Source: Bacteroidota bacterium
GTDB lineage: Bacteria; Bacteroidota; Ignavibacteria; UBA10030
Direction of reading: 5' to 3'
Assembly (NCBI GenBank): GCA_035499415.1
Contig: DATJYV010000029.1
Coordinates: forward strand, 589 to 64,588
DNA length: 64,000 nt
Part shown: one piece after another, positions 1 to 64,000 of the stretch
Layout of the letters: the number at the start of each line of letters is the position of its first letter
Position numbering within the stretch: position 1 is the first letter of the stretch
The notes under the pieces: model-generated
Database searches by the model: none
Told to the model about the DNA's origin: nothing
The model's input: only the letters and a program-made list of their open reading frames with translations
Program-made: the position numbers and the translations under genes

Positions 1-1
1 G

Positions 2-310
2 GATTTGCCGGGCCGGTCATCCGTGCGCGTTATCGAACTTAATCGCATCGCCCTGGAACTGGTTTCTACTCCCGGTTCCCTTTCGCGAACAAGCATTCTG
101 CCGGACTCAAACGACGCGGCACGGCTTCAGGGGTTCTTCAAGTTCGCCATCCTCGTCGACAATATCGATTCCGTCGCATCGTATCTGCACCGGCGAAATG
201 TCCGATTCCGCGGTTCACCCGTTGCCGATACAAGCTCGGGGTTCAGATTCTTTACCGTCGAGGATCCTGAGCACAACCTCATCCAGATCTTCCAACGCAC
301 AAGGCCGTAG
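2..310 (+). CDS. VOC (glyoxalase/bleomycin-resistance/dioxygenase) family protein, 5'-truncated by the window edge
   Basis: The ORF runs into the window start. The C-terminal pattern FRFFTVEDPEHNLIQIFQ resembles the terminal beta-strands of the VOC fold (F.DPDGN.IEL). Confidence 0.5.
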   Translation, partial: DLPGRSSVRVIELNRIALELVSTPGSLSRTSILPDSNDAARLQGFFKFAILVDNIDSVASYLHRRNVRFRGSPVADTSSGFRFFTVEDPEHNLIQIFQRTRP

Positions 311-396
311 GGGTCACGGCTTCGGGTCTTCCTGCAATCGTTGCACACGAACCGTCCGGCCATTGAACGGCCAATCCGATTTTCGTACCTTCAGTC

Positions 397-1329
397 GTGA
401 AGAGACCGGCGACGATGGTGCTGTCGGCACTGCTGGGCATTCAGCTCTCGGCATGCAATTCGTACATCACCCGCACGTTAACACAGTCGTTCTCCCGTAT
501 CGGCGAGGACATTCCTGATTCGCCCGGGAAAATCGTCACACCCATCCTTCCGAACGTTCATCTTGCAATATCCTGGATCGGGCACGCCACCGTCCTCATC
601 CAGATCCACGATAAGATCATCGTCACCGACCCTCTGTTTACAAAATCGATCGGGCTCTTAGTTAAGAGGTTTGTCATGCCGGGAATCGATCCGGCGGTCC
701 TCGCGCGGGTCGACTGCACGATCGTCTCCCACATGCACTTCGACCATCTCAGCTTCGGCAGTCTCGACGAACTCCCCAAGGAGGGCATCCTTGTCATCGC
801 GGACGGAATGCAGGAGTACACGCCCGAGTTTGGGTTCGCCGAAACCGTCGCGCTCAAACCCTGGGAGTCCATCGAGCATGACGGAATCAAAATCACCGCG
901 GTGCCGGCCCAGCATTTTAACGGTCGATACGGCATCGACATCTTATGGACGGGAGAACGGGGTTACACGGGATACGTTCTGGAATATGAGGGAATCACCG
1001 TCTACTTTGCAGGAGACACGGGATACAATACCGAGATTTTCAAGGAAATCGGCCGGCGTTTCAAAATCGACCTTGCGCTCATACCCATCGCTCCCGGGTC
1101 GGGATTCGGTGTTGGTTCACGGGTGCACGTGAACCCCCGCGGAGCCGTGAAGATTCTCGAGGATCTCGGCGCAAAGATGATGGTTCCGATACATTTCGGG
1201 ACGATGTATTACGGTACGAGCCCGAATCCGGCGGCTCAGATTGCGGAACTCCGCGAAGCGGCCAGGTCGGAAGGCGTTGCGGACCGGGTCCTGGTTCTCG
1301 ACGTCGGCGAACAACGCGTGATTTTCTGA
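397..1329 (+). CDS. MBL-fold metal-dependent hydrolase (NAPE-PLD-like), probable lipoprotein
   Basis: Signal peptide with lipobox-like LSAC. HMHFDH metal-binding motif (HxHxDH) and later His/Asp residues typical of the metallo-beta-lactamase fold. 310 aa. Confidence 0.7.
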   Translation: MKRPATMVLSALLGIQLSACNSYITRTLTQSFSRIGEDIPDSPGKIVTPILPNVHLAISWIGHATVLIQIHDKIIVTDPLFTKSIGLLVKRFVMPGIDPAVLARVDCTIVSHMHFDHLSFGSLDELPKEGILVIADGMQEYTPEFGFAETVALKPWESIEHDGIKITAVPAQHFNGRYGIDILWTGERGYTGYVLEYEGITVYFAGDTGYNTEIFKEIGRRFKIDLALIPIAPGSGFGVGSRVHVNPRGAVKILEDLGAKMMVPIHFGTMYYGTSPNPAAQIAELREAARSEGVADRVLVLDVGEQRVIF

Positions 1330-1359
1330 CCACTCCCTCCCACGACGGGGAAATTTATT

Positions 1360-2163
1360 ATGGGCGAAATAATCAAGGCGCTGATCCTCGGAGTTGTCGA
1401 GGGAATAACGGAATTCCTGCCTATCAGCAGCACGGGGCACCTCATCCTCGTCAACCGATTTGTGAGCTTCACCGGCGAATTCACGAAGATGTTCGACATC
1501 GTCATTCAGCTGGGCGCGATCCTCTCCATCATCGTCTACTTCTGGAAGCGCTTATATCCGTTCGGAAAATCGGTGACGCCGGATTCAAGGCGGGACATCT
1601 GGGATATCTGGAAGAAGGCGATCGTCGGTGTGCTCCCCGCGATCGTTATCGGCGCATCGCTGGGGCGGAAAATCGAAGAGTCGTTGTTCAACCCTCTGAC
1701 CGTCATGCTGGCGCTCTTTGCGGGAGGCATTCTCATTATCGTGGCGGAAAAACGCCGCACAACGGCTCGGATACAGAGCGTCGGCTCGCTGAAGTATTCC
1801 ACCGTTGTCTCGATAGGATTTATTCAATGCCTCGCGATGATTCCGGGGACTTCACGGTCGGCGGCAACGATTGTCGGGGCAATGCTGCTGGGCGCTTCAC
1901 GCACCGTTGCAGCGGAGTTCTCGTTCTTCCTGGCGATCCCGACGATGGTCGCGGCTTCCGGCTACTCGCTCCTGAAACATGGCTCTGCCGTCACGGGTCC
2001 GGAATGGGTCGTGCTCGCGACGGGATTTGCCGCCGCGTTCTTCGTTGCATGGGGCGTCGTCGCATTCCTCATGAACTATATTCGCAAACACGACTTCATC
2101 CCGTTCGGATACTACCGAATCGCACTCGCGATTCTCGTCGCGGTGTTCATGTATCGCACGTGA
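1360..2163 (+). CDS. uppP: Undecaprenyl-diphosphate phosphatase
   Basis: 267 aa polytopic membrane protein. The N-terminal GVVEGITEFLPISSTGHLIL motif and the PGTSRSAATI motif are the BacA/UppP family signatures. Confidence 0.9.
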   Translation: MGEIIKALILGVVEGITEFLPISSTGHLILVNRFVSFTGEFTKMFDIVIQLGAILSIIVYFWKRLYPFGKSVTPDSRRDIWDIWKKAIVGVLPAIVIGASLGRKIEESLFNPLTVMLALFAGGILIIVAEKRRTTARIQSVGSLKYSTVVSIGFIQCLAMIPGTSRSAATIVGAMLLGASRTVAAEFSFFLAIPTMVAASGYSLLKHGSAVTGPEWVVLATGFAAAFFVAWGVVAFLMNYIRKHDFIPFGYYRIALAILVAVFMYRT

Positions 2164-2213
2164 CGACCGGAAGCTGAAGATGAATTGCCCATCTCGATTT
2201 TGAGAGGGATCGT

Positions 2214-4202
2214 ATGAGCGCTTCAACTCGTTCGCATCCGACCAGTACCGACCTCTTCCCTCAACTTCTTCGTCGCACTCTTGGCGCAGGATTTGTGACG
2301 CCGTTGATCATCATGTCTTTGGCGGCCCAAACCATTTCTCCGGTAGAAAGCCCCCTGCTCCCCTATCGGAATCCGTCTCTCGCTGTCGAGCGGAGGGTCG
2401 ACGACCTTCTCAGCCGCATGACACTCGCCGAAAAGGTCGGACAAATGACGCAGGTCGAGTTTCATTCCATCGACGTGGACGACATTTCAGCCATGACGAT
2501 CGGGTCACTGCTCAGCGGAGGAGACGGCTATCCGGGAGACAACTCCCCGGAAGCGTGGAAGTCGGCCGTGGACCGACTGCAATCGTATGCGTTAAAGTCG
2601 CGACTGGGGATTCCCCTCTTGTTCGGCATCGACGCAGTTCACGGCCACGGTCACGTCCACGGAGCGACGATCTTTCCGCACAACATCGGACTGGGAGCGA
2701 CGCATGATTCCGCGCTAGTCCGGAGAATAGCGCGCGCCACGGCCGAGGAATTAGTTGCAACCGGCATTCGATGGGATTTTGGGCCTGTGGTTGCGGTTCC
2801 GCAGGATATCCGCTGGGGCCGGACGTACGAGGCATTTTCTGAGAACAGCGGGCTCGTGGAACGTCTCGCGGCGGCATATGTCCGCGGCATGCAAGGAGCC
2901 GGGCTCCGGGATTCTTTGTCCGTTCTTGCGACGCCGAAGCATTTCATCGGCGACGGCGGAACCGTGTGGGAGTCATCGAAGCAGAACGTCATGCACCATG
3001 CATTCCTGCTCGACCAGGGCGACATGCGCTCGGACGAGTCTTTCATTCGCCGTGTTTTTCTCCCTCCCTATCAATCCGCCATTTCGGCGGGAGCACAATG
3101 CATCATGGTTTCCTACAACAGCTGGAACGGGACAAAAATGCACGCCCAGAAATACTGGCTCACGGACGTGCTCAAAGGGGAGATGGGGTTTGACGGCTTC
3201 CTGATATCGGACTGGGCCGGCATGAACCAGGTGGCTGCCTCGTACGACTCCGCGGTCACTCTCTCGGTCAACGCCGGACTCGATATGTCGATGGTGCCGG
3301 ATGATTACAAGCACTTCATTGCGACCGCATCCCGGGCTGTCTCCGACGGGAGAATACCGAAGGCCCGGATTGACGACGCGGCCCGCCGGATCCTGCGCGT
3401 GAAGTTTGAAATGGGATTATTCGATCATCCAAAAACGGACGCCGATGCTTTCAGATTCTTCGGCTCTTCAGAACACCGATCGCTTGCGCGCGAAGCCGTT
3501 CGACAGTCTCTCGTCCTTTTGCTGAACAAGGGAAAGACGCTGCCGCTTAAAAAAGATGTCGCGTCGATCGACGTATCGGGAAAAGGGGGGGATGATATTG
3601 GAATGATGTGCGGCGGATGGACTGTTTCGTGGCAGGGGAGAACGGGAAACATCATGCCGGGAACAAGCATCTTAGAGGCGGTGCGGCGGGCCGTTTCTCC
3701 GAAGACCGTCGTGCGGTTCGACCGAACCGGCGAGTTCGCGGAGGCCCGAGGGAAGGACGGAAGCGCGAAGCGCCCCGGCATTTCCCTTGTCGTCGTCGGG
3801 GAAGAGCCGTATGCCGAAGGCCTCGGAGACCGCGCCGACCTCTCGCTGTCGCTTGAGGATCGTGCGCTGATCGAGAAGGCAAATCAGGCGGGGGGAAAAG
3901 TCGTCGTCTTGATTTTATCCGGACGGCCCCTCGTCGTGACAAGGGAGTTGGGAAAAATCGACGCGCTGGTGGCGGCTTGGCTTCCGGGCACCGAAGGGGA
4001 GGGAATCACCGATGCCCTCTTCGGCGACGTCCAGTTCTCCGGCAAGCTTCCTTACGCCTGGCCGCGCTCGAACAATCAACTTCCGACCGGATTCGAATCG
4101 CCACCCCGCACCGGGTGTGAATCACCCCTCTTCCCGTTTGGATTTGGCTTGACGACGGATGCCGAATCTCCATCCATTCCCTCGTGTCCGGGACAGGAGT
4201 GA
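2214..4202 (+). CDS. Glycoside hydrolase family 3 (BglX-type beta-glucosidase/exo-glycosidase), secreted
   Basis: 662 aa. GH3 N-domain motifs GIDAVHGHG, KHFIGDGG, ISDWAGM. C-terminal alpha/beta domain. N-terminal signal-like segment. Confidence 0.85.
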   Translation: MSASTRSHPTSTDLFPQLLRRTLGAGFVTPLIIMSLAAQTISPVESPLLPYRNPSLAVERRVDDLLSRMTLAEKVGQMTQVEFHSIDVDDISAMTIGSLLSGGDGYPGDNSPEAWKSAVDRLQSYALKSRLGIPLLFGIDAVHGHGHVHGATIFPHNIGLGATHDSALVRRIARATAEELVATGIRWDFGPVVAVPQDIRWGRTYEAFSENSGLVERLAAAYVRGMQGAGLRDSLSVLATPKHFIGDGGTVWESSKQNVMHHAFLLDQGDMRSDESFIRRVFLPPYQSAISAGAQCIMVSYNSWNGTKMHAQKYWLTDVLKGEMGFDGFLISDWAGMNQVAASYDSAVTLSVNAGLDMSMVPDDYKHFIATASRAVSDGRIPKARIDDAARRILRVKFEMGLFDHPKTDADAFRFFGSSEHRSLAREAVRQSLVLLLNKGKTLPLKKDVASIDVSGKGGDDIGMMCGGWTVSWQGRTGNIMPGTSILEAVRRAVSPKTVVRFDRTGEFAEARGKDGSAKRPGISLVVVGEEPYAEGLGDRADLSLSLEDRALIEKANQAGGKVVVLILSGRPLVVTRELGKIDALVAAWLPGTEGEGITDALFGDVQFSGKLPYAWPRSNNQLPTGFESPPRTGCESPLFPFGFGLTTDAESPSIPSCPGQE

Positions 4203-4476
4203 ATTTTCGTCATCCCGGTTGGGCATGAGGAAACTGGCTCGCTCTGCTGGACAGCAAACCGGGCTTCCAACAATCTTCAAGGGTACCAACAGGGAAATAA
4301 CGATACGCGACGTCCGAGGTTATCCAAATCGGTCAATCGGGGATCAGAACGGCGCCCCTCGGTGTCGGGGGCTGAAACGATGAGAGGTTCAGGCGGGAAA
4401 GGACAGTGGGCACCCTGTCGTCGCGTGGATTGATCCGGAGATGATGAAAGGGGGATGATGAAGCTCTCCGGGTTAT

Positions 4477-6996
4477 TCAACCCATCGTGACGCGCACCTC
4501 CACCTCGGCTCCGGGTTTGCGCGGAGGAATTCTCCCGGTCATTTGCTCGCCGTCGACCCACATCTCCTTGACGCCTTTTTCCACGCCGCGCGGGTTCGAG
4601 ACTCGAATCCGGTACGTTGCGCCGCGCCAGCGTCTCGTCACCTCAAACTCCTTCCACTCCGGTGGAATGCATGGGTCGATGATCAAACCGTCGTACGCGG
4701 CCCGAATACCCAGAATGTATTTTGTCGCCGCCGTATAATTCCATCCCGCACTGCCTGTCAACCAGGGATGCCGTGCCCGGCCGTAGGCGGTATGATCCTT
4801 CCCCATAATGAACTGGCAATAAGAATAGGGTTCCGCCTGGCGGACATGAATGTTGTCGTTCTGATGGTAGGGCAACAACGCGTCATACAGTTTCATCGCG
4901 AGAGCTCCCCTCCCCAGCCGGCATTCGCCGATGACGGCCCACGGGTTGGGGTGACTGAAAATCGAACCGTTTTCCTTGACGCCGCGGTACACGCGCGTGA
5001 CATATCCGATGTCGTCGTTGGGCCTGGTGTACGTCGGCCAGACGAGATGAATCCCGTAGGGCGAGGCGAGGTGCCGATGGACGGCATCCATCGCTTTCTT
5101 CCCCCGCTCTTCCGAAGCAGCTCCGGACATGACCGCCCAGCTGTTGCTTTCAAGGAATATCTTCCCTTCATCGTTCTTTTTCGAACCGATCCTCGTGCCG
5201 CGCTTCGTGACGCCCCGGATGTACCAATCCCCGTCCCATAATTCCCGCTCGCACGCGTCACGGACACGTTCCGCCATCCCGAGGTAGCGCGCCACATCCG
5301 CACTCCGTCCGAGAAACGAGGCGGCATCGGCGAATTCCTGAAGGGCCCAGTAGTGCATGAACGATACCATGGCGCTCTGACCTCCGCCCAGGTTCAGGCA
5401 GTCGTTCCAATCGGCCCGGAGTCCGAGACAGATTCCGTTCGCCCCCACCTGTTCCGCGGAGAATTCAAGAGATCGTTTGAGGTGCTCGTACACGGTTGCT
5501 TCACCGGCATCGGCGAATGGAACGGTCAGGTCGAAGAACCCTGCGTCTCCCGTCTCCTTGACGTATTCACACACTGATCCGACAATCCAGAGGGCATCGT
5601 CCGAGCAGACATCTTCCATCCCGTGAACAATGTCCGATGCCTGCGGCGTCGGTACAACAGTCGGCAGACGCACGCCGGGCAATTTTTCGTCGCGAGGTTT
5701 GAAGACATCCGGGTCAAAAAGGTGGAGCCCGTATCCCTTGCTCACCTGTCCGTGGAGAAGTTCGACCATCCGTTCCCTGCACTTCGCCGGGTTCGTGTGG
5801 GGAACCGCCATGACATCCTGCGAGGTGTCACGATAGCCGAGTCCCGTTCGTCCCCCCACTTCTATGAATGACGCAAACCGGGACCAGACGACGCACGTCT
5901 CCGCCTGGTACGGAGTCCACGTATTGATCATTGAGTTGAGTCCATTGCTCGGGGTGCGGACCTGCAGGACGGAGAGCTTCTTCTCCCAGTAATCGCGCAG
6001 CCCGGCAAACGCCCGGTCGACAGCCGCCACATCGCCATACTTCGACCGCATCTTTGCGCCGGCCTTCCTGTCCCCCACACCCATCATGAAGACCACACGT
6101 TGTTCTTCACCCGGCTGGAGAACCAATCGCTTGTGGAGAGAGCCGCAATGGTTCCCCCCCAACTCCGACGAACCAGAGCACAATCCCCGCTCAACGGCAA
6201 GGGGGTTCGTCTCCGTCCGGTATGGGCCTATGAAGGCATCGCGAACGCAATCGTAGGAATCGGGGTTGACGTTCGACGTGAAGTAATGATACGTCCACGG
6301 TTCGTAAAAAAAGTCGTACTCAATGATCCCGTCGGCAAAATTCGATCCGCTCGCGTACAGGGACATCTGGAGGTTTTGATTGTCGATCTCGATGTGGTGA
6401 AACGAGAACTCGCAATAGGTGAAAAGGGACAGACGGCGGGGCCTGCCGCTTTTGTTTGTCACGCGGACATCCCACAGTTCCACGTCGTCGGCAACGGGAA
6501 TGAAGACGAGCTGTTCACCGGCAATTCCCTGATACTCCGCCGAGAATTTCGAATACGACAACCCATGCCGGCATTCGTACCGCGCTTCGGATAGATCCTT
6601 TCCGACGGGCTGCCAGGAGAGGGACCAGAATTCTCCCGTCTCATCGTCCCGGACGTAGACATAGTGGCCCGGCCGATCCAGCGGAACTCCGTTCTGCCGG
6701 AATCGGGTCACCCGGTGATGCTCCGCCGACTGATAGAAGGCGTAACCTCCGGCGTTGTGGGAAAGCACGACGCATAGATCCTTCACGCCGATGTAATTCG
6801 TCCAGGAAACAGGAACGTTGCATCGGTCGACGACGTATTCCCGGTGCTCGTCGTCGAAGTAGCCGTACCGGGATGCATCATCCCCCGTGCGTTGATTCAC
6901 TCCGCCGGGTTCCTTCGTTCTTCTTCCTTTTCTTGTCTCTGTCAATTCCATGGTGTCACTACCGTTGGTTTCGAAATTCTGCCACGATCGCGTCAA
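4477..6996 (-). CDS. GH94 glycoside phosphorylase (cellobiose / N,N'-diacetylchitobiose phosphorylase family)
   Basis: 839 aa. The N-terminus aligns to the cellobiose-phosphorylase start (YGYFDDEHREYVVDRCNVP..WTNYIG). Full-length GH94 architecture. It sits downstream of GH18 chitinases and a permease, so chitobiose phosphorylase is the contextual guess. The start may be the internal M at about 6951. Confidence 0.8.
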   Translation of the reverse strand: MTRSWQNFETNGSDTMELTETRKGRRTKEPGGVNQRTGDDASRYGYFDDEHREYVVDRCNVPVSWTNYIGVKDLCVVLSHNAGGYAFYQSAEHHRVTRFRQNGVPLDRPGHYVYVRDDETGEFWSLSWQPVGKDLSEARYECRHGLSYSKFSAEYQGIAGEQLVFIPVADDVELWDVRVTNKSGRPRRLSLFTYCEFSFHHIEIDNQNLQMSLYASGSNFADGIIEYDFFYEPWTYHYFTSNVNPDSYDCVRDAFIGPYRTETNPLAVERGLCSGSSELGGNHCGSLHKRLVLQPGEEQRVVFMMGVGDRKAGAKMRSKYGDVAAVDRAFAGLRDYWEKKLSVLQVRTPSNGLNSMINTWTPYQAETCVVWSRFASFIEVGGRTGLGYRDTSQDVMAVPHTNPAKCRERMVELLHGQVSKGYGLHLFDPDVFKPRDEKLPGVRLPTVVPTPQASDIVHGMEDVCSDDALWIVGSVCEYVKETGDAGFFDLTVPFADAGEATVYEHLKRSLEFSAEQVGANGICLGLRADWNDCLNLGGGQSAMVSFMHYWALQEFADAASFLGRSADVARYLGMAERVRDACERELWDGDWYIRGVTKRGTRIGSKKNDEGKIFLESNSWAVMSGAASEERGKKAMDAVHRHLASPYGIHLVWPTYTRPNDDIGYVTRVYRGVKENGSIFSHPNPWAVIGECRLGRGALAMKLYDALLPYHQNDNIHVRQAEPYSYCQFIMGKDHTAYGRARHPWLTGSAGWNYTAATKYILGIRAAYDGLIIDPCIPPEWKEFEVTRRWRGATYRIRVSNPRGVEKGVKEMWVDGEQMTGRIPPRKPGAEVEVRVTMG

Positions 6997-8131
6997 GCAG
7001 CGGCGTTGCCCCGGACGGCAGGAAGTCGCCCGTGAGCTCCCAGATGACCAGACCGCACGCGCCGTGCTCCGCTGCGTACTTCGCTTTGAGCGAGACGGAC
7101 TGCGAATCGTCGTACGACACGAAGACGTTCCATGCAGGTTGAATCATATAAGGGACTTTCGCCGCCTCGTCCCATTTCTTTTCAAACTGGCCGCTCAAGC
7201 GGACAATGTCGGCATAGAACGCTCCCTGGGAAGAAAAGTGCAGATGCTCCTCGCCTCCATGCGGCTCGCCCGGGCCTTTGCATGCCGCGTAGGCATGACC
7301 GTAAAATGGAACGCCGAGGTTGAGCTTCGCCGGGTTGACGTGGAATTGTCCGGTGTACATGCGGAACGCTGCGTCCACGCTTCTCGTCGAATCGGCCCCC
7401 GGACCGGCGAACAGGGGTGCGTTGTGTCCGCTCAGGGGATCCCACGGGCCGTTGAAATCGTACGTCATGATATTCAGCATGTCGAGCAGGACGGAAATTT
7501 TTTCCATTTCAAAACTTGCGGTGAACACCGGGCCCGCAGGGAGCGCGGCGCTCAGTTGATAGGGGCGGCCGTCCATTCGGCCAAGCTGATCGAGCGTATC
7601 CCGCAGGGCCTGAAAAAGTGCCGTGCAGTTTTGTTTATCCGCGGGCGTCCCCCGGTGCTCCGCATAGCAGGGGAATTCCCAATCGATGTCGATGCCGTCG
7701 AAACCGTGTTGGCGAATCTCCTTCGCGCAGGCCGATGCAAACCGTGAGCGCGTGGCGGGGCTGGAGGCAACCTCCGGAAAATTCCCGGAATCGTCCCAGC
7801 CGCCGATGGAGAGAAACACTCTGACGTTTTGCCGATGAGCCGCTTCGACAAGGGACTCCGCGCCGCCGGGCCCGCCTCCGAGGTATACCGCATCACCGCT
7901 GGTGTCGCGGCCGCAGAGACTTCCGTCCGGTCTCGGGAAGAAAAACGCGTAATTGACATCCGTGACTTTACTGAAGGGAATTTGTTTCACCGTCGTCATG
8001 CCTGACGAGGCATTCCATTTCCATGACGGGAAATAGGCGATCACGTGTCTCTCCTGTGCAGGGGCAGCCACTGCCAGCAACGCCAGAGAGGGGAAAACCA
8101 GGAGTCGTACAGGTCGCAGGAGAGAATTCAC
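6959..8131 (-). CDS. GH18 chitinase, secreted
   Basis: Signal peptide. GH18 catalytic motif DGIDIDWEFP (DxxDxDxE). GTG start overlapping the stop of the upstream permease (GTGA). Confidence 0.8.
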   Translation of the reverse strand: MNSLLRPVRLLVFPSLALLAVAAPAQERHVIAYFPSWKWNASSGMTTVKQIPFSKVTDVNYAFFFPRPDGSLCGRDTSGDAVYLGGGPGGAESLVEAAHRQNVRVFLSIGGWDDSGNFPEVASSPATRSRFASACAKEIRQHGFDGIDIDWEFPCYAEHRGTPADKQNCTALFQALRDTLDQLGRMDGRPYQLSAALPAGPVFTASFEMEKISVLLDMLNIMTYDFNGPWDPLSGHNAPLFAGPGADSTRSVDAAFRMYTGQFHVNPAKLNLGVPFYGHAYAACKGPGEPHGGEEHLHFSSQGAFYADIVRLSGQFEKKWDEAAKVPYMIQPAWNVFVSYDDSQSVSLKAKYAAEHGACGLVIWELTGDFLPSGATPLLDAIVAEFRNQR

Positions 8132-9417
8132 GGAGTGCCTCCTTGCGCGCTCTGTTCGATGGGACGGAACGGCACGAGCCAGGTGATCAGAAACGACGGG
8201 ATGGTTGCCAACATGATCCAGATGAAAAACTCCTTGTAGCCCAGAAAATCACTCACATATCCGCTGATCATCGACGGGAGAAGAAATCCCAGCTGCATGA
8301 GAGATGTGGCGAACGCGTAATGCGCCATCTTGTACCGGCCGGGTGCGATTTGCTGCATCATGAAAAGCGTCAGGCCGACGAAGCCGAACCCGTATCCAAA
8401 GTACTCACACACGACGAGGATGGAGGTCAGCGGAAAACTCGTCGGCTGGGCGATGGCGAGATACGCGTAGACGGCGAACGGGATGTTAAAAAATGCGCAG
8501 AGGACGATGAGGGCTTTCCGCAGGCCGCGGTTCGCGGTGTAGTAGCCCGAGAGAATCGAGCCGAGAATGAATGCGAGGGGCGGGAAAAAGCCGTACAAGA
8601 GTCCGACATCCTCCGTCGAGAGCCCCAACCCGCCGATGTCGCGCGAGGCACGCATGAAGAGCGGCACAATCTTGATCGCCTGCCCCTCCGCAAACCGGTA
8701 GAACACGAGAAACATGATCGCCCACGCGATATATTTCTTTCCGAAAAAAGTCCGAACGACATCCCAGAAGATGGACATCGATTCCCGAAACGATTTGACT
8801 CCACCCGACCGTCCCCCCGATGGAAGGAACCGCCAGTGGTACGCGCTCAGGAGCACAAGGATGCAACCGAAGCTCGCCATGACGATCGTCCACGCGATGA
8901 CCACGCCGTAGCTCTTCTCCAGTCTGCCGGCAAGGTAGACGAACGCTCCCTGGGAGAGGACTTTACCGACGTTGTAGAATGCTCCCTGCCATCCGACGTA
9001 CCGGGCTTGCTGCTGGTCCGACAGAACGGTGATGTAGACGCCGTCCGCCGCAGTGTCATGCACTGCCGAATTGATTGCGACAAGGCCAAACAAGACGATG
9101 CTCCACGTAAAATAGTCGGGGAGATGGAGCGAAAGCGCGAGCAAACCAAACGAAATTCCCCCGAGGAATTGCGTCATGAGGACGAAATACTTTTTGGTCT
9201 TGAACATTTCCAACAGCGGCCCCCAGATGGGCTTCAAAGCCCAGGGGATGGTGACGATGCTGGTGAAAAAGGCGATCCGCGCATCGCTCAAACCGAGACT
9301 CTTATACATCAGCACCGACACGACATTGACGACAACGAAAGGCAGACCTTCGGCCGTATAGAGCGTGGGCACCCAGAGGGCAGGATTGCGAAGTACCGGT
9401 TTTTCGGGCGCTATCAT
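8128..9417 (-). CDS. MFS permease (AmpG/muropeptide-type; probable chitooligosaccharide or GlcNAc-disaccharide importer)
   Basis: 429 aa, 12-14 hydrophobic helices. The N-terminal LYTAEGLPFVVVN..IPWALKPIWGPLLE is characteristic of the AmpG-like MFS subfamily. The antisense 538-aa ORF (8023..9639) is R/D/E-rich and was rejected. Confidence 0.7.
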   Translation of the reverse strand: MIAPEKPVLRNPALWVPTLYTAEGLPFVVVNVVSVLMYKSLGLSDARIAFFTSIVTIPWALKPIWGPLLEMFKTKKYFVLMTQFLGGISFGLLALSLHLPDYFTWSIVLFGLVAINSAVHDTAADGVYITVLSDQQQARYVGWQGAFYNVGKVLSQGAFVYLAGRLEKSYGVVIAWTIVMASFGCILVLLSAYHWRFLPSGGRSGGVKSFRESMSIFWDVVRTFFGKKYIAWAIMFLVFYRFAEGQAIKIVPLFMRASRDIGGLGLSTEDVGLLYGFFPPLAFILGSILSGYYTANRGLRKALIVLCAFFNIPFAVYAYLAIAQPTSFPLTSILVVCEYFGYGFGFVGLTLFMMQQIAPGRYKMAHYAFATSLMQLGFLLPSMISGYVSDFLGYKEFFIWIMLATIPSFLITWLVPFRPIEQSAQGGTP

Positions 9418-9430
9418 CGTCCCATGTTAC

Positions 9431-10870
9431 TCATCGGGTCAGTATCATCTTTCCCGTCGCCACAAACCCGCCTGCGTCCATCCGGTAGTAGTACACGCCG
9501 CTGGCAATTCGCCGGGACGTTGCATCAAAAAGGACCGACCACGAGCCGGCCCCTTTCTCCGCATCCAGAAGGGTTGCGACCTCACGGCCCAGGATGTCGA
9601 AGACACGGATGGTCACGTGGGCGGAGATGGGAATCGTAAATCGGATGGTCGTCGACGGATTGAAGGGATTGGGGAAGTTTCGTTCGAGCGCATACGACAC
9701 CGGCGCCGCCGGCAACGGAGCAAGGTCTATGGACGATGTTCCGAACATCTGGGAACAGACGACATCCATGAGGGGTTGAGATGACCCGACCACATCCTGC
9801 GTTATTTCCCAGATCATGACTCCCGCCAGACCGTTGGTCTTCGCATACTGGCATTTGAGCGCAATCGACAGAGAGTCATCGAGCGTGATAATCCTCGCCG
9901 GCCGGTCGGAGACATACAGAGGCGCGCTGGATCCCGCATCCCAGGTATATACCCACACCCCAGAACCTACACTGCTTAGAATATCCCGGTAGGCAAGGTC
10001 TTGTTCGCCCGTGTAGCTCGAATAGAGGACCGACGTTCCGAAGGACTTGCCGTAGAACGGCATGCCGAGGAGTATTTTGCTCTTGGATATACCTCGTGTC
10101 CCGACAAGGTACTGATAGCTCAGATCGATGGAGTAATAATCGGGGTCAGTCAGCGGATCGGTGCCGGCGTACAGGGGGGCGTTGTGTCCCGCCAGGGAGC
10201 TCCAGCTGCCATGAAAATCGTATTCCATCGCGTTGAACCAATCGACATACTGCTCGAGAGTTGAATAATCCCGCCACTGGCCGGACCAGGGGGACGCCCC
10301 CACAGCCATCGTCAGAAGCAGGGATGAATCTGCGGCTTGGAGAGCGGCACGCAGTTGTTTCACGAGACTTACTTCGTTTGCTTTGTCCGCGGCATTTGCA
10401 GGGCCTTCCCAGTCGAGATCGACTCCGTCGTAGTGACGGAAAGTGATCCACGAAACGACGTTCGCGGCGAATGCCTTCCGAAGGTTCGAGTCCGCTGCGA
10501 CCGTGGCAAAGTTCGCCGCTTGTGTGGCTCCCGCCCCGCCGAGCGACAAAACGATCTTTCGGGAAGCCCGGTGTGTGGTGTTGATGAGAGCAGTATCGAC
10601 ACCCGACTCGCCGCTTGCGATCGACCCGTCGGCATTAGGCCAGTCGAACGCGTGAAAAATATGTGTGACCGCGGAGTAATTTATTCCGCCGGGGGGTAAA
10701 AAGGATTTGTTCCACATCGGATAGTATCCGGCGACGCGGTATTGCGCCGGAACGGGTACTCCGAGCAAGGCAAGAACCGAGAGCGCACAGAATCTCCCCT
10801 TCCATATCCTGCAGGGTTTCCACCACCTCAGAGCATGAACGCACATCGTCCGCAATTCCTGCGACATCAC
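9431..10870 (-). CDS. GH18 chitinase with C-terminal T9SS sorting domain
   Basis: Signal peptide. GH18 motif DGVDLDWEGP. C-terminal about 80 aa (FPNPFNPSTTIRFTI...GVYYYRMDAGGFVATGKMILTR) matches the Por secretion-system C-terminal domain consensus. The true start may be the M at about 10846. Confidence 0.8.
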   Translation of the reverse strand: MMSQELRTMCVHALRWWKPCRIWKGRFCALSVLALLGVPVPAQYRVAGYYPMWNKSFLPPGGINYSAVTHIFHAFDWPNADGSIASGESGVDTALINTTHRASRKIVLSLGGAGATQAANFATVAADSNLRKAFAANVVSWITFRHYDGVDLDWEGPANAADKANEVSLVKQLRAALQAADSSLLLTMAVGASPWSGQWRDYSTLEQYVDWFNAMEYDFHGSWSSLAGHNAPLYAGTDPLTDPDYYSIDLSYQYLVGTRGISKSKILLGMPFYGKSFGTSVLYSSYTGEQDLAYRDILSSVGSGVWVYTWDAGSSAPLYVSDRPARIITLDDSLSIALKCQYAKTNGLAGVMIWEITQDVVGSSQPLMDVVCSQMFGTSSIDLAPLPAAPVSYALERNFPNPFNPSTTIRFTIPISAHVTIRVFDILGREVATLLDAEKGAGSWSVLFDATSRRIASGVYYYRMDAGGFVATGKMILTR

Positions 10871-10958
10871 TGCCTCCCTTGTTTCGCAGTATCGCTCCTG
10901 CGTACAAGAACAGGAGGCACCGTCATGGTGCCTCCCATTCAGTGAAATCAGTGGAACA

Positions 10959-12713
10959 TCACTTCAGCAGCATCATTTTTTGCGTGAGGCGCTTTCCGCT
11001 TTGTTCCAGCGAATAGAGATAGACCCCGCTCGCGAGGTTGGACATGTCGACCTTCACGGTGTACGTGCCCGCCGCCTGGCTTTCGCCGTTGACGATCGTC
11101 TTCACGAGCTGACCCAGGACGTTATAGACCTTGAGTGTCGTGGCGCCCGAAGCGTTCAGCGTGTAGCGAATGTTCGTGCTCGGATTAAACGGATTCGGAT
11201 ATGCCGGGGAGAGAGAGAATTCCGCCGGAATGACCGTCTGATGCGGGGTTTCGACTCCGGTCAGACCGTTGAACCAGAAGGGGTCGCCAATCGGAAGTCC
11301 GTCCGTGGCGCCGTTCTTGACCGTCGTGTTCGAATACTTCATGTCGTTCGCTTCCGGCAGGGGCCAGGTCGGCGTCCAGTTCGCGGCGTTCGAGACCTGA
11401 GTGAGATCGTAGCCGTACACTTGCGTCGTACCCAGACCGCTTCTCACCTGCGTGAACCAGTTCAGCAGGCCGACGCCGTTCACATTCCCCGCTCCGGCAT
11501 TCAGGGCGCCGGTGATCGACGCTCCGTATCCGGGGTCAAGGTTCTGATTTCCGGATTGGGTGAACCCGGGCCAGGTTGTATGGTCGGTAAACATGTTCGT
11601 CGTCCGCGCGTTCATCCAGGTCACGGTGTAGATCGAGTCGACGTGCGCAGTGTCGTCCCAGGTCGTCCAGAAGTTCGTCAACGCCGTGGGCCAGAAGTAG
11701 AAGTTGTTCTTCACTTCCACGACGCGGAGTTTTTCCGCCGCTGTGTCAACAAGCCCGTTCGTCACTTTCGGTAATCCCGGCTTCCAGGCAACAACCTTTG
11801 CCGAATCGAGCCAGTCGAAATCGATGATCGAGCCGACCGCGGGCGACCAGAGCTGGTCCCACCACGGGTATTCGGTCTTGTTGATACCGCCTGCCCAGGC
11901 ACCGTAGAAGATATTGTTGTCGATCTTGGCCGTCGTGAGATTGAAGATAAAGAAAGGATTCTTAAAGGTGTAGACGATGCTATTGTGCGAGAAGTCGAAG
12001 TAGTTCACGAGCGCCGTTGTCACCGGGCATGCCGCATACCCGCTCACGCAGAGCATCGTGTTGTACTTCATGAGGAGGGTGTCCGTCGGGAACTTGCCGT
12101 TATAGTTCTCGTTCCGGATGACTTCTCCCACGTACCACTGGTTTGGCTGGGTCGTCATATTTCGGAACTTGCAGTTCGTGATGAAGAACTTGTCCCAGTT
12201 CCCGTCATAGCCAATCGCGAACTGTGACCACTGCTCGAACACGACATTATCGGCCGCGAAACGGATGCTGTCGCCCGATACCTGCACCGCCTGTCCCGAA
12301 CCGTAGTTCACGACGTTGTTGATCGCGATGCCGAGGAGATACAGATTCTTGAACAGGACGCTTGTGTGAGTCCCCGTAAAGGTCGTAAATACGCCGGGGA
12401 TGGAGGCATCTCCGAGAACGTCCGGTTGAATGCACGGGAGTTTTCCCGTTCCCGCGGCCGGAACGCCCCAGAGGGTGAAGTTTTCCTTCGACGTGATGGT
12501 CGCGTCAAAGATGTAGGTGGTGTCGGTGGACACCAGTTTGTAGAAATGGTGCGACCGCGTTCCGTTCGAAAGGGTGTCTCCACCGATTACCACGTCGATG
12601 GTCGGACCCTTCGCATAAACGAGCAGCGTATCGCCGGATGCGAGCATTCTTCCCGGCGCGAGGGCGATTGCCGCGATCGCGATGAGAATTGCTGCGGTGA
12701 ATACGTGTTTCAT
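10959..12713 (-). CDS. T9SS-secreted protein, probable right-handed beta-helix, Trp-rich; function unknown (candidate glycan-binding or -degrading surface protein)
   Basis: Signal peptide. Repetitive N/V/G-rich strands suggestive of parallel beta-helix coils. C-terminal T9SS domain (YPNPFNPSTNIRYTL...GVYLYSLEQSGKRLTQKMMLLK). Confidence 0.5.
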   Translation of the reverse strand: MKHVFTAAILIAIAAIALAPGRMLASGDTLLVYAKGPTIDVVIGGDTLSNGTRSHHFYKLVSTDTTYIFDATITSKENFTLWGVPAAGTGKLPCIQPDVLGDASIPGVFTTFTGTHTSVLFKNLYLLGIAINNVVNYGSGQAVQVSGDSIRFAADNVVFEQWSQFAIGYDGNWDKFFITNCKFRNMTTQPNQWYVGEVIRNENYNGKFPTDTLLMKYNTMLCVSGYAACPVTTALVNYFDFSHNSIVYTFKNPFFIFNLTTAKIDNNIFYGAWAGGINKTEYPWWDQLWSPAVGSIIDFDWLDSAKVVAWKPGLPKVTNGLVDTAAEKLRVVEVKNNFYFWPTALTNFWTTWDDTAHVDSIYTVTWMNARTTNMFTDHTTWPGFTQSGNQNLDPGYGASITGALNAGAGNVNGVGLLNWFTQVRSGLGTTQVYGYDLTQVSNAANWTPTWPLPEANDMKYSNTTVKNGATDGLPIGDPFWFNGLTGVETPHQTVIPAEFSLSPAYPNPFNPSTNIRYTLNASGATTLKVYNVLGQLVKTIVNGESQAAGTYTVKVDMSNLASGVYLYSLEQSGKRLTQKMMLLK

Positions 12714-12882
12714 GATATCTCTCCTGTGGATGATTGATGTTCGGATACATTACCACACTCTGTACTTCCACTCGAACTGCTCCGGATCACCTCCCTTCCG
12801 CGTTTCTCCGATGGATCGGTTCATGGATATCGTTGATTAGATTCGCTTCATCTTGGGAATTATTCCATGCGTCGACGATCGG

Positions 12883-15800
12883 TCAGAACTCCAGCCGCAG
12901 CCCCAGGTCGCCGGACAAACCGTACAGTTGCTCCGACTGCGGGTATCCGGCGGGGATCACGCTGGCGTCCCTGGCGCCGTTTATATTATTGATGTCGCCG
13001 TACACCTGGAGTCCGGTCCACGGAAGCTTCTGCTTGACCGAGATGTCCCAGCGCCGATAGCTTGAGGTGGTCGTCCGCAACTGCGGCCAGTAATTGGGGC
13101 CGGTGAAAATATCTGCCTGGTACAGCATCGACGCGCGTATAGAGAATCCTTCAAAATCGTATCCGACCGAAAAGTTCACGATGTCATTCGGCTGGTCAAG
13201 GAGGCGGTCGGTAAATGACGTATCGACGTAAATCAATTGGCGGCCGTTTCTTTCCGTATTCGTGTAAGGATATTGCGCCTTGGAGTACGTGTGCGTGTAG
13301 TTGATATTCAGGACGAGCCCGTCGAACGGATGCGGAAGGTACCAGAAGTGCGTCTGCCAATCTGCTTCAAGACCCCAATCGTTCACCTTGTAGGGATCGT
13401 TCACATACGTCGCAATGCTGTAAACGCCGTTCGGCGGTGAAGAAACCGGACCCGGGGGAAGATATGCGAGCGCCGCCGTGTCGCTCACGTTGAATGTCCA
13501 TTGGTAGATGAGGTTGTCGATCTGCTTGAAGAATCCCCCCACCGTGAACAGTCCGATGCTGTTCTCGTAGAAGGAGAGATAGACATCGTAGTTGCGGGAC
13601 CGGGAAGGAACGAGATTCGTATTGTTCCACGATATCGCGTTCCCGGTTGAGACATCGATGCGCGGCACGATGGCAATGTAGTCCGGGTATGCGAGGGTGT
13701 TCGAGTAGGAGAGTCGGACGTCGAACCAGGAAAGCGGTTTGTAGCGGAGGGAGACATCGGGAAGCCAATACGGGTGGTCGACCGTGATCGTGGTATCGTA
13801 ATGCGAGTAGGCGCCGCCGGTGGCCGATGCCGTCGTCTGGTATCCGCGTGGAGCCGTGTAGCTTGTCCGGAGGTCCTGGTAGCGAATCCCCGGGATGATC
13901 GTAATGTCCGATCCGAGAGCGAGGGTTGCCATGACGTAACCCGCCCCCTGATTCTCGTGCCCGCTGTAGTTGTTCGTGGTCGACGAATAATCGGAATGGA
14001 AATACGCGATCGCATCATTCTGGGCGATCAAATCCGCGCTGTTCCGAACGTAGTTCGCCATATCGGCGACCATGGGAAAGTCGAGCGGAAGGACCATGGG
14101 AAAATCGCCGTTCAGGAATTTTCCGTAGCTGAAATGCGGGTCCACAAACGGGGTGATCGGGATGCTTGTCGTCCCCGCGTACGGAGCCGTCGATGGAAAG
14201 TGTGTTGCGATGAGGTTGTCGACGTACCGCGCGCTTGCGAGACCAAGTCCCTGGCCGCTGAACTGGTCGTAAATGTATGAGCGCGTCTGATAGCGATACT
14301 TTCCGCCCGCCTTAAGCGTGGCATTGGCGACATCCCACAGGTTGACATTCGTCTCGAGGTCCAGAGACCCCGCGAAAGCCCGCTCCCGCGAGAAGCTGCT
14401 CGAGCTCACAAGGGAGCCAAGATACGTGGCATTGGTATCGTCGTTTGCCGCCTGGGCGACATACCTCGGATTGAGATTGATGACATTCGTGTACTGATTG
14501 AACCCCGCGGACGCCTGTTGAAACCCCACGGTCCAATCGCCCGGGTTCTTTGTCTCGGTATAGGCATGCGAAAACTTTGCATTGATATGAAGAGGGTCGA
14601 GCTGCTGGTCGACCGTCAATGCATTCGTCAGGATGTTCGTCGTGCTTCTCGAATAGGCCAGAGAGTACTGGTGGAGATTATCCGCAACGTCGAGAAATTC
14701 TCCGCGATTCTGGATATTTGTTGTCCCCCCGCTGCCAAAATTCATGAACGTGATTTTCCCGTCGGGAATTCGATAATCCAGCAGGAGCGTGCCGTTCGTG
14801 CGCTGGCGATCCCGCGAGATGTCGTTGAGGTTCAACCCTTTCGTGATGAAGTTGACGTAGTCCCCCGGGTGGTCAAATGAGCCGCCGTATTCGTTCGATG
14901 AGAGATTGCGCCTCTCAAGGTCCGCCTGTGCGAAGATGCCAAGAGACTGATCGTCAAAGAGTCGTCCTTCCACGCTTCCGACGTACTTGTAGTTGTTGTA
15001 CGGCAGGCTTGCGTCGGAAAGTCCGGTGTATCCCCCTTCCGCGAGAACACTGAACCCAAGCCCCGCGGCCCCCTCGCGTCCGGCGCCGGCTTCGCGTAAC
15101 TTGAAGTTCACCGTTCCGCCGAGCACGTCTCCATCCTGGTCGGCTGTCACGGTCTTTGAAACTTCGATCCCCTCGAGCATGTACGGGGAGATCATACTGA
15201 GGTCGGAGCTCCGGTCACTCTCCCCCGACGACGTCATCCGAACACCGTCGACCATGATCGCGTTGTATTTCGGCTGTAATCCCCGGACCACCACTTCTGT
15301 CCCTTCACCGCCGTTGCGGAGGACAAAAATTCCCGGGAGACGGCCGACCGCTTCCGCCGCGTTCGCATCGGGGAGTTCCTGGATGCGCGCAGCCGAAACG
15401 ACATTGACGATCCGGTCCGAAGCAAGCTGTTCGTTGATCGCCTCCTTTTGCCCCTTTGCCTGTGCGGTCACGATCACTTCCTGTCCTTCGATCGCGACGG
15501 GGTCGAGCTTGACGTCCAGGGATACATCGGCCCCCGCCTTGACTTCGGTCGGGAGCTCAAGGGTCTTGTAGCCCACATACGCGAACCGAATGGTGTAGGA
15601 ACCCGGCGGGACGTCGCGAATCGCATACTTTCCTTCTTCGTCCGTCGCCATGCCAAAACTCGTCCCCTCCAGCTGCACAGCGGCGGAAAAGAGCGGCTCT
15701 CCGGACACCGCATCCCGGACGCGTCCCGAGATCGTGGGGTTCGACCCCGCTTTTGCACCGGCGACGGCACAGAGCGTCGCACAAAGAATCAACATCAATA

Positions 15801-15903
15801 CTCCACCGCACATGCTCCGGCTGCGCGGGCCGATGCCTCCGCGGTTTTCCATGTTGGGTCGCTTGTCATTCATTCGTGACATAGGCGTTCTTTCAGACTG
15901 CAA
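12883..15903 (-). CDS. TonB-dependent outer-membrane receptor with N-terminal carboxypeptidase-regulatory-like domain (SusC-like architecture, no SusD partner)
   Basis: The CarbopepD_reg-like segment (ISGRVRDAVSGEPLFSAAVQLEGT...KYAIRDVPPGSYTIRFAYVGY), the plug region and a long barrel ending in the terminal F (GLRLEF) are typical of TBDRs. The real start is probably the M at about 15810 (MCGGVLMLILC...). Confidence 0.85.
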   Translation of the reverse strand: MQSERTPMSRMNDKRPNMENRGGIGPRSRSMCGGVLMLILCATLCAVAGAKAGSNPTISGRVRDAVSGEPLFSAAVQLEGTSFGMATDEEGKYAIRDVPPGSYTIRFAYVGYKTLELPTEVKAGADVSLDVKLDPVAIEGQEVIVTAQAKGQKEAINEQLASDRIVNVVSAARIQELPDANAAEAVGRLPGIFVLRNGGEGTEVVVRGLQPKYNAIMVDGVRMTSSGESDRSSDLSMISPYMLEGIEVSKTVTADQDGDVLGGTVNFKLREAGAGREGAAGLGFSVLAEGGYTGLSDASLPYNNYKYVGSVEGRLFDDQSLGIFAQADLERRNLSSNEYGGSFDHPGDYVNFITKGLNLNDISRDRQRTNGTLLLDYRIPDGKITFMNFGSGGTTNIQNRGEFLDVADNLHQYSLAYSRSTTNILTNALTVDQQLDPLHINAKFSHAYTETKNPGDWTVGFQQASAGFNQYTNVINLNPRYVAQAANDDTNATYLGSLVSSSSFSRERAFAGSLDLETNVNLWDVANATLKAGGKYRYQTRSYIYDQFSGQGLGLASARYVDNLIATHFPSTAPYAGTTSIPITPFVDPHFSYGKFLNGDFPMVLPLDFPMVADMANYVRNSADLIAQNDAIAYFHSDYSSTTNNYSGHENQGAGYVMATLALGSDITIIPGIRYQDLRTSYTAPRGYQTTASATGGAYSHYDTTITVDHPYWLPDVSLRYKPLSWFDVRLSYSNTLAYPDYIAIVPRIDVSTGNAISWNNTNLVPSRSRNYDVYLSFYENSIGLFTVGGFFKQIDNLIYQWTFNVSDTAALAYLPPGPVSSPPNGVYSIATYVNDPYKVNDWGLEADWQTHFWYLPHPFDGLVLNINYTHTYSKAQYPYTNTERNGRQLIYVDTSFTDRLLDQPNDIVNFSVGYDFEGFSIRASMLYQADIFTGPNYWPQLRTTTSSYRRWDISVKQKLPWTGLQVYGDINNINGARDASVIPAGYPQSEQLYGLSGDLGLRLEF

Positions 15904-17122
15904 TGCGATAGTCGGTGAACACGTACCCGATGATGAGGGATGCAGCCCCGAGGAGCGATGGAATCTCGGTCAGCGAGCTCGGGAGAACCTGGGCCGGTGT
16001 ATGGTGGCGCAATCTCGTATTTTTCTCCACACTCTGGGCGATGACGGGACGGAAGATATCCCATGCGAGCTTCGGCGTCCCCGCGACGATGACGGCTTCG
16101 GGGTCAAACGCTTTTACGAGGTTCGCGATGCCGATCCCTGCGTAGTGCGCAGCTTCGGACAACGTTTCCCGGGCTTCCGCCTCTCCGTTGTTCGATGCAC
16201 GAAGAACGTCCTCAATCGTCGTTGGCGCAGGACGGCCTGGTGCTTTCCCCTTTCGGGAAAGATAGCTGTCGATGATCGCGGCATCCGACGCGTACGCTTC
16301 CCAACAGCCACGACTTCCGCAGACGCACGGCCGCCCTCCCTCGACAAGTGTCATGTGACCCAACTCTCCCGCGGCGTGGGAGTATCCGTTGAGGATCCGG
16401 CCATGGATCGTTGCACCGACGCCGATACCGACGCCGAACGAAACGAAGACCAGGTCGTTCGAAGGAAGGTCGTGCGTCCCCAACAGGAGTTCTGCCAGAG
16501 CCGACGCTTTGGCGTCGTTCTCTGCGGACACGATCTCGACATCCGCGAGTTGCTCGCGGACCAGAGCTTCGAGGTCTACCCCCTCCCAATTCAGATTCAT
16601 CGAATAAACAACGCGCGCCTGTGAAGCATCGACGATCCCGGCCACCGTCACGCCGATTCCACGGAATTGGTGCGTTCCGACCGAGGCACGCATCATCATC
16701 AATTTCTTCATGCTTCGGCCGATAAGATCCCTCGGCGTGTCGGACTGCGTGGAGAGCTCGGAGCGGGCGCGAACCGTGCCGTCGATGTCGACGATGGCGA
16801 TGCTCGTCGTCGGCGAGTTTAGGGAGATGGCGCCCACGAAATGACGGCCTTGCCGTACAGTGAGGTTTCTGGGATTCCGGCCGATCGCTTTTCGGAGGTC
16901 GGGGGACTCTGCAAGCAATTGCTCTTCAATCAGGGTTGCAACGATATCAGAGACGGTGCTCTTGTTCAATCGGGTGATGTCGGAGATTTTTGTTCGGGAG
17001 ATTGGTTGATGCTGGCGAACGGAGTTGAGGATGATCGCGCGATTGATGTCTCGGGCGACCTTGGAATTGATCCGGGTTATGCGCTCGTGCCTTGGCTTTC
17101 TTTGGCGAACGAGGGACTTCAT
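15893..17122 (-). CDS. ROK-family transcriptional regulator (NagC/Mlc-like)
   Basis: N-terminal winged HTH (ILNSVRQHQPISRTKISDITRLNKSTVSDIV) followed by a ROK sugar-kinase-like domain with a Cys/His zinc motif (CVCGSRGCWE). Confidence 0.8.
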   Translation of the reverse strand: MKSLVRQRKPRHERITRINSKVARDINRAIILNSVRQHQPISRTKISDITRLNKSTVSDIVATLIEEQLLAESPDLRKAIGRNPRNLTVRQGRHFVGAISLNSPTTSIAIVDIDGTVRARSELSTQSDTPRDLIGRSMKKLMMMRASVGTHQFRGIGVTVAGIVDASQARVVYSMNLNWEGVDLEALVREQLADVEIVSAENDAKASALAELLLGTHDLPSNDLVFVSFGVGIGVGATIHGRILNGYSHAAGELGHMTLVEGGRPCVCGSRGCWEAYASDAAIIDSYLSRKGKAPGRPAPTTIEDVLRASNNGEAEARETLSEAAHYAGIGIANLVKAFDPEAVIVAGTPKLAWDIFRPVIAQSVEKNTRLRHHTPAQVLPSSLTEIPSLLGAASLIIGYVFTDYRIAV

Positions 17123-17216
17123 TTGACGACGATCAGTTCTAATTGGTTGGGAAGATTAACTTACTAACTCTACATGAAACAGATCGTCCCAAGAATGGGC
17201 TGGGTGAAGACAATTA

Positions 17217-17243
17217 ATTAGTTTGTTGACAGAACCAACTAAT
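17217..17243. promoter_or_regulatory. Perfect 7-bp inverted repeat ATTAGTT-N13-AACTAAT, overlapping a TTGACA hexamer; candidate ROK operator
   Basis: Read directly in the AT-richer intergenic region about 95 nt upstream of the ROK gene start (17122). ROK/NagC operators are AT-rich palindromes. Confidence 0.3.
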
Positions 17244-17502
17244 CGATGTTATGATTTTAACCCGTCCGTGTCAAGACAAAAATTGAGGCGTTTACCAAAT
17301 TTGCGAAAGCGCTTCCATGAACCGGCAACTTCAGCCTCTCCGCCAGAGCCAGTCCCTCTGAGGAAAAGGTCGATTCACACGGGTCCCAGTGCCGTCAGGA
17401 TTTTTGGGATGCGATTTTGGTGTTCAGCGGTGAGCGGTTACGCAAAGGAAGGGATGAAATATTTCGCCGCCCGACAGAGAATTCCTCTCGTTCATGCTAA
17501 AG

Positions 17503-18753
17503 CTAATTGTCGTCGATCAAGAGAGATGCTTGTATCGGCTGACGACGATTTTGCTGTGTTCGCGACGGTTTGAATAGATCGTAGAGGACAAGGCCGACTG
17601 CTCCGAGCAACACGCCATCACTCCCCAGCTTGGCGGGGACGATCTGCACTGCTTCCGCCGGCGCCGAGAGGACGTCGAACCGAACGCGATCCTGCACAAG
17701 TGCCGCCACCTTCGGGGAGCCCGCAAGTTTTCCCGCAAGCACGATCGTTTCCGGATTCAGAAGATTGATCAATTGAATACTGACCATGCTGATCAGCGAA
17801 GCCGCCTCGTCGACGATCTTCATGGCAATGGCTTCGCCCGCCGTGGCCGCGTCCACAATCTCGGCGGCGTCGCTTATCTTTCTTTGACCTCCGTGCCGCT
17901 GATACACCTCGATGAATCGATGGTCCGAAACGACACCGCCAAGATCCTCCTGGTCAGATATCAGGAGCGGGAAATCCCCGCTGCTTTTCAACGTGTGACC
18001 GAGTTCGTTGAAGCCGATCTCTCCGGCGCTCGATGTTACCCCTCGCATCAATCTCCCCTCTACCACAATCCCCGCGCCCACGCCGTCTCCCACAAACAGG
18101 CACACCTGATTCGGAATATATCTGCTTGCTCCGAACAGGAACTCTCCCACGGTCATGGCCTTCACATCGTTTTCCGCAAACGTCGGCAGGCCGAATTCGT
18201 CCTCAAAAAAGCGTTTAAGATTGACCTCCCGCCAGCTTTTCAGCGCGTCCGCGACACGCACCACCCCTTTCTCCTCGTCGATGACGCCCGGCATCCCAAT
18301 GCCGATGCCGACGGCCTTGGAAAAGTACTCCGGTTTCATCGTGCGCCACTGTCGCAATCCCCTTGTGATCCCGCCCAATACCACATCGGGGGAGCTGCCA
18401 ATCGGATATTCGATGCTCGTCCGCTGCTCCATCGCCGCATTCAGGTCGGTGATTGCCATTTGTGTCGACCGTAATTTTATGTCGACCCCGATCACGTACC
18501 GTGCGGAAGGATTGAAGCGAAGCAGTTGCCGTTTTCGCCCTCCCTTCACAGTCGAGCTGCCGGCCCCGACATTTTTCAAGTACCCATGCCGCAACAGGCG
18601 CCCCACGAGCCAACTCACGGTCGTTTTCGACAACCCCAGGATTTGCGCGAGCTCTACGCGCGAAATTGTACTGTAATCTCGAACGACGCGAAGAATTCTG
18701 AATTCGTTCGGTTCGTTCACATTCATGCGTTGTCGTTTGCCGGAGGTATTCAT
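17503..18753 (-). CDS. ROK-family transcriptional regulator (second copy)
   Basis: HTH (ILRVVRDYSTISRVELAQILGLSKTTVSWLV) plus ROK domain. The longest ORF starts at 18819; the start was trimmed to MNTSGK or MNVNEP. Confidence 0.75.
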   Translation of the reverse strand: MNTSGKRQRMNVNEPNEFRILRVVRDYSTISRVELAQILGLSKTTVSWLVGRLLRHGYLKNVGAGSSTVKGGRKRQLLRFNPSARYVIGVDIKLRSTQMAITDLNAAMEQRTSIEYPIGSSPDVVLGGITRGLRQWRTMKPEYFSKAVGIGIGMPGVIDEEKGVVRVADALKSWREVNLKRFFEDEFGLPTFAENDVKAMTVGEFLFGASRYIPNQVCLFVGDGVGAGIVVEGRLMRGVTSSAGEIGFNELGHTLKSSGDFPLLISDQEDLGGVVSDHRFIEVYQRHGGQRKISDAAEIVDAATAGEAIAMKIVDEAASLISMVSIQLINLLNPETIVLAGKLAGSPKVAALVQDRVRFDVLSAPAEAVQIVPAKLGSDGVLLGAVGLVLYDLFKPSRTQQNRRQPIQASLLIDDN

Positions 18754-19048
18754 GAATTGCTTACGCTGTTTACCATCCTCTTCATTATCAATGCAAGGCA
18801 GCCCGGAACATAACGGCAAAAAATAATTGGCGGTACCTTTGTGATCACGACGTGCATCCGCGGAATTGCTCCACCTCTAATTCATTTGTTATCAAGAATT
18901 TATGAGGAATCGGGCAGAAGTGCAATTAGCTGCCGGCGTCCCGGAAATAGGGGGGATTCCATCTGCGTCTGCCGCATGATGATCTTTTTGCGCTGGTGAC
19001 TTCACACAAACTCTCTTATTTTGGTGCATTCGCTCTGGAGGAACGAGA

Positions 19049-19690
19049 ATGGGACGTATTCAAATCCGCCTTGGCATGCTCGCCGCCATCGTGTCGCTCA
19101 CGCTTATCGTATCGTGCGAAAGTTCGAGACTCTCGAACATTTGGTGGGATCGCTCGTTCACGAGCGGCCCCCTGACAAAGATCATGGTGATTGCCGTAAA
19201 GCGCAACGCAATCCATCGAAGAATTTGGGAGGATGGGCTGGCAGATGAACTTTCCAAGCATTCGCTCGTCGTCACTCCTTCGTATCGCACGTTCCCGACG
19301 GATGTTCCCGACACCGGGCAGGTTTCCGCTGCCCTGCGGGAAGGGAAGTTCGACGCCGTCCTGGTCGTCACCAAACTCCCCACCCAGACGCTGACCTCCA
19401 CTGAACCCGGTTACACCACGAGAACCCCCGTTTATGCCTATAATGCCTGGCGCAACAGTTACTCCGTCTCGTACGACCGGGAGTATCACAGCCCGACAAC
19501 GGATACGTCGCGAGTCGTCCGCCATCAGATCGACCTCTGGTCGGCCATCGAAACCGGCCGGCTGATCTGGTCCGGCATCGGCGAAGTCCTCGACCCCAGC
19601 TCCGTCCAGGATGTGAAGAGCGAAATATCCCAACTGATTGCCCCCGAGCTGGAATTACACGGAATCATCCCCCCTGTCAAAAAGCATTAG
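19049..19690 (+). CDS. Lipoprotein of unknown function
   Basis: Signal peptide with lipobox LIVSC. GGAGG RBS upstream of the ATG. No recognisable catalytic motif. Confidence 0.5.
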   Translation: MGRIQIRLGMLAAIVSLTLIVSCESSRLSNIWWDRSFTSGPLTKIMVIAVKRNAIHRRIWEDGLADELSKHSLVVTPSYRTFPTDVPDTGQVSAALREGKFDAVLVVTKLPTQTLTSTEPGYTTRTPVYAYNAWRNSYSVSYDREYHSPTTDTSRVVRHQIDLWSAIETGRLIWSGIGEVLDPSSVQDVKSEISQLIAPELELHGIIPPVKKH

Positions 19691-19823
19691 CGTGCGCCGT
19701 GAGGGGTTCCCGGTGAGCCGGCGACCGATGAGAAATGTCGCGGCGTCCCTCATCTCGTCGCGCGGGAGCGGTGTCGGATCGAAGCACATCGCACCGGACC
19801 TTCGGCCTTTCTGAGGTTCGCTC

Positions 19824-21218
19824 ATGCGCCGAAGGGCTCTTCTCATCCTCGCCGCCGGACTGCTCATCCGCCTGGTCGTCATCCTGACATTTGTTCCGCC
19901 CGTCGTCTCCGACGCGCATGATTATGACCTCCTGGGCAGGTCGATTGCCGGAGGGCTCGGATATTCCGTGGACGGGAGTCCGACGGCTTATCGGCTTCCG
20001 CTCTACCCCTATCTTCTCTCCGTTTCTTACTCGGTGTCCGGCAGCTCCCATGCATTTGTGAAAATTGTCCAGGCCGCCGCCGACGCCTGTTCTGCGTGGC
20101 TCGTGTTTCTTATCGCGTCCCTCCTGTTTTCCGAACAGGTTGCCATCCTCGCTCTCCTCATCTTCGGGTTCTTCCCCATTCAGATTCTGTACACGACGTT
20201 CCTGCTGACTGAAACGATTTTTACGACGCTGTTCCTTTTCATGATCTGGCTTATCGTCCGCCCCCAGGGGGGACAAAACACTCTCACTTCGGACATCGTG
20301 TTCGGACTCACGCTGGGACTTTCCCTGCTCATCAAGCCGGCCGCGGTCGTCGCGCTCCCACTTTATTGTTCCCGGCACTGGTCGTCGGGAACGGACAGGA
20401 AGCCCCTCTGGCGATCTCTCGCGATCATCCTCCTCGTCGCTTCGGCCGTTCTCTGCCCATGGGCCATCCGGAACTACAGGACGTTTGGACGATTTTCCCT
20501 TACGAGCAATGCGGGAATTAATTTTTGGATCGGCGCTCACGACGGTGCGAACGGCGGATATGCAATGCCGCGGGACGATAACCCCCTCGATGCCTTCCAC
20601 GACGAGTGGCAGAGGTCGGATGAGGGATACAAGCGGGGAATCGAATTCATTCGCCGCCAACCTTCGGCCTACGCGTTTCTGATGCTCGAGAAATCCGCCC
20701 ACTTCATCGCGGTCGATTACATGGCACAACAGACGTTCGACGCCGTTGTATTCCACACGCCCGACCCGTCGAAAGCCGCGAGATACTCCGACGTGACCGC
20801 CTTGAGCATCGTGCTCTTCCAACTCCCCTTCGTCATCACCCTCCTTCTTGCAACACTCGGCCTGATTTGCTTCGACATGAAGGATCGCGCCGGGGCTCTG
20901 TTCACGGGTGGAGCGGTGCTCCTCTGGCTCGCGGTCCATCTCGCTGTCTATGCCGGCGGCCGCTACCGCTTTCCCATCGTCCCTCTTCTCATCATGGGCG
21001 CGGCGTACGCGTACGAATTGATCCGGGAACGCCGCCTCACCTTCACCCCTCGTCGTCTGGTGTGCGTGACACTTCTTGTATCCTTCTTCGTCATGAGCTG
21101 GTGCGCGGAGTATTTCCACGCGCAATTCCGCTCAAACACCCCGATTGTCAATCCCGATCATACGGGGAATTCATTCGCTTCCCTGGCGGCACGACCGAAC
21201 GAAGCATCGTGTAAGTAA
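19824..21218 (+). CDS. ArnT/PMT-like membrane glycosyltransferase (GT39/GT83 fold)
   Basis: 464 aa with about 11 TM helices. The N-terminal loop carries the aspartate pair DAHDY..RLPLYPYLL typical of dolichyl/undecaprenyl-phosphate sugar transferases. The antisense 482-aa ORF was rejected (E/D/R low-complexity). Confidence 0.6.
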   Translation: MRRRALLILAAGLLIRLVVILTFVPPVVSDAHDYDLLGRSIAGGLGYSVDGSPTAYRLPLYPYLLSVSYSVSGSSHAFVKIVQAAADACSAWLVFLIASLLFSEQVAILALLIFGFFPIQILYTTFLLTETIFTTLFLFMIWLIVRPQGGQNTLTSDIVFGLTLGLSLLIKPAAVVALPLYCSRHWSSGTDRKPLWRSLAIILLVASAVLCPWAIRNYRTFGRFSLTSNAGINFWIGAHDGANGGYAMPRDDNPLDAFHDEWQRSDEGYKRGIEFIRRQPSAYAFLMLEKSAHFIAVDYMAQQTFDAVVFHTPDPSKAARYSDVTALSIVLFQLPFVITLLLATLGLICFDMKDRAGALFTGGAVLLWLAVHLAVYAGGRYRFPIVPLLIMGAAYAYELIRERRLTFTPRRLVCVTLLVSFFVMSWCAEYFHAQFRSNTPIVNPDHTGNSFASLAARPNEASCK

Positions 21219-21290
21219 CATCCCTCCCGGGCAACGGGGGAACGAACGTGGAACGGCCGGGCGTACGCTGGGTGAGCGACGGGATTTCCG

Positions 21291-22817
21291 TCAGAGGCGA
21301 CGCTCCGAGTCCAAACGCGGATCGCGTCGCGTCAGAACGGCATAGACGAAGAACGCAACACCGAAGCCGACAAACCAGGCGTAACTGTAGAGTCCCATGA
21401 AGAACGGGCCGACCGTTTCGGCTGAGACGGCCTTCACGGTACCGAGGAAGCCGGGAATGTTCGGCACGATTCCGAGGCCGAGCGCAACCAGTGCAGACGG
21501 ATTGAACCCGCGCCGATACGAGTAGCGACCTTCTGCACGATAAAGGTCAATCGCTTCGAGGCGTGTTTTCCGGATGAAGAAGTAGTCGCAGATGAGGATA
21601 CCGCCGATCGGCCCCAGAAGCGCCGAATAGCCCACAAGCCAGGTGAAGATGTAGCCGCTCGGGTCGGCGACGAGCTTCCACGGCTGGATGAGAATGCCGA
21701 TGATTCCTGTGATCAGGCCGCCAATGCGAAACGTAATCTTCGACGGCCAGAGATTCGAGAAGTCGTTCGCCGGGCTGACGACGTTTGCCGCCAGGTTGGT
21801 GGCGAGGGTTGCGAGACAGAGAGCGAAGAGCGAGATGGCCAGGACGAGGGGGTTGGTAAATTGCGTAATAAGGACGACCGGATCCCAAATGGGGAAGCCG
21901 CCGTAAATCACGATCGTCGCGGATGTGACGGCGACCCCGATGAATGAGTAGAGGGCCATTGTCGTCGGGAGGCCGATCGCCTGGCCGAGCATTTGGTCCC
22001 GCTGGGTTTTCGAATACCGGGTGAAGTCGGGAATATTCAGCGAGAGCGTCGCCCAGAATCCGATCATCCCGGTGAGCGACGGAAAAAAGACGGACCAGAA
22101 CTGTCCTTCTCTGGGACCTCCGGCAACGAATTGTGAGGGCTGTGACAGCATTGGCCCGAACCCGCCCGCCTGTTTGTACGCCCAGGCGAGAAGGGCGAGT
22201 CCCAGGGCGATGAGCAGCGGCGCTTTGATATCGAGCAGGAAGCGGATGGAGTCGATCCCTTTGTAAATCACGAGCATGTTAATGCCCCAGAAGAACAAAA
22301 AACATAAAAGCTGTGCGACGTTGATGCCGGCGATCGACGGAGGGAGATTATTCCAGGCCGGGATGAAGATTGTGATAATCTTGTAGATTGCCCAGCCGCC
22401 GATCCACGCCTGAATGCCGAACCAACCGCAGGCCACGAACGCACGAAGAAGCGCGGGAACGTTGGCGCCGCGGATCCCAAACGCCGCTCGGCAATAAACG
22501 GGGAATGGGATTCCGTATTTCGTACCGGCGTGAGCGTTCAGAATCATCGGGATCAGAACGATCAGGTTGCCGAGGAATACCGTGATGACCGCCTGGTACC
22601 AGTTCATCCCTTCTGATATGAGGGAGGACGAAAGCATGTACGTCGGAATGCAGGCGGACATGGAGATCCACAAAGCGGCGATGTTGTAGATTCCCCAGCG
22701 GCGCTGCGCGAGCGTCGTGGGGGCGATGTCCTTGTTGATCAGCGGACTGTCGCGAACCGAGGAGATGTCCGGTTCAACCAATTCGGTGTAATTCGAGGCA
22801 ATCATGGACAACGACAT
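21291..22817 (-). CDS. NCS1-family nucleobase:cation symporter (probable uracil/thymine or hydantoin permease)
   Basis: 508 aa, 12 TM. The N-terminal ...DIAPTTLAQRRWGIYNIAALWISM... matches the NCS1 (Mhp1/PucI/FUR4) signature. It is the first or last gene of the pyrimidine degradation cluster. Confidence 0.85.
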   Translation of the reverse strand: MSLSMIASNYTELVEPDISSVRDSPLINKDIAPTTLAQRRWGIYNIAALWISMSACIPTYMLSSSLISEGMNWYQAVITVFLGNLIVLIPMILNAHAGTKYGIPFPVYCRAAFGIRGANVPALLRAFVACGWFGIQAWIGGWAIYKIITIFIPAWNNLPPSIAGINVAQLLCFLFFWGINMLVIYKGIDSIRFLLDIKAPLLIALGLALLAWAYKQAGGFGPMLSQPSQFVAGGPREGQFWSVFFPSLTGMIGFWATLSLNIPDFTRYSKTQRDQMLGQAIGLPTTMALYSFIGVAVTSATIVIYGGFPIWDPVVLITQFTNPLVLAISLFALCLATLATNLAANVVSPANDFSNLWPSKITFRIGGLITGIIGILIQPWKLVADPSGYIFTWLVGYSALLGPIGGILICDYFFIRKTRLEAIDLYRAEGRYSYRRGFNPSALVALGLGIVPNIPGFLGTVKAVSAETVGPFFMGLYSYAWFVGFGVAFFVYAVLTRRDPRLDSERRL

Positions 22818-22892
22818 GTGAGAGTGGATTGAGATTGGACACGCCAGACTGGTCGTCTCATTTCAAATGAATGTATTGTGTCTCCTCCTCGA

Positions 22893-23525
22893 TCATCTCT
22901 CCCGTGATTCCGCGACGGGTTTCGTCTCATCATCCTTCAGAAGAAATGGGGTTGGATGGAAGTACTCGTAGAACGCCCAGGCGATGCCTCCTGCGATTGC
23001 CAGGGAGCCGACCGCGAGTCCTCCGAAATATGCGACGTTCGAAAGGTCTTCGGCGGAGTCGAGCATCTGCCAGTGGATGAGAAGGTTGTACCAGTCGTGT
23101 CCTTCTTTGGGGCCGAGAAGGTGAAGCGAGCGGTAAGGCGCGTCGTAGATATACGAGGTTAATGCGATGGCATTTACTCCGGCGAGTGCAAGGTATACGG
23201 TCGAAAAGAATGACTTTTGCCGGGCCGCAACGACACATGCGACGACCGGAATCATGACTTGCCAGAATGAACCGCCGAGAATATGGAGGGTCCTGCCAAA
23301 CAACGCGAAGAGAAGATGCCCGCCTTCATGGAGCGGTGTGATGATCCAGACATAATACATGCTGTAAAAGAACGGAAACGTCAAGGGGGGAAAAGCAGAA
23401 TGCGCGACTGCAGACTGATCCAGAAGGACAACGCAGGGGACGAGCGCGAGCAACTTCAAGGCGAGCGGAACAGAGCGCTCGAGCGGGTCCGCCGGCGGGA
23501 TCGCGGTAGGATGACTAGCTTGCAC
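22893..23525 (-). CDS. Membrane protein with HExxH motif (putative membrane zincin), function unknown
   Basis: 210 aa, 4-5 TM. PLHEGGHLLFALFG lies within a membrane-proximal segment. Confidence 0.45.
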   Translation of the reverse strand: MQASHPTAIPPADPLERSVPLALKLLALVPCVVLLDQSAVAHSAFPPLTFPFFYSMYYVWIITPLHEGGHLLFALFGRTLHILGGSFWQVMIPVVACVVAARQKSFFSTVYLALAGVNAIALTSYIYDAPYRSLHLLGPKEGHDWYNLLIHWQMLDSAEDLSNVAYFGGLAVGSLAIAGGIAWAFYEYFHPTPFLLKDDETKPVAESRER

Positions 23526-23534
23526 GGGAGAGCG

Positions 23535-23837
23535 CTATTTCGGAAAACCTGACGCCACCCACAATTTGACCAGCTTTTGATCCTCTTCTTTTTTCAAACG
23601 AGTGTTGAGCTTTAATCCGAGCCGCTTCACCGTGGAATAATCGGTGAACGGAAGTTTCCCAAACACCTTTCCCCCTTCAAAGTGACACGGTTGACACTTT
23701 TGGACGAGCAGGGGCGCGAGATCTTTCGAGAACGATTTCGTGTCTTGAGATCCCGCACCCGCGAAGGCCGCTGAGAGCGAGATTATCACAACTCCCATTC
23801 CCAACGCAAGCGTCGTGACTCGGTCCCCCTTCTTCAT
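23535..23837 (-). CDS. Small membrane-anchored protein with a single CxxCH (c-type haem-binding) motif
   Basis: 100 aa. N-terminal TM/signal anchor. QKCQPCHFEGGKVFGKLPF resembles the planctomycete-type monohaem cytochrome c domain. Its ATG overlaps the TGA of the dihydropyrimidinase (ATGA). Confidence 0.5.
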   Translation of the reverse strand: MKKGDRVTTLALGMGVVIISLSAAFAGAGSQDTKSFSKDLAPLLVQKCQPCHFEGGKVFGKLPFTDYSTVKRLGLKLNTRLKKEEDQKLVKLWVASGFPK

Positions 23838-25246
23838 CTCCCGATGAGATTGTATTGTCCGCGTTTGATATATCTTCCATAACCCGCCTTGCCCTTGAAT
23901 GCATCCCCCTCGAACACCGCTTTGCCCCGGGAAAGGACATACGACGGAGAACCGCTGACCGTCATCTGCTCGTACGGATTATAGTCGACTCGCATGAAGT
24001 GGGTCCTGGCCGTGATCGTGTACTTCCGCTTCGGATCCCACACGACGATGTCCGCATCGCTGCCGATGGCGATGGTTCCTTTCTTCGGGAACAGTCCCAT
24101 CAGTTTCGCCGGCGCGGTCGAAACGAGCTGGACAAACCGATTCATGCTCCAGCCGCGCTTTACCACTCCCCCCTCATAAAGCAGGTGAAGCCGGTTTTCG
24201 ACGCCGGGGAGTCCGTTGGGGATTTTGCTGAAATCGTCCTTTCCCAGTTCCTTCTGGCGCGGGAGCCCTTTATAACCCTCTTTCATACAGAAGGGACAGT
24301 GGTCGGTCGAAACCGCCTGGAGATCGTCGACGGCAAGTGCTTTCCATAAGAATTCCTGATTCGACCGCTCCCTGATGGGGGGCGAGCAGACGTACTTTGC
24401 GCCGTTGAAGCTGCCGTCGGCGTAGTCCTCGTACGCAAGGAAGAGATACTGCGGGCAGGTTTCGCCGTAGACCGGCAGGCCCCGGTCCCGGGCTTCGCGA
24501 ATCTGCTCCATCGCCAGATGCGAGGAAACGTGGACGATATAAACGGGCACGCCGGCCATTTCGCTGAGCGCGATCACGCGGTGAGTCGCCTCCTGTTCGG
24601 CCGTCGCCGGGCGCGAGAGCGCATGCACATTCGGCGTCGTCTTCCCTTCCGCCAGCATGCGTTTCACGAGCAGGTCGATCACCCCTCCATTCTCGGCATG
24701 CATGCAGATCAAGGCACCGTTCTCGGCCGTTCGCCTCATCGCTTTGTAGATCGTGGCGTCATCGACCATGAAGACGCCCGGATACGCGGTGAACAGCTTG
24801 AAGCTCGTCACCCCCTCCCTCTTGACCATCGTATCCATGTCGGGAAGCCAGTCGTCGGGCAATTCCGTCAGAATCAAATGCAGGCCATAATCGACCACCG
24901 CCCGTCCCTCGGACTTCCGGAGCCAGGTCTCGAACGCCTGGCGCATATTCGTCCCGCGCGATTGGACGGCAAAGTCGACGATACAGGTCGTGCCCCCGTG
25001 CGCCGCAGCAATGGTCCCCGTCTCGAAGTCGTCGGATGCCGCCGTCCCGCCGAACGGAAGCTCCATGTGCGTGTGGACGTCGATCCCTCCCGGGATCACA
25101 TAGCAGCCGGCCGCATCGATCGTGCGGTCCGCACGAATCTTCAGTCCCTTTCCAATCGTCGTGATCGTCTCATCTTCCACGTAAATATCGGCAACGTAAT
25201 CCTGTTCCGCCGTGATGATGCGACCGTTGGTTATGAGGGTTGACAT
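23834..25246 (-). CDS. hydA: Dihydropyrimidinase / D-hydantoinase
   Basis: 470 aa cyclic amidohydrolase. N-terminal ITNGRIIT...DAAGCYVIPGGIDVHTHMELPFGGT and the carboxylated-lysine region. Context with PreAT and beta-ureidopropionase. Confidence 0.85.
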   Translation of the reverse strand: MSTLITNGRIITAEQDYVADIYVEDETITTIGKGLKIRADRTIDAAGCYVIPGGIDVHTHMELPFGGTAASDDFETGTIAAAHGGTTCIVDFAVQSRGTNMRQAFETWLRKSEGRAVVDYGLHLILTELPDDWLPDMDTMVKREGVTSFKLFTAYPGVFMVDDATIYKAMRRTAENGALICMHAENGGVIDLLVKRMLAEGKTTPNVHALSRPATAEQEATHRVIALSEMAGVPVYIVHVSSHLAMEQIREARDRGLPVYGETCPQYLFLAYEDYADGSFNGAKYVCSPPIRERSNQEFLWKALAVDDLQAVSTDHCPFCMKEGYKGLPRQKELGKDDFSKIPNGLPGVENRLHLLYEGGVVKRGWSMNRFVQLVSTAPAKLMGLFPKKGTIAIGSDADIVVWDPKRKYTITARTHFMRVDYNPYEQMTVSGSPSYVLSRGKAVFEGDAFKGKAGYGRYIKRGQYNLIGR

Positions 25247-25306
25247 GTCCGTTATTCCTGTTGTGATGCTTGAAGGTGCGCGTCCGTGGAGAGACTCCGG
25301 AACCTC

Positions 25307-25732
25307 TTACGGCACCCCGACGGAAGATTCCCTGCGATAGATCAGGCTGATGGCCGCAGCAACGATAACATACCAGATGATCATGTAGACCGTGCTGACC
25401 GCGGCCAGCGACAGCTCATACCCCCGGATCATCAGATAGTTGAAGAAGTAGAAGGGGATGCCGGATATCAACCCCGCGTAGAGGCCAAAGAGCATTCCTC
25501 CGCGGACCCCCGGCTTGAAGTTCTGGACGACGCGGTCGTAGACCCACCCCAGAATGAGTGCTGCGAGAAAATCTCCGAGCGCAAACCAGGTGGGGGACTG
25601 GGACATCCGAAAAACGTCGGGGGCTTTTTCATAGTAGACTCGCTCCAGAAGATACCCCTGGACGATTCCGTCGAGCAGATTCCCGACGACTCCTCCCGCC
25701 AGGACGGCGATCCAGAACCTCGACTTCTTCAC
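25307..25732 (-). CDS. Small integral membrane protein, unknown function
   Basis: 141 aa, 4 predicted TM helices. Embedded in the pyrimidine operon between the dihydropyrimidinase and preA. Confidence 0.45.
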   Translation of the reverse strand: MKKSRFWIAVLAGGVVGNLLDGIVQGYLLERVYYEKAPDVFRMSQSPTWFALGDFLAALILGWVYDRVVQNFKPGVRGGMLFGLYAGLISGIPFYFFNYLMIRGYELSLAAVSTVYMIIWYVIVAAAISLIYRRESSVGVP

Positions 25733-25808
25733 TCAGCAGCATCTCCTTCCAGTGATTTCCGGGATGACCGCGACAACCTCTCCGCGACCGTCCCCAATCC
25801 CCGATCGC

Positions 25809-27143
25809 TCAGTGAATCTCGATACCGTGTTTATGCTGGAACTGTCGCAACGCTTCCCATGTCAGCGGTTGCGGCAGCTGCCCCATCAACTGATTCCACG
25901 TCATCGACTCGTCTCCCCCGTCGAGCCGGACCATCGAAATACAACCGTCGACGGGGCAGACGATAAAACAGAGCCGACAGCCGACGCAGTCAGACTCGCG
26001 GACCTTCGGCTGTGAATAGCTCTCCGCCGTTCCGTCGACCCGTATTGTCCCTTTCTTGAGGTCGATGCACTGATGGGCGCTGTCTTCGCATGCGATATAG
26101 CACAGATTGCACTGAATGCATTTGGATTCATCGATGCGGGCCACCGCCTTGTAGAGCAGATTGAGATTTCCAAAGTCGGTAATGCAGGCCAGTGATTTTC
26201 CGCGGACCTCCTCCAGCGTGCGATAACCCTTCCCTTCCATCCAGTTCGTCAAACCCTCTACCATGTCGTTCACAATGCGAAAACCGTAGTGCATGACGGC
26301 GGTACATACCTGAACGCTCGTGGCGCCCAGAAGGATGAATTCGGCGGCATCACGCCACGTCGAGATCCCGCCCATTCCCGAAACGGGAAGTCCAATCTCA
26401 GGGTCGATTGCGATTTGCGAAAGCATGTTCAGGGCAATCGGCTTCACCGCCGGACCCGCGTACCCTCCGTGCCCGCCTTTGCCGTCAATCGACGGCTTCA
26501 GCTCCAGCGTGTCCAGGTCGACGCCCATAATCGTGTTGATGGTATTGATAAGAGAAATGCCGCTCGCCTTTCCTTTTTTCGCAGCTCTTCCGGGATAGCG
26601 AATGTCCGTCACGTTCGGCGTGAGCTTCACGAGGACAGGGATGGTGGATACTTCGGTGACCCACTCCGTGATCATCGCACAGTATTCGGGGACTTGTCCC
26701 ACGGCCGACCCCATCCCGCGTTCGCTCATTCCGTGGGGACATCCGTAGTTCAACTCGATCCCATCGCATCCGGTGTCGATTGTCCGCTTCACCATATCGT
26801 GCCAGGTCTCGCGTTTGGATTCCACCATGAGCGACGCCACAACCGCGCGATCGGGCCAGAGTTTCTTCGTCTCCGCGATCTCGCGGAGATTCGTCTCGAT
26901 GGGCCGGTCGCTGATCAACTCAATGTTGTTGAGGCCGAGAATCTTCTGTCCGTTGTAATCCACGGCACCGTACCGGTTGACAACGTTCATGACCGGCTCG
27001 CCGATGGTTTTCCACACCGCGCCGCCCCACCCCGCCTCGAACGCCTTGCACACCTGGTACGAGGAATTTGTCGGCGGAGCCGAAGCCAGCCAGAAGGGAT
27101 TCGGAGACTTGATGCCGCCGCAATTAATTGAAAGGTCGGCCAT
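25809..27143 (-). CDS. preA: NAD-dependent dihydropyrimidine dehydrogenase subunit PreA (DHOD-like FMN domain plus 2x[4Fe-4S])
   Basis: 444 aa. TIM-barrel dihydroorotate-dehydrogenase-like core. C-terminal ferredoxin motifs CIQCNLCYIACED and CVGCRLCFIVCPV. Confidence 0.85.
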   Translation of the reverse strand: MADLSINCGGIKSPNPFWLASAPPTNSSYQVCKAFEAGWGGAVWKTIGEPVMNVVNRYGAVDYNGQKILGLNNIELISDRPIETNLREIAETKKLWPDRAVVASLMVESKRETWHDMVKRTIDTGCDGIELNYGCPHGMSERGMGSAVGQVPEYCAMITEWVTEVSTIPVLVKLTPNVTDIRYPGRAAKKGKASGISLINTINTIMGVDLDTLELKPSIDGKGGHGGYAGPAVKPIALNMLSQIAIDPEIGLPVSGMGGISTWRDAAEFILLGATSVQVCTAVMHYGFRIVNDMVEGLTNWMEGKGYRTLEEVRGKSLACITDFGNLNLLYKAVARIDESKCIQCNLCYIACEDSAHQCIDLKKGTIRVDGTAESYSQPKVRESDCVGCRLCFIVCPVDGCISMVRLDGGDESMTWNQLMGQLPQPLTWEALRQFQHKHGIEIH

Positions 27144-27159
27144 GACGTGGAAAGAAAAG

Positions 27160-27204
27160 GATTGAGGTTAAGGTTGAGGTTGAGGTTGAGGTTGAGGTTG
27201 AGGG
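27160..27204. repeat. Hexanucleotide microsatellite (GGTTGA/GGTTAA)x7 in the preT-preA intergenic spacer
   Basis: Direct reading: attgag gttaag gttgag gttgag gttgag gttgag gttgag ggc. It lies 20-60 nt upstream of the preA ATG. Confidence 0.85.
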
Positions 27205-27205
27205 C

Positions 27206-28561
27206 TCACGCGATTGATTTTTTCGAGAGATATTTGTCAATCCCATGCGCCGCACGCTTGCCGTCGTAGGCCGCGTTCACAACTTCCTTCCCGCCGTTGA
27301 TACAATCTCCGCCCGCGAAAACTTTCGCGTTCGTCGTCTGGTATGTCTCCGGGTCGACCGCAACTTTTCCGTTCTTCATCTTCACGCCGGGGATCTTCAG
27401 CACCAACTCCTTCGCAATTTCCTGGCCGATCGAGACGATCACCATATCCACCGGAATGGTGAACGTGGACCCGGGGATTTTTCTCAGCGTTTGACGACCT
27501 CCGGTGCGCGAGGTTTGCGCGACGACCCGTTCACATTCAATCCCCTTCACGTGTTTCTTCCCGACGATCCTTTTGGGAATGACGTTGAAGAAAAAGCGGA
27601 CTCCGTCGGTCTTGGCGAGGGCGTATTCAAAATCGTACGCAGACATGTCCTTTTCGGAACGCCGGTAGATGATGGACACGTCGTTCGCCCCCAGGCGTTT
27701 CGCCTCCGTCGCCGCGTCAATCGCGGTGTTTCCCGCCCCGATCACCGCAACGCGCGTGCCGACATCGACGGACTTCCAGCTCCGGGTCGTGACGCGTTGG
27801 ATGAACTCGAGGGCCTCATAAACGCCTTCAGTCGCTTCGCCGCGGATCCCCAGCCGCACCGCCCTGGGGAGACCCGTCCCGATGAACATGGCATCGTGCC
27901 GCTGCAGGAGTTCGTCCACGGTCATGTCTTTGCCGATTGTTACGCCCGTGCGAATGGAAACGCCCAGCTTTTCGACGAGGCCGACTTCCTTCATGCTGTC
28001 CGCCTGGCGCATCTTGTATGGAGCTATTCCCCACGTATCGAGTCCGCCCGGCTTTTTCTTGCCTTCGTAGACGACCGCCTCGTATCCCATGAGCGAAAGC
28101 TCGGCTGCGCACGCAAGTCCCGCCGGCCCGGCGCCGATGATGCCCACAGACTTTCCGTTTCTGGGCAAAGGATGGAACAGCGGGGGCGCCCCCGCTTCGA
28201 AGTACCGGTCCATCGCAAAGCGCTGCAACCGGCCGATTTGAATCGGTTCTTCTCCCCGCTCGTTGTAGACGCACGCTCCTTCGCACAGAACATCCACGGG
28301 GCACGCCTTCGCACACGTGAGCGCGACCCAGTTCGAGCTTAAGATCGTCTTCGCCGACCCTTGCAGATTCCCCGACGCAATCTTTTTGATGAACGTCGGA
28401 ATATCGATGTGGGTGGGGCAGGCCTTCGTGCAGGGAGAGTCGAAACAATAGAGACAGCGATTCGCATCGGCAACGGCAGCGTTCGCGGTAAAGGGGGGAT
28501 GGAGCTCGGCGAAGTTCTGCTCGTACTGCGAAGGAGGGAGTTTTGGGGCAACGTTCTTCAG
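27206..28561 (-). CDS. preT: NAD-dependent dihydropyrimidine dehydrogenase subunit PreT (glutamate-synthase small-subunit-like; FAD/NAD plus 2x[4Fe-4S])
   Basis: The track ORF starts at a GTG (28297). The same frame upstream encodes the conserved PreT N-terminus (AELHPPFTANAAVADANRCLYCFDSPCTKACPTHIDIPTFIKKIA...) without any ATG/GTG/TTG. The only candidate is a CTG at about 28561. The frame is contiguous with the aminotransferase gene, separated by a single TAA. Confidence 0.7.
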   Translation of the reverse strand: MKNVAPKLPPSQYEQNFAELHPPFTANAAVADANRCLYCFDSPCTKACPTHIDIPTFIKKIASGNLQGSAKTILSSNWVALTCAKACPVDVLCEGACVYNERGEEPIQIGRLQRFAMDRYFEAGAPPLFHPLPRNGKSVGIIGAGPAGLACAAELSLMGYEAVVYEGKKKPGGLDTWGIAPYKMRQADSMKEVGLVEKLGVSIRTGVTIGKDMTVDELLQRHDAMFIGTGLPRAVRLGIRGEATEGVYEALEFIQRVTTRSWKSVDVGTRVAVIGAGNTAIDAATEAKRLGANDVSIIYRRSEKDMSAYDFEYALAKTDGVRFFFNVIPKRIVGKKHVKGIECERVVAQTSRTGGRQTLRKIPGSTFTIPVDMVIVSIGQEIAKELVLKIPGVKMKNGKVAVDPETYQTTNAKVFAGGDCINGGKEVVNAAYDGKRAAHGIDKYLSKKSIA

Positions 28562-28579
28562 AAAAGACTCCGCGGGTTG

Positions 28580-29929
28580 TTAGACTGCCTCGGCATCCGC
28601 CAACGCGAGCGCTTCATCCATCACCCGGACCCCTTCGTCGATCTCCTTTTCTGTAACGATCAACGGAGGTGCAACCACGAAGTGACTCACCCACGCCTGG
28701 ATGAAGACGCCGTTCTGCATCATACGTCCCGCAATTTTCTCGACCATCGCGGGGACTCCGCTCACTTTATCCCTGAACGAATTGAAATACGTTTTCTTTT
28801 TCCGGTCCTTCACCAATTCCACACCCCAGAACAGGCCGAGCCCGCGGACCTCGCCGATGCATTTGTGCCGATCCTGGAGAGCGCGAAGTTTCTTCCCGAG
28901 GTACGCTCCCATGGTCTCGGCGCGTTCGATAAGGTTCAGTCTTCGATATTCGTTGATCGCCGCGATCGCCGGCGCCAGGGTCAGCGGATGGGCCTCATAG
29001 GTGTGGCCGTGCGCAAAGAAGTGGTCGTCAAAGTGGGACGCGACTTTCATCGTCGTGGCACACAGGCCGAGGGGAACATACGCCGTCGTGATCCCCTTTG
29101 CCGTGACGAGGATGTCCGGCCGTACGCCCCAATGGTCGACCGCAAACCACTTCCCCGTCCTCCCCCAACCGCTCATCACCTCGTCCGCAATCAGCAGGAC
29201 GTTGTTCCGGTCGCAGATCTCACGGAGCCGCGGCATGTACTCTTTCGGCGGAATGAGCACGCCGTTCGTACCGACGACGGGTTCGACGATCACCGCCGCA
29301 ACGTCGCTCTCGTTTTCGATCATGTGCTCCAGGTAATCAGCACAGGCGATGTCGCAAGCGGGATACTCATGGTTGATTGGACAGTCGTAGCAGTTGACCT
29401 CCGGCCCGAAGATGACCCCCTGGACTTTGCTTGCGGGTTCCGCCGCCCACCGGCGGGGGTCTCCCGTCGCGGCGATCGACCCCATCGTTGAACCGTGATA
29501 CGACCGGTAGCGCGCGATGATCTTCGTCTTGCCCGTCACCATCCGGGCGATCTTGAATGCGGCCTCGTTCGCCTCGGTTCCCGAGGTCGTAAAGAAGAAC
29601 TTCTCCAACCCCTTGGGGAGCACCTCGAGCAACATCTTGCTCAATTCGGCCCGGACATCCGTCGCATAGCCGGGGGCGATGTACGGGAGTTTCCGCGCCT
29701 GCTCCTCGATCGCACGGATGACCGCCTGATTCTTGTGTCCCAGCTGGACGCACATGAGCTGAGACGAGAAATCAAGATACTTCTTCCCCGCCGCATCCGT
29801 GAAATAGCAACCTTCCGCGTCGACGACGTGAAGCGGTTTCCATCCCTTCTGGAACCGCCACGTGCCGTACGTATTCCGGGCGGTAATATCGGTGATTTCC
29901 TGTGAGGTGAGTGAAGACGCCATGGTCAA
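28580..29929 (-). CDS. Class-III (omega) aminotransferase, probable beta-alanine/3-aminoisobutyrate:pyruvate or 2-oxoglutarate transaminase
   Basis: 449 aa, PLP fold-type I. Conserved class-III aminotransferase segments with a PLP-lysine region. Operon context. Confidence 0.8.
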   Translation of the reverse strand: MTMASSLTSQEITDITARNTYGTWRFQKGWKPLHVVDAEGCYFTDAAGKKYLDFSSQLMCVQLGHKNQAVIRAIEEQARKLPYIAPGYATDVRAELSKMLLEVLPKGLEKFFFTTSGTEANEAAFKIARMVTGKTKIIARYRSYHGSTMGSIAATGDPRRWAAEPASKVQGVIFGPEVNCYDCPINHEYPACDIACADYLEHMIENESDVAAVIVEPVVGTNGVLIPPKEYMPRLREICDRNNVLLIADEVMSGWGRTGKWFAVDHWGVRPDILVTAKGITTAYVPLGLCATTMKVASHFDDHFFAHGHTYEAHPLTLAPAIAAINEYRRLNLIERAETMGAYLGKKLRALQDRHKCIGEVRGLGLFWGVELVKDRKKKTYFNSFRDKVSGVPAMVEKIAGRMMQNGVFIQAWVSHFVVAPPLIVTEKEIDEGVRVMDEALALADAEAV

Positions 29930-30058
29930 ATCCGTCCTGTCGTATTGTCGTGCTGACTGGAAACTATCTCAAAAACCCAGATCGCGTCACCCTGAAACCC
30001 CGTAACGAAGCACGGGGCGGGCAAGTTCAGCTTGACGGTAGCTATTTTGAGACAGCGT

Positions 30059-30934
30059 CTAACCATACGCTTCCACCAGTTCCTTGTACGATTCAGGCCT
30101 ACGGTCGCGGAAGAACTGCCACACCTGCCGCACTTCCTGAATCATATCCATCGAAAGGTCGGCAACGACAAGCTCATCTTTATCCCGGCTGGCCTGGGCG
30201 ATAATCTTTCCCCGCGGATTACAGAAATAGCTCTTCCCATAGAACTCGCCGATGTTCCAGGGAGGTTCCGTCCCGACGCGATTGATCGCCCCGACAAAGT
30301 AGCCGTTGGCAACCGCGTGGGCCGGTTGTTCCAGTTCCCACAGATACTCCGAAAGCCCTGCCACGGTGGCCGAAGGGTTAAACACGATCTCCGCACCGTG
30401 CAGGCCCAGCACGCGCGCCCCCTCGGGAAAGTGCCGGTCATAGCAAATGTAGACACCGATGTCGGCATACTTCGTCTTGAAAACGGGATAGCCGGTGTTC
30501 CCCGGCTTGAAGTAGAATTTCTCCCAGAACCCCGGGTCGACCTGCGGTATATGATGCTTCCGGTATTTTCCGAGATAGGATCCGTCTGCGTCGATCACGG
30601 CGGCAGAATTATAGTACACGCCCGTCATCTCTTCTTCATACACGGGAGCGATGATCACCATTCCATATTTTTTCGCGTACGACTGGATGAGTTTGATGGT
30701 CGGACCGTCCGGAACTCGCTCGACCATCGCGTACCACTTCGTTTTCTGTTCGGCACAGAAGTACGGGCCGTAGAACAACTCCTGCATGCATAATATTTGA
30801 ACGCCCTTCCCTCCGGCCTGCTCGATGAGATGGACATGCTTGTCCACCATGGCCTTTTTGATCTTCTCGATGGGTTGTTCCGTCGACTCGGCGAGCTTGC
30901 ACTGAATCAGTCCGCCCCTCACAATACGAGACAT
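30059..30934 (-). CDS. Beta-ureidopropionase / N-carbamoyl-beta-alanine amidohydrolase (nitrilase superfamily)
   Basis: 291 aa CN-hydrolase with the Glu-Lys-Cys triad context (GVYICYDRHFPE). GGAGG RBS 5 nt before the ATG. Confidence 0.8.
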   Translation of the reverse strand: MSRIVRGGLIQCKLAESTEQPIEKIKKAMVDKHVHLIEQAGGKGVQILCMQELFYGPYFCAEQKTKWYAMVERVPDGPTIKLIQSYAKKYGMVIIAPVYEEEMTGVYYNSAAVIDADGSYLGKYRKHHIPQVDPGFWEKFYFKPGNTGYPVFKTKYADIGVYICYDRHFPEGARVLGLHGAEIVFNPSATVAGLSEYLWELEQPAHAVANGYFVGAINRVGTEPPWNIGEFYGKSYFCNPRGKIIAQASRDKDELVVADLSMDMIQEVRQVWQFFRDRRPESYKELVEAYG

Positions 30935-30990
30935 GGGACCTCCTCGGTTGGGTCAAAGCGCACATCGAATGCGTGCGAATGGGACGAAAA

Positions 30991-31019
30991 ATGGTAGTGA
31001 CTATTTCACCTTTTGTCAA
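30991..31019 (-). promoter_or_regulatory. Candidate sigma70-type promoter (TTGACA-17nt-TACCAT) for the pyrimidine-catabolism operon
   Basis: On the minus strand: cTTGACAaaaggtgaaatagtcacTACCATttttcg, about 55 nt upstream of the beta-ureidopropionase ATG. Confidence 0.35.
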
Positions 31020-31195
31020 GCAGGGACGTTCGCCAGGGCTCGACAAAAAGCCCCTTCGTGCGGGGTTGCAGCGGCTGGCAATCAGCCTGTGGCGGTTGGC
31101 GCTCAGCTCATATTTTTGGAAGTGTGAACCTGAACTCGTAACGGAAGACTCGAACCTCACAACCTTCGGCTACCCATCAACATATTTTCCGCTCC

Positions 31196-31723
31196 TCATT
31201 TCCATCCCATCCGCTCTCGAAGCGAGGTGATATGCGCCGTGTGGTGGCGCCCATGCCAGGAGTAGACCTGAAGTACACGGTCGAGGTTCATCGTCCCCGA
31301 CTCGGGATGAACGATTGTCCGGGCGAAGTCCGTCGGCTTGAGGCTTCGGAGGAACACGACCCACCGTTCGTGGAGCGATTCGAGCATGCGAAGTGACATC
31401 TCAACGGGCGCACTTCTTGCTTCGGCCAATTCCGACCAGGATTTCTCGCTGTACGGCTTGATGGTCGGCTGGTTTTCTGTCATTCCGAGCTTAAAGCGGA
31501 TGTAGGCATTCATGTGACTGTCCGGTAAGTGATGAACGACCTGGCGCACGGTCCATCCCCCCGGGCGGTACGGCGTGTCGAGCTGTTCGTCCGTCAGGCC
31601 TCTGACCGCTTCCCGGAGGAGCGCCGGCGCTTCTGCGATCTGCCGGATGAGCGTTTCCCGTTCCTCCGGTGCGAGCGAAGGCTTGGGTGTCATTTTTCCG
31701 ATAGGGTAGCGAAGGTCTTCCAT
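31196..31723 (-). CDS. DinB/YfiT-like metal-dependent hydrolase or thiol transferase family protein
   Basis: 175 aa. The His triad context (VHHLPDSHMNAY...SWHGRHHTAH) is typical of DinB_2/YfiT four-helix-bundle proteins. Confidence 0.65.
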   Translation of the reverse strand: MEDLRYPIGKMTPKPSLAPEERETLIRQIAEAPALLREAVRGLTDEQLDTPYRPGGWTVRQVVHHLPDSHMNAYIRFKLGMTENQPTIKPYSEKSWSELAEARSAPVEMSLRMLESLHERWVVFLRSLKPTDFARTIVHPESGTMNLDRVLQVYSWHGRHHTAHITSLRERMGWK

Positions 31724-31794
31724 GCTGTTGCCCTCTCGAGGGTGAATCGTTCCGTTTGAATGCGATGGCGATGGAGTAAAAATTCTCAGCGCGC

Positions 31795-32886
31795 TTATGC
31801 CTGTGGCAGTGTGATTTTAACAACCGTTCCGTTCCCCGGCCGGCTCTGAACTTCCAGATTGCCGCCGTGAAGTTTGGCGAGGCGGGCGACAATCGTAAGC
31901 CCCAGCCCCGAACCCTGCTGTTCATAAATCTTTCGCTCAAATTGAACGAACGCCCCGATCCCGCCTATCTGCTCGGGAGACATGCCTCGTCCCTGGTCGG
32001 TCACCGAATAGACATAACCGTAATCACGGACTTCGGATTCGACCTTCACCGGCGATCCTGCCTTGGAGTACCGGAATGCGTTATCGAGGACTTCTTCCGC
32101 CATCTTCGAGAAATAGCCGGGTGCGATTGCGAGCGAAGAATCGACGAGCCGCACCAAAAGGTCGGACGACCTGTTGAACTCCTCCGATTTCACACGGCCC
32201 GTCCGTTCCAGCATCTCGGCAACGTTTATTGCGTGCGACTCTTCCCGCTGGTGCTCTGCATGGACTGCCGTCTGCTGGAGCTCGAGCTGCGCATACAGGA
32301 GATAATTTTCGACGAGACGCTGCAGCCGGCGGGCGTTCCGGTACATCCTCTCCGACATCCGCGCGATCTCGGCGGGCTGCAGGTCGTCGGATTGTTTGCG
32401 CATGAGGTCGGCATATCCGAGGATGCCGTTGAGCGGCGTGCGGAGTTCGTGCGGGAGCATGGCGCTCATGCTGATGCGAAGCTCATCCAGTTTTTTCCCC
32501 GCATCCTTCATCAGTCGACGATGCTTCTCCAGGCGCGCGTTCACGGCCGAAATGAGCTCCGCCCCGGTGAACGGTTTGGGAAGGTAATCGTCGGCGCCGA
32601 GCTCCATGCCGTGACGCATCCCTTCGCGGTCCGCCAGGGCCGTCATGAGAATGAACGGGATGCTGGCCGTCGAAGGGTTTTTTCGGATTGCCGAGAGCAT
32701 CTCGAATCCATCCACGACTCCCAGATGGATATCGCAGACGATAAGGTCCGGAAGTTGTTCCACCGCCAGTTCTATTCCTTCCGCGCCGTCGTCCGTCCCG
32801 AGCGTTTCAAACCCGTTCTGTCGCAGGACGCTGACGACAAACGCCTGCTGTGACCGCTCATCCTCTATGACCAGGACTTTTGTCAA
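31795..32886 (-). CDS. Hybrid response-regulator/histidine kinase (REC-HisKA-HATPase_c), cytoplasmic, no sensor domain
   Basis: The N-terminal receiver (KVLVIEDE...LIVCDIHLG) is followed by an H-box (LPHELRTPLNGILGYA) and an ATPase with N/G boxes. The probable start is TTG (MTKVLVIEDE), 4 nt after the GT2 stop. The longest ORF starts at 32946. Confidence 0.8.
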   Translation of the reverse strand: MTKVLVIEDERSQQAFVVSVLRQNGFETLGTDDGAEGIELAVEQLPDLIVCDIHLGVVDGFEMLSAIRKNPSTASIPFILMTALADREGMRHGMELGADDYLPKPFTGAELISAVNARLEKHRRLMKDAGKKLDELRISMSAMLPHELRTPLNGILGYADLMRKQSDDLQPAEIARMSERMYRNARRLQRLVENYLLYAQLELQQTAVHAEHQREESHAINVAEMLERTGRVKSEEFNRSSDLLVRLVDSSLAIAPGYFSKMAEEVLDNAFRYSKAGSPVKVESEVRDYGYVYSVTDQGRGMSPEQIGGIGAFVQFERKIYEQQGSGLGLTIVARLAKLHGGNLEVQSRPGNGTVVKITLPQA

Positions 32887-32890
32887 GTTG

Positions 32891-34197
32891 CTACCGGCGC
32901 TTCGGGCGGGAAAGGGGGATCGGCGAACGCGCGGCCTCCGGCACATCGAACCTTTTTGTCTTCTCCCAGAATTTCTTATCCTTCTTGAAATATTCCGTGT
33001 GGAGTGCCTTCAGGACGACGTAGATCCAGAGCTGGCAATAAGAAAAATACATGACGATCAGGAGGCCGACTTTTTTCAGGTCGTCCTCGCCGTCGAACGA
33101 GATCGCGAGCATGATTTCGAAAATGAAGAGGAAAAACGCGACGACCCACACAAATGTGTACGGTCCGGGAAGAGCGATGCTCACGAGGCTCGAGACGCTG
33201 AGGATGAACAGCAAATCGGAAATCAGAATCGCGCCGAAGAACACATAATACAGGGAGAGCGTGTACAGCAGGTCGAACGCGAGGCGGCGGTTTTTGAAGT
33301 TGGGGATGTGGCGGAAGAATTTTGAAACGACGTAATTGTTCCCTCGCACCCATCGCAGCCGCTGGCCGATCCACACGGACCATTCCTGCGGCTCCTGTTC
33401 GAACGTCACGGCGTAGGGAATGTATTTGATCCTGTATCCTTCCTCATAGATCCGGATGCTGAGCTCTGAATCCTCCGTGAGAGCGGCTTCGTCCCATCCC
33501 TGAAGGTCCCGGATGAGCTTCGTGCGGGCGACGAAATTCGTCCCCGGGAGGGTCGCGATGCCGTGCATCTCCCAACGGCCGGCCTGCAGCATGGACTGGA
33601 AGCTGAGCGTTTCGATGTTGATGAATTCTGTCAGGAGGTTGACATGTTTGTTGACGGTCCTGAACTTTCCGATGACGGCTCCGAGGTCGTCGTGCATCAC
33701 CAACTGTGCGACGAGATAGCGCAGGGCGCCCGGCTCCGGCGTGTTGTCGGCGTCGTAGATCGCCACGACATTCGAGCGTACGCGCTGAATCCCAAGGTTG
33801 AGCGCCCGGGCCTTTCCCCTGCCCCCTTCACCTTTGGGAACGTCGAACAGGATGATCCGCTTGTCCGCGCGGGCGTAGCGGCGCACGATATTCCGTGTTC
33901 CGTCCGTCGAGCCGTCGTTCACGACGACAATCGTCAACTTTCGGCGCGGGTAGTCCAGGGCCCTCATGGCATCCAGGGTTTGCGCGATCACCTTTTCTTC
34001 ATTATGCGCCGGGATGAGGATGGAACACGAGGGATAGTCTATTTCCATGGCGTCCACATCCGAGCGCTCGCGCATCGACCGGACATAATTCAGGAACCCG
34101 AAGACGGTCAGGACGAATTGGTACGCGATCATGAACCAGATGAGGATGACCGCGATGACGAACAGGAAGCTGAGGTCGACTTCGAACCAGGTCATCG
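32891..34197 (-). CDS. GT2 processive beta-glycosyltransferase (PgaC/IcaA/NodC/chitin-synthase-like polysaccharide synthase)
   Basis: N-terminal TMs, GT-A domain with DGSTD, YDADN (DxD) and GQRLRWVRGN (QxxRW), then 3-4 C-terminal TMs. The ATG (MTWFEVD...) overlaps the TGA of the upstream 1708-aa gene (ATGA). Confidence 0.8.
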
Positions 34198-37100
34198 CCG
34201 CGCGCTCCTGGCGGCGGGTTTTTTGCGCCCGACGACTTTCAGGCTGAGATACATGAGGAAGAGCGAAGTCACGGCTGCGGAGCCGAAAATGGCGATAGCC
34301 GTCGTCGACCACAGGCTTGTCACGTTGATCCCGTAGGAGAACTCGCCGCCGACTTCAATCTCCACCGAATGTTTTCCGGCCGGCAGGAGGAGACTGTAGC
34401 AATCATTCCCCTTGAGCACGGTCGGACGGACGGACTGGCCGTCGATCGTGAGGCCGGTCGGCTCGGCGTTGAGCGATACGATAGCACGGGGGCCGGAATC
34501 GTAGACCAGCGACGCGGAACGCATACCGTATGAGACGAACTCGAGATTCCCGGTGAACGACATGATCCTCGTTTGGAGTGCATGAGTGGAGAACGCACCC
34601 GCAGCGCCGGCTGCGAACCGGACTTCATGTTTCCCTGCGGGAATGAGGTACTCATTGTCCCGGAACGGCGAGAGGATGGCGCCGTCGACCGAGATCTCGG
34701 TGACCGTTCGGGGAAGCTTGAGATTGAAGGACGTGGGGCTCTCGAAATCATAGCCGGCGGCCGTCGGACTCGAGACGACGCGGCTCGCGGCGGCATACGG
34801 AAAGAACATCATGTCCTGCGGGTTGACTGTTTCTTCGCAGTAAATGGTAAATTTCCGGGCGCCCATCGAAGCCGCACGAACGAGCTGATAGCTTTCGACG
34901 CCCGTTTGAATGAGCGTCGGGAACGGCGTAACGACATCCTTCTTCCGGAAGCTCAGGATGTTGAGGTCGAGAGAAAGCCTGCTGCTGTCGCTCACAAATT
35001 TTTGATACATCGCCCCCATCGAAGCGTAGCGCGACGGATCCGTCGACCACAGCTTCTCCGGGTCTTCGACCTGCAGGATGAAGCCGTATTTATGCTGAAG
35101 CCGGATGATCTCCGACATGTCAGCGCCGTAATATTCCCGGAGTTCCGGCGAACCGAAGCTGTCCATGCCGGTCACGATCGTCTGGAACCCGGGCTTTGAC
35201 GCGGCCACATCCTGTGCCATCTTCAGCAGAATCTCGTATACTTCCGTGAGCTTCCCAACCCGATAATCGTCGACTTCCTGGCGCACTGCCGTGTTTTCGC
35301 GCCAGTAATAGAGTGAGCTCGGGTCGAAGATCTTCACAAGGTCAATCCCGTATTTCTTGCGAAACTCTCTCTGCGCGGAAGGATGCATCGGCGCGAACAC
35401 CCGCGGGTCCTCGTACCCGCGGCCTCCCTCGAAATAAAGCTCGGCGATGTTCACGCCGTCGAAATCGTACGCGAGGAGAAGTCTCCGGTACTCATCCGTC
35501 GCAGCTTCCACACACCGGGGGTCCGTCAGCGCCATGGCGTAACGCCACATCGGCGCGGCATCTTCCCCTTTGTAATTCTTTTCCCTCCATTCGGGATGCT
35601 GGTTCCAAAACTTCTGGCTCACCTGCGGCGGTTCGAGCCACGCATAGACAAGGATCCCGTTCGCGTGCGCGACGCGAATGAGCCGGCCGTAGTCGTACGT
35701 GTATTCCCGGTATTCGCGCAGCTTGGGATAATCGTGCCAGCCGGCAACATGCACGGCCCTGATTCCCTGGCCGACCCATCGCTTGACGAGGGCCTCAATA
35801 CTGTACGTCTGGCGAAGTCCGGGGTCGAAGAAGAAATCGAGCCCGTTGCGACGCACCACCGGACGAAGCCGAAAATACGACCGGACGTATTCCACGAAAT
35901 AAGGGTAGTGGGAATATCCTTCCTGTGACGTCGGGTCGAATCGGGCTCCAAGGAAGAGCACCTTTCCTTTCCCGTACCTCTTGCCGATGGCAAGAGGCGT
36001 TTCCGACTGTTCGTCCGAACAGAACGTCTCGTCCACCTCGTCCGCGTCGAATTTGTGGACGAGCTCCCAATTGCGCCAGGCGACGGGTTCCTCGGGGAAG
36101 AGATGATCCTCGACATGGAGGATCCTCTGCGTCGTTTGCACGTAGTGGATTCCGAATTCCTCCGCAAGGTCGTTCTTTCCGTCTGTCACGAGGTTTCCAC
36201 CGTCACGAACGAACTTCGTGATCGCGTCGTACTGCTCGTCCTTGAGCGAATCGACACTGCCGTAGGGGACGATGAGAAGATTGTAGCGGGCGAGGTTGAG
36301 GTTCTGGTCCGCGAAGATCGTATCGACGCGCAGGTTGACACTCCGGAGCGCGGAGACGAACGACGCCTGGTCGTTGTACGCCGCCCCTTTGACGTGATAG
36401 TCCCACAACACCGCCGGCCGCGCTTCCTGCCAGTCCTGGTCCGACTGAAACACGGTTTCGACCGCCCGCTCGGCCCGGTGGAAGACCTTTTCTGCGAGCG
36501 TCGCCTCGTGTTCATGGAACTCGGTCGGTTCGGCTTTGTAGAACTCCCCGGGGTTCAGGGTGATATGTTTCGTGATGGCCCCTTTGAGGCGGACGTCGGA
36601 TACGATACGCTTTGTCAATTCGCCGTTCGTATCAAAGTAGGCCTCGAGGAGATATTGGTCGTCGAGCGTGATCGTATAATCCTGGGTCCCCGCCAGAATC
36701 ACCCGGTCTTTGGTCTTCACCCATTGCTTCTGCTCCGTCAGGTCGGCAAATGTATATCCCAATTTTTCGATCCCTTCGACAAGCTCGTCGAGCAGGTCGA
36801 GGTCGAGAAACGAATGAAAGAAGCAGGCCGCGTATCCGTCCCGGACGTAGAGGTTCGCCTTCGCCCCCCGGATAATGTCCTGAACCGCCCGGCGGCTCAC
36901 ATTTTTATCTGCGTCGAGCGGCACGTAGCCGAGATTCTCCGGGTAGATTCGCTGGCCGTAGATGTCCTTCTTGATGACGTACGGGAACATCTGACTGTAC
37001 TCGTAGTTCTCGATCGCCAGGCGCTGTTCCATCGCAGAGCTGAAGTATTTTGCTATCGTGCGGTAGAGCAAAGTTGAAGCCGTGTAGTGCGGCGTCTCCC

Positions 37101-39318
37101 ACAGGAGCGGATAGATTCCGTTCCGCATGCATTCCTGAATGCCGAGTTCCACTTTCTTTGAAATCCACTCCGCGGATTCATCCCGCACCGGTCTGTTGGT
37201 GCTCTCGTCCCAGAACTCAAAATCAGTGGCGGTGATCCCTTTGTACTGATGCGTGATGCCGTGCAGGACGATCGTCGCGCCGTTCTTGACCATGTATTTG
37301 AGCGCATCGACAAGCTCCGGCTTGTCGGAGAGACTGACTCGAATGCCCTGGAAGGGGTCGACGTAAAACGGGATGACGCCGACAAGAAACGGAATCCCGC
37401 GGCTCGAAAGATGGTCAGCGACATCGCGAAGCTTGTTGGGGTCATCAAGGGGAGAAACGTCTTCAATGCGGATCAGTGCAGTGTGGGACTCCTCGTGCTG
37501 TTCGTGGAGGATGTCGTGGAGCATGTCCGCAAAAAGAAGGTAGCGATCGGTTTCCGTCGCCGAGGCAAAAGGCGAATCGGCCCAGTACATGAGATTCCCC
37601 GCCTGGATAATGTACGGAATCTCGACCCGCCGACGGTTCGAGTACGCCGTCCCGAGCACACGCGCACGCCGCCGGTTCAGGACGGTGACAAGGTTTGCGT
37701 TCGGTTCCCCTTTGGTGAACGTCTTCCCCTGGTAACGGACGACATCGTAAATGCTGACCGAATCGAGCTCCGTCACCTCGAAACCGTACTGTCTGCGGAC
37801 CCGCTGCGCGCGGCTGAATTCGGCGAAGCCGGTGTTCATCCAGATGACGGGCTTCGTCGTTTGCAGGATATCGTTCGTGAATTTTTCCGGCACCGGATTT
37901 ACGGCATTGAACCCGATGTAGAACGTGTAATCGAACCCGTTCATTTGCCCCGGTACATATTGATTGACGCCGATGACGACGTTGGACGTGTTGAAATGTC
38001 CCAGGAGCTGTTGCAGTTGCCGACCGTCCCCCATCGCGAGGTTGTTCAGGTCCGAGTTTCCTTCGACGACGACGAGCACGTGCTTGGGCGCATCCGGCGC
38101 CGCCCGCATCGGGCCAAAGAGGCCGCACAGAGACAAGCCGAGGGCGAGGACGATCTTGCGAATGCGCCGAGACGGACGGAATTCGCTCACTCTTCTGTTC
38201 GATAGCCCGAGATGCTTCTTGATGAACCCCGCGATCCGTTCGGCTGCGCGCCCATCACCATAGGGATTGACGGCCGACGCCATTTTCGCATACGCGGACC
38301 GGCTTTCAAGGAGTCGACGGGTTTCCCGGACGATTCGCTCCCGTGCGAGCCCCACCAGCCGTACGGTCCCGAAGTCGACAGCTTCGGGCCGCTCCGTGAC
38401 ATTTCGGAATACCAGAATGGGTTTTCCCAACGCCGGCCCCTCCTCCTGCACACCGCCGGAATCTGTCAGGATGAGGTACGAGCGCGCCATGAGGTTTACG
38501 AAGTCTTTGTAATCAAGAGGTTCGATGAGGATGATGTTCGGAATTCCGTCGAGGATCGGATAGACCGTTTCACGGACAAGAGGATTAAGATGAACCGGAA
38601 AGACAAAAAGATGGTCGCCGAACCTGGCCGCAATCTGCTTGACGGCCCGGCACGCCCCCTCCATGGGCGCTCCCCAGTTCTCACGCCGATGCATGGTCAA
38701 CAGGATGATTCTACGTCTGCTGGCAACCGCTTTCCGAACCGCCGCGCTGCCGAATTCGTGGTCGGCGCGCACCGCGAGGTTCAGCGCATCGATGACGGAG
38801 TTTCCGGTCACGTGAATCCGGTCCGGGTTGATGTGCTCACGCAAGAGCGCGCGCCGCGCGGTCTCGGTTGGAGCGAAGTGAAGGTCGGCCAACGCGCTCG
38901 TGAGCCGTCGATTAATCTCCTCCGGAAAAGGGTTCGCCTTGTCCCCTGTGCGCAAGCCGGCTTCCACGTGGCCGACCGGAATGCCACGATAAAAAGCGGC
39001 GAGACTTCCGGCAAACGTCGTTGTCGTATCGCCCTGGACAAGTACCATGTCGGGGTGCTCGCTCTGAAGCACCGGGTCGAGTGCGGCAATTGTCCTCTCC
39101 GTGAGGGCTGCGAGCGTTTGCCGGGGCCGCATGATATTCAGATCGTGGTCGGGGTGGATTCCAAAAACATCCAAAACCTGGTCGAGCATGTGACGATGTT
39201 GGGCCGTGGCGATCGAAACCACCGAAAACAGTTTGGGCTCTTCCCTGAGCCGGAGAATGACTGGTGCGAGCTTGATCGTATCCGGCCTGGTGCCGAATAT
39301 GACGGCGATTTTTCTCAC
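34192..39318 (-). CDS. 1708-aa multidomain membrane protein: UDP-GlcNAc 2-epimerase (WecB-like) - TM - polysaccharide-deacetylase-like (DUF2334/CE4-like) - GATase1/ThuA-like - TIM-barrel glycosidase-like - beta-sandwich domains - C-terminal TM
   Basis: GTG start. Residues 1-375 carry the non-hydrolysing epimerase motifs HVEAGLRTGD and DSGGVQEE. A TM helix (IVLALGLSLCGLFG) follows. Then come IRIEDVSPLDD and LHGITHQY (deacetylase-like), NLLIVPYGSV...DGGNLV (ThuA-like), and GIRAVHVAGWHDYP...ILVYAWLEPP...FDGVNIAELYFEGG (glycosyl-hydrolase-like TIM barrel). The C-terminus has Ig-like repeats and a TM (AIAIFGSAAVTSLFLMYLSL). The antisense ORFs were rejected. Confidence 0.7.
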   Translation of the reverse strand: MRKIAVIFGTRPDTIKLAPVILRLREEPKLFSVVSIATAQHRHMLDQVLDVFGIHPDHDLNIMRPRQTLAALTERTIAALDPVLQSEHPDMVLVQGDTTTTFAGSLAAFYRGIPVGHVEAGLRTGDKANPFPEEINRRLTSALADLHFAPTETARRALLREHINPDRIHVTGNSVIDALNLAVRADHEFGSAAVRKAVASRRRIILLTMHRRENWGAPMEGACRAVKQIAARFGDHLFVFPVHLNPLVRETVYPILDGIPNIILIEPLDYKDFVNLMARSYLILTDSGGVQEEGPALGKPILVFRNVTERPEAVDFGTVRLVGLARERIVRETRRLLESRSAYAKMASAVNPYGDGRAAERIAGFIKKHLGLSNRRVSEFRPSRRIRKIVLALGLSLCGLFGPMRAAPDAPKHVLVVVEGNSDLNNLAMGDGRQLQQLLGHFNTSNVVIGVNQYVPGQMNGFDYTFYIGFNAVNPVPEKFTNDILQTTKPVIWMNTGFAEFSRAQRVRRQYGFEVTELDSVSIYDVVRYQGKTFTKGEPNANLVTVLNRRRARVLGTAYSNRRRVEIPYIIQAGNLMYWADSPFASATETDRYLLFADMLHDILHEQHEESHTALIRIEDVSPLDDPNKLRDVADHLSSRGIPFLVGVIPFYVDPFQGIRVSLSDKPELVDALKYMVKNGATIVLHGITHQYKGITATDFEFWDESTNRPVRDESAEWISKKVELGIQECMRNGIYPLLWETPHYTASTLLYRTIAKYFSSAMEQRLAIENYEYSQMFPYVIKKDIYGQRIYPENLGYVPLDADKNVSRRAVQDIIRGAKANLYVRDGYAACFFHSFLDLDLLDELVEGIEKLGYTFADLTEQKQWVKTKDRVILAGTQDYTITLDDQYLLEAYFDTNGELTKRIVSDVRLKGAITKHITLNPGEFYKAEPTEFHEHEATLAEKVFHRAERAVETVFQSDQDWQEARPAVLWDYHVKGAAYNDQASFVSALRSVNLRVDTIFADQNLNLARYNLLIVPYGSVDSLKDEQYDAITKFVRDGGNLVTDGKNDLAEEFGIHYVQTTQRILHVEDHLFPEEPVAWRNWELVHKFDADEVDETFCSDEQSETPLAIGKRYGKGKVLFLGARFDPTSQEGYSHYPYFVEYVRSYFRLRPVVRRNGLDFFFDPGLRQTYSIEALVKRWVGQGIRAVHVAGWHDYPKLREYREYTYDYGRLIRVAHANGILVYAWLEPPQVSQKFWNQHPEWREKNYKGEDAAPMWRYAMALTDPRCVEAATDEYRRLLLAYDFDGVNIAELYFEGGRGYEDPRVFAPMHPSAQREFRKKYGIDLVKIFDPSSLYYWRENTAVRQEVDDYRVGKLTEVYEILLKMAQDVAASKPGFQTIVTGMDSFGSPELREYYGADMSEIIRLQHKYGFILQVEDPEKLWSTDPSRYASMGAMYQKFVSDSSRLSLDLNILSFRKKDVVTPFPTLIQTGVESYQLVRAASMGARKFTIYCEETVNPQDMMFFPYAAASRVVSSPTAAGYDFESPTSFNLKLPRTVTEISVDGAILSPFRDNEYLIPAGKHEVRFAAGAAGAFSTHALQTRIMSFTGNLEFVSYGMRSASLVYDSGPRAIVSLNAEPTGLTIDGQSVRPTVLKGNDCYSLLLPAGKHSVEIEVGGEFSYGINVTSLWSTTAIAIFGSAAVTSLFLMYLSLKVVGRKKPAARSARR

Positions 39319-39476
39319 AGTCTGCCGTCAGCGACGGTCAATACCCTGTCCACCATGAAATCAAAATAGAGGATTTTTGAAAGGTGTGCAAGTAGAAGAA
39401 CGACGGGAAGAAAAGCGGCCGACTCTCCCGGGTGTTTGAATCCGGGGAGCGGGATGAACCGGCGGGGAAAAATGAA

Positions 39477-39938
39477 TTACTCGGTGACCGTGTAGATTAT
39501 CTTGGGCGTTTCCTGTCCGAGGGTCGACCGGGGAAAATCATAGTCGACATCGATGGTACGGGCCGAAGAGGCATCGCCGCCCGGCGAGAGCGTAATCGAT
39601 TCCCCGCGGGCGACCAACTGTTGAACCGTGACGGTTTGCATTGATGTCCGGGTTTCAACCGTCATGCGCTGCGAGGTGCCGCGATCCAAATCAGCCGTGA
39701 CCTTTGTGGATTGGGAGGGTGACCCTTGAAGCTCGAGAGATGCCCGAACGCCTTCCACAGCGCCGGAGCCCGCAAGCGGAATTGCCCGGGCGTTGCTCAG
39801 AGGGTTGATGACGAGCCGATGAGAGATGCTGACGCCGAAGACCACCTGCTGAACTGCTGAAGAGCGGACCTGACCGTGCGAATCCTGGACGATTCCGGCG
39901 GTTAACATGATCAAGAGTATGGATTTTCGGCAGCTCAC
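39477..39938 (-). CDS. Small secreted Thr/Ser-rich protein, fimbrial-subunit-like (family member 1)
   Basis: 153 aa. N-terminal signal-like segment. C-terminal beta-strand IIYTVTE. 1-nt spacing to the neighbouring gene. Confidence 0.4.
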   Translation of the reverse strand: MSCRKSILLIMLTAGIVQDSHGQVRSSAVQQVVFGVSISHRLVINPLSNARAIPLAGSGAVEGVRASLELQGSPSQSTKVTADLDRGTSQRMTVETRTSMQTVTVQQLVARGESITLSPGGDASSARTIDVDYDFPRSTLGQETPKIIYTVTE

Positions 39939-39939
39939 G

Positions 39940-40497
39940 TTAGTCCGTCAAAGTCAAGGTTACGAGACGTTCGTCTCTGTCGATTCCACCGACGCCGGAA
40001 CCTGCGACAAAGGTGTATCGGATCGACTGGTCTCTGTCGCTCCCCCTGCCGATCCCGGTCACGACATCAACAGGTACGAGGGCCGCTGAAATGTCGACAT
40101 CGCCAACGCTGCTTGCGCGTCCCGACGCGAGGTTGATCTTGAGCCGGGTTCCACTCGGCATGCTTGAGTTGATCGAGGCAACGATTTTCACATTATCGAG
40201 ATTTGTCGCTATGCTGTATTGCGAATGCTGGTCGGAAACGCTTACGTCTTCGCCCGCGTAGACCTTTTGCACCATGAGAGGCGCAGGATTTCCCGTCACT
40301 CTCAGCACTGCTATCGGCCGGACCTCGACCGTTACGATCTGCTTCACGGAGCTGTGAATCGGCTGCGGGAATGCGACCGAAATGATTGACAGGAGGGAGA
40401 GCCCTATGAACGGAAGTCTCGTCAAGGGATGCGATCGATGAGGCAAGAACGCTAAAGATGAAGCGATTGTCAAGTTTGCAATTGGCGCCGGTGGCAT
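39940..40497 (-). CDS. Small secreted pilin-like subunit (family member 2)
   Basis: The C-terminal half (...SVGDVDISAALVPVDVVTGIGRGSDRDQSIRYTFVAGSGVGG..RLVTLTLTD) parallels the 46205/46758 paralogues. The signal peptide is LPFIGLSLLSIISVAFPQ. The start is an ATG (MPPAP) or a TTG further in. Confidence 0.45.
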   Translation of the reverse strand: MPPAPIANLTIASSLAFLPHRSHPLTRLPFIGLSLLSIISVAFPQPIHSSVKQIVTVEVRPIAVLRVTGNPAPLMVQKVYAGEDVSVSDQHSQYSIATNLDNVKIVASINSSMPSGTRLKINLASGRASSVGDVDISAALVPVDVVTGIGRGSDRDQSIRYTFVAGSGVGGIDRDERLVTLTLTD

Positions 40498-40681
40498 GTT
40501 CGATCTTGGGCGAATCATGACCACAGGAAGGACAACAACCATGCCCTCCCGCCAGCTCACGCCGCGAAGGAGCAACGTCGATAACTAATTGCCAATAAGG
40601 ATGTTGGAGAGAGGTGATTCGAAGGGCTGGAAGATGGAGGGATGATCGAATTGTAGTTTCTACAATTCCACAGCTATCAGC

Positions 40682-43600
40682 TCACTGCTCGTGCCCTACT
40701 GACTTGCAGATAGCTTCAGCGGCAGCGCGCGTATTGAATTTCCCGGTAATGACCCGGTAGCGAATCCCAAGGTTGGGGATGTTCACTCGGTCGACAAAGA
40801 CTTTGCGTCCCAGGATCTTTCCCATATGCGACCCTTGGGACTGTGCCTTGGCGCGCGTTTTCCAGGACGATATTTGGACCATAAACTTCTTTGAGGGCCT
40901 ATCGAAGAATATAAGGCAAGGACCGGGCTCGTCCATCTGCGCCTTCGGCTCCTTGACTTGTTCCTGGGGAGCAGGTTGCGGCGCGTTCTCGGGTTTTTCC
41001 GGTTCTATCACCCCTTGCTGGATGATTTTGATGATCCGTTTGCGTGGTAGAATTTTGAAATCGCCCTCCGCGTGAGTTCCGGCCTTCAGCTCCAGGGCAA
41101 GCGAATCCGGTTCCATGCGATGATAGTCGGGAATATCCCCCCCTTCAATTCTGAGTGTCCAACTTCCGGGTCGCAGGTCCCCGAAAACGTACCTCCCGCG
41201 ACTGTCCGTCACGCGTCTGTGAACCTCATCCCCCTGGTATAACGCCATGAAGACTCCGGCCCTTGCTTCCTTCTCGCGATACACCGTTGCACCCAAGGAA
41301 TCCGAAGGTGCCTCCTCGTTCACTTCATACAAAACGACGGTCCCCGATACCTGCGCACTTCGTGTGACGTTGATCTGAACAGGCGTTTCCTCTCCCCCAC
41401 GTACCTCGACTTCGAGCGGCATCGGCTGGAGCGTCACGCGGTCGAGCCCGATGCTCTCTTTGTCGACCTGAACATAGATCGGCCCCGGTTTCACGCCCGG
41501 CAGGTAGAATTCTCCGTTCCCGTCGGTCACTGAAGCCGATTCTCCCGCGTTCACGAGAATATTGGGCAAGCCCACTCCCGTCTCGCCGACGACCCGGCCC
41601 CGCAACGACCCGACCGATCCAATGCGGGCGATGGGGACGTTCAACGGAATGGCATATTCAAGAAGATATGCCGTTTCGCGCGGCGTCACCGCCGGCGTGA
41701 GAAGATTCTGCCGCGCCCGGAGCGTGATCTTGTGGTTGAAGGGGAAAATATGTTCAAGCGAGAATTCGGACAACGTGCTCGTTTGTGGCGTTGCACTGTT
41801 CACCCTGCTGCCAAAAATGTTGAATTGGACCTGCGTCGCCTCCCCAAAAAGCACCCATGCCGATAAGCTGGCCGAGAGCCGCTCTTCTACTTCTCCCGTG
41901 TAAATATCCTGGTCGTTTGAGTACTCGACGGAAGCGCTGTAGTTCTGCGCGGCCGTAGGACGCACCGACGAGAATAGGGATACGTGCTGGTATGGATAAT
42001 TCTTCAGCGCGAGCTTGTCCTCGATGACGCCGTATTCGGAATTCCCGTTGATACTCACGCCGGCGAAATTGAAACCGACCCGCATCTGAAACGTGTTTTC
42101 GCTTCGCCGGTACTTCGGATTTTCCAGCAGATCATCCTGTCCGTCGTAGTGGTAGTAGAAGGACACAAGGTCAAAGTACGAAAGGCCAAGCTGGTAGAAT
42201 TGGTCGCGGGGAGCGTATATTTGATTCGTGTCGCGCGCAAGATTCCGTTCTTCGTCCCGAAAATAGGTTTCGAGCCGGATCGTCTTCGAGATTTGATACG
42301 AAATGCTGCTTGATTTGAAGCTCAGGTCGCGGTAGTATCCTCCGAAGTTCGTCCCTGCATCGATATACCGGATATCGTAGGCGAGCGACGGCTCTGTGCC
42401 GTTGAATCGGAGGGCAACTGCGTCATCGCTCTTCCCTTCCATGGCACCGCGGCCGTATTCGACGTCGACGCTGGAGTTGGTGAATGGATGCGACAGTCCC
42501 CGTAACGTGTAGAGGTCGCTCGAGTATTGATCCCTTCGGTTGAGGTAGTTGGCGCCAAGCTCGTAATCGGGGGAAAATTGATAGCTCACGAACCCTCCGC
42601 CTTCATCCTGCCGCTGGTCGATCCATCGGGTTTTGTCGTACAATCCTCCCACAGAGAACCCGGCGACCGTCGTTCTTGCGCCCGCCCCTGTCGCAAACCG
42701 TCCGCTCTCGGTCAGGGGAGAAAGCGTATAGTTCATGTCCCCGAGCTGCAGTTCCGTCGCACTGTTCACGTACGACAGGTAATATTCATCACGCAAGCCC
42801 AGAGAGGAAATCGATTGCGTCTCCGGTCCCCGCGCGAGGAATGAAAATTTGTCGTCCCGTTTCTCTGACAGACTCCCATAGCCGGATACTTCGAACTGCG
42901 TGGACCGCGCATCCTGCTCGCCCACACCCCGAAGCTTGAGCTGAATGGGATACTCTACGAACTGTTCTTCTCCCTGCGATTCCTGGGAAACAACGTCGGT
43001 CACGACCGAGGCACTCACGGCAACCGTGGAGTCCTGCCTCGAAGTCGCGATGAGCTGAAGGGTTTGATGGACTTTTCCCGCCCCCTTGTCCGTTACGACG
43101 GAGACCGGAATTTCGCGCGTGTCGCGCGGATTGAGTGCGATAACGGGGTCCGGGACCTTCGTCGCGTATCCCTCCGAAGACCTGGCTTCAAGGGTTACCG
43201 TCACCGGAGTGTTTCCGGCGTTCGTCAGGTCGAACGTTGCCGTAAAGGACCGTCCCCCAATGACAAATCGGGGCGCGTCGATGGGTTCGATTTTCAGGAG
43301 GTAAATCGTCTCCACTTTCACGGTTATCTCGGCAGCGGCCTCGTGCGCGGGCGTTGCACGGTCTTTCGCCAGATACCGGAGACGATAGAGTCCCCCCGGT
43401 ACTTCTCCGGGAACTGCAAGGGTCAGAATCCGCGCGTCGTTGGCGCCGGCTTCGAGCGTGAACTGCGACTCGGGAGTCACCAGCCGCCACTTCGTCGGAA
43501 CCTGTACCTGGGGGTCGAAGGTCTGCGTGGAGCCGGTTCGATTCGTGACGACCACGCTGAAGGAAACGATTGAGCCCGGCTTGACCGACAAGATCTCACG

Positions 43601-43732
43601 CGTCCCCGGAACGACGTCAATCTCCCCCTGCGCGCGCGAGAGACGCAGCTGACCGGTCATTGCGACCGCGAGCCCCAGAAAAAAAAACATCCGGCCGTGT
43701 CTGACCGGATGATGTCGTGTCGGTCTCCTCAA
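40682..43732 (-). CDS. Large outer-membrane, usher-like assembly protein: N-terminal Ig-like (CARDB-like) domains, central beta-barrel-like region, two CarbopepD_reg-like domains, C-terminal SPOR peptidoglycan-binding domain
   Basis: 1016 aa. TTG start with a charged n-region, or ATG at M15. The central aromatic-alternating strands are GLSYFDLVSFYYHYDG and FQMRVGFNFAG. GRVVGETGVGLPNILVNAGESASVTDGNGEFYL and VSGTVVLYEV..VTDSRGRYVFGDLRPGSWTL are transthyretin-like folds. The C-terminal FMVQISSWKTRAKAQS...YRVITGKFNTRAAAEA is a SPOR motif. The printed sequence appears 1 nt short somewhere within this gene (the track length is a multiple of 3, hand-counting is not). Confidence 0.55.
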   Translation of the reverse strand: MRRPTRHHPVRHGRMFFFLGLAVAMTGQLRLSRAQGEIDVVPGTREILSVKPGSIVSFSVVVTNRTGSTQTFDPQVQVPTKWRLVTPESQFTLEAGANDARILTLAVPGEVPGGLYRLRYLAKDRATPAHEAAAEITVKVETIYLLKIEPIDAPRFVIGGRSFTATFDLTNAGNTPVTVTLEARSSEGYATKVPDPVIALNPRDTREIPVSVVTDKGAGKVHQTLQLIATSRQDSTVAVSASVVTDVVSQESQGEEQFVEYPIQLKLRGVGEQDARSTQFEVSGYGSLSEKRDDKFSFLARGPETQSISSLGLRDEYYLSYVNSATELQLGDMNYTLSPLTESGRFATGAGARTTVAGFSVGGLYDKTRWIDQRQDEGGGFVSYQFSPDYELGANYLNRRDQYSSDLYTLRGLSHPFTNSSVDVEYGRGAMEGKSDDAVALRFNGTEPSLAYDIRYIDAGTNFGGYYRDLSFKSSSISYQISKTIRLETYFRDEERNLARDTNQIYAPRDQFYQLGLSYFDLVSFYYHYDGQDDLLENPKYRRSENTFQMRVGFNFAGVSINGNSEYGVIEDKLALKNYPYQHVSLFSSVRPTAAQNYSASVEYSNDQDIYTGEVEERLSASLSAWVLFGEATQVQFNIFGSRVNSATPQTSTLSEFSLEHIFPFNHKITLRARQNLLTPAVTPRETAYLLEYAIPLNVPIARIGSVGSLRGRVVGETGVGLPNILVNAGESASVTDGNGEFYLPGVKPGPIYVQVDKESIGLDRVTLQPMPLEVEVRGGEETPVQINVTRSAQVSGTVVLYEVNEEAPSDSLGATVYREKEARAGVFMALYQGDEVHRRVTDSRGRYVFGDLRPGSWTLRIEGGDIPDYHRMEPDSLALELKAGTHAEGDFKILPRKRIIKIIQQGVIEPEKPENAPQPAPQEQVKEPKAQMDEPGPCLIFFDRPSKKFMVQISSWKTRAKAQSQGSHMGKILGRKVFVDRVNIPNLGIRYRVITGKFNTRAAAEAICKSVGHEQ
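43678..43687. repeat. Homopolymeric A9/T9 tract inside the 5' end of the usher-like gene (codons FFF)
   Basis: cagAAAAAAAAAcat on the plus strand, i.e. ATG TTT TTT TTT CTG on the coding strand. Unusual in a 60% GC genome. Coordinates approximate. Confidence 0.8.
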
Positions 43733-43741
43733 GGCAGTCTT

Positions 43742-44569
43742 TCAAAACTTCAGGACGTACTCTGCGCCGAAAATGTCGTCCCCTCCCGCATCGACCACGA
43801 CGCGCGCCTTGTAATTGCCGGGGGTGACGCTGCTGACGTCGATCGTCTGCCGCACGGATGTCCCTGGATAAATGCGGTATTTTACTCCCTCGAATTTACC
43901 GCGCGCAACCCCTTTCTCATCGAACAAATCGACGGTGACATCGGGACGCATGACGAGCTCCCCCGTATTTTCAATATCGATCTGGAGCGCCCTCTTCCCT
44001 TCTTCCTTCGCAACCAGCTTGGCGCCGATGAAATTAACTTTCTTCGTGCCGGTGTTCGCAATCGACGTGGCGATCTGGATCCCGTACCGGATCGTCTGCA
44101 TGATCCCCATCTGCGCCTTCGTGTCCTTTTGTCGAAGGGAAGACTCGGCGGAGCCCTTCTGAATTCCCTCGACCATCAGCATGCTCCAGTAGGTTCCAAT
44201 CAGGGGCTTCCCTGTCAGATCCTTGGGGACAGCCACCGAATAGTCGATCGCCATGGTGGACGCCGGCGGCAGGGTCAGGTAGGCGGGGCTGAAGGTCACC
44301 CACTTTGCGTTCGAGCGGGGCATCGACCCGGGATCACCGTAGTTATTCGTTCCGGAATAATGAAACGTGTAGTCCGTTTGATAAACCTTCGCTTCCTGCG
44401 GCTCGTTCGTGTCGTTCCGGATGATGATTGAACCCGTATACGTTTCGCCAGGCCTCGCCATCTTGTCCTGGCTGAGCTCGCCGATGACCGAAACTTGTCC
44501 CAAGAGAAAATTCGGGACAAGGAAAAGGAAAAAGAGGGCTGTTCGTTTGAGGAGGAGGGAGAGAGTCAT
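43742..44569 (-). CDS. Periplasmic Ig-fold protein, candidate chaperone-like partner of the small subunits
   Basis: Signal peptide MTLSLLLKRTALFFLFLVPNFLLGQ (the longest ORF starts at 44647). Two beta-sandwich-like halves. The N-terminal I.I.N....P pattern is reminiscent of PapD-like N-domains. Same reading frame as the usher-like gene, separated by TGA plus 3 codons. Confidence 0.35.
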   Translation of the reverse strand: MTLSLLLKRTALFFLFLVPNFLLGQVSVIGELSQDKMARPGETYTGSIIIRNDTNEPQEAKVYQTDYTFHYSGTNNYGDPGSMPRSNAKWVTFSPAYLTLPPASTMAIDYSVAVPKDLTGKPLIGTYWSMLMVEGIQKGSAESSLRQKDTKAQMGIMQTIRYGIQIATSIANTGTKKVNFIGAKLVAKEEGKRALQIDIENTGELVMRPDVTVDLFDEKGVARGKFEGVKYRIYPGTSVRQTIDVSSVTPGNYKARVVVDAGGDDIFGAEYVLKF

Positions 44570-44576
44570 AATGTTC

Positions 44577-45029
44577 CTATTGAGCGACGAGTGTGTAGGT
44601 GATTGTATGGACATCGTTGCCGAGTTCGGCGCTGTTGCCTTGTTCAAATGTTGCCGATGCGGAGTACTTCAGGGTCGCTGTGGCATTCGTTGTCCCCGTG
44701 GCGGGGATGTTCGTGATGAAATCGGCGGCAGCCATTCCGTTCGTCAATGTCACGGCAGGGGACGCAACTCCTTTCGTCGGACTCACGGCAACCACAGAAA
44801 GCGAAAAACTCTGGCCCGAGCAAACGGTTGCCACAGTGACCTTTGAGATGGCCGTTTGCTTCTTGTATGTCAAGGTGCAGGAAGAATTTGTCACAGCGGC
44901 GGGTTCAGAGCCCGCGACTCCGGTAGTTATAGAGAGCGTCTTATTACCTCCGGAAATGCTGATTTGTTGAGCTGAGGCGCTTGACAGAAGCAATGCGACT
45001 GCGGGTAAGAGGAGCAAGAGCTTGTGCAC
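44577..45029 (-). CDS. Small secreted pilin-like subunit (family member 3)
   Basis: GTG start gives the signal peptide MHKLLLLLPAVALLLSSASAQQ (the longest ORF starts at 45143). Two Cys. C-terminal strand HTITYTLVAQ. Confidence 0.45.
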   Translation of the reverse strand: MHKLLLLLPAVALLLSSASAQQISISGGNKTLSITTGVAGSEPAAVTNSSCTLTYKKQTAISKVTVATVCSGQSFSLSVVAVSPTKGVASPAVTLTNGMAAADFITNIPATGTTNATATLKYSASATFEQGNSAELGNDVHTITYTLVAQ

Positions 45030-45033
45030 GGCT

Positions 45034-45537
45034 TTATTGGGTCGCGATAGTGAACGTGATCGTGTGCGAATCCGTCCCCGTTCCCTGGGAGGCAAGGGCA
45101 ACGGCAGTATATTGGAGCGTGCAACTTCCTGTGCTTCGGCCAAGATTGGTCAGAAAATCCTGGGCGGTGTGTGTGATGGTGACCTGGGAAGCTGCGGTCC
45201 CGACCGTGGGGTTCAGGGCAACGAGTTTGAGTGCAAAGAGTTGTGTTGTCAGATTCGTTTGCACCGTAACCTTTTTGGTACTGCTGTTGATGCCCCATTG
45301 GAGGGATGTTGCCTGGTTAGTGGCGCTCATGGTGTTCTGGCCCGCCACGGCGTTGGCCCCCGTAATTGTGAAACTGACTGCGCCTCCGGTTACCGTCACG
45401 TTGGTAATCGTCGAAACCGTGACCGTGATCGTGTGGGACGCTGATCCATACGTCTGACCCTTGGCAAGAAACAGAGGAAGGATGAAAAATATCCCCAGCA
45501 ATATCGGGCGGTTGAATCGAGGTCGAAGGGATCCCAT
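45034..45537 (-). CDS. Small secreted pilin-like subunit (family member 4)
   Basis: Signal peptide MGSLRPRFNRPILLGIFFILPLFLAKGQ. Thr/Val-rich strands. C-terminus SHTITFTIATQ. The SCTLQYTAVALASQG motif is shared with member 5. Confidence 0.45.
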   Translation of the reverse strand: MGSLRPRFNRPILLGIFFILPLFLAKGQTYGSASHTITVTVSTITNVTVTGGAVSFTITGANAVAGQNTMSATNQATSLQWGINSSTKKVTVQTNLTTQLFALKLVALNPTVGTAASQVTITHTAQDFLTNLGRSTGSCTLQYTAVALASQGTGTDSHTITFTIATQ

Positions 45538-45610
45538 ATATTCGCGAAACACGTTCGGAGCCGGTGAAATATAGCCCTCTAATCGAGGATTATCAAGTTG
45601 AGACAGTGCC

Positions 45611-46120
45611 TCAACTCCCTGTAATAGTATACGTAATCGTATGCGTCTCGCTCCCGACCCCCTTTTCAAGGGTTGCGGCCCCCGTGAATTGAAGCGTGCA
45701 GCTTCCCGCCGAGCGACTCACCCCAACGATGAGGTCGTGAGTCGAGTTGTCAGAAAACACCACGTCGCTCGAACTGACCCCCGACCCTGAACTGACGTCC
45801 TGGGCCGACAAGCGAAGGTCGAATTTTGAACCCGACCGATCGCTTTCGGCCGTAATCTTTCGATTCTCCCCGTTACTCGTCCAGACCAACCTGGTAGCGC
45901 CGCTCATCGCGGGCGAAGGGTTGGAAGTTTCCGGGTCGAAATCGGTGATCTTGAGCGTAACCGGACCGCCTGAGATATCTATCGTGTTCAGTTCGAGGAC
46001 TTGAAGCCGAATCACCTGCGTGACCGAAGCACGCTGGGCGAAAAGTGTTGCGGACCCTGCTGCGAAAATCAGGAGGGTCTGCAGTGCTCTTCGTCTTATG
46101 TCGTGTCGTTTGGTGTTCAT
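45611..46120 (-). CDS. Small secreted pilin-like subunit (family member 5)
   Basis: Signal peptide MNTKRHDIRRRALQTLLIFAAGSATLFAQ. SCTLQFTGAATLEKG motif. C-terminus THTITYTITGS. Confidence 0.45.
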   Translation of the reverse strand: MNTKRHDIRRRALQTLLIFAAGSATLFAQRASVTQVIRLQVLELNTIDISGGPVTLKITDFDPETSNPSPAMSGATRLVWTSNGENRKITAESDRSGSKFDLRLSAQDVSSGSGVSSSDVVFSDNSTHDLIVGVSRSAGSCTLQFTGAATLEKGVGSETHTITYTITGS

Positions 46121-46204
46121 CGCTCGAGGCCTCGAAGATAGAAAAACCGTAGCGGCGACAGCTGGAAAACGCACGCTACGGCTTTCTCTCTCCTCCAGAG
46201 ATTC

Positions 46205-46705
46205 TTAGTTCGTCAACGTTAAGGTGACTACTTTTGCTGTGGATGAAAGCGTACCGGCAGAAGCGTTCGCACCGAATGAGTAGGTGATCATCTGGCCGGC
46301 ATCCGCGCCTCTGTTGATACCTGTAACGACGCTCAAAGCACTGCCGGATGTTGCGTTGGAGATATCGACCGCTCCGGCGCTGGTCCCTTTGGAGCTTGCA
46401 AGGTTAATCGAAAGCGAGTAACCGGACGAAAGGGCGGCATCGAGATTCGCCGTGATCTTCACCGTATTCGCGTAGTTCTGCGTGATGCTGTAGGTCGTTG
46501 AATTGTCCGTGACGCTCGTGAGGTTATCCGATCCAGGAGTTCCGGTCGTGATCGTGAGGGCTCCCGGGTTTCCCGACGTCGAGATCTTGTAGATTGCGTT
46601 GACGGCGAGGTTCAGATTCTGCGTTGCCGTGGCTTGTGCGACTGCCGACTCGACGAGCAGAGAGCTGGCGGCGACAAGCGCGAGGGTGATGATGGTCTTT
46701 TTCAT
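46205..46705 (-). CDS. Small secreted pilin-like subunit, candidate major subunit (paralogue A)
   Basis: 166 aa. Signal peptide MKKTIITLALVAASSLLVESAVAQA. The mature N-terminus ATATQNLNLAVNAIYKIS has an alternating donor-strand-like pattern. C-terminal VVTLTLTN. About 75% identical to the next gene. Confidence 0.5.
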   Translation of the reverse strand: MKKTIITLALVAASSLLVESAVAQATATQNLNLAVNAIYKISTSGNPGALTITTGTPGSDNLTSVTDNSTTYSITQNYANTVKITANLDAALSSGYSLSINLASSKGTSAGAVDISNATSGSALSVVTGINRGADAGQMITYSFGANASAGTLSSTAKVVTLTLTN

Positions 46706-46757
46706 GATGGTATCCGTTCGATGAAGGTTGAGGTTTGGTGGTTTTTCAATTCGGTTG

Positions 46758-47252
46758 TTAGTTCGTCAGCGTCAACGTTACGGTCTTGGCCAGCGATGAC
46801 AATGTTCCGGCAGAAGCCGTTGCGGCGAAGTTGTAGGTAATGACCTGGGCTGCATCCGCACCGCGCTGAATGTTCGTGACCATGTTGACGGCGCTGGACG
46901 ACGTCGCATTGGAGATGTCGACACTTCCCGCACTCGTGCCTTTGGTGCTCGCAAGGGTCAACTTGAGCGTATAACCAGCAGCAAGGGCTGCGTCAAGGTT
47001 CGCCGTGATCTTCACAGTATTACCATAGTTCTGTGTAATGCTGTAATTCGTTGATGCATCGGAAACGGACGTCAGGTTGTCGCTCCCGGCTGTGCCTGTC
47101 GTGATCGTGAGCGGGCTCGGGTTGCCGGACGTCGCTATTTTGTAAACAGTGTTGACTGCAAGCGTGACGCTCTGAGTCGCAGTGGCCTGAGCCAGCAGAG
47201 TCTGAACTCCTGCGAAACCGAGAAGAGAGAGGGTTGCGATTAACTTCTTCAT
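46758..47252 (-). CDS. Small secreted pilin-like subunit, candidate major subunit (paralogue B), first gene of the operon
   Basis: Start trimmed to MKKLIATLSLLGFAGVQTLLAQA, preceded by an AAGGAG RBS. The mature ATATQSVTLAVNTVYKIA...TVTLTLTN parallels paralogue A. Confidence 0.5.
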   Translation of the reverse strand: MKKLIATLSLLGFAGVQTLLAQATATQSVTLAVNTVYKIATSGNPSPLTITTGTAGSDNLTSVSDASTNYSITQNYGNTVKITANLDAALAAGYTLKLTLASTKGTSAGSVDISNATSSSAVNMVTNIQRGADAAQVITYNFAATASAGTLSSLAKTVTLTLTN

Positions 47253-47379
47253 GACGAACTCCTTTTGTCTGGATTGGTGGATCGTTTTGTTTCCCGTATA
47301 ACCATCAATCCCCATGCCAATCCAGTTTTTGAACGAAAAATGGCGTTTTCCCAGATACGATTTGTTTTTCGTGAATTGA

Positions 47380-47399
47380 AATGATACATTTGTATCATT
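47380..47399. promoter_or_regulatory. Perfect palindrome AATGATACA-tt-TGTATCATT in the divergent promoter region
   Basis: Read directly in the AT-rich spacer between the pilin-like operon (minus) and the HisKA/sigma54-activator genes (plus). Candidate enhancer or operator site for the adjacent sigma54 activator. Confidence 0.4.
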
Positions 47400-47551
47400 A
47401 TAGGATTATGCTGTATTATAAAGCAAAAATGCCTCAATACCAAAATATGATAGAACTATTTGACTCTTTTTGAGACATGTCACCAGCTATCAGAGTAGCA
47501 ACATACCACAAATTCTGGCCATTATGTAATGATTTCTGCGGTCTGATCTCC

Positions 47552-47567
47552 TGGCATATCGATTGCT
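47552..47567 (+). promoter_or_regulatory. Sigma54 (-24/-12) promoter TGGCAT-N5-TTGCT
   Basis: cTGGCATatcgaTTGCTg gives the exact GG-N10-GC spacing. It lies about 36 nt upstream of a GGAGG RBS and the ATG at 47603. Confidence 0.55.
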
Positions 47568-47602
47568 GTCTTCAATTGAAACAAACTGCCGGAAGGAGGA
47601 TT

Positions 47603-47893
47603 ATGGCGCAGAGTAAGCTCAGAATCATGTCTCCGGAAGAAGCGGTACGGGAGTACCATGTTCGGACAGAAATCGCGACCCGGTTGTCGCACGAGTTCCG
47701 GACTCCGCTCACTTCCATCATCGGCTACGCAGAGACCATCATGTGCAGTCCGGACTTAACAGCAGAACAGCGAGACGAGTTTGCAGCTCTTATAAAGAAG
47801 GAGGGGGAACGGCTCGTGAGACTTGTGACCTTGATTGTCGAACAATCGATTCAGGGTTCGGCGTCACAGTCCGATCCATCCATATTTAAATGA
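47603..47893 (+). CDS. Free-standing HisKA (DHp) domain protein, 96 aa, with no ATP-binding domain
   Basis: MAQSKL...RLSHEFRTPLTSIIGYAETI carries a canonical H-box with the phospho-acceptor His, and the protein ends after the four-helix region. The longest ORF (from 47477) has no RBS. The stop lies 20 nt before the activator gene, in a different frame. Confidence 0.55.
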   Translation: MAQSKLRIMSPEEAVREYHVRTEIATRLSHEFRTPLTSIIGYAETIMCSPDLTAEQRDEFAALIKKEGERLVRLVTLIVEQSIQGSASQSDPSIFK

Positions 47894-47912
47894 CACGAAA
47901 GAGAGTCTTCCC

Positions 47913-49298
47913 ATGCCATCAAACCATCTCATATATATTGTCGACGACGAGACATCCATCGCCAAGCTGCTGGAAGTCTGGGTCAGCCAGAAATGGGGGT
48001 ACCGAGCGCGGCTCTTTTCGGACGGCGAAACGTGTCTTCATGCCCTCGATGAGGGGGCGGACCTGGTTCTTCTCGACCTGATGCTGCCCGGTATCGATGG
48101 TGTCGCCGTGCTCCAGGAAATCAAGCGCCAGAAGCCGGAGCTTCCTGTCATCGTGCTGTCCGCCCAGGCAAAGATCGAGGTTGCCCTTCAGACATTGAAA
48201 TTAGGCGCAACGGACTATTTCAGCAAACCCGTTGACCTCCCGAAGCTCGAAATCGGCATCAAGAATGCCCTGCGACTTGCGGACTTGACGCGGGAAGTCG
48301 AGCGTCTTCGTCAAGACGCCGAAACGAAGGTCCACTTCGATCATATTGTGGCCCAGAGCGGCGAGATGGCTGACGTTTTCAAGCTCGTCTCAAAGGTCAA
48401 GGAGAGCGACATTCCGGTACTTATTCTCGGCGAGAGCGGAACCGGAAAGGAGCTCATCGCCCGGGCCGTCCATTTCAACAGCGGCCGCAAAGACAGACCG
48501 TTCGTTGTCGTCAACTGCGCTTCGATTCCCAAAGACCTTCTCGAAAGCGAGCTCTTCGGGCACGAGCGTGGAGCGTTCACCGGCGCCATCCAGCGCAGGG
48601 TCGGAAAATTCGAACAGGCAAACGGAGGGACGATCTTCCTCGACGAAATTGGGGAGCTCGACCTGAGCCTGCAGTCAAAACTCCTGCGGGCGATTCAGGA
48701 AAAGCAGTTCAACCGAGTCGGGGGGAATGATGTGATCACGACGACCGCGCGTCTTATTTCCGCGACAAACCGGGATTTGCGTGAGGAAGTAAAGCAGAAG
48801 CGATTCCGGGAGGATCTGTACTTCCGTCTCTCGACGTTTCCCGTCATGCTCCCGCCTCTCCGGGAAAGAAAGTCGGATATCGTCCTTCTTGCCGAACACT
48901 TTCTGCGGCAGTTTTCCGAGGAGCAGAAGAAACCCCACCTGCGGTTTTCACGAAAGGCGCTCGACGACCTTTACAACTACCCGTGGCCCGGAAATGTGCG
49001 CGAGCTGGAGAATGCAATCCAACGGGGCGTCGTCCTTGCCGACGCGGCGGAATTGACCGAGCGCGAACTGCCCCTCTCAGTCCAGACATATTCGGGGTTT
49101 GAATCGACGGAGCGTCCCGCATTTTCGTTCGCCAAGAGCAACGACGTCGTCGTCCCTTTCGAAAAGTTGAAGGAGGACGCGATAAGGAACGCGCTGCGCA
49201 TCACCCACGGGAACATCGTCCAGGCGGCCCAACGCCTCAAGATCGGCCGGGCGACGCTTTACCGCTTGATGCAAAAATACAAAATCGAGGCGGACTAG
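47913..49298 (+). CDS. Sigma54-dependent response regulator (NtrC family: REC - AAA+ sigma54-interaction - Fis-type HTH)
   Basis: REC with LLDLMLPGIDG. Walker A GESGTGKE. GAFTGA motif (ESELFGHERGAFTGA). C-terminal HTH (IVQAAQRLKIGRATLYRLMQKY). Start trimmed to MPSNHLIYIVDDE (the longest ORF starts at 47835). Confidence 0.85.
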   Translation: MPSNHLIYIVDDETSIAKLLEVWVSQKWGYRARLFSDGETCLHALDEGADLVLLDLMLPGIDGVAVLQEIKRQKPELPVIVLSAQAKIEVALQTLKLGATDYFSKPVDLPKLEIGIKNALRLADLTREVERLRQDAETKVHFDHIVAQSGEMADVFKLVSKVKESDIPVLILGESGTGKELIARAVHFNSGRKDRPFVVVNCASIPKDLLESELFGHERGAFTGAIQRRVGKFEQANGGTIFLDEIGELDLSLQSKLLRAIQEKQFNRVGGNDVITTTARLISATNRDLREEVKQKRFREDLYFRLSTFPVMLPPLRERKSDIVLLAEHFLRQFSEEQKKPHLRFSRKALDDLYNYPWPGNVRELENAIQRGVVLADAAELTERELPLSVQTYSGFESTERPAFSFAKSNDVVVPFEKLKEDAIRNALRITHGNIVQAAQRLKIGRATLYRLMQKYKIEAD

Positions 49299-49367
49299 CG
49301 GCGTACACAACAAGGGCTCCTGCGAATGAGGAGCCCTTGTCTCAGTCCAAGCGACGATTGCTCGCGG

Positions 49368-50096
49368 TCAGGACCAGGAACCCGTGCCCGTCTGGGTTCC
49401 CTCTGAATTGTAGACAGTCCATTGGCCGGAACCGTTTGCGACCCAGGTTGCCTTGAATACGAGAACCGCGTTATTGTACACGTCTACTTCGCCCGTCTTG
49501 TCCGACCGATTGATGACGATAAGCTTCGCGGTCACCGAACTCCCCGTCGCATCGTACGTCGAGAGGGTTCCTGTTTCGCTCGTCACAGATCCGTTCACCC
49601 CTGCTGCCCAGACATAGTCGGCGGCAAGAGTTGTCGCATTGTCATTGTAGACCTTCCATTCACCGCTCTTACCGTCCGCGCTGGACGTACCGTTGAGAAA
49701 TGTCCAATTGTTGTACGTCACGCCGCTGCCGGTCTCCGTCCCGTTCACCGACCACTTCCACGCATAGCTCCCGTCCGACTGCTTGGTCGCGGTGAATGTT
49801 ACGGTGACCCCGTTCGCCGTGACCGTCCACGTCCACACGCCGCCGTTATCCTTTGCCGAGCCGGCAGCAAATCCCGCAAAAAATGCGGACGAATATGCAT
49901 TCGCCGAGAGTGCGTACGAAGTCGTTAACTCCGCATACGTGTCTGTCGATGTGGTTGTCGGCCCGACAAATGTCACGCTCGGTATGCCGGGAGCCGTCCC
50001 CGTGCTCGATGTCGGCGATGAGCTGTTCTTCGAGCAACCCGAAGAACAAACTGCAATCGCAAGAACGGTAAAGCCGTAAAGAATTGATCGTTTCAT
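49368..50096 (-). CDS. Lipoprotein, Thr/Ser/Gly-rich beta-rich, unknown function
   Basis: Signal peptide plus lipobox (AIAVCSSGC). 242 aa. Repeated W/Y-containing strands. Confidence 0.45.
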   Translation of the reverse strand: MKRSILYGFTVLAIAVCSSGCSKNSSSPTSSTGTAPGIPSVTFVGPTTTSTDTYAELTTSYALSANAYSSAFFAGFAAGSAKDNGGVWTWTVTANGVTVTFTATKQSDGSYAWKWSVNGTETGSGVTYNNWTFLNGTSSADGKSGEWKVYNDNATTLAADYVWAAGVNGSVTSETGTLSTYDATGSSVTAKLIVINRSDKTGEVDVYNNAVLVFKATWVANGSGQWTVYNSEGTQTGTGSWS

Positions 50097-50339
50097 GCCA
50101 TCTCCCTCCTGAAGGTTATTTGATTGAAAAAGACGTTTGAGCCAAAAAATTCAATGCGTCGCATTTCGAAAAGATTTTTGCGGGGGAAGCGTCAATTTGC
50201 CGGGATGGGTGGTGCCTTCCTTTCCTATTGGTCCGAATCCGAGTTTTCCGGTCGCCGGTCCTCCCTCGCATCCACCGTTCGCAGTCAATCTCAGGAATGA
50301 AATCATGCAGGTAAAATAATCGCTACGGGGGCTTACCAC

Positions 50340-50359
50340 AACTACCAGAGTACGTAGTT
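50340..50359. promoter_or_regulatory. AACTAC-N8-GTAGTT inverted repeat (copy 1), candidate LuxR/NarL-family response-regulator box
   Basis: ccacAACTACcagagtacGTAGTTtctc, about 245 nt upstream of the lipoprotein gene start and downstream of the LuxR-RR gene. Confidence 0.35.
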
Positions 50360-50414
50360 TCTCACAGATATGACAAACATCAACCTCAAGGGAGAAGGGT
50401 GGGAAGAACGCGGT

Positions 50415-51074
50415 CTAGGAAACCAAACCGCTTTTGATCGCTTTGGCCACGGCTTCCGCCCGGGAGCGGACGTGGAGCTTTGCGTAGATATTACGGAGGT
50501 GGAAACTCACGGTATTCACGCTGACGAAAAGTTTGTCCGCAATCGCCTTGTACGTATAACCGTCGATGAGGGCCTGGAGAACCTCGAGCTCCCTTTTGGA
50601 GAGCGTTGAAGAGAGACTGTCGGCCTTCTGCGTCTGGAAATAGGCGAGCACCTTGCGTGCCACCTCGGTCGACATCGGGGCCCCGCCGGCGTATGCATCC
50701 CGTATGGCGGCCAACAGAGCTTCCGGAGAGGTCTTTTTCAGGAGATATCCCACCGCCCCCTGCCGGAGCGATTGAAATATCTTTTCGTCGTCGCTGTGCA
50801 CCGTCAACATCAGACACTGAATATTGGGATACCGCCGCTTCACAATTTCCACGCACTCAATGCCCGATTTCTCCGGAAGACCGATATCCATCAAAACGAC
50901 ATCCGGCGGATCGTCTTCGAGGATGGCTAACGCATCGCCACAGCTCCCATGGGCGCCGGTGCATGCAAATCCGGGGGAATGCTCAATGACCCAGCGAAGG
51001 CCATTGCGGATTTCAATATCGTCATCGATGATTGCGACCCGGATTGCGGGAATTTGGCCGTCGTGTTCCTGCAT
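50415..51074 (-). CDS. NarL/FixJ-family response regulator (REC plus LuxR-type HTH)
   Basis: REC (IRVAIIDDD...VVLMDIGLP) and a C-terminal LuxR HTH (LSKRELEVLQALIDGYTYKAIADKLFVSVNTVSFHLRNIYAKL). Confidence 0.85.
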   Translation of the reverse strand: MQEHDGQIPAIRVAIIDDDIEIRNGLRWVIEHSPGFACTGAHGSCGDALAILEDDPPDVVLMDIGLPEKSGIECVEIVKRRYPNIQCLMLTVHSDDEKIFQSLRQGAVGYLLKKTSPEALLAAIRDAYAGGAPMSTEVARKVLAYFQTQKADSLSSTLSKRELEVLQALIDGYTYKAIADKLFVSVNTVSFHLRNIYAKLHVRSRAEAVAKAIKSGLVS

Positions 51075-51098
51075 ACCAGCGCAAGCTACGATGCAAGG

Positions 51099-51134
51099 TC
51101 GGATGAATCAACTACGTACATGCGTAGTTTCATC
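51099..51134. promoter_or_regulatory. Extended palindrome GGATGAA-tc-AACTACG-tacatg-CGTAGTT-TCATCC containing AACTAC-N8-GTAGTT (copy 2)
   Basis: Located between the sensor-kinase stop (51130) and the LuxR-RR start (51074). Same 6-N8-6 motif as at 50340. Confidence 0.4.
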
Positions 51135-54093
51135 CCCGAACCGGAAATGTCGCCTCGACCCGGGTCCCTTCGTGGACGTGCGAACTCAATCGAAACGTCC
51201 CGCCCGCCTCTTCCGTCCGCTTCCGCATGTTTGCCAGTCCGTTCCCTTCGTTTTTTTTCTCCGCGCTCAAACCTACCCCGTTATCACTGACGACAACGGC
51301 GAGGCTTGAGCCGGTGCGATGGAAGGAAATGGAGGCGGCGCTGGCCCTTGAATGACGGGCGACGTTCGTAAGAGCTTCTTTCGACAGGAGCAGCAGACTC
51401 CGCATCCCTTCGGAGCTCATTCGTATTTCCCCAACCCCCTCCCCCACGTCAAAATACAACCGGATGTTCCTGCCTTCGCACATCTCATAGGCAAAGGACC
51501 GAAGACGCTGGACCAGCCGCTCGAGGGAGTCATGCGTGGGGTCGATGGACCAGACGACATCGCTCATGTTTTCGATAAGCTCACGGGCGGTTTCCGAGAC
51601 TTTTTCGAGGGATTCCTTGACCGTCGTGCCATCTCCCGGCAGCGATGAACCCTCTTCGCCCGCAGAAACCTGCCGTCGCACGACATCGGACAGAATGGCG
51701 ATGCGTGTCAATCCCGACCCGATATCGTCGTGCAAATCGGTCGCAATGCGCGAACGAATCCGCTCGATCTCTAGAAGACGCTGCAGACGAAGTCGCACGG
51801 CAATCACGATCGTCGTTAAGAGCAAGATCGAAAAGGCGGCGACGAACCACGGCCGGCGCCAGATCGGGGGGACGATGACGAACCGGATCGTTGCCGGATG
51901 CGCGCTGACCACCCCGCTGTTTTTCACCGCTCGAATTTCGAGCGCGTATGAACCCGGAGCAAGTGCGCCAAAAAAGAAATGGCGATCCTTCCCGGGCGGC
52001 TGCCAGTTGTCATTTGAGCCGAGCAGACGGTACTGGTACCGAAGCTCACCCTCTTCCCGCAGGCTGACTCCCGCAACTTCCACCGTGCAGTTATTTTCAT
52101 CGCTGCTGATTTCCAGTATTCCCGACGTTGGCTTGTCTCTCCCGTTAACCTGGAATTGGCTGACCACGATCGGCGGGGGAATGGTGTTCGGCGCGTCATG
52201 CTCAAAATCGTAGACCGACAGCCCCGCCTCGGAGACGTACCAGAATTTGTGCGAACCCGTCTCGCCGCATCCATACACCGGTGAGCCGGTCATTTCCTTC
52301 ACCGTCTGAAAAACCCGCGTCGCCCGGACCAACGACTGCACTCCCATTTGCGTCCCGACCCAGATCGATCCCTGTTCGCTTGCGGCAATGCACCAGACTG
52401 CTGTGCTGAGCAATCCTTCCTTGAGCGATACCGGGACGAACGACGAGTCGGATAAGTACGCAAGCCCGCCATATCTCATGCCAATCCACAGACGACGGTC
52501 GGGTGTCTCGATGATCGCACGGATGGAAGTATTGGGGAGCCCGTCTGCCAGCCCGAAGCGATGCACCGGCCCCATCCGTTTTTCTCCCGCGCGGATGAGG
52601 CCCAGGCCTTCCGAATAACCTCCCAACCATATATTCCCGGCCCGGTCTTCACAGAAGGCCCGAATGGAGCCGTCGAACAAACCGTTTTCAACGGTGAGTT
52701 TCCGCACCAGGGAAAAGTTATTGTCGGGATCCAGAACCCGGATACCAAGGTTACCGTCAAGACTGATCCAGAGCAAACCCTCCATGTCAACACGAATGAA
52801 AAGGGGATGCGCATTCGGATATTGAGCGCCCGGTCGGATATGAACCAGCGGAGTGAGGGAGGAGAATCCGCCAGCGCCCGGCTTGATTGCAAACTCGGAT
52901 ATGCTCCCGTCGCGGAGGGACACCCAAAGATGGTTTTGCCGGTCGAACGTAACCGTCCATGGGGCTGCTTCGCCTTTTCGTGTCTCATTCGGGTGGATGA
53001 GCTTCCTCCATCCGCCGGTTGAATCCTCACGGAATTCCCCGATTCCCCGTTCAGTACACAACCAGATGTGGCCGCCGGAATCCACCGCTGCGGTGGCGTT
53101 GTTCGGTGCAAACGGAATGACTCCCACCGGATAGGTTCTGATATTCCGATTCGTCAGCTTCGCCAATCCGGAGGAGGAACAGGCAATCCAAAGGTCCCCT
53201 TCGGAATCGACAGTCCCCGCGATCATGCCGGGCGGCAATCCGTTCTTCCCGGCATAGTGCACCATGTTCATTCTACCGTCCCGCACTCCCTCAACCAGGA
53301 AAAGGCCCTGCGCAGCCGCAATCCAGACGGCGCCCGATTTGTCGAGGGCGATGAATGAATGGCCGCCGCTTCCGGTGGAGAGCGTCCGTCGAACACCCTC
53401 GTTCTCAAAAAGCAGTACCCGGCCGGCGGAGGTTGCGAGCCATTCGATCCCCTTCCCGTCCGCGCAACCCGTTTCGATCAACTCATTCTTCCGCAGGCTC
53501 AGCGGGAGTACGCGCGGAGGGAGTTTGGGATTTGTGCAGACATGAATCGAGGTGGAGCCAACAATCCACACCGTCGAATCGCTCGCTCGAAGCATCGTCG
53601 GGATGTCGCCCCTTATTTCCTCCGCACGGAACGGAACGAAGGCGGTATCAACAAGAACAAAGACCCCCCTCGTTGTTCCCGCCCAGACCCGCCCGCTCCC
53701 GTCTTCGGCGATCGATTCGACGATATTCGTCCACGGGTTCCTTCCCAGGCGAAAGGTCTGAAAACGTCCGCCGGAGAATCTGCTCACTCCGCCGCCGTTT
53801 GTCCCGACCCACAATACGCCGGGCTGCGATCGGCTTTCGATGATACATGTGACGCGGCTGAGCGCAAGGCCGTCTGCAACGGTGTAATTCCTGAACGATG
53901 TGCCGTCATAGGACGTAAGGCCCTCGTTGCTTCCGATCCAGAGGAGCCCGCCGGAATCGACGGCAAGCGCGAGCAGAAAGTTGGACAAGAGTCCGTCGCG
54001 GGAAGTATATCGGCTGAACGGCAGAACCTGCGTCCGGGCGGTGAGGAGGCAGAGGGCAAGTGCTGCCGTGAGGACAGACGTTCGTTTCATCAC
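51130..54093 (-). CDS. Ligand-sensing hybrid-architecture histidine kinase (periplasmic two-component-regulator beta-propellers plus Y_Y_Y domain - TM - HisKA_3 - HATPase_c)
   Basis: 987 aa. Signal peptide. Many Reg_prop-type repeats (GLLWIGSNEGL, VLWVGTNGGG...). TM (WFVAAFSILLLTTIVIAV). HisKA_3 H-box ATDLHDDIGSGLT. ATPase. Cognate to the downstream NarL-type RR. Confidence 0.8.
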   Translation of the reverse strand: MMKRTSVLTAALALCLLTARTQVLPFSRYTSRDGLLSNFLLALAVDSGGLLWIGSNEGLTSYDGTSFRNYTVADGLALSRVTCIIESRSQPGVLWVGTNGGGVSRFSGGRFQTFRLGRNPWTNIVESIAEDGSGRVWAGTTRGVFVLVDTAFVPFRAEEIRGDIPTMLRASDSTVWIVGSTSIHVCTNPKLPPRVLPLSLRKNELIETGCADGKGIEWLATSAGRVLLFENEGVRRTLSTGSGGHSFIALDKSGAVWIAAAQGLFLVEGVRDGRMNMVHYAGKNGLPPGMIAGTVDSEGDLWIACSSSGLAKLTNRNIRTYPVGVIPFAPNNATAAVDSGGHIWLCTERGIGEFREDSTGGWRKLIHPNETRKGEAAPWTVTFDRQNHLWVSLRDGSISEFAIKPGAGGFSSLTPLVHIRPGAQYPNAHPLFIRVDMEGLLWISLDGNLGIRVLDPDNNFSLVRKLTVENGLFDGSIRAFCEDRAGNIWLGGYSEGLGLIRAGEKRMGPVHRFGLADGLPNTSIRAIIETPDRRLWIGMRYGGLAYLSDSSFVPVSLKEGLLSTAVWCIAASEQGSIWVGTQMGVQSLVRATRVFQTVKEMTGSPVYGCGETGSHKFWYVSEAGLSVYDFEHDAPNTIPPPIVVSQFQVNGRDKPTSGILEISSDENNCTVEVAGVSLREEGELRYQYRLLGSNDNWQPPGKDRHFFFGALAPGSYALEIRAVKNSGVVSAHPATIRFVIVPPIWRRPWFVAAFSILLLTTIVIAVRLRLQRLLEIERIRSRIATDLHDDIGSGLTRIAILSDVVRRQVSAGEEGSSLPGDGTTVKESLEKVSETARELIENMSDVVWSIDPTHDSLERLVQRLRSFAYEMCEGRNIRLYFDVGEGVGEIRMSSEGMRSLLLLSKEALTNVARHSRASAASISFHRTGSSLAVVVSDNGVGLSAEKKNEGNGLANMRKRTEEAGGTFRLSSHVHEGTRVEATFPVRG

Positions 54094-54259
54094 ACAATCG
54101 AAGGGGGCGGCGACCGCCCGGAGTGGACGGTCGGGAAAATGATAGAAGAAGATGCCGACAGAAGCAAATAAAGTCTTCGCGGCGTCAACCAGAGAAACGC
54201 TGCTGCGAATCTGCTGTGCGGAGACTGAATCCCGGGTCAGCGGGAAACAGCGGGAAGGT

Positions 54260-55324
54260 TCAAATACAGACTTGTTCGCGAATATGTGCGGGGATAAGAC
54301 GGGAACCGGGGATCACGCCCGACCAGAGAGCTTTTCCCACGTCGGACAGAAACGACCAGTAGGATTGGTATACGGAGGAGCCGGCTTCCTCGAAGTCGTG
54401 CTGCAGCAATGCGTGGATACGGGGGAGGTTGTACCACGGTACGCCTGGATAGAGATGGTGCTCGAGGTGATAATTAATATTGCAGATCATGAAGGACAGA
54501 AATCGATTCGACGTGACGGTGCGCGTGTCGTTCAGCTCGTTGCCGTGCGTCGTAAAACCATGCTCCGCGATGCCTCGAATGTTCGCAATTTGGCCTGCGA
54601 TGAGGAGCGGAATGATCCATCCGTTGAGAAGGATTGCGACAGGGATGTAAAGGATTGCGGTCACGACCGCAAGTGCGGTGAGGGTCAGCTCGAGGATGAT
54701 TCCTTTTCGCTGATCCTTGTTCCCTTTTCGCAATGCCGCGGCCGGAACGGAAACAAGATAGAGATAGACCCCCGCGAAGAAAATGGCGACGTAGACGATT
54801 CTCAGGAGTACAGAATTCTTCGAAACGTTCTCGATATTGTCCGGGTCTCCTTCACTCCCAAGAAATTTATGATGAAGAGGGTGCATGACCCGGTAGCCGG
54901 CAGATGAGAAGAGGACGGGCAACCCGCAGAGAAATCCGACCCAGCGGTCGACCCTCGGATTTCTGGTGATGAGATTGTGGGAAGACTCATGCGCAAGGAC
55001 GGAAAGCGTGCTCAGAGAGAGTCCCGCGAGCGCGAAGGCGAAGATGCGGAGAGTCATGATGTTCGAGGAGCACGCGATCCAGCCGCAGGTCAGCCAGATG
55101 AGATAATGAAATGGGATGACAAGATTCCACCACGGATTGAGCGAATGGAATTCTCTGATGGCATGTTTCTGTTCAGCAGTGAAGTCGTGCCGTGAGATTT
55201 TCCTTGCGCGGCTGCTGTCGTCACAAAAATAAATCGTCGAAGCCGCGCGCCCAAGAACGTGTTCGGTTTCCATGCTTCTGAACCCTGCACCCGATCCGTC
55301 GATATCACCTCTGCTTCGCACCAT
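54260..55324 (-). CDS. Membrane fatty-acid desaturase (FADS-like)
   Basis: Three His boxes HESSHN, HPLHHKF and HLEHHLYPGVPWYN with 4-6 TM helices. The start may be the internal METEHVL. Confidence 0.8.
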   Translation of the reverse strand: MVRSRGDIDGSGAGFRSMETEHVLGRAASTIYFCDDSSRARKISRHDFTAEQKHAIREFHSLNPWWNLVIPFHYLIWLTCGWIACSSNIMTLRIFAFALAGLSLSTLSVLAHESSHNLITRNPRVDRWVGFLCGLPVLFSSAGYRVMHPLHHKFLGSEGDPDNIENVSKNSVLLRIVYVAIFFAGVYLYLVSVPAAALRKGNKDQRKGIILELTLTALAVVTAILYIPVAILLNGWIIPLLIAGQIANIRGIAEHGFTTHGNELNDTRTVTSNRFLSFMICNINYHLEHHLYPGVPWYNLPRIHALLQHDFEEAGSSVYQSYWSFLSDVGKALWSGVIPGSRLIPAHIREQVCI

Positions 55325-55663
55325 ACCCGCGCCGGACGTTGTTCCCCTTCCTCACATATAAAATGGTCTCATGATCAACATGGAAACATGTGACGGCGAT
55401 ACTTCGTTCCAGCAACCGACAGCGTTTACGTCCGGTTGCCATCGCCGGCGCGGCAGTGCCGACTATCAATAGACGATTTTGCAGCGAGAAAGTTTTATCG
55501 GTTTGTTTTGCTTGGCGGGGATCTGCGACGGTTCGACCCCGGTTGCAGCCGGAATTGTGACACGTGTTGAAATTTGCTGCAGGAGGGATAAGATGTGTGG
55601 AAAACAGGGGAAAAACCGAGTCTCCCCGTGGAAGGGAATCCGTGAAAAAGGCGCCCGTCGGAC

Positions 55664-58327
55664 CTAGGTGTCGATGATCTTCCTGATTCTCCGGAGAACG
55701 TCTTCTATGGCATAGGGTTTTGGGATGACATCCTTCACCCCCTTCTTGAGCATTTCAGACTTTTGTTCCGGATCGATGAACCCGGTCGCGACGATGGTCC
55801 GGACTGACGGATTCACTTCGCGCATTCTCTGAAAGAGGGACAAGCCATCCATTTTCGGTAGACCAAAATCCGAGAATACAAGTGAGATCTCGCGGTGGTG
55901 CTTGGAGAAAATCTCGAGGGCCTCCTTGCCATCTCCCGCCGCGAGAACGGAGTATCCCTTGTCCCGAAGGTAGGTTAAGAGCAGCTCTTTCATCGCTTCC
56001 TCATCTTCCACAACCATCACTGTTTCCGTACCTCCGACGGTTGAATCGCTCCCGCCGGCCTTATCGACTTGGAGCTGAGCATTTTCCTGAGGGACAGGAA
56101 AGTAAACGGTAAAGGATGTCCCTTTGCCCGGTTCACTCTCAACGTCGATGACCCCTCCAAAACTCTTCACCGCACCGTAGACGACGGCCAAGCCGAGCCC
56201 CGTTCCTTTTCCCGCGGGTTTCGTGGTAAAAAAGGGCTCGAATATTCGTGCTCGCACATTTTCCGGCATCCCGACTCCTGAATCCGAAATCTGCACGGCG
56301 ACGTACGAGTCCGAATGCGCGTCCGAAATCCGCTTGCGGACGCCAAGTCCGGTTTCCAGAAATGTCCGGATCACCAGCGTACCTCCGGTCGGCATCGCGT
56401 CGCGAGCGTTCACGCAAAGGTTGAGTAATGCCTGATAGATCTGACTCTGGTCTGCCCTGATGGCGGGCATATCCCGGGCCGGCTCGACGGAGAACTCTAT
56501 GGTTTTTGGAAACGTTTCAATTAACATTCCCGACAACTCCCCCAAAAGTTGATTGAGATCCACGAGGTCGATGACAGACTCGCTCTTCCGGGCAAAAGTC
56601 AACAGTTGTCTCACGAGCCCGCTGCCCCTCTGGACGGCCTTCGTGATCGCGGCGACTGCCTCATCCATCTGGTCCGCTAAAATCGGCCTCCGCTGCAGGA
56701 GCGTGGAATACGCCAGAATGATACCGAGGATATTGTTGAAGTCGTGTGCGATTCCACCGGCAAGGGTTCCGATCCCTTCCAGCTTTTGAGACTGGCGCAG
56801 CTGCTCCTCCAACCGTCTGCTGGCCGTGACGTCCCGGGCGATGCCGAGCATGCCAACCGCTTTCCCTCTCAGGTACTGCGTCGTCGTGCTGAACTCACCG
56901 ACGAGATATTCGCCGTTCTTATGCCTGATGCGGTATTCGTTCGTGCCGGAAAAATTCCCCGCGATAACCGACCGGAACATTTCCGCTGCGCGTTGTCTGT
57001 CATCCGGATGGAGCAGATCGGTGAAGCTTTTACCCAACCATTCGGCAGGCAGCCAGCCGGTAATCGCTTCGAATGCCGGGTTGAGACTGGTGATGACGCC
57101 GCTGGTCGAAAGACTGAAGATCGCATCCCGGGCACCTTCCACCAGACTCCGGAATCGCTCTTCCGAATTACGGAGCGCCTCGAGGGCTTCGCGTCGTTCG
57201 GTGATGTCTCTTCCCACGGAGACGAAGTGGCTGATGCCACCCGCGTCGTCAAAGATCGGCGTAATGGTGTGTTCTTCAAAATACAGCTCTCCGTTCTTGC
57301 GCTTGTTGACAAATGATCCGCGGTACATCCGGCCGGAGAGAATGGTCGACCACAGTTCTTCATAAAATCTGAGCGGATGCTTTCCCGACTTCAGGATTCT
57401 CGGCGTTTTTCCTTCGACCTCGGCGCGCTGATAGCCCGTCGTCGATTCGAATGACGGGTTGACGTACTCGATCAGGCCGTTCTTGTCGGTGATGACGATG
57501 TTATCGCCCGTGCGCTCAAGTGCCCGGGATAGCTTGTTTAATTCGACTTGCGCATTCCGACGGATCGTCACATCCCTGTAATTCATGACAATCGCCGCAA
57601 GCGCCGGATCCTGAAGGAGATTTGTCACACTTCCTTCGATCCACCTCTCCGATCCATCTCCGGCCGCAAGACGCAGCGAGAGGGACAACGCCGCTCCCGG
57701 TCGGGACATCGAATCGGAGAGCATCGTGCGGAATTTCTCGCGGTCATCGTCGAGGATGAGGTCCGACAATGTTCGACCCCTGAAATCATCGGGTTCGTAT
57801 CCGATGACGCGCAGGGTCGAAGCACTGGCATAAAGAACTTTCCCCTCGGTGCTCAAGAGCGCGATGGCATCCTGGCTGTTTTCGACGAGAGACCGATGGC
57901 GTCGTTCGCTTTCTTCAAGCGCTCGCTCGGCCGCTCCACGGATCCGCCGGTTCTCCGCTTCCACCAGTGCCCGCCTCACCGCCGGCACAAGCTTGGAGAT
58001 CTTTGTCTTCAGGACGTAGTCGGTTGCTCCATTCAGCAATGCTTCGATTGCCGAATCTTCCCCGATCGTTCCGGAGAGAAAAATGAACGGCACCTCGGGC
58101 TGCTCGGCTGTCGCGATCTTGAGCGCCGTTTTGCCGTCAAAGCCCGGCAGCGAATGGTCCGAGATGATGAGGTCAAATCGAGCGCCGTTCAGAGCACGCA
58201 ACATTTCGTCGCGTGTCTGAACACGCGTGACATGACACTGAAAACCCTCCGATTCCAGAATCGACACGACGAGCTCGGCGTCGTGGTCGCTGTCCTCAAC
58301 GTGGAGGATGTCGATTGGGGAGCTCAT
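55664..58327 (-). CDS. Hybrid sensor histidine kinase: REC - 3xPAS - HisKA - HATPase_c - REC
   Basis: 887 aa. N-terminal receiver (ILHVEDSDHD...LIISDHSLPGFDG). PAS repeats. H-box GIAHDFNNILGII. G-box GTGLGLAVV. C-terminal receiver (VMVVEDEEAMKELL). Confidence 0.85.
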   Translation of the reverse strand: MSSPIDILHVEDSDHDAELVVSILESEGFQCHVTRVQTRDEMLRALNGARFDLIISDHSLPGFDGKTALKIATAEQPEVPFIFLSGTIGEDSAIEALLNGATDYVLKTKISKLVPAVRRALVEAENRRIRGAAERALEESERRHRSLVENSQDAIALLSTEGKVLYASASTLRVIGYEPDDFRGRTLSDLILDDDREKFRTMLSDSMSRPGAALSLSLRLAAGDGSERWIEGSVTNLLQDPALAAIVMNYRDVTIRRNAQVELNKLSRALERTGDNIVITDKNGLIEYVNPSFESTTGYQRAEVEGKTPRILKSGKHPLRFYEELWSTILSGRMYRGSFVNKRKNGELYFEEHTITPIFDDAGGISHFVSVGRDITERREALEALRNSEERFRSLVEGARDAIFSLSTSGVITSLNPAFEAITGWLPAEWLGKSFTDLLHPDDRQRAAEMFRSVIAGNFSGTNEYRIRHKNGEYLVGEFSTTTQYLRGKAVGMLGIARDVTASRRLEEQLRQSQKLEGIGTLAGGIAHDFNNILGIILAYSTLLQRRPILADQMDEAVAAITKAVQRGSGLVRQLLTFARKSESVIDLVDLNQLLGELSGMLIETFPKTIEFSVEPARDMPAIRADQSQIYQALLNLCVNARDAMPTGGTLVIRTFLETGLGVRKRISDAHSDSYVAVQISDSGVGMPENVRARIFEPFFTTKPAGKGTGLGLAVVYGAVKSFGGVIDVESEPGKGTSFTVYFPVPQENAQLQVDKAGGSDSTVGGTETVMVVEDEEAMKELLLTYLRDKGYSVLAAGDGKEALEIFSKHHREISLVFSDFGLPKMDGLSLFQRMREVNPSVRTIVATGFIDPEQKSEMLKKGVKDVIPKPYAIEDVLRRIRKIIDT

Positions 58328-58349
58328 AGGTTTTGCGTACCTTGCCCGA

Positions 58350-58808
58350 TTACTGTTGCGCGCTCTTAATACTTCCCGCCGGGGGCTCGTTTGTCAAGGC
58401 CCAGAAGACGCCCAGCCGCTTGACGGCGTTGACAAATTCGCCAAAGCTCACGGGCTTCACCACATAGGAATTGACCCCGAGGTTGTAACTTCGCGCGAGG
58501 TCTTGCTCCTCACGCGAAGAAGTGAGCATGACGACCGGCACCGATTTCAGGGACGGGTCCGATTTTACCTGCCGCAATACTTCCAAGCCGTCCACTTTCG
58601 GGAGCTTCAGGTCGAGAAGGACGACCGCCGGATTTCCGGGCTGGCGGGATTGGAAACTCCCCTTTGCAAAGAGGTAATCGAGCGCCTGCGCTCCGTCTTC
58701 CAGCACCACGACTTCGTTTGCGAGGTTGAATTCCCTCAAAGCTTCGAGGGTGAGTTCGACGTCGTTGGGATTATCTTCAACGAGCACGATCGATTTAAGG
58801 TCTTTCAT
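58350..58808 (-). CDS. Single-domain CheY-like response regulator
   Basis: 152 aa REC (IVLVEDNPNDVELT...VVLLDLKLPKVDG...VKP). Confidence 0.8.
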   Translation of the reverse strand: MKDLKSIVLVEDNPNDVELTLEALREFNLANEVVVLEDGAQALDYLFAKGSFQSRQPGNPAVVLLDLKLPKVDGLEVLRQVKSDPSLKSVPVVMLTSSREEQDLARSYNLGVNSYVVKPVSFGEFVNAVKRLGVFWALTNEPPAGSIKSAQQ

Positions 58809-60805
58809 GAGGCGTCCTCGGGTGATTGGATCGGTACAGTGAAGTACACGGAAGCCCCCTTGCCGACCTCTCCCGTCGCCCAGGTCCGGCCGCCGTGCCG
58901 GGTCACAATTCTGCGGACGTTGGCAAGCCCGACACCCGTGCCTTCAAAATCGCGTGTGTTATGGAGCCGCTGGAAGACGCCGAAAAGTTTCGGCGCATAC
59001 TGCATATCGAAGCCGACGCCGTTATCCTTTACGTAGAAAATAAACTCCTCGTGTTCGACGCGGCTTCCGACTTCGATGATCGATTCGTCCTTTTTACTGC
59101 TGTACTTCAATGCATTCGACAGCAGATTCGCCCACACCTGGCGAATCATCGATGCGTCTCCCGTGACCGACGAGAGGTCGCCGACGTTCCAATGAACGAC
59201 CCTTCCGTTGATTTGAGCCTTCAACTCCGCAATCGCATCCCGGACGAGCGCATTCATGTCGACCCGGGATTTCATCATCTCGACTCTTCCCATTCGCGAA
59301 AACGACAGGAGGTCGTCGATAAGATTCCCCATTTTCCGCGCCGCCTCGGAAATGATGTCGAGGTATCGCCTGCCCGCCGGACTCAAGCCCGACGATTCTT
59401 TTGAATGGAACAGCTCCACAAATCCGTCGATATGCCGGAGCGGAGCGCGCAAATCGTGAGAGACGGAGTAGGAGAACGCTTCTAATTCCTTGATGGCGGC
59501 TTCAAGCTGCGACGTGCGCTCAACAACGAGGTTCTCCAATTGTTCATGATGTTTCTTTAATTCCTCACTCAGCTGCTTTTCTTTTGTGATGTCCTCCGAG
59601 AGGATAAAGATACCCTCCGGCACCGGCTCGAGCTTCAGAGCGAACCATCCTTTTGAACCGTTGGGAAATGTGAATTCATTTTCCATCCGGTGGGGAAGAC
59701 GCTCCTCCATGCAACGCCGTATCACCGTCCATACTTCTGTCGCCTCAATGCCTGGCCACATGTCCATATATTTCTTGCCTAACAATTCCGCGTTGGGCCG
59801 GCGGTTATGTTTTTCTGCGGCGGCGTTGAGATAGAGATAGCGCCAGTCGTAGCCGATAATCTGACACCCTTCCAACATGTGGTCAAGCGTCGTTCTGAAT
59901 TTGTCTTCCGCAAGCTTCAGCTCGAAATTTGACTGCTCAAGAATTGCACGCGACTTGTTTGTAGACCGGGCACTGAAGTACAATGCTCCTGCAACAAGGA
60001 GAATGTTTGACAGCGTCATGATCGCAACGCCGAAGCTCGCATCGTAGTAACCCGATCGTTCACCGGTCAGACGCAACCAGCCGAGAAAAACAGGTCCGAT
60101 GACGACCACGGGCAGAACACGGCGCAAAGCAACACTCCCTGGTTCATCGCCGCTCAACGTTTTCATAATACCAAGGCCTGGGCGGACAAAAAGTATCCCT
60201 GCAGAGAGAAAAGCGAGCGAGAGGACCGTCAATACGCCAATCATTGAATAAAACCGGGTTTGCAGCAAATCTCCCGCTCCATACACGTACCCCAACCCGG
60301 GAAGCAGAACGACGACGAGGGCCATGAGCGCGATTAATTGACCCGCGTTAATCCACCTCTCGGTGCCGCACATCAGGAGCAGAGCTGTACCCAGAAGGGT
60401 CACCGTGATGGCGGACGCGGACGACATTGTTCCGGCGGAAGCAGGGGTCGGAACAGGAGACGAACTGATCCGGAGGAACTCTTCGAGTCCAGGCGTTTTG
60501 TTGAGAAGAGAGACAACGCCGATCAGAACCACAAGACAACTCAACGCCATCGTGATCGGTGGCATCCAGAAAGATTTCCGACTTTTCGTATTGAGAATTA
60601 CCAGGGCGAGTCCGCCGCTCGAGGTCGCGAGGGCGGTGAGGGGTCTCATCGGTGAAGAGCCGAAAATCCCGCCGATGAGAGCGGGGATTCCGAAGCACCA
60701 TCCCATGAGCACGATGGAGCCCGTACCGATGAGGACGAAGCTCACAAAGCTTGAGGATCGCTCAAACAGGCGGACAATCGGAGAGGTGGGGGATGTCTGA
60801 CTCAT
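58805..60805 (-). CDS. Membrane sensor histidine kinase (polytopic N-terminal sensor - PAS - HisKA - HATPase_c)
   Basis: 666 aa. About 6 N-terminal TM helices. PAS. H-box SHDLRAPLRHIDGFVE. ATPase G-boxes. Its stop overlaps the CheY gene start (4 nt). Confidence 0.8.
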   Translation of the reverse strand: MSQTSPTSPIVRLFERSSSFVSFVLIGTGSIVLMGWCFGIPALIGGIFGSSPMRPLTALATSSGGLALVILNTKSRKSFWMPPITMALSCLVVLIGVVSLLNKTPGLEEFLRISSSPVPTPASAGTMSSASAITVTLLGTALLLMCGTERWINAGQLIALMALVVVLLPGLGYVYGAGDLLQTRFYSMIGVLTVLSLAFLSAGILFVRPGLGIMKTLSGDEPGSVALRRVLPVVVIGPVFLGWLRLTGERSGYYDASFGVAIMTLSNILLVAGALYFSARSTNKSRAILEQSNFELKLAEDKFRTTLDHMLEGCQIIGYDWRYLYLNAAAEKHNRRPNAELLGKKYMDMWPGIEATEVWTVIRRCMEERLPHRMENEFTFPNGSKGWFALKLEPVPEGIFILSEDITKEKQLSEELKKHHEQLENLVVERTSQLEAAIKELEAFSYSVSHDLRAPLRHIDGFVELFHSKESSGLSPAGRRYLDIISEAARKMGNLIDDLLSFSRMGRVEMMKSRVDMNALVRDAIAELKAQINGRVVHWNVGDLSSVTGDASMIRQVWANLLSNALKYSSKKDESIIEVGSRVEHEEFIFYVKDNGVGFDMQYAPKLFGVFQRLHNTRDFEGTGVGLANVRRIVTRHGGRTWATGEVGKGASVYFTVPIQSPEDAS

Positions 60806-61440
60806 GGCGATGGCTAAGGTGACAGCGCCCGCCGGGACATGAGGGAAAATTCCTGACGCGCAGCCGTACTACGCGGAAGATGAGCGCACGTTCGCGCGAA
60901 CGAAGGATGAATGAGAGAGGTGACACCGTTGTGGCATCGCGCAGCGTTCACGTGAGTGCCACGAACCGAAAGAGAAAAAATCCCTCCTTCGTGAGATGGC
61001 TCTCCGAATGTGAAATGCACGGATTCCCCCCTACGCGTCAACAGCGAGTGATGGAAAAATCTACAGTAGGATGGTTCGCTTTGTCTCTGAGCGGTGGCCT
61101 AACCCGCCTGGATGAGAGAAGCGAGTTGATCGGAGTGAACATCTCTACCCCCTTCCATCTTTGCACAAATGCCTGAAATAGGTTCAGCCATTCCCTTCTC
61201 AGTTTTGAAAATAGCTGACTGTGGTAGTAAAGTCAAGCTAGTTCTCGAGACAATTCTGGGAATCTCAGAAAGCCTATGCCGTGCGGTCTAGGGACCGTTG
61301 GGTTAAGCAGGGTCGATTGAGAGCCGCTGAGTTATCAGAGCGAGGGAAACCGAAACGAGAACCTCCTGCATCCAGCCTATGGTGTCAGCGAAGAAAGAAG
61401 GAAACTTGTCTCGGAATGAAACACTCTTGGAATTCATAAT

Positions 61441-61824
61441 TCACTGCGCGACAAGACCCCCTCGAGACATGCTGAACGACCCTTCAGCCAGGTCGTCGAC
61501 GTAGTTTCCGGCGAGATGATTTTCACTCAGCTGGCCATCGAAGGCCCTGGAACCGTTCTTCTCAACAAGTTCGAAATGGATGGAGGTCGAATCGACCATG
61601 ATCCAGGCGAGTTGCGCGTCGAAGATACCTTCATGGGGAATGTCGATCGTACCCTTCACCCGGTCTCCGTCGTTCCAGAACCGGACTTCGAAGTCGACTG
61701 TCGAAGATGCAACCTCGTACTGACCAAACCAGCGCCCCTCGAGCGAAAGCGCCTGCTTTGCATGAAAGCCGAGCGCGATGAGCACCACCGCGCCGAGAAC
61801 AAATGCTCCTGCTGTCCGCCTCAT
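61441..61824 (-). CDS. Small secreted hypothetical protein
   Basis: 127 aa with an N-terminal signal peptide (MRRTAGAFVLGAVVLIALGFHA). No recognisable motifs. Confidence 0.35.
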   Translation of the reverse strand: MRRTAGAFVLGAVVLIALGFHAKQALSLEGRWFGQYEVASSTVDFEVRFWNDGDRVKGTIDIPHEGIFDAQLAWIMVDSTSIHFELVEKNGSRAFDGQLSENHLAGNYVDDLAEGSFSMSRGGLVAQ

Positions 61825-62051
61825 TTCACCACCCTCCTAGTTAAGAACTCAAACGATGATCTGTCATACGCGCCGAGAACGCATTTGTTGCGTGCGTTCG
61901 CACCGGCGCTGATGTGTTCTAAGACTCCGACTATTCCCGAAAGGTTGCAGAAGTTTGGGCCTGATAGAGCAAATGGAATCTGTCCGCCGGTCCCATGTTC
62001 CAAGCCCCGGCTTTCGCACCTGTCCTGCCCCGGCTGCCGACGGGCAGCCGC

Positions 62052-63269
62052 TTATTCGTACCGAAGTGCGTCTATAGGGTTGAGCTGGGAGGCCTTCCGT
62101 GCGGGGTAGAACCCGAAGAAAATTCCGATTGCGATCGAGAAACCGAACGAAAGGAGTATGGAGAAGAATGTGATAATGGTCGGCCAGTGGGCCAGACCCG
62201 AGATGGCCTGAGAACCGGAGACGCCGAAGATAATTCCGAGGATACCGCCGACGAGACTAAGCACAAGCGCCTCAATAAGGAACTGGGTGAGGATGTCCCG
62301 CTCACGCGCTCCCACCGACATTCGAATCCCGATTTCCCGCGTCCGCTCGGTCACCGAGACAAGCATGATATTCATGATTCCGATCCCCCCGACGAGCAAA
62401 GAGACCGAAGCGATGCTTGCCAACAGGATGGTCATCGTGGTGCTTGTCGCCGTTGCGGCGGAAGCCAGGTCTGTTTGGTTTCGAATTGTGAAGTCGTCCG
62501 GGTCGTAAGAATTGATCTTATGCCGCATGCGCAACAGCTCGGAGATCTGGTTCTGCGCGTTCATGATTTCTCCCGGACTGATTGCAGACACGAGGATGTA
62601 CCGAATATTGGGCGTGTACGACAGGCGCCGGAGGACGGTCGTGTAAGGCGCCAGGATGTTATCGTCCTGGTCCTGCCCCATGGCGTTCTGGCCCTTTCGC
62701 TCCAGCACGCCGATGACCTTGAAGGGGACATTACGGATCCGGACGTTTTGATCGACTGCGTCGCCGCCCGGAAAAAGATTATCGGCAACCGTCGCTCCGA
62801 GCACGCATACTTTGGCCGCGGCCTTGATGTCCTGGTCGGTATAAAAGTCGCCGTACTCCACCTTCCATTTTCGAATCTCGAGGTAATCTGCGCTCGTCCC
62901 TTCAATGCTCGTCGCCCAATTGAGATTCCCTGCGATGACCTGGCCGCCGGATCGGGCTCCGGGCGAGACGTAGGCAACGGACGGACATTCTCTCCCGACG
63001 GCGAGAGCATCATCCTCCGTCAGGTTTGTCATGGTGCCGGCCCCCATCTTGATGCCGCCTGCCTGCTGGGAACCGGGAAATACCATCAAAACATTTGTTC
63101 CCAGGGCGGAGATTTGCTGCTGGACGGAATACTGCGCTCCCTGGCCGATCGCCAGCATCGCAATGACCGCTCCCACGCCAATGATGATGCCCAGCATGGT
63201 TAGGAACGATCGCATCTTGTTCCGCTGAAGCGCCCGGAACGCGGACAGAAGGACGTTGATGATACTCAT
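62052..63269 (-). CDS. ABC transporter permease, FtsX/MacB-type (MacB/LolE-like)
   Basis: 405 aa. N-terminal TM, large periplasmic domain, and a C-terminal FtsX 3-TM bundle ([18 protein letters not shown]...). Confidence 0.85.
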
Positions 63270-64000
63270 GCGGCGGCCACCTCCTCGTCGATCGCTGGAA
63301 TTGTCTTCAGAACCTCCGTCGCATTTTTCTGATTTTCGTTCATGCGGTCGGAACGGATTTTTCCGTCCTTGAATATGACATGCCTCTTCGAGTATTGTGC
63401 AATGTCGGGCTCATGGGTGACCAGGACGATCGTGATGCCCTTCGCATTCAGCGACTGGAAAATCTCCATAACTTCGACGCTCGTCCTGCTGTCAAGGTTT
63501 CCCGTCGGTTCGTCCGCAAGGATGATGCTGGGGTCATTGACGAGGGACCGGGCGATCGCGACGCGTTGCTGCTGTCCCCCCGAAAGCTGGTTGGGGTGAT
63601 GGTGAATTCTCTCTCCGAGACCGACGAGATTAAGGGCGTTGACGGCACGCTCCTTGCGAAGCTTCGGACTGACTGTCGAGTAGAAGAGCGGCAGCTCGGC
63701 GTTCTCGAGCGCGGTCGTGCGCGAGAGAAGGTTAAACCCCTGGAAGACAAATCCAATCTTTCTGTTCCGGATCGCCGCGAGTTCGTCCCGCGTCAACTTG
63801 CTGACATCAATACCCTCAAGATAGTAGCTCCCCTTCGTCGGTTTGTCGAGACATCCAAGAATGTTCATGAACGTGGATTTGCCCGAACCCGAAGCTCCCA
63901 TGACCGCGACAAATTCGCCGGGGGCAACCGTTACCGATACCCCGCGGAGGGCGTGAACCTCCACCTCTCCAAGCATGTAGGTCTTGACAAGATTCTCGAT
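63266..64000 (-). CDS. ABC transporter ATP-binding protein (MacB/LolD-type), 5' end beyond the window
   Basis: Walker [11 protein letters not shown]-loop, signature [15 protein letters not shown], and Walker [12 protein letters not shown]. The ORF continues past position 64000 ([12 protein letters not shown]...). ATGA overlap with the permease gene. Confidence 0.85.

Follow-up and report, generated by a model that had tools for sequence, protein, structure and literature searches.

Where does translation of a gene begin when its conserved amino-terminal domain is encoded upstream of every canonical start codon in its frame? The question is raised by a preT-like gene in the 64,000-nt stretch of DNA analyzed here (the window), whose frame is open on the minus strand from the TAA stop codon of an aminotransferase gene to a TGA at 27208-27206 (Table 1). 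Across about 95 codons, from the TAA (28582) to the first GTG (28297), there is no ATG, GTG or TTG. The initial annotation had accordingly described preT as lacking a canonical start codon and as sharing one frame with the aminotransferase across a single TAA. The latter statement stands, there being no second in-frame stop; the former holds for ATG, GTG and TTG, but the CTG that lies within the stretch is itself a recognized, if rare, start codon of translation table 11.

Table 1. Features of the preT locus, in window coordinates
Feature	Position	Strand	Basis
preA, large subunit, downstream partner of preT	25809..27143	-	NCBIfam NF006183 equivalog for 25812-27143, 654 bits (cut-off 335)
preT-like CDS, 451 codons and TGA	27206..28561	-	Pfam matches, PDB homologues, orthologue lengths
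GTG, first in-frame GTG, ATG or TTG of preT	28297..28299	-	Read from the sequence
CTG, proposed initiation codon of preT, decoded as fMet	28559..28561	-	Orthologue alignment, contigs, NCBI record
18-nt spacer from the aminotransferase stop to the CTG	28562..28579	-	Invariant in 8/8 contigs
GGAG, Shine-Dalgarno-like, with a 6-nt T-rich spacer (TCTTTT) before the CTG	28568..28571	-	Read from the sequence
TAA, aminotransferase stop, in frame with preT	28580..28582	-	Read from the sequence
Class-III aminotransferase CDS, 447 aa	28580..29923	-	Pfam Aminotran_3, E = 4.6e-95; identical to NCBI HTP79073.1

The start-less stretch encodes a conserved Fe-S domain

The start-less stretch of preT is coding, because the Pfam domain Fer4_20 (DPD domain II, 4Fe-4S) matches there, at residues 21-129 of the stop-to-stop translation (E = 2.9e-35), together with amino-terminal cysteines that are at least 90% conserved across 33 orthologues. 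Over its first 130 residues the product shows 72-92% amino-acid identity to its orthologues, and the full-length homologues among the best 120 protein matches are 442-466 aa long. Homologues of known structure, including 4ylf_B and 1h7x_A (PDB 1H7X, pig DPD), align from residue 9-13 onward. The GTG at 28299-28297 is located past C42, C45, C50, C54, C89 and C93 (stop-to-stop numbering). A protein initiated at this GTG would thus be truncated and devoid of most of its Fe-S ligands, which in dihydropyrimidine dehydrogenase relay electrons; both the position of the Fe-S amino-terminus between the TAA and the GTG and the loss of the ligands from a GTG-initiated protein had been correctly anticipated in the initial annotation.

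The CTG at 28561-28559 is codon 7 past the TAA and the sole near-cognate codon before the first cysteine motif. Other near-cognates (ATC, ATT) first appear at codon 58, beyond the CxxCxxxxCxxxC motif, and ATT, ATC and ATA were rejected as candidate starts, none of them occurring before that codon. Throughout the window, preT is the sole gene with a conserved domain 5' of its first ATG, GTG or TTG; a general habit of odd starts was likewise discarded, since the other start-less 5' stretches in the window carry no domain before the first canonical start.

The product would be the small, PreT-like subunit of an NAD-dependent dihydropyrimidine dehydrogenase, to judge from its domains and neighbors. 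Fer4_20 is followed by Pyr_redox_2 (Pfam E = 1.1e-29), and several orthologues carry the JGI label ‘subunit PreT’. NCBI names the protein of the window only ‘NAD(P)-dependent oxidoreductase’, and no PreT-specific NCBIfam model scored above its cut-off, the best matches being GltD/GltA-type models, all below theirs. The surrounding genes are a reductive pyrimidine-catabolism operon with the order beta-ureidopropionase-like amidase, aminotransferase, preT, preA, a 141-aa protein and dihydropyrimidinase.

The CTG occupies the start position of orthologous genes

Orthologues with 66-72% identity begin with M-[KND]-N-x-A-P-K-L, to which the L-K-N-V-A-P-K-L of the window aligns exactly, and the CTG aligns with Met1 of all 33 orthologous proteins. 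At the level of DNA, the codon in the aligned position across 80 species-level orthologous loci is ATG in 68, GTG in three and TTG in two; in the remaining seven the start seemingly lies 1-2 codons off (one of these, L044, being ambiguous), and CTG is found at the aligned start position in 0/80. The comparison of orthologous starts that the initial annotation had proposed therefore puts the CTG at the orthologous Met1, a position held by ATG, GTG or TTG in 73/80 loci. An upstream start in another frame combined with an indel was also considered and is unneeded, since the first codon of the orthologues aligns precisely with the CTG. Neither a protein search nor a genome scan turned up intermediates of 75-95% identity, and the set of relatives has a gap between 72% and 99%.

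Public records differ in their treatment of the gene. NCBI HTP79072.1 (451 aa) matches the product of initiation at the CTG exactly and, along with the orthologous Met1 position, lends strong support to CTG initiation, one of the options raised earlier. Automated callers in four pipelines, including ENA, JGI and Logan, give a 335-aa product from an internal ATG (MDRYFE), because such callers take ATG, GTG or TTG only.

The CTG is reproduced across strains

An identical TAACAACCCGCGGAGTCTTTTCTG junction (TAA-18 nt-CTG) is present in seven further contigs of the same species (L001-L006 and L087) from seven different samples (ENA ERZ27256514, ERZ27256612, ERZ27256617 and ERZ27256511; JGI Ga0335079 and Ga0335077; Logan SRR8881010), such that, with the window included, CTG is read in 8/8 contigs from 8 samples. 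Synonymous SNPs flank the junction among these contigs, which therefore represent separate strains and not one assembly deposited repeatedly. When JGI metagenome contigs were scanned with the first codon base left free, CTG alone was recovered. The CTG at this position is thus real and fixed in the species.

Strain polymorphism was compared in seven sequences, namely the window and six spanning contigs. The start-less stretch contains four variable codons, all synonymous, and the rest of preT contains 16, of which five are non-synonymous; the synonymous share over the whole gene is hence 15/20. No stop or frameshift was seen in the preT frame of any of the seven.

Sequence context and the junction with the aminotransferase

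The GGAG upstream of the CTG is suggestive rather than decisive as a putative ribosome-binding site of preT: GGAG at a spacing of 5-9 nt precedes 3.2% of the CTG triplets in the window, which is the chance level, and other genes of the window have clear GGAGG-type Shine-Dalgarno sequences. The motif may matter little in this lineage, since a Shine-Dalgarno-like 4-mer occurs at only 16/79 orthologue preT starts. The junction is predicted to form no stable RNA structure (fold of 28500-28640 against shuffled sequences, z = +1.24), and scanning the window against Rfam at gathering thresholds yielded zero matches.

The aminotransferase terminates with …ADAEAV*, where its orthologues end (…ADAEV..*). 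TAA terminates 8/40 long ORFs of the window, and reassignment of this codon was rejected on both these grounds. In 52 orthologous loci, the gap between the aminotransferase and preT ranges from -4 to +227 nt; the two genes share a frame in 24 and are out of frame in 28. Five orthologous loci display an ATGA or TTGA overlap (-4) of the two genes, on account of which the pair is probably translationally coupled in those relatives. An overlap or a short stop-start distance, from -8 to +10 nt, is predictive of coupling, and at gaps of +11 to +20 nt, the range that includes the +18 nt of preT, the efficiency of termination-reinitiation is gene-specific and often low (PMC10666635). Help for the preT CTG from coupling or reinitiation is possible. 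A search of the literature for cases in which re-initiating bacterial ribosomes specifically use near-cognate starts gave general reviews only.

Probable initiation at the CTG and its alternatives

We consider it probable, with considerable confidence, that translation begins at the CTG and yields a normal 451-aa PreT from an intact, functional gene, a reading based on comparative sequence evidence. The start codon of preT would have mutated to the near-cognate CTG in this species, presumably when one base of an ATG or TTG was substituted; both GTG and TTG starts are present among the orthologues. Initiator fMet-tRNA would be placed at the CTG to give a protein starting MKNVAPKL…, whose amino-terminal peptide would be (f)MKNVAPKLPPSQYEQNFAELHPPFTANAAVADANR or what remains of it once Met is removed. 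CUG initiation in E. coli reaches 1-2% of that of AUG, and CTG is rarely annotated as a bacterial start (bioRxiv 10.1101/063800). The GGAG, 6 nt before the weak codon, may assist it, and so may ribosomes that finish the aminotransferase at its TAA 18 nt upstream, either by re-initiating locally or by unfolding the mRNA. As CUG is very weak in E. coli and PreT pairs 1:1 with PreA, the output of PreT could be limiting.

The alternatives can be weighed against this proposal. That the window stems from a metagenome-assembled genome, and that one base change would bring back ATG, GTG or TTG, might suggest that the first base of the codon was missequenced or misassembled, an option that the initial annotation had listed; the same CTG in seven contigs from seven other samples, differing at nearby synonymous sites, and the base-agnostic scan that recovered CTG only, refute it and leave it a negligible probability. 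Translation from an internal canonical codon, be it the GTG at 28297 or the ATG of MDRYFE, would produce a shortened PreT that lacks the Fe-S domain, and agrees with the 335-aa output of the callers in the four pipelines. However, it would leave outside the protein a 95-codon stretch that encodes Fer4_20 with all its cysteine ligands conserved, varies only synonymously among strains and belongs to the first 130 residues with 72-92% identity to orthologues, while the short product would miss most of the Fe-S ligands; we find this reading extremely improbable. Programmed read-through of the TAA, also envisaged earlier, would make an aminotransferase-PreT fusion the principal source of PreT, or a regulated one. 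The single in-frame TAA is compatible with it, as is a shared frame in 24/52 loci, somewhat above one third. Nevertheless, neither frame nor gap is conserved, no fusion architecture appears among the best 120 matches, RNA folding predicts no structure at the junction, and the TAA lies at the orthologous carboxy-terminus of the aminotransferase and is an ordinary stop in the window. TAA is, moreover, the least leaky bacterial stop, and we hold read-through to be very unlikely.

More subtle is the prospect that preT is decaying or down-tuned, i.e. that it is largely silenced, as an incipient pseudogene or one with trace expression, the intact frame reflecting how recent the event is. The low efficiency of CUG in the E. 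coli reporters (bioRxiv 10.1101/063800) favors this, as does the occurrence of CTG in none of the 80 orthologous species, which suggests that it is usually selected against. On the other hand, the CTG is fixed in 8 contigs from 8 samples that have diverged by some 20 variable preT codons, there is no stop or frameshift in the seven spanning sequences, and the remaining pathway operon is intact; the predominance of synonymous changes (15/20 overall, 4/4 in the amino-terminal stretch) points the same way, though with such small SNP counts it is only moderately strong. We therefore judge decay to be unlikely. Somewhat less probable still is that the CTG, instead of being a tolerated defect, is a selected device tying PreT synthesis strictly to ribosomes that finish the aminotransferase, perhaps with a minor read-through fusion, as the two frames coincide. 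Were this true, the near-cognate start would serve almost exclusively ribosomes that re-initiate 18 nt beyond the stop at which they terminated, and PreT output would be linked to the translation of the last enzyme of the pathway.

Comparison with known systems

As proposed, initiation at the preT CTG belongs to a known, if uncommon, class of bacterial starts and reveals no new mechanism. It has in common with the rare CTG/CUG starts of other bacteria a single near-cognate codon at the orthologous Met1, annotation through homology, the presumed decoding as fMet and, perhaps, a ribosome-binding site. It differs from them in lying 18 nt past a co-directional stop codon and in belonging to an uncultured Ignavibacteria-type lineage. 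Another parallel is offered by infC of E. coli, which encodes IF3 and is a functional gene with a weak start, the near-cognate AUU, that serves autoregulation. Like infC, preT has seemingly been kept functional with a weak non-canonical start codon; however, the AUU of infC is conserved across many species and follows a demonstrated regulatory logic, IF3 discriminating against non-canonical starts, whereas the CTG of preT occurs in one species only (0/80 orthologues) and shows no evident regulatory logic. With respect to coupling by ATGA overlaps, five related species have such overlaps (ATGA or TTGA), and the pair in the window has only 18 nt between stop and start on one mRNA. In contrast to the classical arrangement, the genes of the window do not overlap, their +18 nt spacing is one at which coupling varies and is often weak (PMC10666635), and coupling here is putative.

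The closest functional counterpart is the PreT-PreA pair of E. coli, with which the window shares the combination of Fer4_20 and the flavin/NAD-binding Pyr_redox_2 as well as a PreA equivalog directly downstream. The operon of the window also has dihydropyrimidinase and a carbamoyl-amidase. Unlike its E. coli counterpart, this preT sits inside a full reductive pyrimidine-degradation operon with an aminotransferase; the protein itself is distant from E. coli PreT, passing no PreT-specific NCBIfam cut-off.

Implications

The main value of the preT CTG is practical and concerns gene calling: the truncated 335-aa calls in the ENA, JGI and Logan-derived collections have lost the Fe-S domain, and the homology-guided call of NCBI recovered the full 451 aa. 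Beyond this, preT offers a clean instance from nature of a near-cognate CTG that has become fixed in a wild population, and its product must pair 1:1 with a partner subunit. The gene could hence serve as a test case for how far the weakness of such a start is tolerated, or is offset by the nearby upstream stop codon and Shine-Dalgarno-like motif.

A protein-coding 5' region of preT that lacks ATG, GTG and TTG

On the minus strand the class-III aminotransferase gene ends in TAA 28582-28580, beyond which its frame stays open as far as TGA 27208-27206, the stop of the gene for the PreT-like subunit of NAD-dependent dihydropyrimidine dehydrogenase. A codon-by-codon listing shows that the initial annotation was accurate in describing one frame common to both genes across a single TAA: the 94 codons between this TAA and GTG 28299-28297 include no ATG, GTG or TTG. 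The CTG at the seventh codon past the TAA (28561-28559) is, as claimed, the only near-cognate triplet, at least ahead of the first cysteine motif. The statement that preT lacks any canonical start stands for ATG, GTG and TTG, though CTG is itself listed, as a rare initiator, in translation table 11. Judged by homology, this start-less stretch clearly codes for protein: in the stop-to-stop translation, residues 21-129 match Pfam Fer4_20, the 4Fe-4S domain II of dihydropyrimidine dehydrogenase (E = 2.9e-35), and Pyr_redox_2 comes after it. Alignments with the structural homologues 4ylf_B, NfnI 5jca_L and pig DPD 1h7x_A begin at residue 9-13 of the CTG-initiated product.

The CTG occupies the orthologous initiation position

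A protein-collection search with PreT recovered thousands of relatives, the best 120 of which measure 442-466 aa, save one truncated 335-aa entry. All 33 relatives that we aligned (66-72% identity) start with M-[KND]-N-x-A-P-K-L, which the L-K-N-V-A-P-K-L of the window matches residue for residue, and conservation of the cysteines in the two Fe-S motifs reaches 90% or more among them. The comparison of orthologous starts that the initial annotation had proposed was made at the DNA level across 80 species-level preT loci, every one of them from a MAG of Ignavibacteria/Bacteroidota type. Opposite the window CTG stands ATG in 68, GTG in three and TTG in two (73/80), while the apparent start lies 1-2 codons away in seven; none of the 80 has CTG there. 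The alignment therefore places the CTG at the orthologous initiation position. Since the family varies among ATG, GTG and TTG at this point, one base substitution, from ATG or TTG, would suffice to give the window start.

In one of those seven loci (L044, near position 2498; DASQAZ010000170.1, Bacteroidota MAG SMAG_U11658) ATA (SINLAAKL) stands at the preT start position, where its close relative L038 has ATG (PMNLAEKL), and an in-frame ATG lies 51 nt upstream of the codon preceding the ATA. This gene has either a second near-cognate start in the family or an N-terminal extension of ~18 residues.

Weighing the routes to a PreT product

A sequencing error at the CTG, one of the options initially offered, is excluded by independent assemblies. 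The 99%-identical PreT protein cluster has five members, whose contigs were retrieved along with one more found by pattern scan; the comparison covers seven contigs, each from a different sample (ENA ERZ27256514, ERZ27256612, ERZ27256617 and ERZ27256511; JGI Ga0335079 and Ga0335077; Logan SRR8881010). The junction TAACAACCCGCGGAGTCTTTTCTG is identical in all seven, even as they differ synonymously from the window and from each other close to it, and a metagenome scan permitting any base at the first start-codon position recovered C alone. Read-through of the aminotransferase TAA to yield an aminotransferase-PreT fusion draws on the single frame, open across one stop, but is unsupported by the comparative data. 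The aminotransferase lies immediately upstream of preT in 52 of the 80 loci, at stop-to-start distances of -4 nt to +227 nt, and only 24 of these 52 pairs keep a common frame; chance, at one in three, is the simplest account of the shared frame. Moreover, the best 120 PreT matches include no homologue of fusion length, the TAA sits at the orthologous C-terminus and also ends 8 of the 40 long ORFs in the window, and RNA structure at the junction does not exceed that of shuffled controls (z = +1.24).

Initiation at the CTG, the first option proposed, is the explanation best supported by these sequences, given its place at the orthologous Met1 and its recurrence in all seven contigs. The initiator tRNA can read CUG, albeit weakly: E. 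coli reporters put this start at ~1-2% of AUG, and annotations seldom give CTG as a bacterial start (bioRxiv 10.1101/063800). The yield could be raised by a GGAG (28571-28568, minus strand) 6 nt upstream, a placement with a chance rate of 3.2% before CTG triplets in the window; other window genes have clear GGAGG-type SDs. Against a role for the GGAG, just 16 of the 79 preT starts in orthologues carry an SD-like motif. The nearness of the aminotransferase stop, 18 nt upstream, could likewise help via coupling. An ATGA or TTGA overlap with a GGAGGT shortly upstream is the textbook layout of translationally coupled genes. Five related species (L014, L023, L037, L059 and L079, around locus position 2500) show such -4 nt overlaps of aminotransferase stop and preT start, with GGAGGT within the aminotransferase C-terminus codons (…AEV) a few bases upstream, which suggests that the pair is coupled in the lineage. 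The 18-nt gap of the window, however, falls within the +11 to +20 nt range in which the efficiency of re-initiation depends on the gene and is frequently much lower (PMC10666635; review PMC12548453); coupling is a possible contributor here. That the weak CTG is a selected device tying PreT synthesis to re-initiating ribosomes strikes us as very improbable.

The pyrimidine-degradation operon

By gene content and order, preT lies within a complete reductive pyrimidine-degradation operon.

Features of the operon and of other stretches discussed
Feature	Position	Strand	Match
CN-hydrolase (carbamoyl-amidase type)	30059-30934	minus	family matches
Aminotransferase	28580-29923	minus	family matches
PreT-like protein	27206-28561	minus	family matches
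(CCTCAA)x7 repeat	27162-27203	minus	
PreA	25809-27143	minus	NF006183, 654 bits (cut-off 335)
141-aa protein	25307-25732	minus	no family match
Dihydropyrimidinase	23834-25246	minus	TIGR02033, 588 bits (cut-off 393)
Stop-free stretch	990-2177	plus	no Pfam match

The hydrophobic 141-aa ORF between preA and the dihydropyrimidinase gene, also called in strain contigs L002 and L006, has no NCBIfam match, and the precomputed Pfam record of the called genes is empty; it could represent a membrane component of the operon that has yet to be characterised. For the aminotransferase, the mechanical ORF list starts at a TTG that precedes the ATG by two codons (28580-29929, 449 aa), while NCBI HTP79073.1 begins at the ATG itself, at 29923 (447 aa).

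No tandem repeat in the window is stronger than this hexamer, which is G-poor and stands between the preT stop and the ATG of preA, shortly ahead of a preA start that has no SD. Its copy number varies among same-species strains: the preT-preA gap measures 62 nt in L004 as in the window but 50 nt in L001, L003 and L006, and in L002 the gene calls put it at 44 nt. Comparable G-poor hexamer runs, GAACCY/CAACCY, are found ahead of preT in many of the orthologous loci (e.g. L012, L029, L035, L040, L051, L067 and L080). The repeat might act as an unstructured leader or enhance translation, might bind Rho or a protein, or might be mere slippage-prone DNA. Elsewhere, the 396 stop-free codons at 990-2177, with the first ATG/GTG/TTG at codon 279, are probably non-coding or a shadow frame.

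Annotation and strain variation of full-length PreT

The CTG start is already captured in NCBI HTP79072.1 ('MAG TPA: NAD(P)-dependent oxidoreductase [Bacteroidota bacterium]', 451 aa, on a 66,300-nt contig), which is identical to the CTG-initiated product with Met at position 1, and it is of a rare but known kind. HTP79073.1 is the aminotransferase upstream. Only this NCBI record carries the 451-aa protein: the ENA, JGI and Logan calls (contigs L001-L006; proteins P0004 and P0122-P0124 of the searched collection) are all 335 aa from an internal ATG (MDRYFE…), because the callers take ATG, GTG or TTG and not CTG. The 335-aa form is an annotation artefact in which the whole Fe-S domain is lost. 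Across the window and the six gene-spanning contigs, preT has no stops or frameshifts; all four variable codons of the start-less stretch are synonymous, and five of the 16 in the rest of the gene are non-synonymous. Small as these numbers are, the variation does fit ongoing purifying selection on full-length PreT, including its N-terminal Fe-S domain.

Follow-up and report, generated by a model that had tools for sequence, protein, structure and literature searches.

A candidate exopolysaccharide synthase module with an epimerase-deacetylase-TIM-barrel fusion protein in an uncultured Ignavibacteria-like bacterium

The window, i.e. the whole 64-kb stretch of DNA that was analysed, derives from an uncultured Ignavibacteria-like bacterium and harbors a module of three tightly packed genes, all of them, like every feature described below, on the minus strand. 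The giant gene (34192..39318) starts with GTG and codes for 1708 aa, the GT2 gene (32891..34195) codes for 434 aa from an ATG, and the kinase gene (31795..32886) codes for 363 aa from a TTG. At the giant/GT2 junction (cggcgATGAcctgg) the TGA of the former and the ATG of the latter share a 4-nt ATGA overlap, and the GT2/kinase junction reads TAG-caac-TTG, a 4-nt gap; the packing described in the original prediction is thus directly visible in the sequence. An alternative ATG at position 32946 would extend the kinase to 383 aa and create a 56-nt overlap with the GT2 gene; the TTG start is favored because the kinase homologue at locus L001, 64% identical, matches the 363-aa form starting with its very first residue, and the two genes are packed whichever start is real. 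In the 158-nt intergenic region located 5' of the giant gene (39319..39476), sequence reading reveals a hairpin (CTCCCCGG...CCGGGAG) and, behind it, a T-rich run, but no consensus sigma-70 promoter; this region probably represents the boundary and the promoter region of the module.

The giant protein opens with a cytoplasmic non-hydrolysing UDP-GlcNAc 2-epimerase (WecB) domain, as anticipated (aa 1-370, 38209..39318). Specifically, it matches Pfam Epimerase_2 (E 4.7e-118) and the TIGR00236 wecB equivalog with 475.5 bits (cutoff 210), versus 75.8 bits for NeuC, it carries the motifs GTRPDTIK (K16), QGDTTT (D97), HVEAGLRT (E119), PFPEE, and MHRREN (H210), and it is 53% identical to a stand-alone Ralstonia WecB. 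An Arg/Lys-rich linker (RRVSEFRPSRRIRK) precedes TM helix 1 (aa ~386-407, 38098..38163; hydropathy segment 389-407), the counterpart of the signal peptide of unfused homologues, whose N-terminus consists of a signal peptide followed by KKILIVVEG. TM helix 2, the C-terminal anchor (aa ~1671-1695, 34234..34308; hydropathy segment 1673-1693), leads into a short, basic tail on the cytoplasmic side and is unusually well conserved: in an alignment of 76 homologues, conservation reaches 90% or more at its T, S, W, S, I, A, F, G, A, L, M, and Y positions, while column identity averages 56%. These two hydropathy segments overturn the earlier description of the protein as bitopic with a single TM helix.

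Between the two anchors lies a periplasmic body, more than 800 homologues of which were found, so that this region is far beyond chance. It begins with a GATase1-like, GH42-middle-domain-like alpha/beta domain (aa ~410-605, 37504..38091), the N-terminal portion of a YdaL-like unit, and continues with a DUF2334 (YdaL/PssB-type) polysaccharide deacetylase domain of CE4-like fold (aa ~611-870, 36709..37488; Pfam DUF2334, E 1.8e-50). A beta-sandwich linker domain (aa ~871-945, 36484..36708) and, after it, a long helix (941-956), placed by means of AF2 models A and B and their secondary structure, lead to a second GATase1-like, Glyco_hydro_42M-like domain (aa ~965-1145, 35884..36426; the protein matches Pfam Glyco_hydro_42M with E 5e-9). 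The subsequent (beta/alpha)8 TIM barrel (aa ~1155-1510, 34789..35856) is glycoside-hydrolase-like, with a PgaB GH153/Cwp19-like fold and the PgaB GH153 domain as its top structural match, and a sequence-level match to GH153 was sought in it and not found. One or more C-terminal beta-sandwich domains (aa ~1511-1660, 34339..34788; secondary structure of AF2 model B) complete the body. Domain searches and structure models therefore bear out the predicted deacetylase-like segment and glycosidase-like barrel, with the correction that the deacetylase is of the DUF2334/YdaL type and not a canonical Polysacc_deac_1.

The GT2 gene encodes a membrane-embedded processive synthase matching Pfam Glyco_tranf_2_3 (E 1.7e-31), Glycos_transf_2, and Glyco_trans_2_3. 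All the expected processive-synthase motifs (D94, D148xD150, TED at 240-242, and QRLRW at 278-282) and flanking hydrophobic segments (1-36 and 307-396) are present, and the alignment to BcsA (4hg6, residues 6-325) spans the TM, GT, and QxxRW regions. The third gene encodes a soluble hybrid histidine kinase, recognized as such from the outset, in which Response_reg (1.5e-23), HisKA (1.8e-14), and HATPase_c (4.3e-21) are all matched by Pfam, D52 and H146 are present, and hydropathy reveals no TM segment.

The neighborhood of these genes is conserved among relatives. A periplasmic protein of ~1315 aa and the GT2 are adjacent in Ignavibacteria and Elusimicrobia, where the GT2 is the next gene downstream in 81 of the 84 loci that could be assessed, and fusions of the YdaL-like unit with the GT2 also occur (P0341, P0344, P0367). 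A stand-alone wecB lies directly upstream of the pair in 35 of 63 loci, while the remaining 28 have no adjoining wecB. Since wecB is thus frequently the next gene in its own right, the window lineage has fused two neighboring operon genes.

PssB and YdaL are DUF2334 proteins, and the likeness of the giant protein to them is one of Pfam family (DUF2334) and of JGI labels (its periplasmic family is labelled 'YdaL'); a DUF2334 protein encoded on a Bacillus plasmid shows 30% identity. A DUF2334 protein of the YdaL/PssB type and a PgaC-like GT2 form the core of B. subtilis ydaJKLMN and Listeria pssA-E (PMC13492145, PMC6307706, PMC4125290), in which, as in the module, an extracytoplasmic deacetylase-like protein stands beside a PgaC/IcaA-like membrane GT2. 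The claim of the original prediction that the combination occurs in no described system was therefore too strong, and the module is an uncharacterised variant of known biofilm-polysaccharide machines. Moreover, the Listeria Pss product, a beta-1,4-ManNAc polymer (PMC13492145), fits the WecB domain fused in the giant. Unlike Pss and Yda, the module lacks a BcsB-like PssD/YdaN, a degenerate-GGDEF c-di-GMP receptor (PssE/YdaK), and a PssZ/YdaJ-type glycosidase, its DUF2334 unit shares one polypeptide with a PgaB-like TIM barrel and, in the window lineage, also with WecB, its host is diderm, and its regulation would involve a REC-histidine kinase.

Other systems resemble the module in part. In E. 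coli NfrB-NfrA-WecB (NGR glycan), the GT2-type synthase requires UDP-ManNAc supplied by WecB (PMC8669472). Ralstonia megaplasmids carry an NfrB-like cluster that codes for an NfrB-like GT, a TPR protein, the 53%-identical WecB mentioned above, and a DUF2334 protein of 570 aa that is 31-32% identical to aa ~390-865 of the giant; there, in contrast to the giant, wecB and the DUF2334 gene are separate and the TIM-barrel module is missing. The GT2 of the module is distant from NfrB (22% identity; 25 bits to PRK15489) and devoid of its MshEN c-di-GMP domain, and no NfrA-like TPR or outer-membrane protein accompanies it. Compared with pgaABCD (PNAG), PgaA and PgaD are absent from the window, the likely sugar is ManNAc instead of GlcNAc, and the giant, which has no sequence-level similarity to PgaB, adds two GATase1-like domains, two beta-sandwiches, two TM anchors, and the WecB domain. 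The resemblance to PelA is at the fold level only, since domain order and families differ (the hydrolase comes first in PelA), and the PelD-G partners are absent from the module.

Taken with moderate confidence, these features point to a synthase-dependent machine for a partly de-N-acetylated exopolysaccharide, a HexNAc polymer most likely containing N-acetylmannosamine. The packed layout, the score of the WecB domain against its equivalog and its catalytic motifs, the GT2 motifs with flanking TM helices and the alignment to BcsA, the parallels between DUF2334 and ManNAc in Listeria Pss, the Ralstonia cluster, and E. coli Nfr, the recurrent GT2 downstream and wecB upstream, the fusions of the YdaL-like unit with the GT2, and the fused WecB form in three independent assemblies were counted in support. 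Layout, domain identities, folds, conserved catalytic-type residues, gene neighborhood, and the reality of the fusion are established; the mechanism built on them is inferred at every step. In the proposed mechanism, the WecB domain would convert UDP-GlcNAc into UDP-ManNAc at the membrane, and the BcsA/PgaC/PssC-like GT2 would polymerise the sugar and translocate the chain across the inner membrane. The periplasmic body, tethered by the N-terminal helix (a former signal peptide) and by the highly conserved C-terminal helix, which probably packs against the synthase, would receive the nascent chain; its CE4-fold DUF2334 domain would partly de-N-acetylate it, and the PgaB-GH153-like barrel may bind, trim, or release it. 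Lastly, the co-transcribed soluble REC-histidine kinase would link production to a phosphorelay, in the place that c-di-GMP receptors occupy in Pga, Pss, and Nfr.

The fold and the conserved acidic residues of the TIM barrel suggest that it may be catalytically competent. It is conceivable, albeit doubtful, that the whole C-terminal half, from the GH42M-like domain through the TIM barrel to the beta-sandwich, lacks catalytic activity and is a module for binding, scaffolding, or export chaperoning, with the role of BcsB or PssD and not of a hydrolase; this would be a version of the main model and not an exclusive alternative. In its favor stand the absence of any GH-family sequence match other than a weak one to GHL6 (E 0.028), the C-terminal TM anchor, which recalls BcsB and is highly conserved in the giant, and the C-domain of PgaB, to which binding and export were the first functions ascribed (PMC5933820).

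As to the sugar, the module might be a PNAG-like poly-GlcNAc system, a functional analogue of Pga in which the giant acts like PgaB, as deacetylase and dPNAG hydrolase, and WecB serves another pathway or modulates the UDP-GlcNAc pool. The best NCBIfam match of the GT2 is indeed PgaC_IcaA, a GlcNAc polymerase family, which counts against ManNAc, but its 151.6 bits come nowhere near the 422 bits of the equivalog cutoff; likewise, the structural match of the barrel and the deacetylase-then-hydrolase order recall PgaB, but the deacetylase is a DUF2334 and not a PgaB-type domain. The loci without adjacent wecB also speak for this alternative and against ManNAc: another sugar may be used there, or wecB may be encoded in a different part of the genome. 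The recurrence of wecB upstream and its physical fusion here speak against the alternative. Among DUF2334-associated polymers, only that of Listeria Pss has, to our knowledge, had its structure solved. This polymer is ManNAc-based (PMC13492145), and a poly-GlcNAc product is on balance unlikely.

A similarly improbable alternative to the ManNAc exopolysaccharide concerns export: the product could be a periplasmic or envelope-bound glycan, or short NodC-like oligosaccharides, processed by the anchored giant without a dedicated outer-membrane pore, and not a secreted matrix polymer. As predicted, Pfam searches of 53 window ORFs (nearly all the long ones) detected neither a PgaA/BcsC/PelB-like porin nor a PilZ or GGDEF receptor, and no TPR exporter was found; the lack of an outer-membrane exporter in the window counts against the preferred reading, and the anchoring of the giant to the inner membrane at both ends and the presence of NodC among the GT2 family matches are in line with a retained product. 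Conversely, in about half of the related loci the GT2 is directly followed by a gene for a protein of ~460 aa that has a signal peptide and an aromatic C-terminus, features consistent with a candidate outer-membrane partner, although its absence from the window again fits a retained product; furthermore, the alignment of the GT2 with BcsA extends through the TM region that characterizes synthases translocating polymers, and the homologous or analogous Pss, Pga, and Pel systems all make surface or matrix polymers.

The fused WecB ORF is uninterrupted in three independent assemblies, namely the window, ENA ERZ27256612, where synteny is the same and 8 of 1708 aa differ, and GCA_041478155.1, where the product is 72% identical and stays in frame from residue 1 of WecB onward. 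Hence, it is highly improbable that separate wecB and DUF2334 genes were joined into the 5.1-kb ORF by a misassembly or a frameshift, a concern that arose with the original prediction and to which the separate genes in all 35 other loci with wecB upstream and the WecB part of L001, which has a CTG at the homologous position and no canonical start codon, lend some substance, while the linker has what a functional fusion would need, namely positive-inside residues and a TM helix. In Ignavibacteria, the pair of periplasmic protein and GT2 is common, whereas the triad with the REC-kinase is confined to the window lineage: a kinase orthologue was found only in L096 and L001, and the kinase is specific to that lineage.

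The module consists of three minus-strand genes packed head to tail, namely the gene of the giant protein (34192..39318; 1708 aa, GTG start), the gene of the GT2 synthase (32891..34195; 434 aa counted from ATG) and the gene of a REC-HisKA-HATPase_c protein, hereafter REC-kinase (31795..32886; 363 aa counted from TTG). The first junction reads ...cggcgATGAcctgg..., hence the stop codon of the giant gene and the start codon of the GT2 gene share four bases, and the GT2-kinase junction reads TAG-caac-TTG in the window sequence. An alternative ATG start of the kinase would create a 56-nt overlap with the GT2 gene; the alignment to a 64%-identical kinase orthologue starts at residue 1 of the TTG form, and the tight head-to-tail packing holds with either start. 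ORF coordinates and junction sequences agree with the original prediction, which had described these three minus-strand ORFs. A scan for sigma-70 promoters and terminators found none above shuffled expectation, the consensus being probably not applicable to the host phylum.

The N-terminal domain of the giant protein matches Epimerase_2 in Pfam (E 4.7e-118) and scores 475.5 bits against the wecB equivalog model TIGR00236 (cutoff 210.15), with residues 3-367 covering positions 2-363 of 366, whereas the hydrolysing NeuC model, with its cutoff of 235.9, gives only 75.8 bits. In E. coli WecB, the catalytic and UDP-binding residues are K15, D95, E117, E131 and H213. The giant protein carries the motifs GTRPDTIK (K16), QGDTTT (D97), HVEAGLRT (E119), PFPEE (E133/134) and MHRREN (H210), whose residue equivalence is assigned by motif; the K15A variant of WecB is cited in PMC8669472. 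By equivalog score and catalytic motifs, the domain is thus predicted to be a non-hydrolysing UDP-GlcNAc 2-epimerase. Downstream of it, hydropathy identifies two hydrophobic helices, 389-407, which is preceded by an Arg/Lys-rich linker, and 1673-1693, a result at odds with the description of the protein as bitopic. The predicted topology has WecB on the inner side of the membrane, some 1260 aa on the outer side and a short basic tail that is again inside.

The fusion of WecB to the periplasmic part is real. A chimeric assembly as the origin of the ORF is dismissed by the occurrence of the fused ORF in two other assemblies. Specifically, the independent assembly ENA ERZ27256612 carries the 1708-aa protein on a 52.7-kb contig, where 8 residues are substituted and the synteny is unchanged. 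In the Bacteroidota MAG GCA_041478155.1 (locus L001), the fused homologue is 72% identical and keeps the full WecB part in frame; the GT2 gene (4-nt overlap) and then the REC-kinase gene come next. At L001 (3052-3340), the homologous WecB start position is a CTG, with no canonical in-frame start nearby (none in 3052-3100), and the public gene caller picked M91, which would truncate the epimerase. The CTG could be a genuine initiation codon, an error in the consensus or a sign that the domain is decaying. TM helix 1 of the fused protein sits exactly where the unfused homologues have a signal peptide at their start. A search with the 241-aa junction (aa 290-530) returned partial matches alone and missed the proteins P0001 and P0002, so it is uninformative on the rarity of the fusion.

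The periplasmic part comprises a YdaL-like unit (GATase1-like and DUF2334), a second GATase1-like/Glyco_hydro_42M-like domain, a TIM barrel and a beta-sandwich. Pfam matches cover DUF2334 (aa 614-849, E 1.8e-50) and Glyco_hydro_42M (aa 981-1130, E 5e-9), with a weak hint of GHL6 (E 0.028), and neither a sequence search nor a profile search of the PDB linked this part meaningfully to any solved structure. AlphaFold2 models of two segments, each built from a 76-sequence alignment, reach pLDDT values of 88.0 (aa 405-975) and 87.3 (aa 940-1708), and Foldseek relates them to PelA (5e-11) and PgaB (1e-10), with target-normalised TM-scores of 0.64-0.69 for the PgaB C-domain. The fold neighbours reported for the GH domain of PgaB, GH42, GH35, GH14, GH18 and GH20 (PMC5933820), are those found here. 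The predicted fold of the DUF2334 region agrees with CE4 deacetylases, and a CE4-like pattern is invariant in the 76 homologues (E619-D620, H686-x3-H690, xPHY 743-745, H835). Moreover, invariant or near-invariant acidic residues lie on or just past the predicted strands of the TIM barrel (E1229, E1293, D1386, E1418/D1419, D1451, E1495). In the models, both sets of conserved residues are compatible with putative active sites. Together with the Pfam matches and motifs, the models bear out most of the domain reading proposed originally for the module. In the same 76-homologue alignment, the C-terminal TM helix is conserved far above the protein average, which suggests that it packs against the synthase; in the cellulose system, the BcsB anchor packs against BcsA.

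The GT2 protein carries the motifs D94, D148-A-D150, T240-E-D242 and QRLRW (278-282), together with hydrophobic segments at 1-36 and 307-396, and phmmer aligns its residues 6-333 with structures of BcsA over a stretch that takes in the first TM helix and QxxRW. These features are those expected of a processive membrane-embedded synthase of the BcsA/PgaC/NodC/HAS type, to which the protein is assigned. Its best NCBIfam match is PgaC_IcaA (TIGR03937), at 151.6 bits, far under the equivalog cutoff of 422.3, and therefore the protein is not a PgaC equivalog. The match to the NfrB model PRK15489 amounts to 25.3 bits (cutoff 537).

The system belongs to a large and uncharacterised family. Among the scored candidates, 838 are homologues of the periplasmic part, typically of about 1315 aa and 56-63% identity and from Ignavibacteria or Bacteroidota MAGs, many of which are named 'YdaL' (JGI; 'uncharacterized protein YdaL') or 'DUF2334 domain-containing protein' (NCBI). 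When 1.84 billion cluster representatives were scanned exhaustively with HMMER, 1798 matched at E <=1e-3 and 761 at <=1e-30, and 221 metagenome loci were confirmed. In the related loci assessed, drawn from genomes and metagenomes and including Elusimicrobia at 34% identity, the GT2 gene lies immediately 3' of the periplasmic protein in 81 of the 84 assessable cases. A separate wecB gene lies immediately 5' in 35 of 63 loci, fused in none of these 35 (e.g. L013, L014), and an adjacent wecB is absent from the other 28. These adjacencies define the conserved unit as (wecB)-periplasmic protein-GT2, and the lineage of the window fused two adjacent operon genes. The two halves of the periplasmic part also stand alone among the top 150 representatives (39 YdaL-like units and about 50 GH42M-TIM units), and in three of these 150 the YdaL-like unit is fused directly to a GT2, a further Rosetta-stone argument for joint action of deacetylase unit and synthase. 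Stand-alone C-terminal halves of about 700 aa, with the GH42M-like domain, the TIM barrel and the beta-sandwich, occur at the related loci L007 (7258-8757), L009 (3278-5332) and L010 (2335-4386). Distant representatives of about 1650 aa were considered as further WecB fusions and rejected, as local BLAST shows that their N-terminal extensions of about 400 aa are not WecB; in four of them the extension is weakly TIM-like.

The original prediction regarded the module as a candidate for a new kind of exopolysaccharide machine. Comparison with the Pss/Yda, Nfr and Pga systems indicates that it is not categorically new, but a variant of the known synthase-dependent HexNAc exopolysaccharide machines. 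It brings together a deacetylase of the Pss type, a hydrolase fold of the Pga type and, fused to them, the epimerase for the precursor. The core of Pss/Yda consists of a DUF2334 protein and a PgaC-like GT2, YdaL and PssB themselves presumably being DUF2334 proteins, and the module likewise has a DUF2334 protein beside a GT2. The giant protein is also 30% identical to a DUF2334 protein on a Bacillus tropicus plasmid, which sits near a 423-aa GT2. The two reference systems are ydaJKLMN of B. subtilis (PMC13274460, PMC5422440, PMC7064775) and pssA-E of Listeria (PMC4125290), whose polymer is a beta-1,4-ManNAc chain with alpha-1,6-Gal (PMC13492145). Conversely, Pss/Yda also require PssD/YdaN, termed BcsB-like in published descriptions of PssD (PMC4125290), and a degenerate-GGDEF receptor (PssE/YdaK), neither of which was found here: scans of the module and the window gave no signal for a BcsB-like subunit, and Pfam detected no GGDEF or PilZ family in any of the 53 scanned ORFs of the window. 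The C-terminal portion of about 740 aa, similar in size to YdaN/PssD, was considered for that role and set aside, as judged by descriptions of those proteins, since it has no BcsB signal and tblastn of the C-terminal half against plasmids was empty.

A second relative is a cluster on a Ralstonia megaplasmid. Its products are a c-di-GMP-activated GT of the NfrB-like type, which scores 562 bits against the NfrB model, a TPR protein, a WecB that is 53% identical to the fused WecB domain, and a DUF2334 protein of 570 aa whose alignment with aa ~390-865 of the giant protein shows 31-32% identity. The NfrB-like GT of Ralstonia and the GT2 of the module share 22% identity. Nfr systems employ an NfrB-type GT with a C-terminal MshEN domain that binds c-di-GMP, whereas the GT2 of the module ends at 434 aa and has no MshEN domain. 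The Nfr glycan of E. coli depends on WecB-made UDP-ManNAc (PMC8669472). Listeria Pss, the Ralstonia Nfr-like cluster and the present family are thus three cases in which DUF2334 is found next to ManNAc supply or a ManNAc polymer. At the sequence level, a putative ManNAc-based product is indirectly supported by the fused WecB domain and by the wecB adjacency in those 35 of 63 loci. As for Pga, PgaB joins a Polysacc_deac_1 (CE4) domain to a GH153 domain; the TIM barrel of the module appears PgaB-like in fold and is, by analogy, the element taken over from the logic of Pga and Pel. The pgaABCD operon has the PgaA porin with TPR, whereas no TPR or porin family was found among the 53 window ORFs scanned, which are nearly all the long ones; PgaD is too small and divergent for such scans to exclude it.

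Instead of a REC-kinase gene, what follows the GT2 gene in 28 or more related loci (such as L014, L023, L026 and L062) is a gene for a signal-peptide protein of about 460 aa, which matches no Pfam family and has an aromatic C-terminus. By its sequence features this protein is a candidate outer-membrane beta-barrel, perhaps the missing exporter. At the related locus L004, this protein (15152-16543) has no Pfam match, ends in ...GIGIY and is followed by a Ycf48/BNR-repeat protein (16556-19315), a type of 700-920 aa that is often the next one after the candidate. The last ~30 residues of the L004 Ycf48/BNR protein weakly resemble T9SS-tail regions in the window, with no Por_Secre_tail match in Pfam. 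No homologue of the candidate outer-membrane protein is encoded in the 64-kb window.

As a working mechanism, the WecB domain would produce UDP-ManNAc at the membrane, the GT2 would polymerise the sugar and translocate the chain, and the doubly anchored periplasmic enzyme would partly de-N-acetylate the chain and then trim it or hand it on. The REC-kinase may add lineage-specific phosphorelay control. This protein is a hybrid histidine kinase by its domains, Response_reg 4-116 (D52), HisKA 139-202 (H146 in HELRTPL) and HATPase_c 261-362; hydropathy and a domain scan of its 363 aa found no TM or sensor domain, indicating a soluble protein, and, apart from the window itself, only L096 and L001 of the related loci assessed have an orthologue.

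We tentatively propose, as a possible rather than a probable reading, that wecB, the YdaL-like deacetylase joined to a PgaB-like hydrolase, and GT2, with the outer-membrane candidate in many relatives, constitute a distinct, widespread and c-di-GMP-independent synthase-dependent family that makes a partly de-N-acetylated exopolysaccharide of the poly-ManNAc type in diderm Ignavibacteria, Bacteroidota and Elusimicrobia, and that the lineage of the window tethers the epimerase to the periplasmic modifier, channelling UDP-ManNAc into the synthase. If the proposed model is right, it would define an exopolysaccharide system that is uncharacterised yet very common among environmental diderm bacteria, extending the catalogue of synthase-dependent systems with no current concept overturned. 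The WecB fusion would act as a natural 'Rosetta stone', with the testable prediction that the sugar is ManNAc. The equilibrium of the epimerase is unfavourable, and local product delivery would be a rationale for the fusion by overcoming it. The DUF2334 and TIM-barrel domains could serve to modify or disperse biofilms of ManNAc polymers, such as Listeria Pss and the N4 phage receptor glycan of E. coli.

Upstream of the module lies a cluster of secreted proteins with no Pfam families (39477-47315 on the minus strand and 47835-49298 on the plus strand), adjoined by a divergent sigma-54 response regulator. Five or more of its genes encode small secreted paralogues (39940-40575, 45034-45669, 45611-46174, 46205-46705 and 46758-47315), of which the last two are 71% identical. 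Two further members are a 301-aa secreted protein that is possibly Ig-like by its sequence (43742-44647) and a 1016-aa protein (40682-43732), whose N-terminal part gives weak Ig-like matches in Pfam, whose centre is rich in Tyr, Ser and Asn, and which also carries CarboxypepD_reg and, at the C-terminus, a SPOR domain. The 1016-aa protein was considered as the exporter and set aside, as the cluster is syntenic with the exopolysaccharide module only in the closest relatives L096, L001 and L015, and as the protein sits among the paralogous small secreted proteins of an apparently separate fimbria-like system. The cluster is probably a separate surface-fibre system, fimbria- or usher-like. Downstream of the module lie a DinB-family gene and a reductive pyrimidine-catabolism-like set (23834-30934, minus strand; amidohydrolase, DHO_dh/4Fe-4S, Pyr_redox_2, class-III aminotransferase and CN_hydrolase) with a cytosine/purine permease beside it (21291-22817), and this set appears unrelated to the exopolysaccharide genes. 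Farther along, a Por_Secre_tail protein with the T9SS C-terminal sorting domain (10959-12713) and a TonB-dependent receptor with a CarboxypepD_reg N-domain (12883-15903), both on the minus strand, are consistent with the origin of the window in the FCB group (Ignavibacteria/Bacteroidota).

Follow-up and report, generated by a model that had tools for sequence, protein, structure and literature searches.

Can an enzyme that supplies a sugar precursor in the cytoplasm share one polypeptide with the periplasmic enzymes that would tailor the finished polymer, and what would such a union say about the polymer itself? A 64,000-nucleotide stretch of an Ignavibacteria (Bacteroidota) contig, DATJYV010000029.1, hereafter the window, raises this question with one unbroken minus-strand ORF of 1708 codons.

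Architecture of the fused protein

The ORF (34192–39318; product 1708 aa) follows an in-frame TGA at 39330–39328, and the GTG at 39318–39316 is the only start that retains the WecB N-terminus KIAVIFGTRPD. A fused gene with a GTG start, as the original prediction had it, is thus what the DNA holds. The sole annotation of the corresponding NCBI entry, HTP79078.1, is UDP-GlcNAc 2-epimerase, and ORFs on the opposite strand gave zero family matches. Pfam, TIGR00236 and fold assignments agree with the domain list proposed earlier and divide the protein as follows.

34192–39318, minus: fused ORF, 1708 aa, GTG start, identical to NCBI HTP79078.1
38194–39318, minus: WecB/MnaA non-hydrolysing UDP-GlcNAc 2-epimerase domain, residues 1–375, predicted cytoplasmic (TIGR00236, MnaA alignment, motifs)
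38098–38193, minus: linker RVSEFRPSRRIRK and TM1 (389–407), residues 376–407 (hydropathy; junction compared with 10 unfused relatives)
37519–38097, minus: alpha/beta (flavodoxin-like) N-terminal periplasmic domain, residues 408–600 (model secondary structure; blastp coverage)
36772–37479, minus: DUF2334 (YdaL family) domain with a CE4-like polysaccharide deacetylase fold, residues 614–849
36523–36726, minus: beta-sandwich linker domain, residues 865–932 (model 1, strands 458–525)
35896–36417, minus: GATase1/ThuA/GH42-trimerisation-like domain, residues 968–1141
34837–35859, minus: (beta/alpha)8 barrel, residues 1154–1494, nearest to the PgaB/BpsB GH153 glycoside hydrolase domain
34351–34776, minus: one or two beta-sandwich (Ig-like) domains, residues 1515–1656 (model 2, strands 366–507)
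34234–34302, minus: C-terminal TM helix, residues 1673–1695, followed by the cytoplasmic tail GRKKPAARSARR (hydropathy; kept in all relatives)

The N-terminal domain scored 475.5 bits against the wecB model TIGR00236 (cutoff 210.15; residues 3–367; model of 366 positions) and matched Pfam Epimerase_2 over residues 30–367 (E 5e-118). The model for the hydrolysing enzyme NeuC gave 75.8 bits against a cutoff of 235.9, below the wecB model. Alignment with B. subtilis MnaA (4fkz/1o6c) ran end to end (E 2e-121). The motifs HVEAGLRTGD and DSGGVQEE are present, and D97 (GD97TTT), E119 (HVE119AGLR), E133 (PFPE133E) and H210 (MH210RREN) are conserved in the MnaA alignment, so that the catalytic residues the original prediction wished to see checked are intact. 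In E. coli WecB, the catalytic acid/base and UDP-binding residues are D95, E117, E131 and H213.

Exactly two segments, 389–407 and 1673–1695, exceed a Kyte–Doolittle mean of 1.3 over 19 residues, each with an Arg/Lys-rich flank on its predicted cytoplasmic side; the proposed two-TM layout, with both termini inside, is supported. The extracytoplasmic portion spans ~1265 residues and comprises the flavodoxin-like, DUF2334/CE4-fold, GATase1/GH42M-like, PgaB-GH153-like TIM-barrel and beta-sandwich domains. DUF2334 (PF10096) matched residues 614–849 (E 2e-50; 171.8 bits against a gathering score of 26) over profile positions 2–202 of 203, and the domain showed the CE4-type (beta/alpha)7 barrel fold. 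Its invariant motifs RIED (617–620), H686-x3-H690 (HGxxH), WETPHY (740–745) and FFH (833–835) resemble, by inspection only, CE4 motifs 1, 2, 3 and 5. Ralstonia, Streptomyces and Salibacterium have short DUF2334 proteins that share the preceding flavodoxin-like domain, as judged by blastp coverage. Glyco_hydro_42M matched residues 981–1130 (E 5e-9), and the Pfam matches of ThuA and GHL6 to the protein were weak. The putative catalytic residues of the CE4 and GH153 domains are those suggested by motif and fold alone. From this architecture we infer that 34192–39318 codes for a cytoplasmic precursor-making enzyme and a periplasmic deacetylase/hydrolase within one membrane protein.

Origin and rarity of the fusion

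Five distinct fused sequences were found: four of 1708 aa, from different assemblies and within one 90% cluster, and a 71%-identical relative, L001, with the same in-frame junction (EFRPSRRIRK versus EFSPSRKVKK). No ATG, GTG or TTG is placed so as to start the periplasmic part by itself with an intact signal peptide. With the junction recurring at this distance, the fusion that was claimed from a single ORF is borne out. The original prediction had named two marks of a spurious fusion, an epimerase stripped of catalytic residues and an epimerase widely present as a separate gene at this position in relatives; the second is observed, and the catalytic motifs are present.

Of 80 related loci from Ignavibacteriota/Bacteroidota, 41 have wecB as a gene of its own, immediately upstream of an unfused homologue of ~1315 aa, named YdaL by JGI; adjacent wecB is absent from 36 (about 45%), and 3 gave no call. 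The fused form accounts for 1 of the 80 species-level loci and 2 of the best 120 protein clusters, the 2 loci counted as fused fall in one clade, and no representative at 50% identity carries both the WecB and the periplasmic parts. In the unfused relatives 0–20 nt separate the two genes, often with the stop/start overlap ATGA at the boundary; wecB ends in ...EF(R/K)PR*, and the next gene opens with an MKK... signal peptide. By this comparison, residues 376–407 are the wecB tail joined to the one-time signal peptide of the downstream gene, and the fusion evidently originated when the wecB stop was lost at the wecB|ydaL junction. Judged against its relatives, it is a rare derived state confined to one small Ignavibacteria-like lineage. 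Because the fusion is so rare, the pathway does not need the covalent tether.

Two features lie around and upstream of the start codon.

39301–39329, minus: inverted repeat around the GTG, GACGGC (39329–39324), 17 nt, GCCGTC (39306–39301)
39365–39393, minus: conserved upstream block ACTTGCACACCTTTCAAAAATCCTCTATT, near-identical in L001, with diverging flanks

The repeat had been proposed to occlude the start codon in the mRNA. Its letters are present, but the hairpin is unused in the minimum-free-energy fold because the 5' arm is drawn into a rival CCGUC/GACGG hairpin; the z-score of the region reaches only -2.1, and the 71% relative lacks the repeat. A start-codon-occluding hairpin is therefore not supported. 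The near-identity of the ACTTGCACACCTTTCAAAAATCCTCTATT block in L001, between flanks that diverge, marks it as a candidate promoter or operator for the fused gene.

A putative ManNAc polymer pathway

Downstream of the fused gene lie a synthase gene and a kinase gene.

32891–34195, minus: GT2 processive synthase of YdaM/PgaC type, 434 aa, ATG at 34195 (Pfam Glyco_tranf_2_3)
31795–32946, minus: hybrid response-regulator/histidine kinase (REC-HisKA-HATPase), start uncertain, syntenic in the fused relative L001

The GT2 start overlaps the stop of the fused gene (ATGA). Over 409 aa the synthase shares 42.5% identity with its counterpart in a ydaL-GT2-wecB-GH8 operon of Salibacterium (Bacillota), and through this match we judge that a YdaM/PssC-type GT2 adjoins the YdaL/PssB-type protein. 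Genes for wecB, DUF2334 and a GT are also linked on a Ralstonia megaplasmid and a Streptomyces plasmid. The linkage thus spans four phyla, and often the stop of one gene overlaps the start of the next; that Ralstonia, Streptomyces and Salibacterium share it favours a ManNAc polymer of Pss/Yda type. UDP-ManNAc as the precursor, part of the original prediction, is well supported by this linkage (41 of 80 loci and three other phyla). Because wecB is missing next to the gene in some 45% of related loci, dependence on ManNAc is only a putative trait of the family as a whole.

We consider it probable that the locus is the core of a synthase-dependent Yda/Pss-type N-acetylhexosamine exopolysaccharide system, of biofilm type, in which two normally separate, translationally coupled genes have been merged; by linkage and analogy, ManNAc would be the monomer. 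The cytoplasmic WecB domain would convert UDP-GlcNAc to UDP-ManNAc, and the YdaM/PgaC-like GT2 synthase would polymerise the sugar and thread the chain across the inner membrane. Two segments would hold the periplasmic remainder in place: the one-time signal peptide, converted into an internal signal-anchor, and the C-terminal TM helix. In the periplasm, in a PgaB-like manner, the DUF2334/CE4-fold domain would partly de-N-acetylate the polymer and the GH153-like barrel would cleave or trim it; scaffolding or sugar binding would fall to the GATase1-like and beta-sandwich domains. The main physical consequence of the fusion would be an epimerase tethered to the membrane at 1:1 with the modifying enzyme. 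That the tether couples substrate supply to polymer modification, as first proposed, is conjecture, and substrate channelling would be a further possible effect.

How lasting the tether is depends on TM1, whose hydrophobic core is only ~13–16 residues (IVLALGLSLCGLF). TM1 being a former cleavable signal peptide with so short a core, it could be cut after translocation and may be a cleaved signal peptide instead of a stable anchor. The protein would then be a polyprotein precursor that signal peptidase I divides into a WecB anchored at its C-terminus and a periplasmic enzyme of the same form as in the unfused relatives. We regard this as a serious minority possibility. The homologues of TM1 in those relatives are N-terminal signal peptides with small residues at -3/-1 (ASG|Q, SAG|Q, GLG|Q); L001 retains an A-R-S|E site; and the rarity of the fusion fits a form not required for function. 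Against cleavage, the c-region in the window, GPMRAAPDAP, offers candidate sites with poor -3/-1 residues or Pro at +1, and internal signal-peptide cleavage is uncommon. If cleavage occurs, the fusion is a near-neutral replacement of translational coupling and leaves no lasting tether.

An uncleaved protein might do more. At equilibrium the epimerase yields UDP-ManNAc as the minor species. A two-TM 'staple' clasping the GT2 could place the epimerase at the cytoplasmic active site of the synthase and pass UDP-ManNAc straight to the polymerase, while the same polypeptide deacetylates and trims the chain across the membrane. We hold this to be unlikely, though if true, one polypeptide would couple the first and last steps of exopolysaccharide synthesis across the inner membrane.

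Less likely again is a PNAG-like polymer made from UDP-GlcNAc, with WecB serving another ManNAc- or ManNAcA-containing glycan, or only balancing nucleotide-sugar pools, and linked by chance gene order. The best curated match of the GT2 is indeed PgaC_IcaA (TIGR03937), but at 151.2 bits it falls far under the equivalog cutoff of 422.3, and the GT2's identity to its ydaL-operon counterpart points the other way. The TIM barrel most resembles the PNAG-active GH153 domain of PgaB, and 36 of the 80 loci have no adjacent wecB; against chance gene order stand the four-phylum linkage with its frequent stop/start overlaps and the finding of no wecC or ManNAc transferase nearby.

We give little credence to a catalytically silent WecB domain that senses cytoplasmic UDP-GlcNAc and regulates the periplasmic enzyme or the synthase. 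WecB enzymes do bind UDP-GlcNAc allosterically, and the WecB domain of L001 has no canonical start codon. However, the window's domain retains every catalytic motif and reaches double the equivalog cutoff, and standalone orthologues at the same operon position are ordinary WecBs. Over the first 85 codons the window and L001 differ by 37 synonymous and 17 non-synonymous codons, and by sequence comparison the WecB domain is under purifying selection across its full length. Least credible is an assembly or sequencing artefact (a frameshift or lost stop in a metagenome-assembled genome): the parts are separate in nearly all relatives and close enough for a single-base error to merge them, but four distinct sequences from different assemblies, the shared junction in L001 and the missing start for the periplasmic part speak against it.

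Comparison with known systems

Under the preferred reading, a merged Yda/Pss-type core, the main import of the fusion is that it supports N-acetylmannosamine as a building block of this polymer family. With the wider wecB-DUF2334-GT2 linkage in four phyla, it acts as a natural 'Rosetta stone' that ties the poorly studied YdaL/DUF2334 systems to UDP-ManNAc, a prediction directly testable on the B. subtilis Yda polymer. The fused form is also a handy construct for asking whether a membrane-tethered nucleotide-sugar epimerase raises flux to a synthase and whether a former signal peptide can act as an internal anchor.

Standalone WecB/MnaA enzymes (E. coli 1f6d, B. subtilis 4fkz, B. anthracis 3beo) match the WecB domain over their full length (E ~1e-116 to 1e-121) with the same catalytic and UDP-binding motifs. 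They are soluble homodimers, whereas the C-terminus of the fused WecB leads on through a membrane segment to a periplasmic enzyme of 1265 residues. Other glycan-pathway fusions likewise merge pathway neighbours into one polypeptide: known cases join GT domains N-terminally to PgaB-like deacetylases, or a cytoplasmic catalytic domain to a periplasmic deacetylase (PMC7112194). Further WecB fusions comprise WecA-like GT4 with WecB, WecB with GT2, WecB with Polysacc_deac_1/DUF3473, and WecC with WecB, and some known fusions already put WecB on a membrane protein. Among the fusions seen, none pairs WecB with a periplasmic module of DUF2334/GH153-like type.

The system differs in several parts from both Pga and Pss/Yda, because the window has no c-di-GMP receptor, BcsB-like partner, GH8 or outer-membrane exporter. 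Compared with Pga (BpsB/BpsC, IcaB/IcaA), the deacetylase is DUF2334 and not the Polysacc_deac_1 of PgaB, and TM helices fix the protein in the inner membrane, whereas PgaB is an outer-membrane lipoprotein. The GT2 lies well under the PgaC equivalog cutoff, and PgaA (a TPR outer-membrane porin) and PgaD are absent from the window and from the conserved wecB-ydaL-GT2 module of its relatives. PNAG synthesis does not need the UDP-GlcNAc 2-epimerase that is linked here. The Ignavibacteriota versions would combine a PgaB-like deacetylase and a GH153-type hydrolase in one inner-membrane-anchored protein, which would carry the design of PgaB over to another family of deacetylases.

Also among the nearest known systems are Listeria monocytogenes Pss (pssA-E, pssZ) and B. 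subtilis YdaJKLMN, which, like the window, pair a DUF2334/YdaL-type membrane-anchored deacetylase-like protein with a GT2 of ~420 aa; we take Listeria PssB to be a DUF2334 protein. Those systems have YdaK/PssE, YdaN/PssD and a separate GH8, all three of which the window lacks: no GGDEF domain (the degenerate c-di-GMP receptor YdaK/PssE) was found in its tested ORFs, no match to BcsB-like YdaN/PssD or GH8 YdaJ/PssZ in the window, and no outer-membrane exporter there. Instead of a c-di-GMP receptor, the REC-HisKA-HATPase gene comes next. In place of a separate GH8, a GH153-like barrel is built into the window's YdaL homologue, which is 2.3 times longer and adds GATase1-like, GH153-like and extra beta-sandwich domains before its C-terminal TM helix. 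The host is Gram-negative, and the WecB fusion occurs only in its lineage. The Listeria Pss polymer is built on a beta-1,4-ManNAc backbone and requires the GT2 PssC and the deacetylase PssB (PMC13492145, PMC6307706, PMC4125290), and that ManNAc backbone (PMC13492145) fits the epimerase linked in the window.

Reading frame, start codon and authenticity of the fusion

We first give the feature on which the analysis centers:
34192-39318, minus strand, a single uninterrupted reading frame of 1708 codons that joins a WecB domain to a DUF2334-bearing periplasmic module.

An in-frame TGA stop lies upstream at 39330-39328, and no start codon other than the GTG at 39318 retains the WecB N-terminus (KIAVIFGTRPD), in agreement with the start originally predicted. 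Reading frames on the opposite strand of the fused gene matched no family, ruling out real genes there.

The N-terminal domain matches Pfam Epimerase_2 (residues 30-367, E 5e-118) and scores 475.5 bits against the NCBIfam wecB equivalog (cutoff 210). The hydrolysing NeuC model reaches 75.8 bits on the same domain, below its cutoff of 236, which rules out a NeuC-type epimerase. Residues 1-375 align end to end with the B. subtilis MnaA, B. anthracis and E. coli WecB structures (E 1e-116 to 1e-121), and the motifs GD97TTT, HVE119AGLR, PFPE133E, MH210RREN and DSGGVQEE are intact. The original assignment of the N-terminal ~375 residues to the non-hydrolysing UDP-GlcNAc 2-epimerases is thus upheld, as is the integrity of the WecB catalytic motifs. 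Conversion of UDP-GlcNAc to UDP-ManNAc is the established chemistry of this family.

The full-length protein is identical to NCBI HTP79078.1 from a Bacteroidota MAG, where it is named as an epimerase only. Its 90% cluster comprises four distinct sequences of 1708 aa, drawn from different assemblies, and a 71%-identical relative (L001, GCA_041478155.1) carries the same in-frame junction (...EFRPSRRIRKIVLALGL in the window, ...EFSPSRKVKKLAIVPLL in L001); together these rule out a frameshift artefact. No start codon in the periplasmic part would equip it with a complete signal peptide. Sequence comparison therefore argues firmly that the fusion is genuine.

In L001 the gene call begins at an internal ATG, with 90 codons in frame 5' of it. 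Over 85 codons, L001 and the window differ by 37 synonymous and 17 non-synonymous changes, so the upstream L001 codons (3067-3340, JBGOVN010000017.1) are translated, and they are under purifying selection. Where the window has GTG, L001 has CTG, and no ATG, GTG or TTG in the L001 gene keeps the WecB N-terminus, which points to a non-canonical start missed by the gene caller.

The inverted repeat GACGGC-N17-GCCGTC, proposed to occlude the start codon, is present at 39329-39301. The hairpin itself was rejected: in the minimum-free-energy fold the 5' arm pairs with a nearer CCGUC rather than with the GCCGTC arm, the z-score of the region is -2.1, and L001 lacks the repeat. A 29-nt block, ACTTGCACACCTTTCAAAAATCCTCTATT (39365-39393, minus strand, about 45-75 nt 5' of the GTG), is nearly unchanged in L001 amid intergenic DNA that has diverged. 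This block probably serves the fused gene as promoter or operator, and is a better candidate regulatory site than the inverted repeat. A sigma-70 promoter and terminator scan, which covers no Bacteroidota-type promoters, gave counts at chance level.

Membrane topology and periplasmic domains

Membrane-grade hydrophobicity is confined to two stretches, residues 389-407 (TM1) and 1673-1695 (TM2), with RRVSEFRPSRRIRK before the first and GRKKPAARSARR after the second. By the positive-inside rule, these flanks put the two ends of the protein in the cytoplasm, with residues 408-1672 on the outside, consistent with the proposal that two membrane segments enclose an extracytoplasmic part.

Within that part, Pfam identifies DUF2334 (residues 614-849, E 2e-50) and Glyco_hydro_42M (981-1130, E 5e-9), with weak matches to ThuA and GHL6. 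Two structures predicted from one 62-sequence alignment cover residues 408-1170 (pLDDT 86) and 1150-1670 (pLDDT 87, pTM 0.89), with residues 1515-1656 all-beta. From these predicted folds, the module would have a PgaB-like build of de-N-acetylase plus hydrolase barrel. The motifs RIED, HGxxH, WETPHY and FFH are invariant and would correspond to CE4-like motifs. Run as a profile against PDB sequences, the YdaL-like alignment gave no meaningful matches.

A second long YdaL-like architecture of 1580-1766 aa (P0129, P0130, P0142, P0145, P0163 and others) places a signal peptide and an additional domain of ~380 aa ahead of the usual module. To judge from motifs such as VRFDPSYYY...GINTVFFRAYDP...VFAWLPV, the additional domain may be a further TIM barrel of the GHL type. 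Sequence inspection found a signal peptide followed by this TIM-barrel-like periplasmic domain, and the idea of a cytoplasmic fusion partner in these relatives was rejected.

Origin and rarity of the fusion

The unfused protein of ~1315 aa is abundant in Ignavibacteriota/Bacteroidota MAGs, under the JGI name 'YdaL', and Epimerase_2 is present in only 2 of the best 120 clusters. We scanned 80 species-level loci with the window's proteins. A separate wecB (61-69% identical) lies directly upstream on the same strand in 41, so the predicted one-polypeptide arrangement, genuine as it is, occupies a position where relatives often keep a separate gene; 36 loci have no wecB in that position and three have too short a flank. 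The sole fused locus among the 80 is L003, which shares its contig with L001. Neighbour-joining on the YdaL part groups the window with L003 in a single clade, so the fusion arose once; wecB-linked loci are scattered over the tree. Among 1.8 billion representatives searched, no cluster representative had both WecB and YdaL-like parts. A search with junction residues 250-560 recovered mostly standalone WecBs and missed the window's own cluster, and is uninformative on the number of fusions.

Unfused loci show how the two genes would have joined. There, wecB ends in ...YFG.S....EF(R/K)PR and a stop, frequently in an ATGA overlap with the next gene, which begins with a signal peptide of classical form (MKK..., hydrophobic core, small residues, Q/E-E-Y-P). 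From these two ends, the fusion is the loss of the wecB stop, the wecB tail continuing into the former signal peptide, which now has RRIRK as its n-region. Because TM1 derives from a cleavable signal peptide and has a short core, the fused protein may be cut there after translocation, and L001 retains an A-R-S|E site. The window's c-region (GPMRAAPDAP), however, is a poor signal-peptidase site, and we regard such a cut as rather unlikely. The fused gene derives in a simple way from a conserved gene pair, and is rare.

The tail YFG.S....EF(R/K)PR, the linker in the fused protein, is conserved in operon-linked standalone WecBs (L004, L005, L007, L011, L014, L027, L032, L060) past the usual end of the epimerase fold. 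It might make contact with the membrane or a partner, or be held in place by the downstream start that overlaps it.

Gene linkage and proposed function

The gene after the fused one encodes a GT2 synthase (32891-34195), its true ATG at 34195 overlapping the fused-gene stop (ATGA). The best curated match of this synthase is PgaC/IcaA, at 151 bits, well under the equivalog cutoff of 422; along its full length it shares 42.5% identity with the GT2 from a Salibacterium (Bacillota) operon. The module that relatives conserve is just (wecB)-ydaL-GT2, and three loci from other phyla link genes of these kinds:

Loci linking wecB, DUF2334 and glycosyltransferase genes
L089, Salibacterium, Bacillota, 8001-13271: ydaL(DUF2334)-GT2-wecB-GH8
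L083, Ralstonia wenshanensis p56D2 megaplasmid, Betaproteobacteria, 2352-10802: GT-TPR-wecB-hypothetical-DUF2334
L084, Streptomyces plasmid, Actinomycetota, 4744-11023: wecB-GT2 adjoining DUF2334

The Ralstonia and Streptomyces DUF2334 proteins match the window's over about 520 residues, N-terminal domain included; some Ralstonia records call the gene 'papd-like protein' or 'cell wall anchor'. Together with the Ignavibacteriota/Bacteroidota loci, these therefore indicate linkage of wecB, a DUF2334 protein and GT2 in four phyla. The window's tested ORFs include no GGDEF receptor, BcsB-like protein, GH8 or PgaA-like exporter.

Other genes in the window are as follows:
39477-40575 and 44577-47315, minus strand: seven small secreted paralogues of 153-211 aa, rich in Ser/Thr/Ala
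47835-49298, plus strand: sigma-54 activator, divergent from the small-paralogue cluster
21291-30934, minus strand: cytosine/uracil-type permease, amidohydrolase, DHO_dh + 4Fe-4S protein (PreA-like), class-III aminotransferase, CN_hydrolase
4477-6996 and 10959-15903, minus strand: GH94 phosphorylase, T9SS-sorted (Por_Secre_tail) protein, TonB-dependent receptor

The seven paralogues end in a common motif such as TLTLTN, TITYTITGS or TFTIATQ, match no Pfam or NCBIfam family, and lie to either side of a 301-aa protein and a 1016-aa CarboxypepD_reg/SPOR protein; locus L002 has the set too. Lying beside polysaccharide genes, they may form an undescribed surface-fibre or matrix-protein cluster. The 21291-30934 genes are likely a reductive pyrimidine-catabolism cluster, and the last group fits an FCB-group host.

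Listeria PssB is presumably a DUF2334 protein; a Bacillus YdaL-like query retrieved Bacillus-group proteins only, none of them from Listeria. In Listeria, the Pss polymer consists of a beta-1,4-ManNAc backbone with alpha-1,6-Gal, and it requires the GT2 PssC and the deacetylase PssB (PMC13492145, PMC6307706, PMC4125290). For the B. subtilis ydaJKLMN polymer, the composition has yet to be defined (PMC13274460, PMC9800504).

In the mechanism we propose, the WecB domain would convert UDP-GlcNAc to UDP-ManNAc at the membrane; the GT2, judging from linkage and the Pss precedent, would polymerise and export a ManNAc-containing chain; and the periplasmic module, judging from its folds, would de-N-acetylate and trim that chain in PgaB fashion. 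The wecB-DUF2334-GT2 linkage thus supports UDP-ManNAc as the polymer precursor, as originally suggested. The fusion would chiefly tether the epimerase to the membrane, 1:1 with its partner. This tether is not essential, since nearly all relatives run the pathway from separate genes. The four-phylum linkage predicts ManNAc polymers for the YdaL family, and may outweigh the fusion in usefulness.

Fusion of pathway neighbours is common: the database contains WecA-like GT4 + WecB, WecB + GT2, WecB + Polysacc_deac_1/DUF3473 and WecC + WecB, and the literature describes GT domains joined to PgaB-like deacetylases (PMC7112194). Our database searches returned no other nucleotide-sugar epimerase joined across the membrane to a PgaB-like periplasmic enzyme. 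Unlike PgaB, the fused protein would use DUF2334 as its deacetylase and be anchored in the inner membrane.
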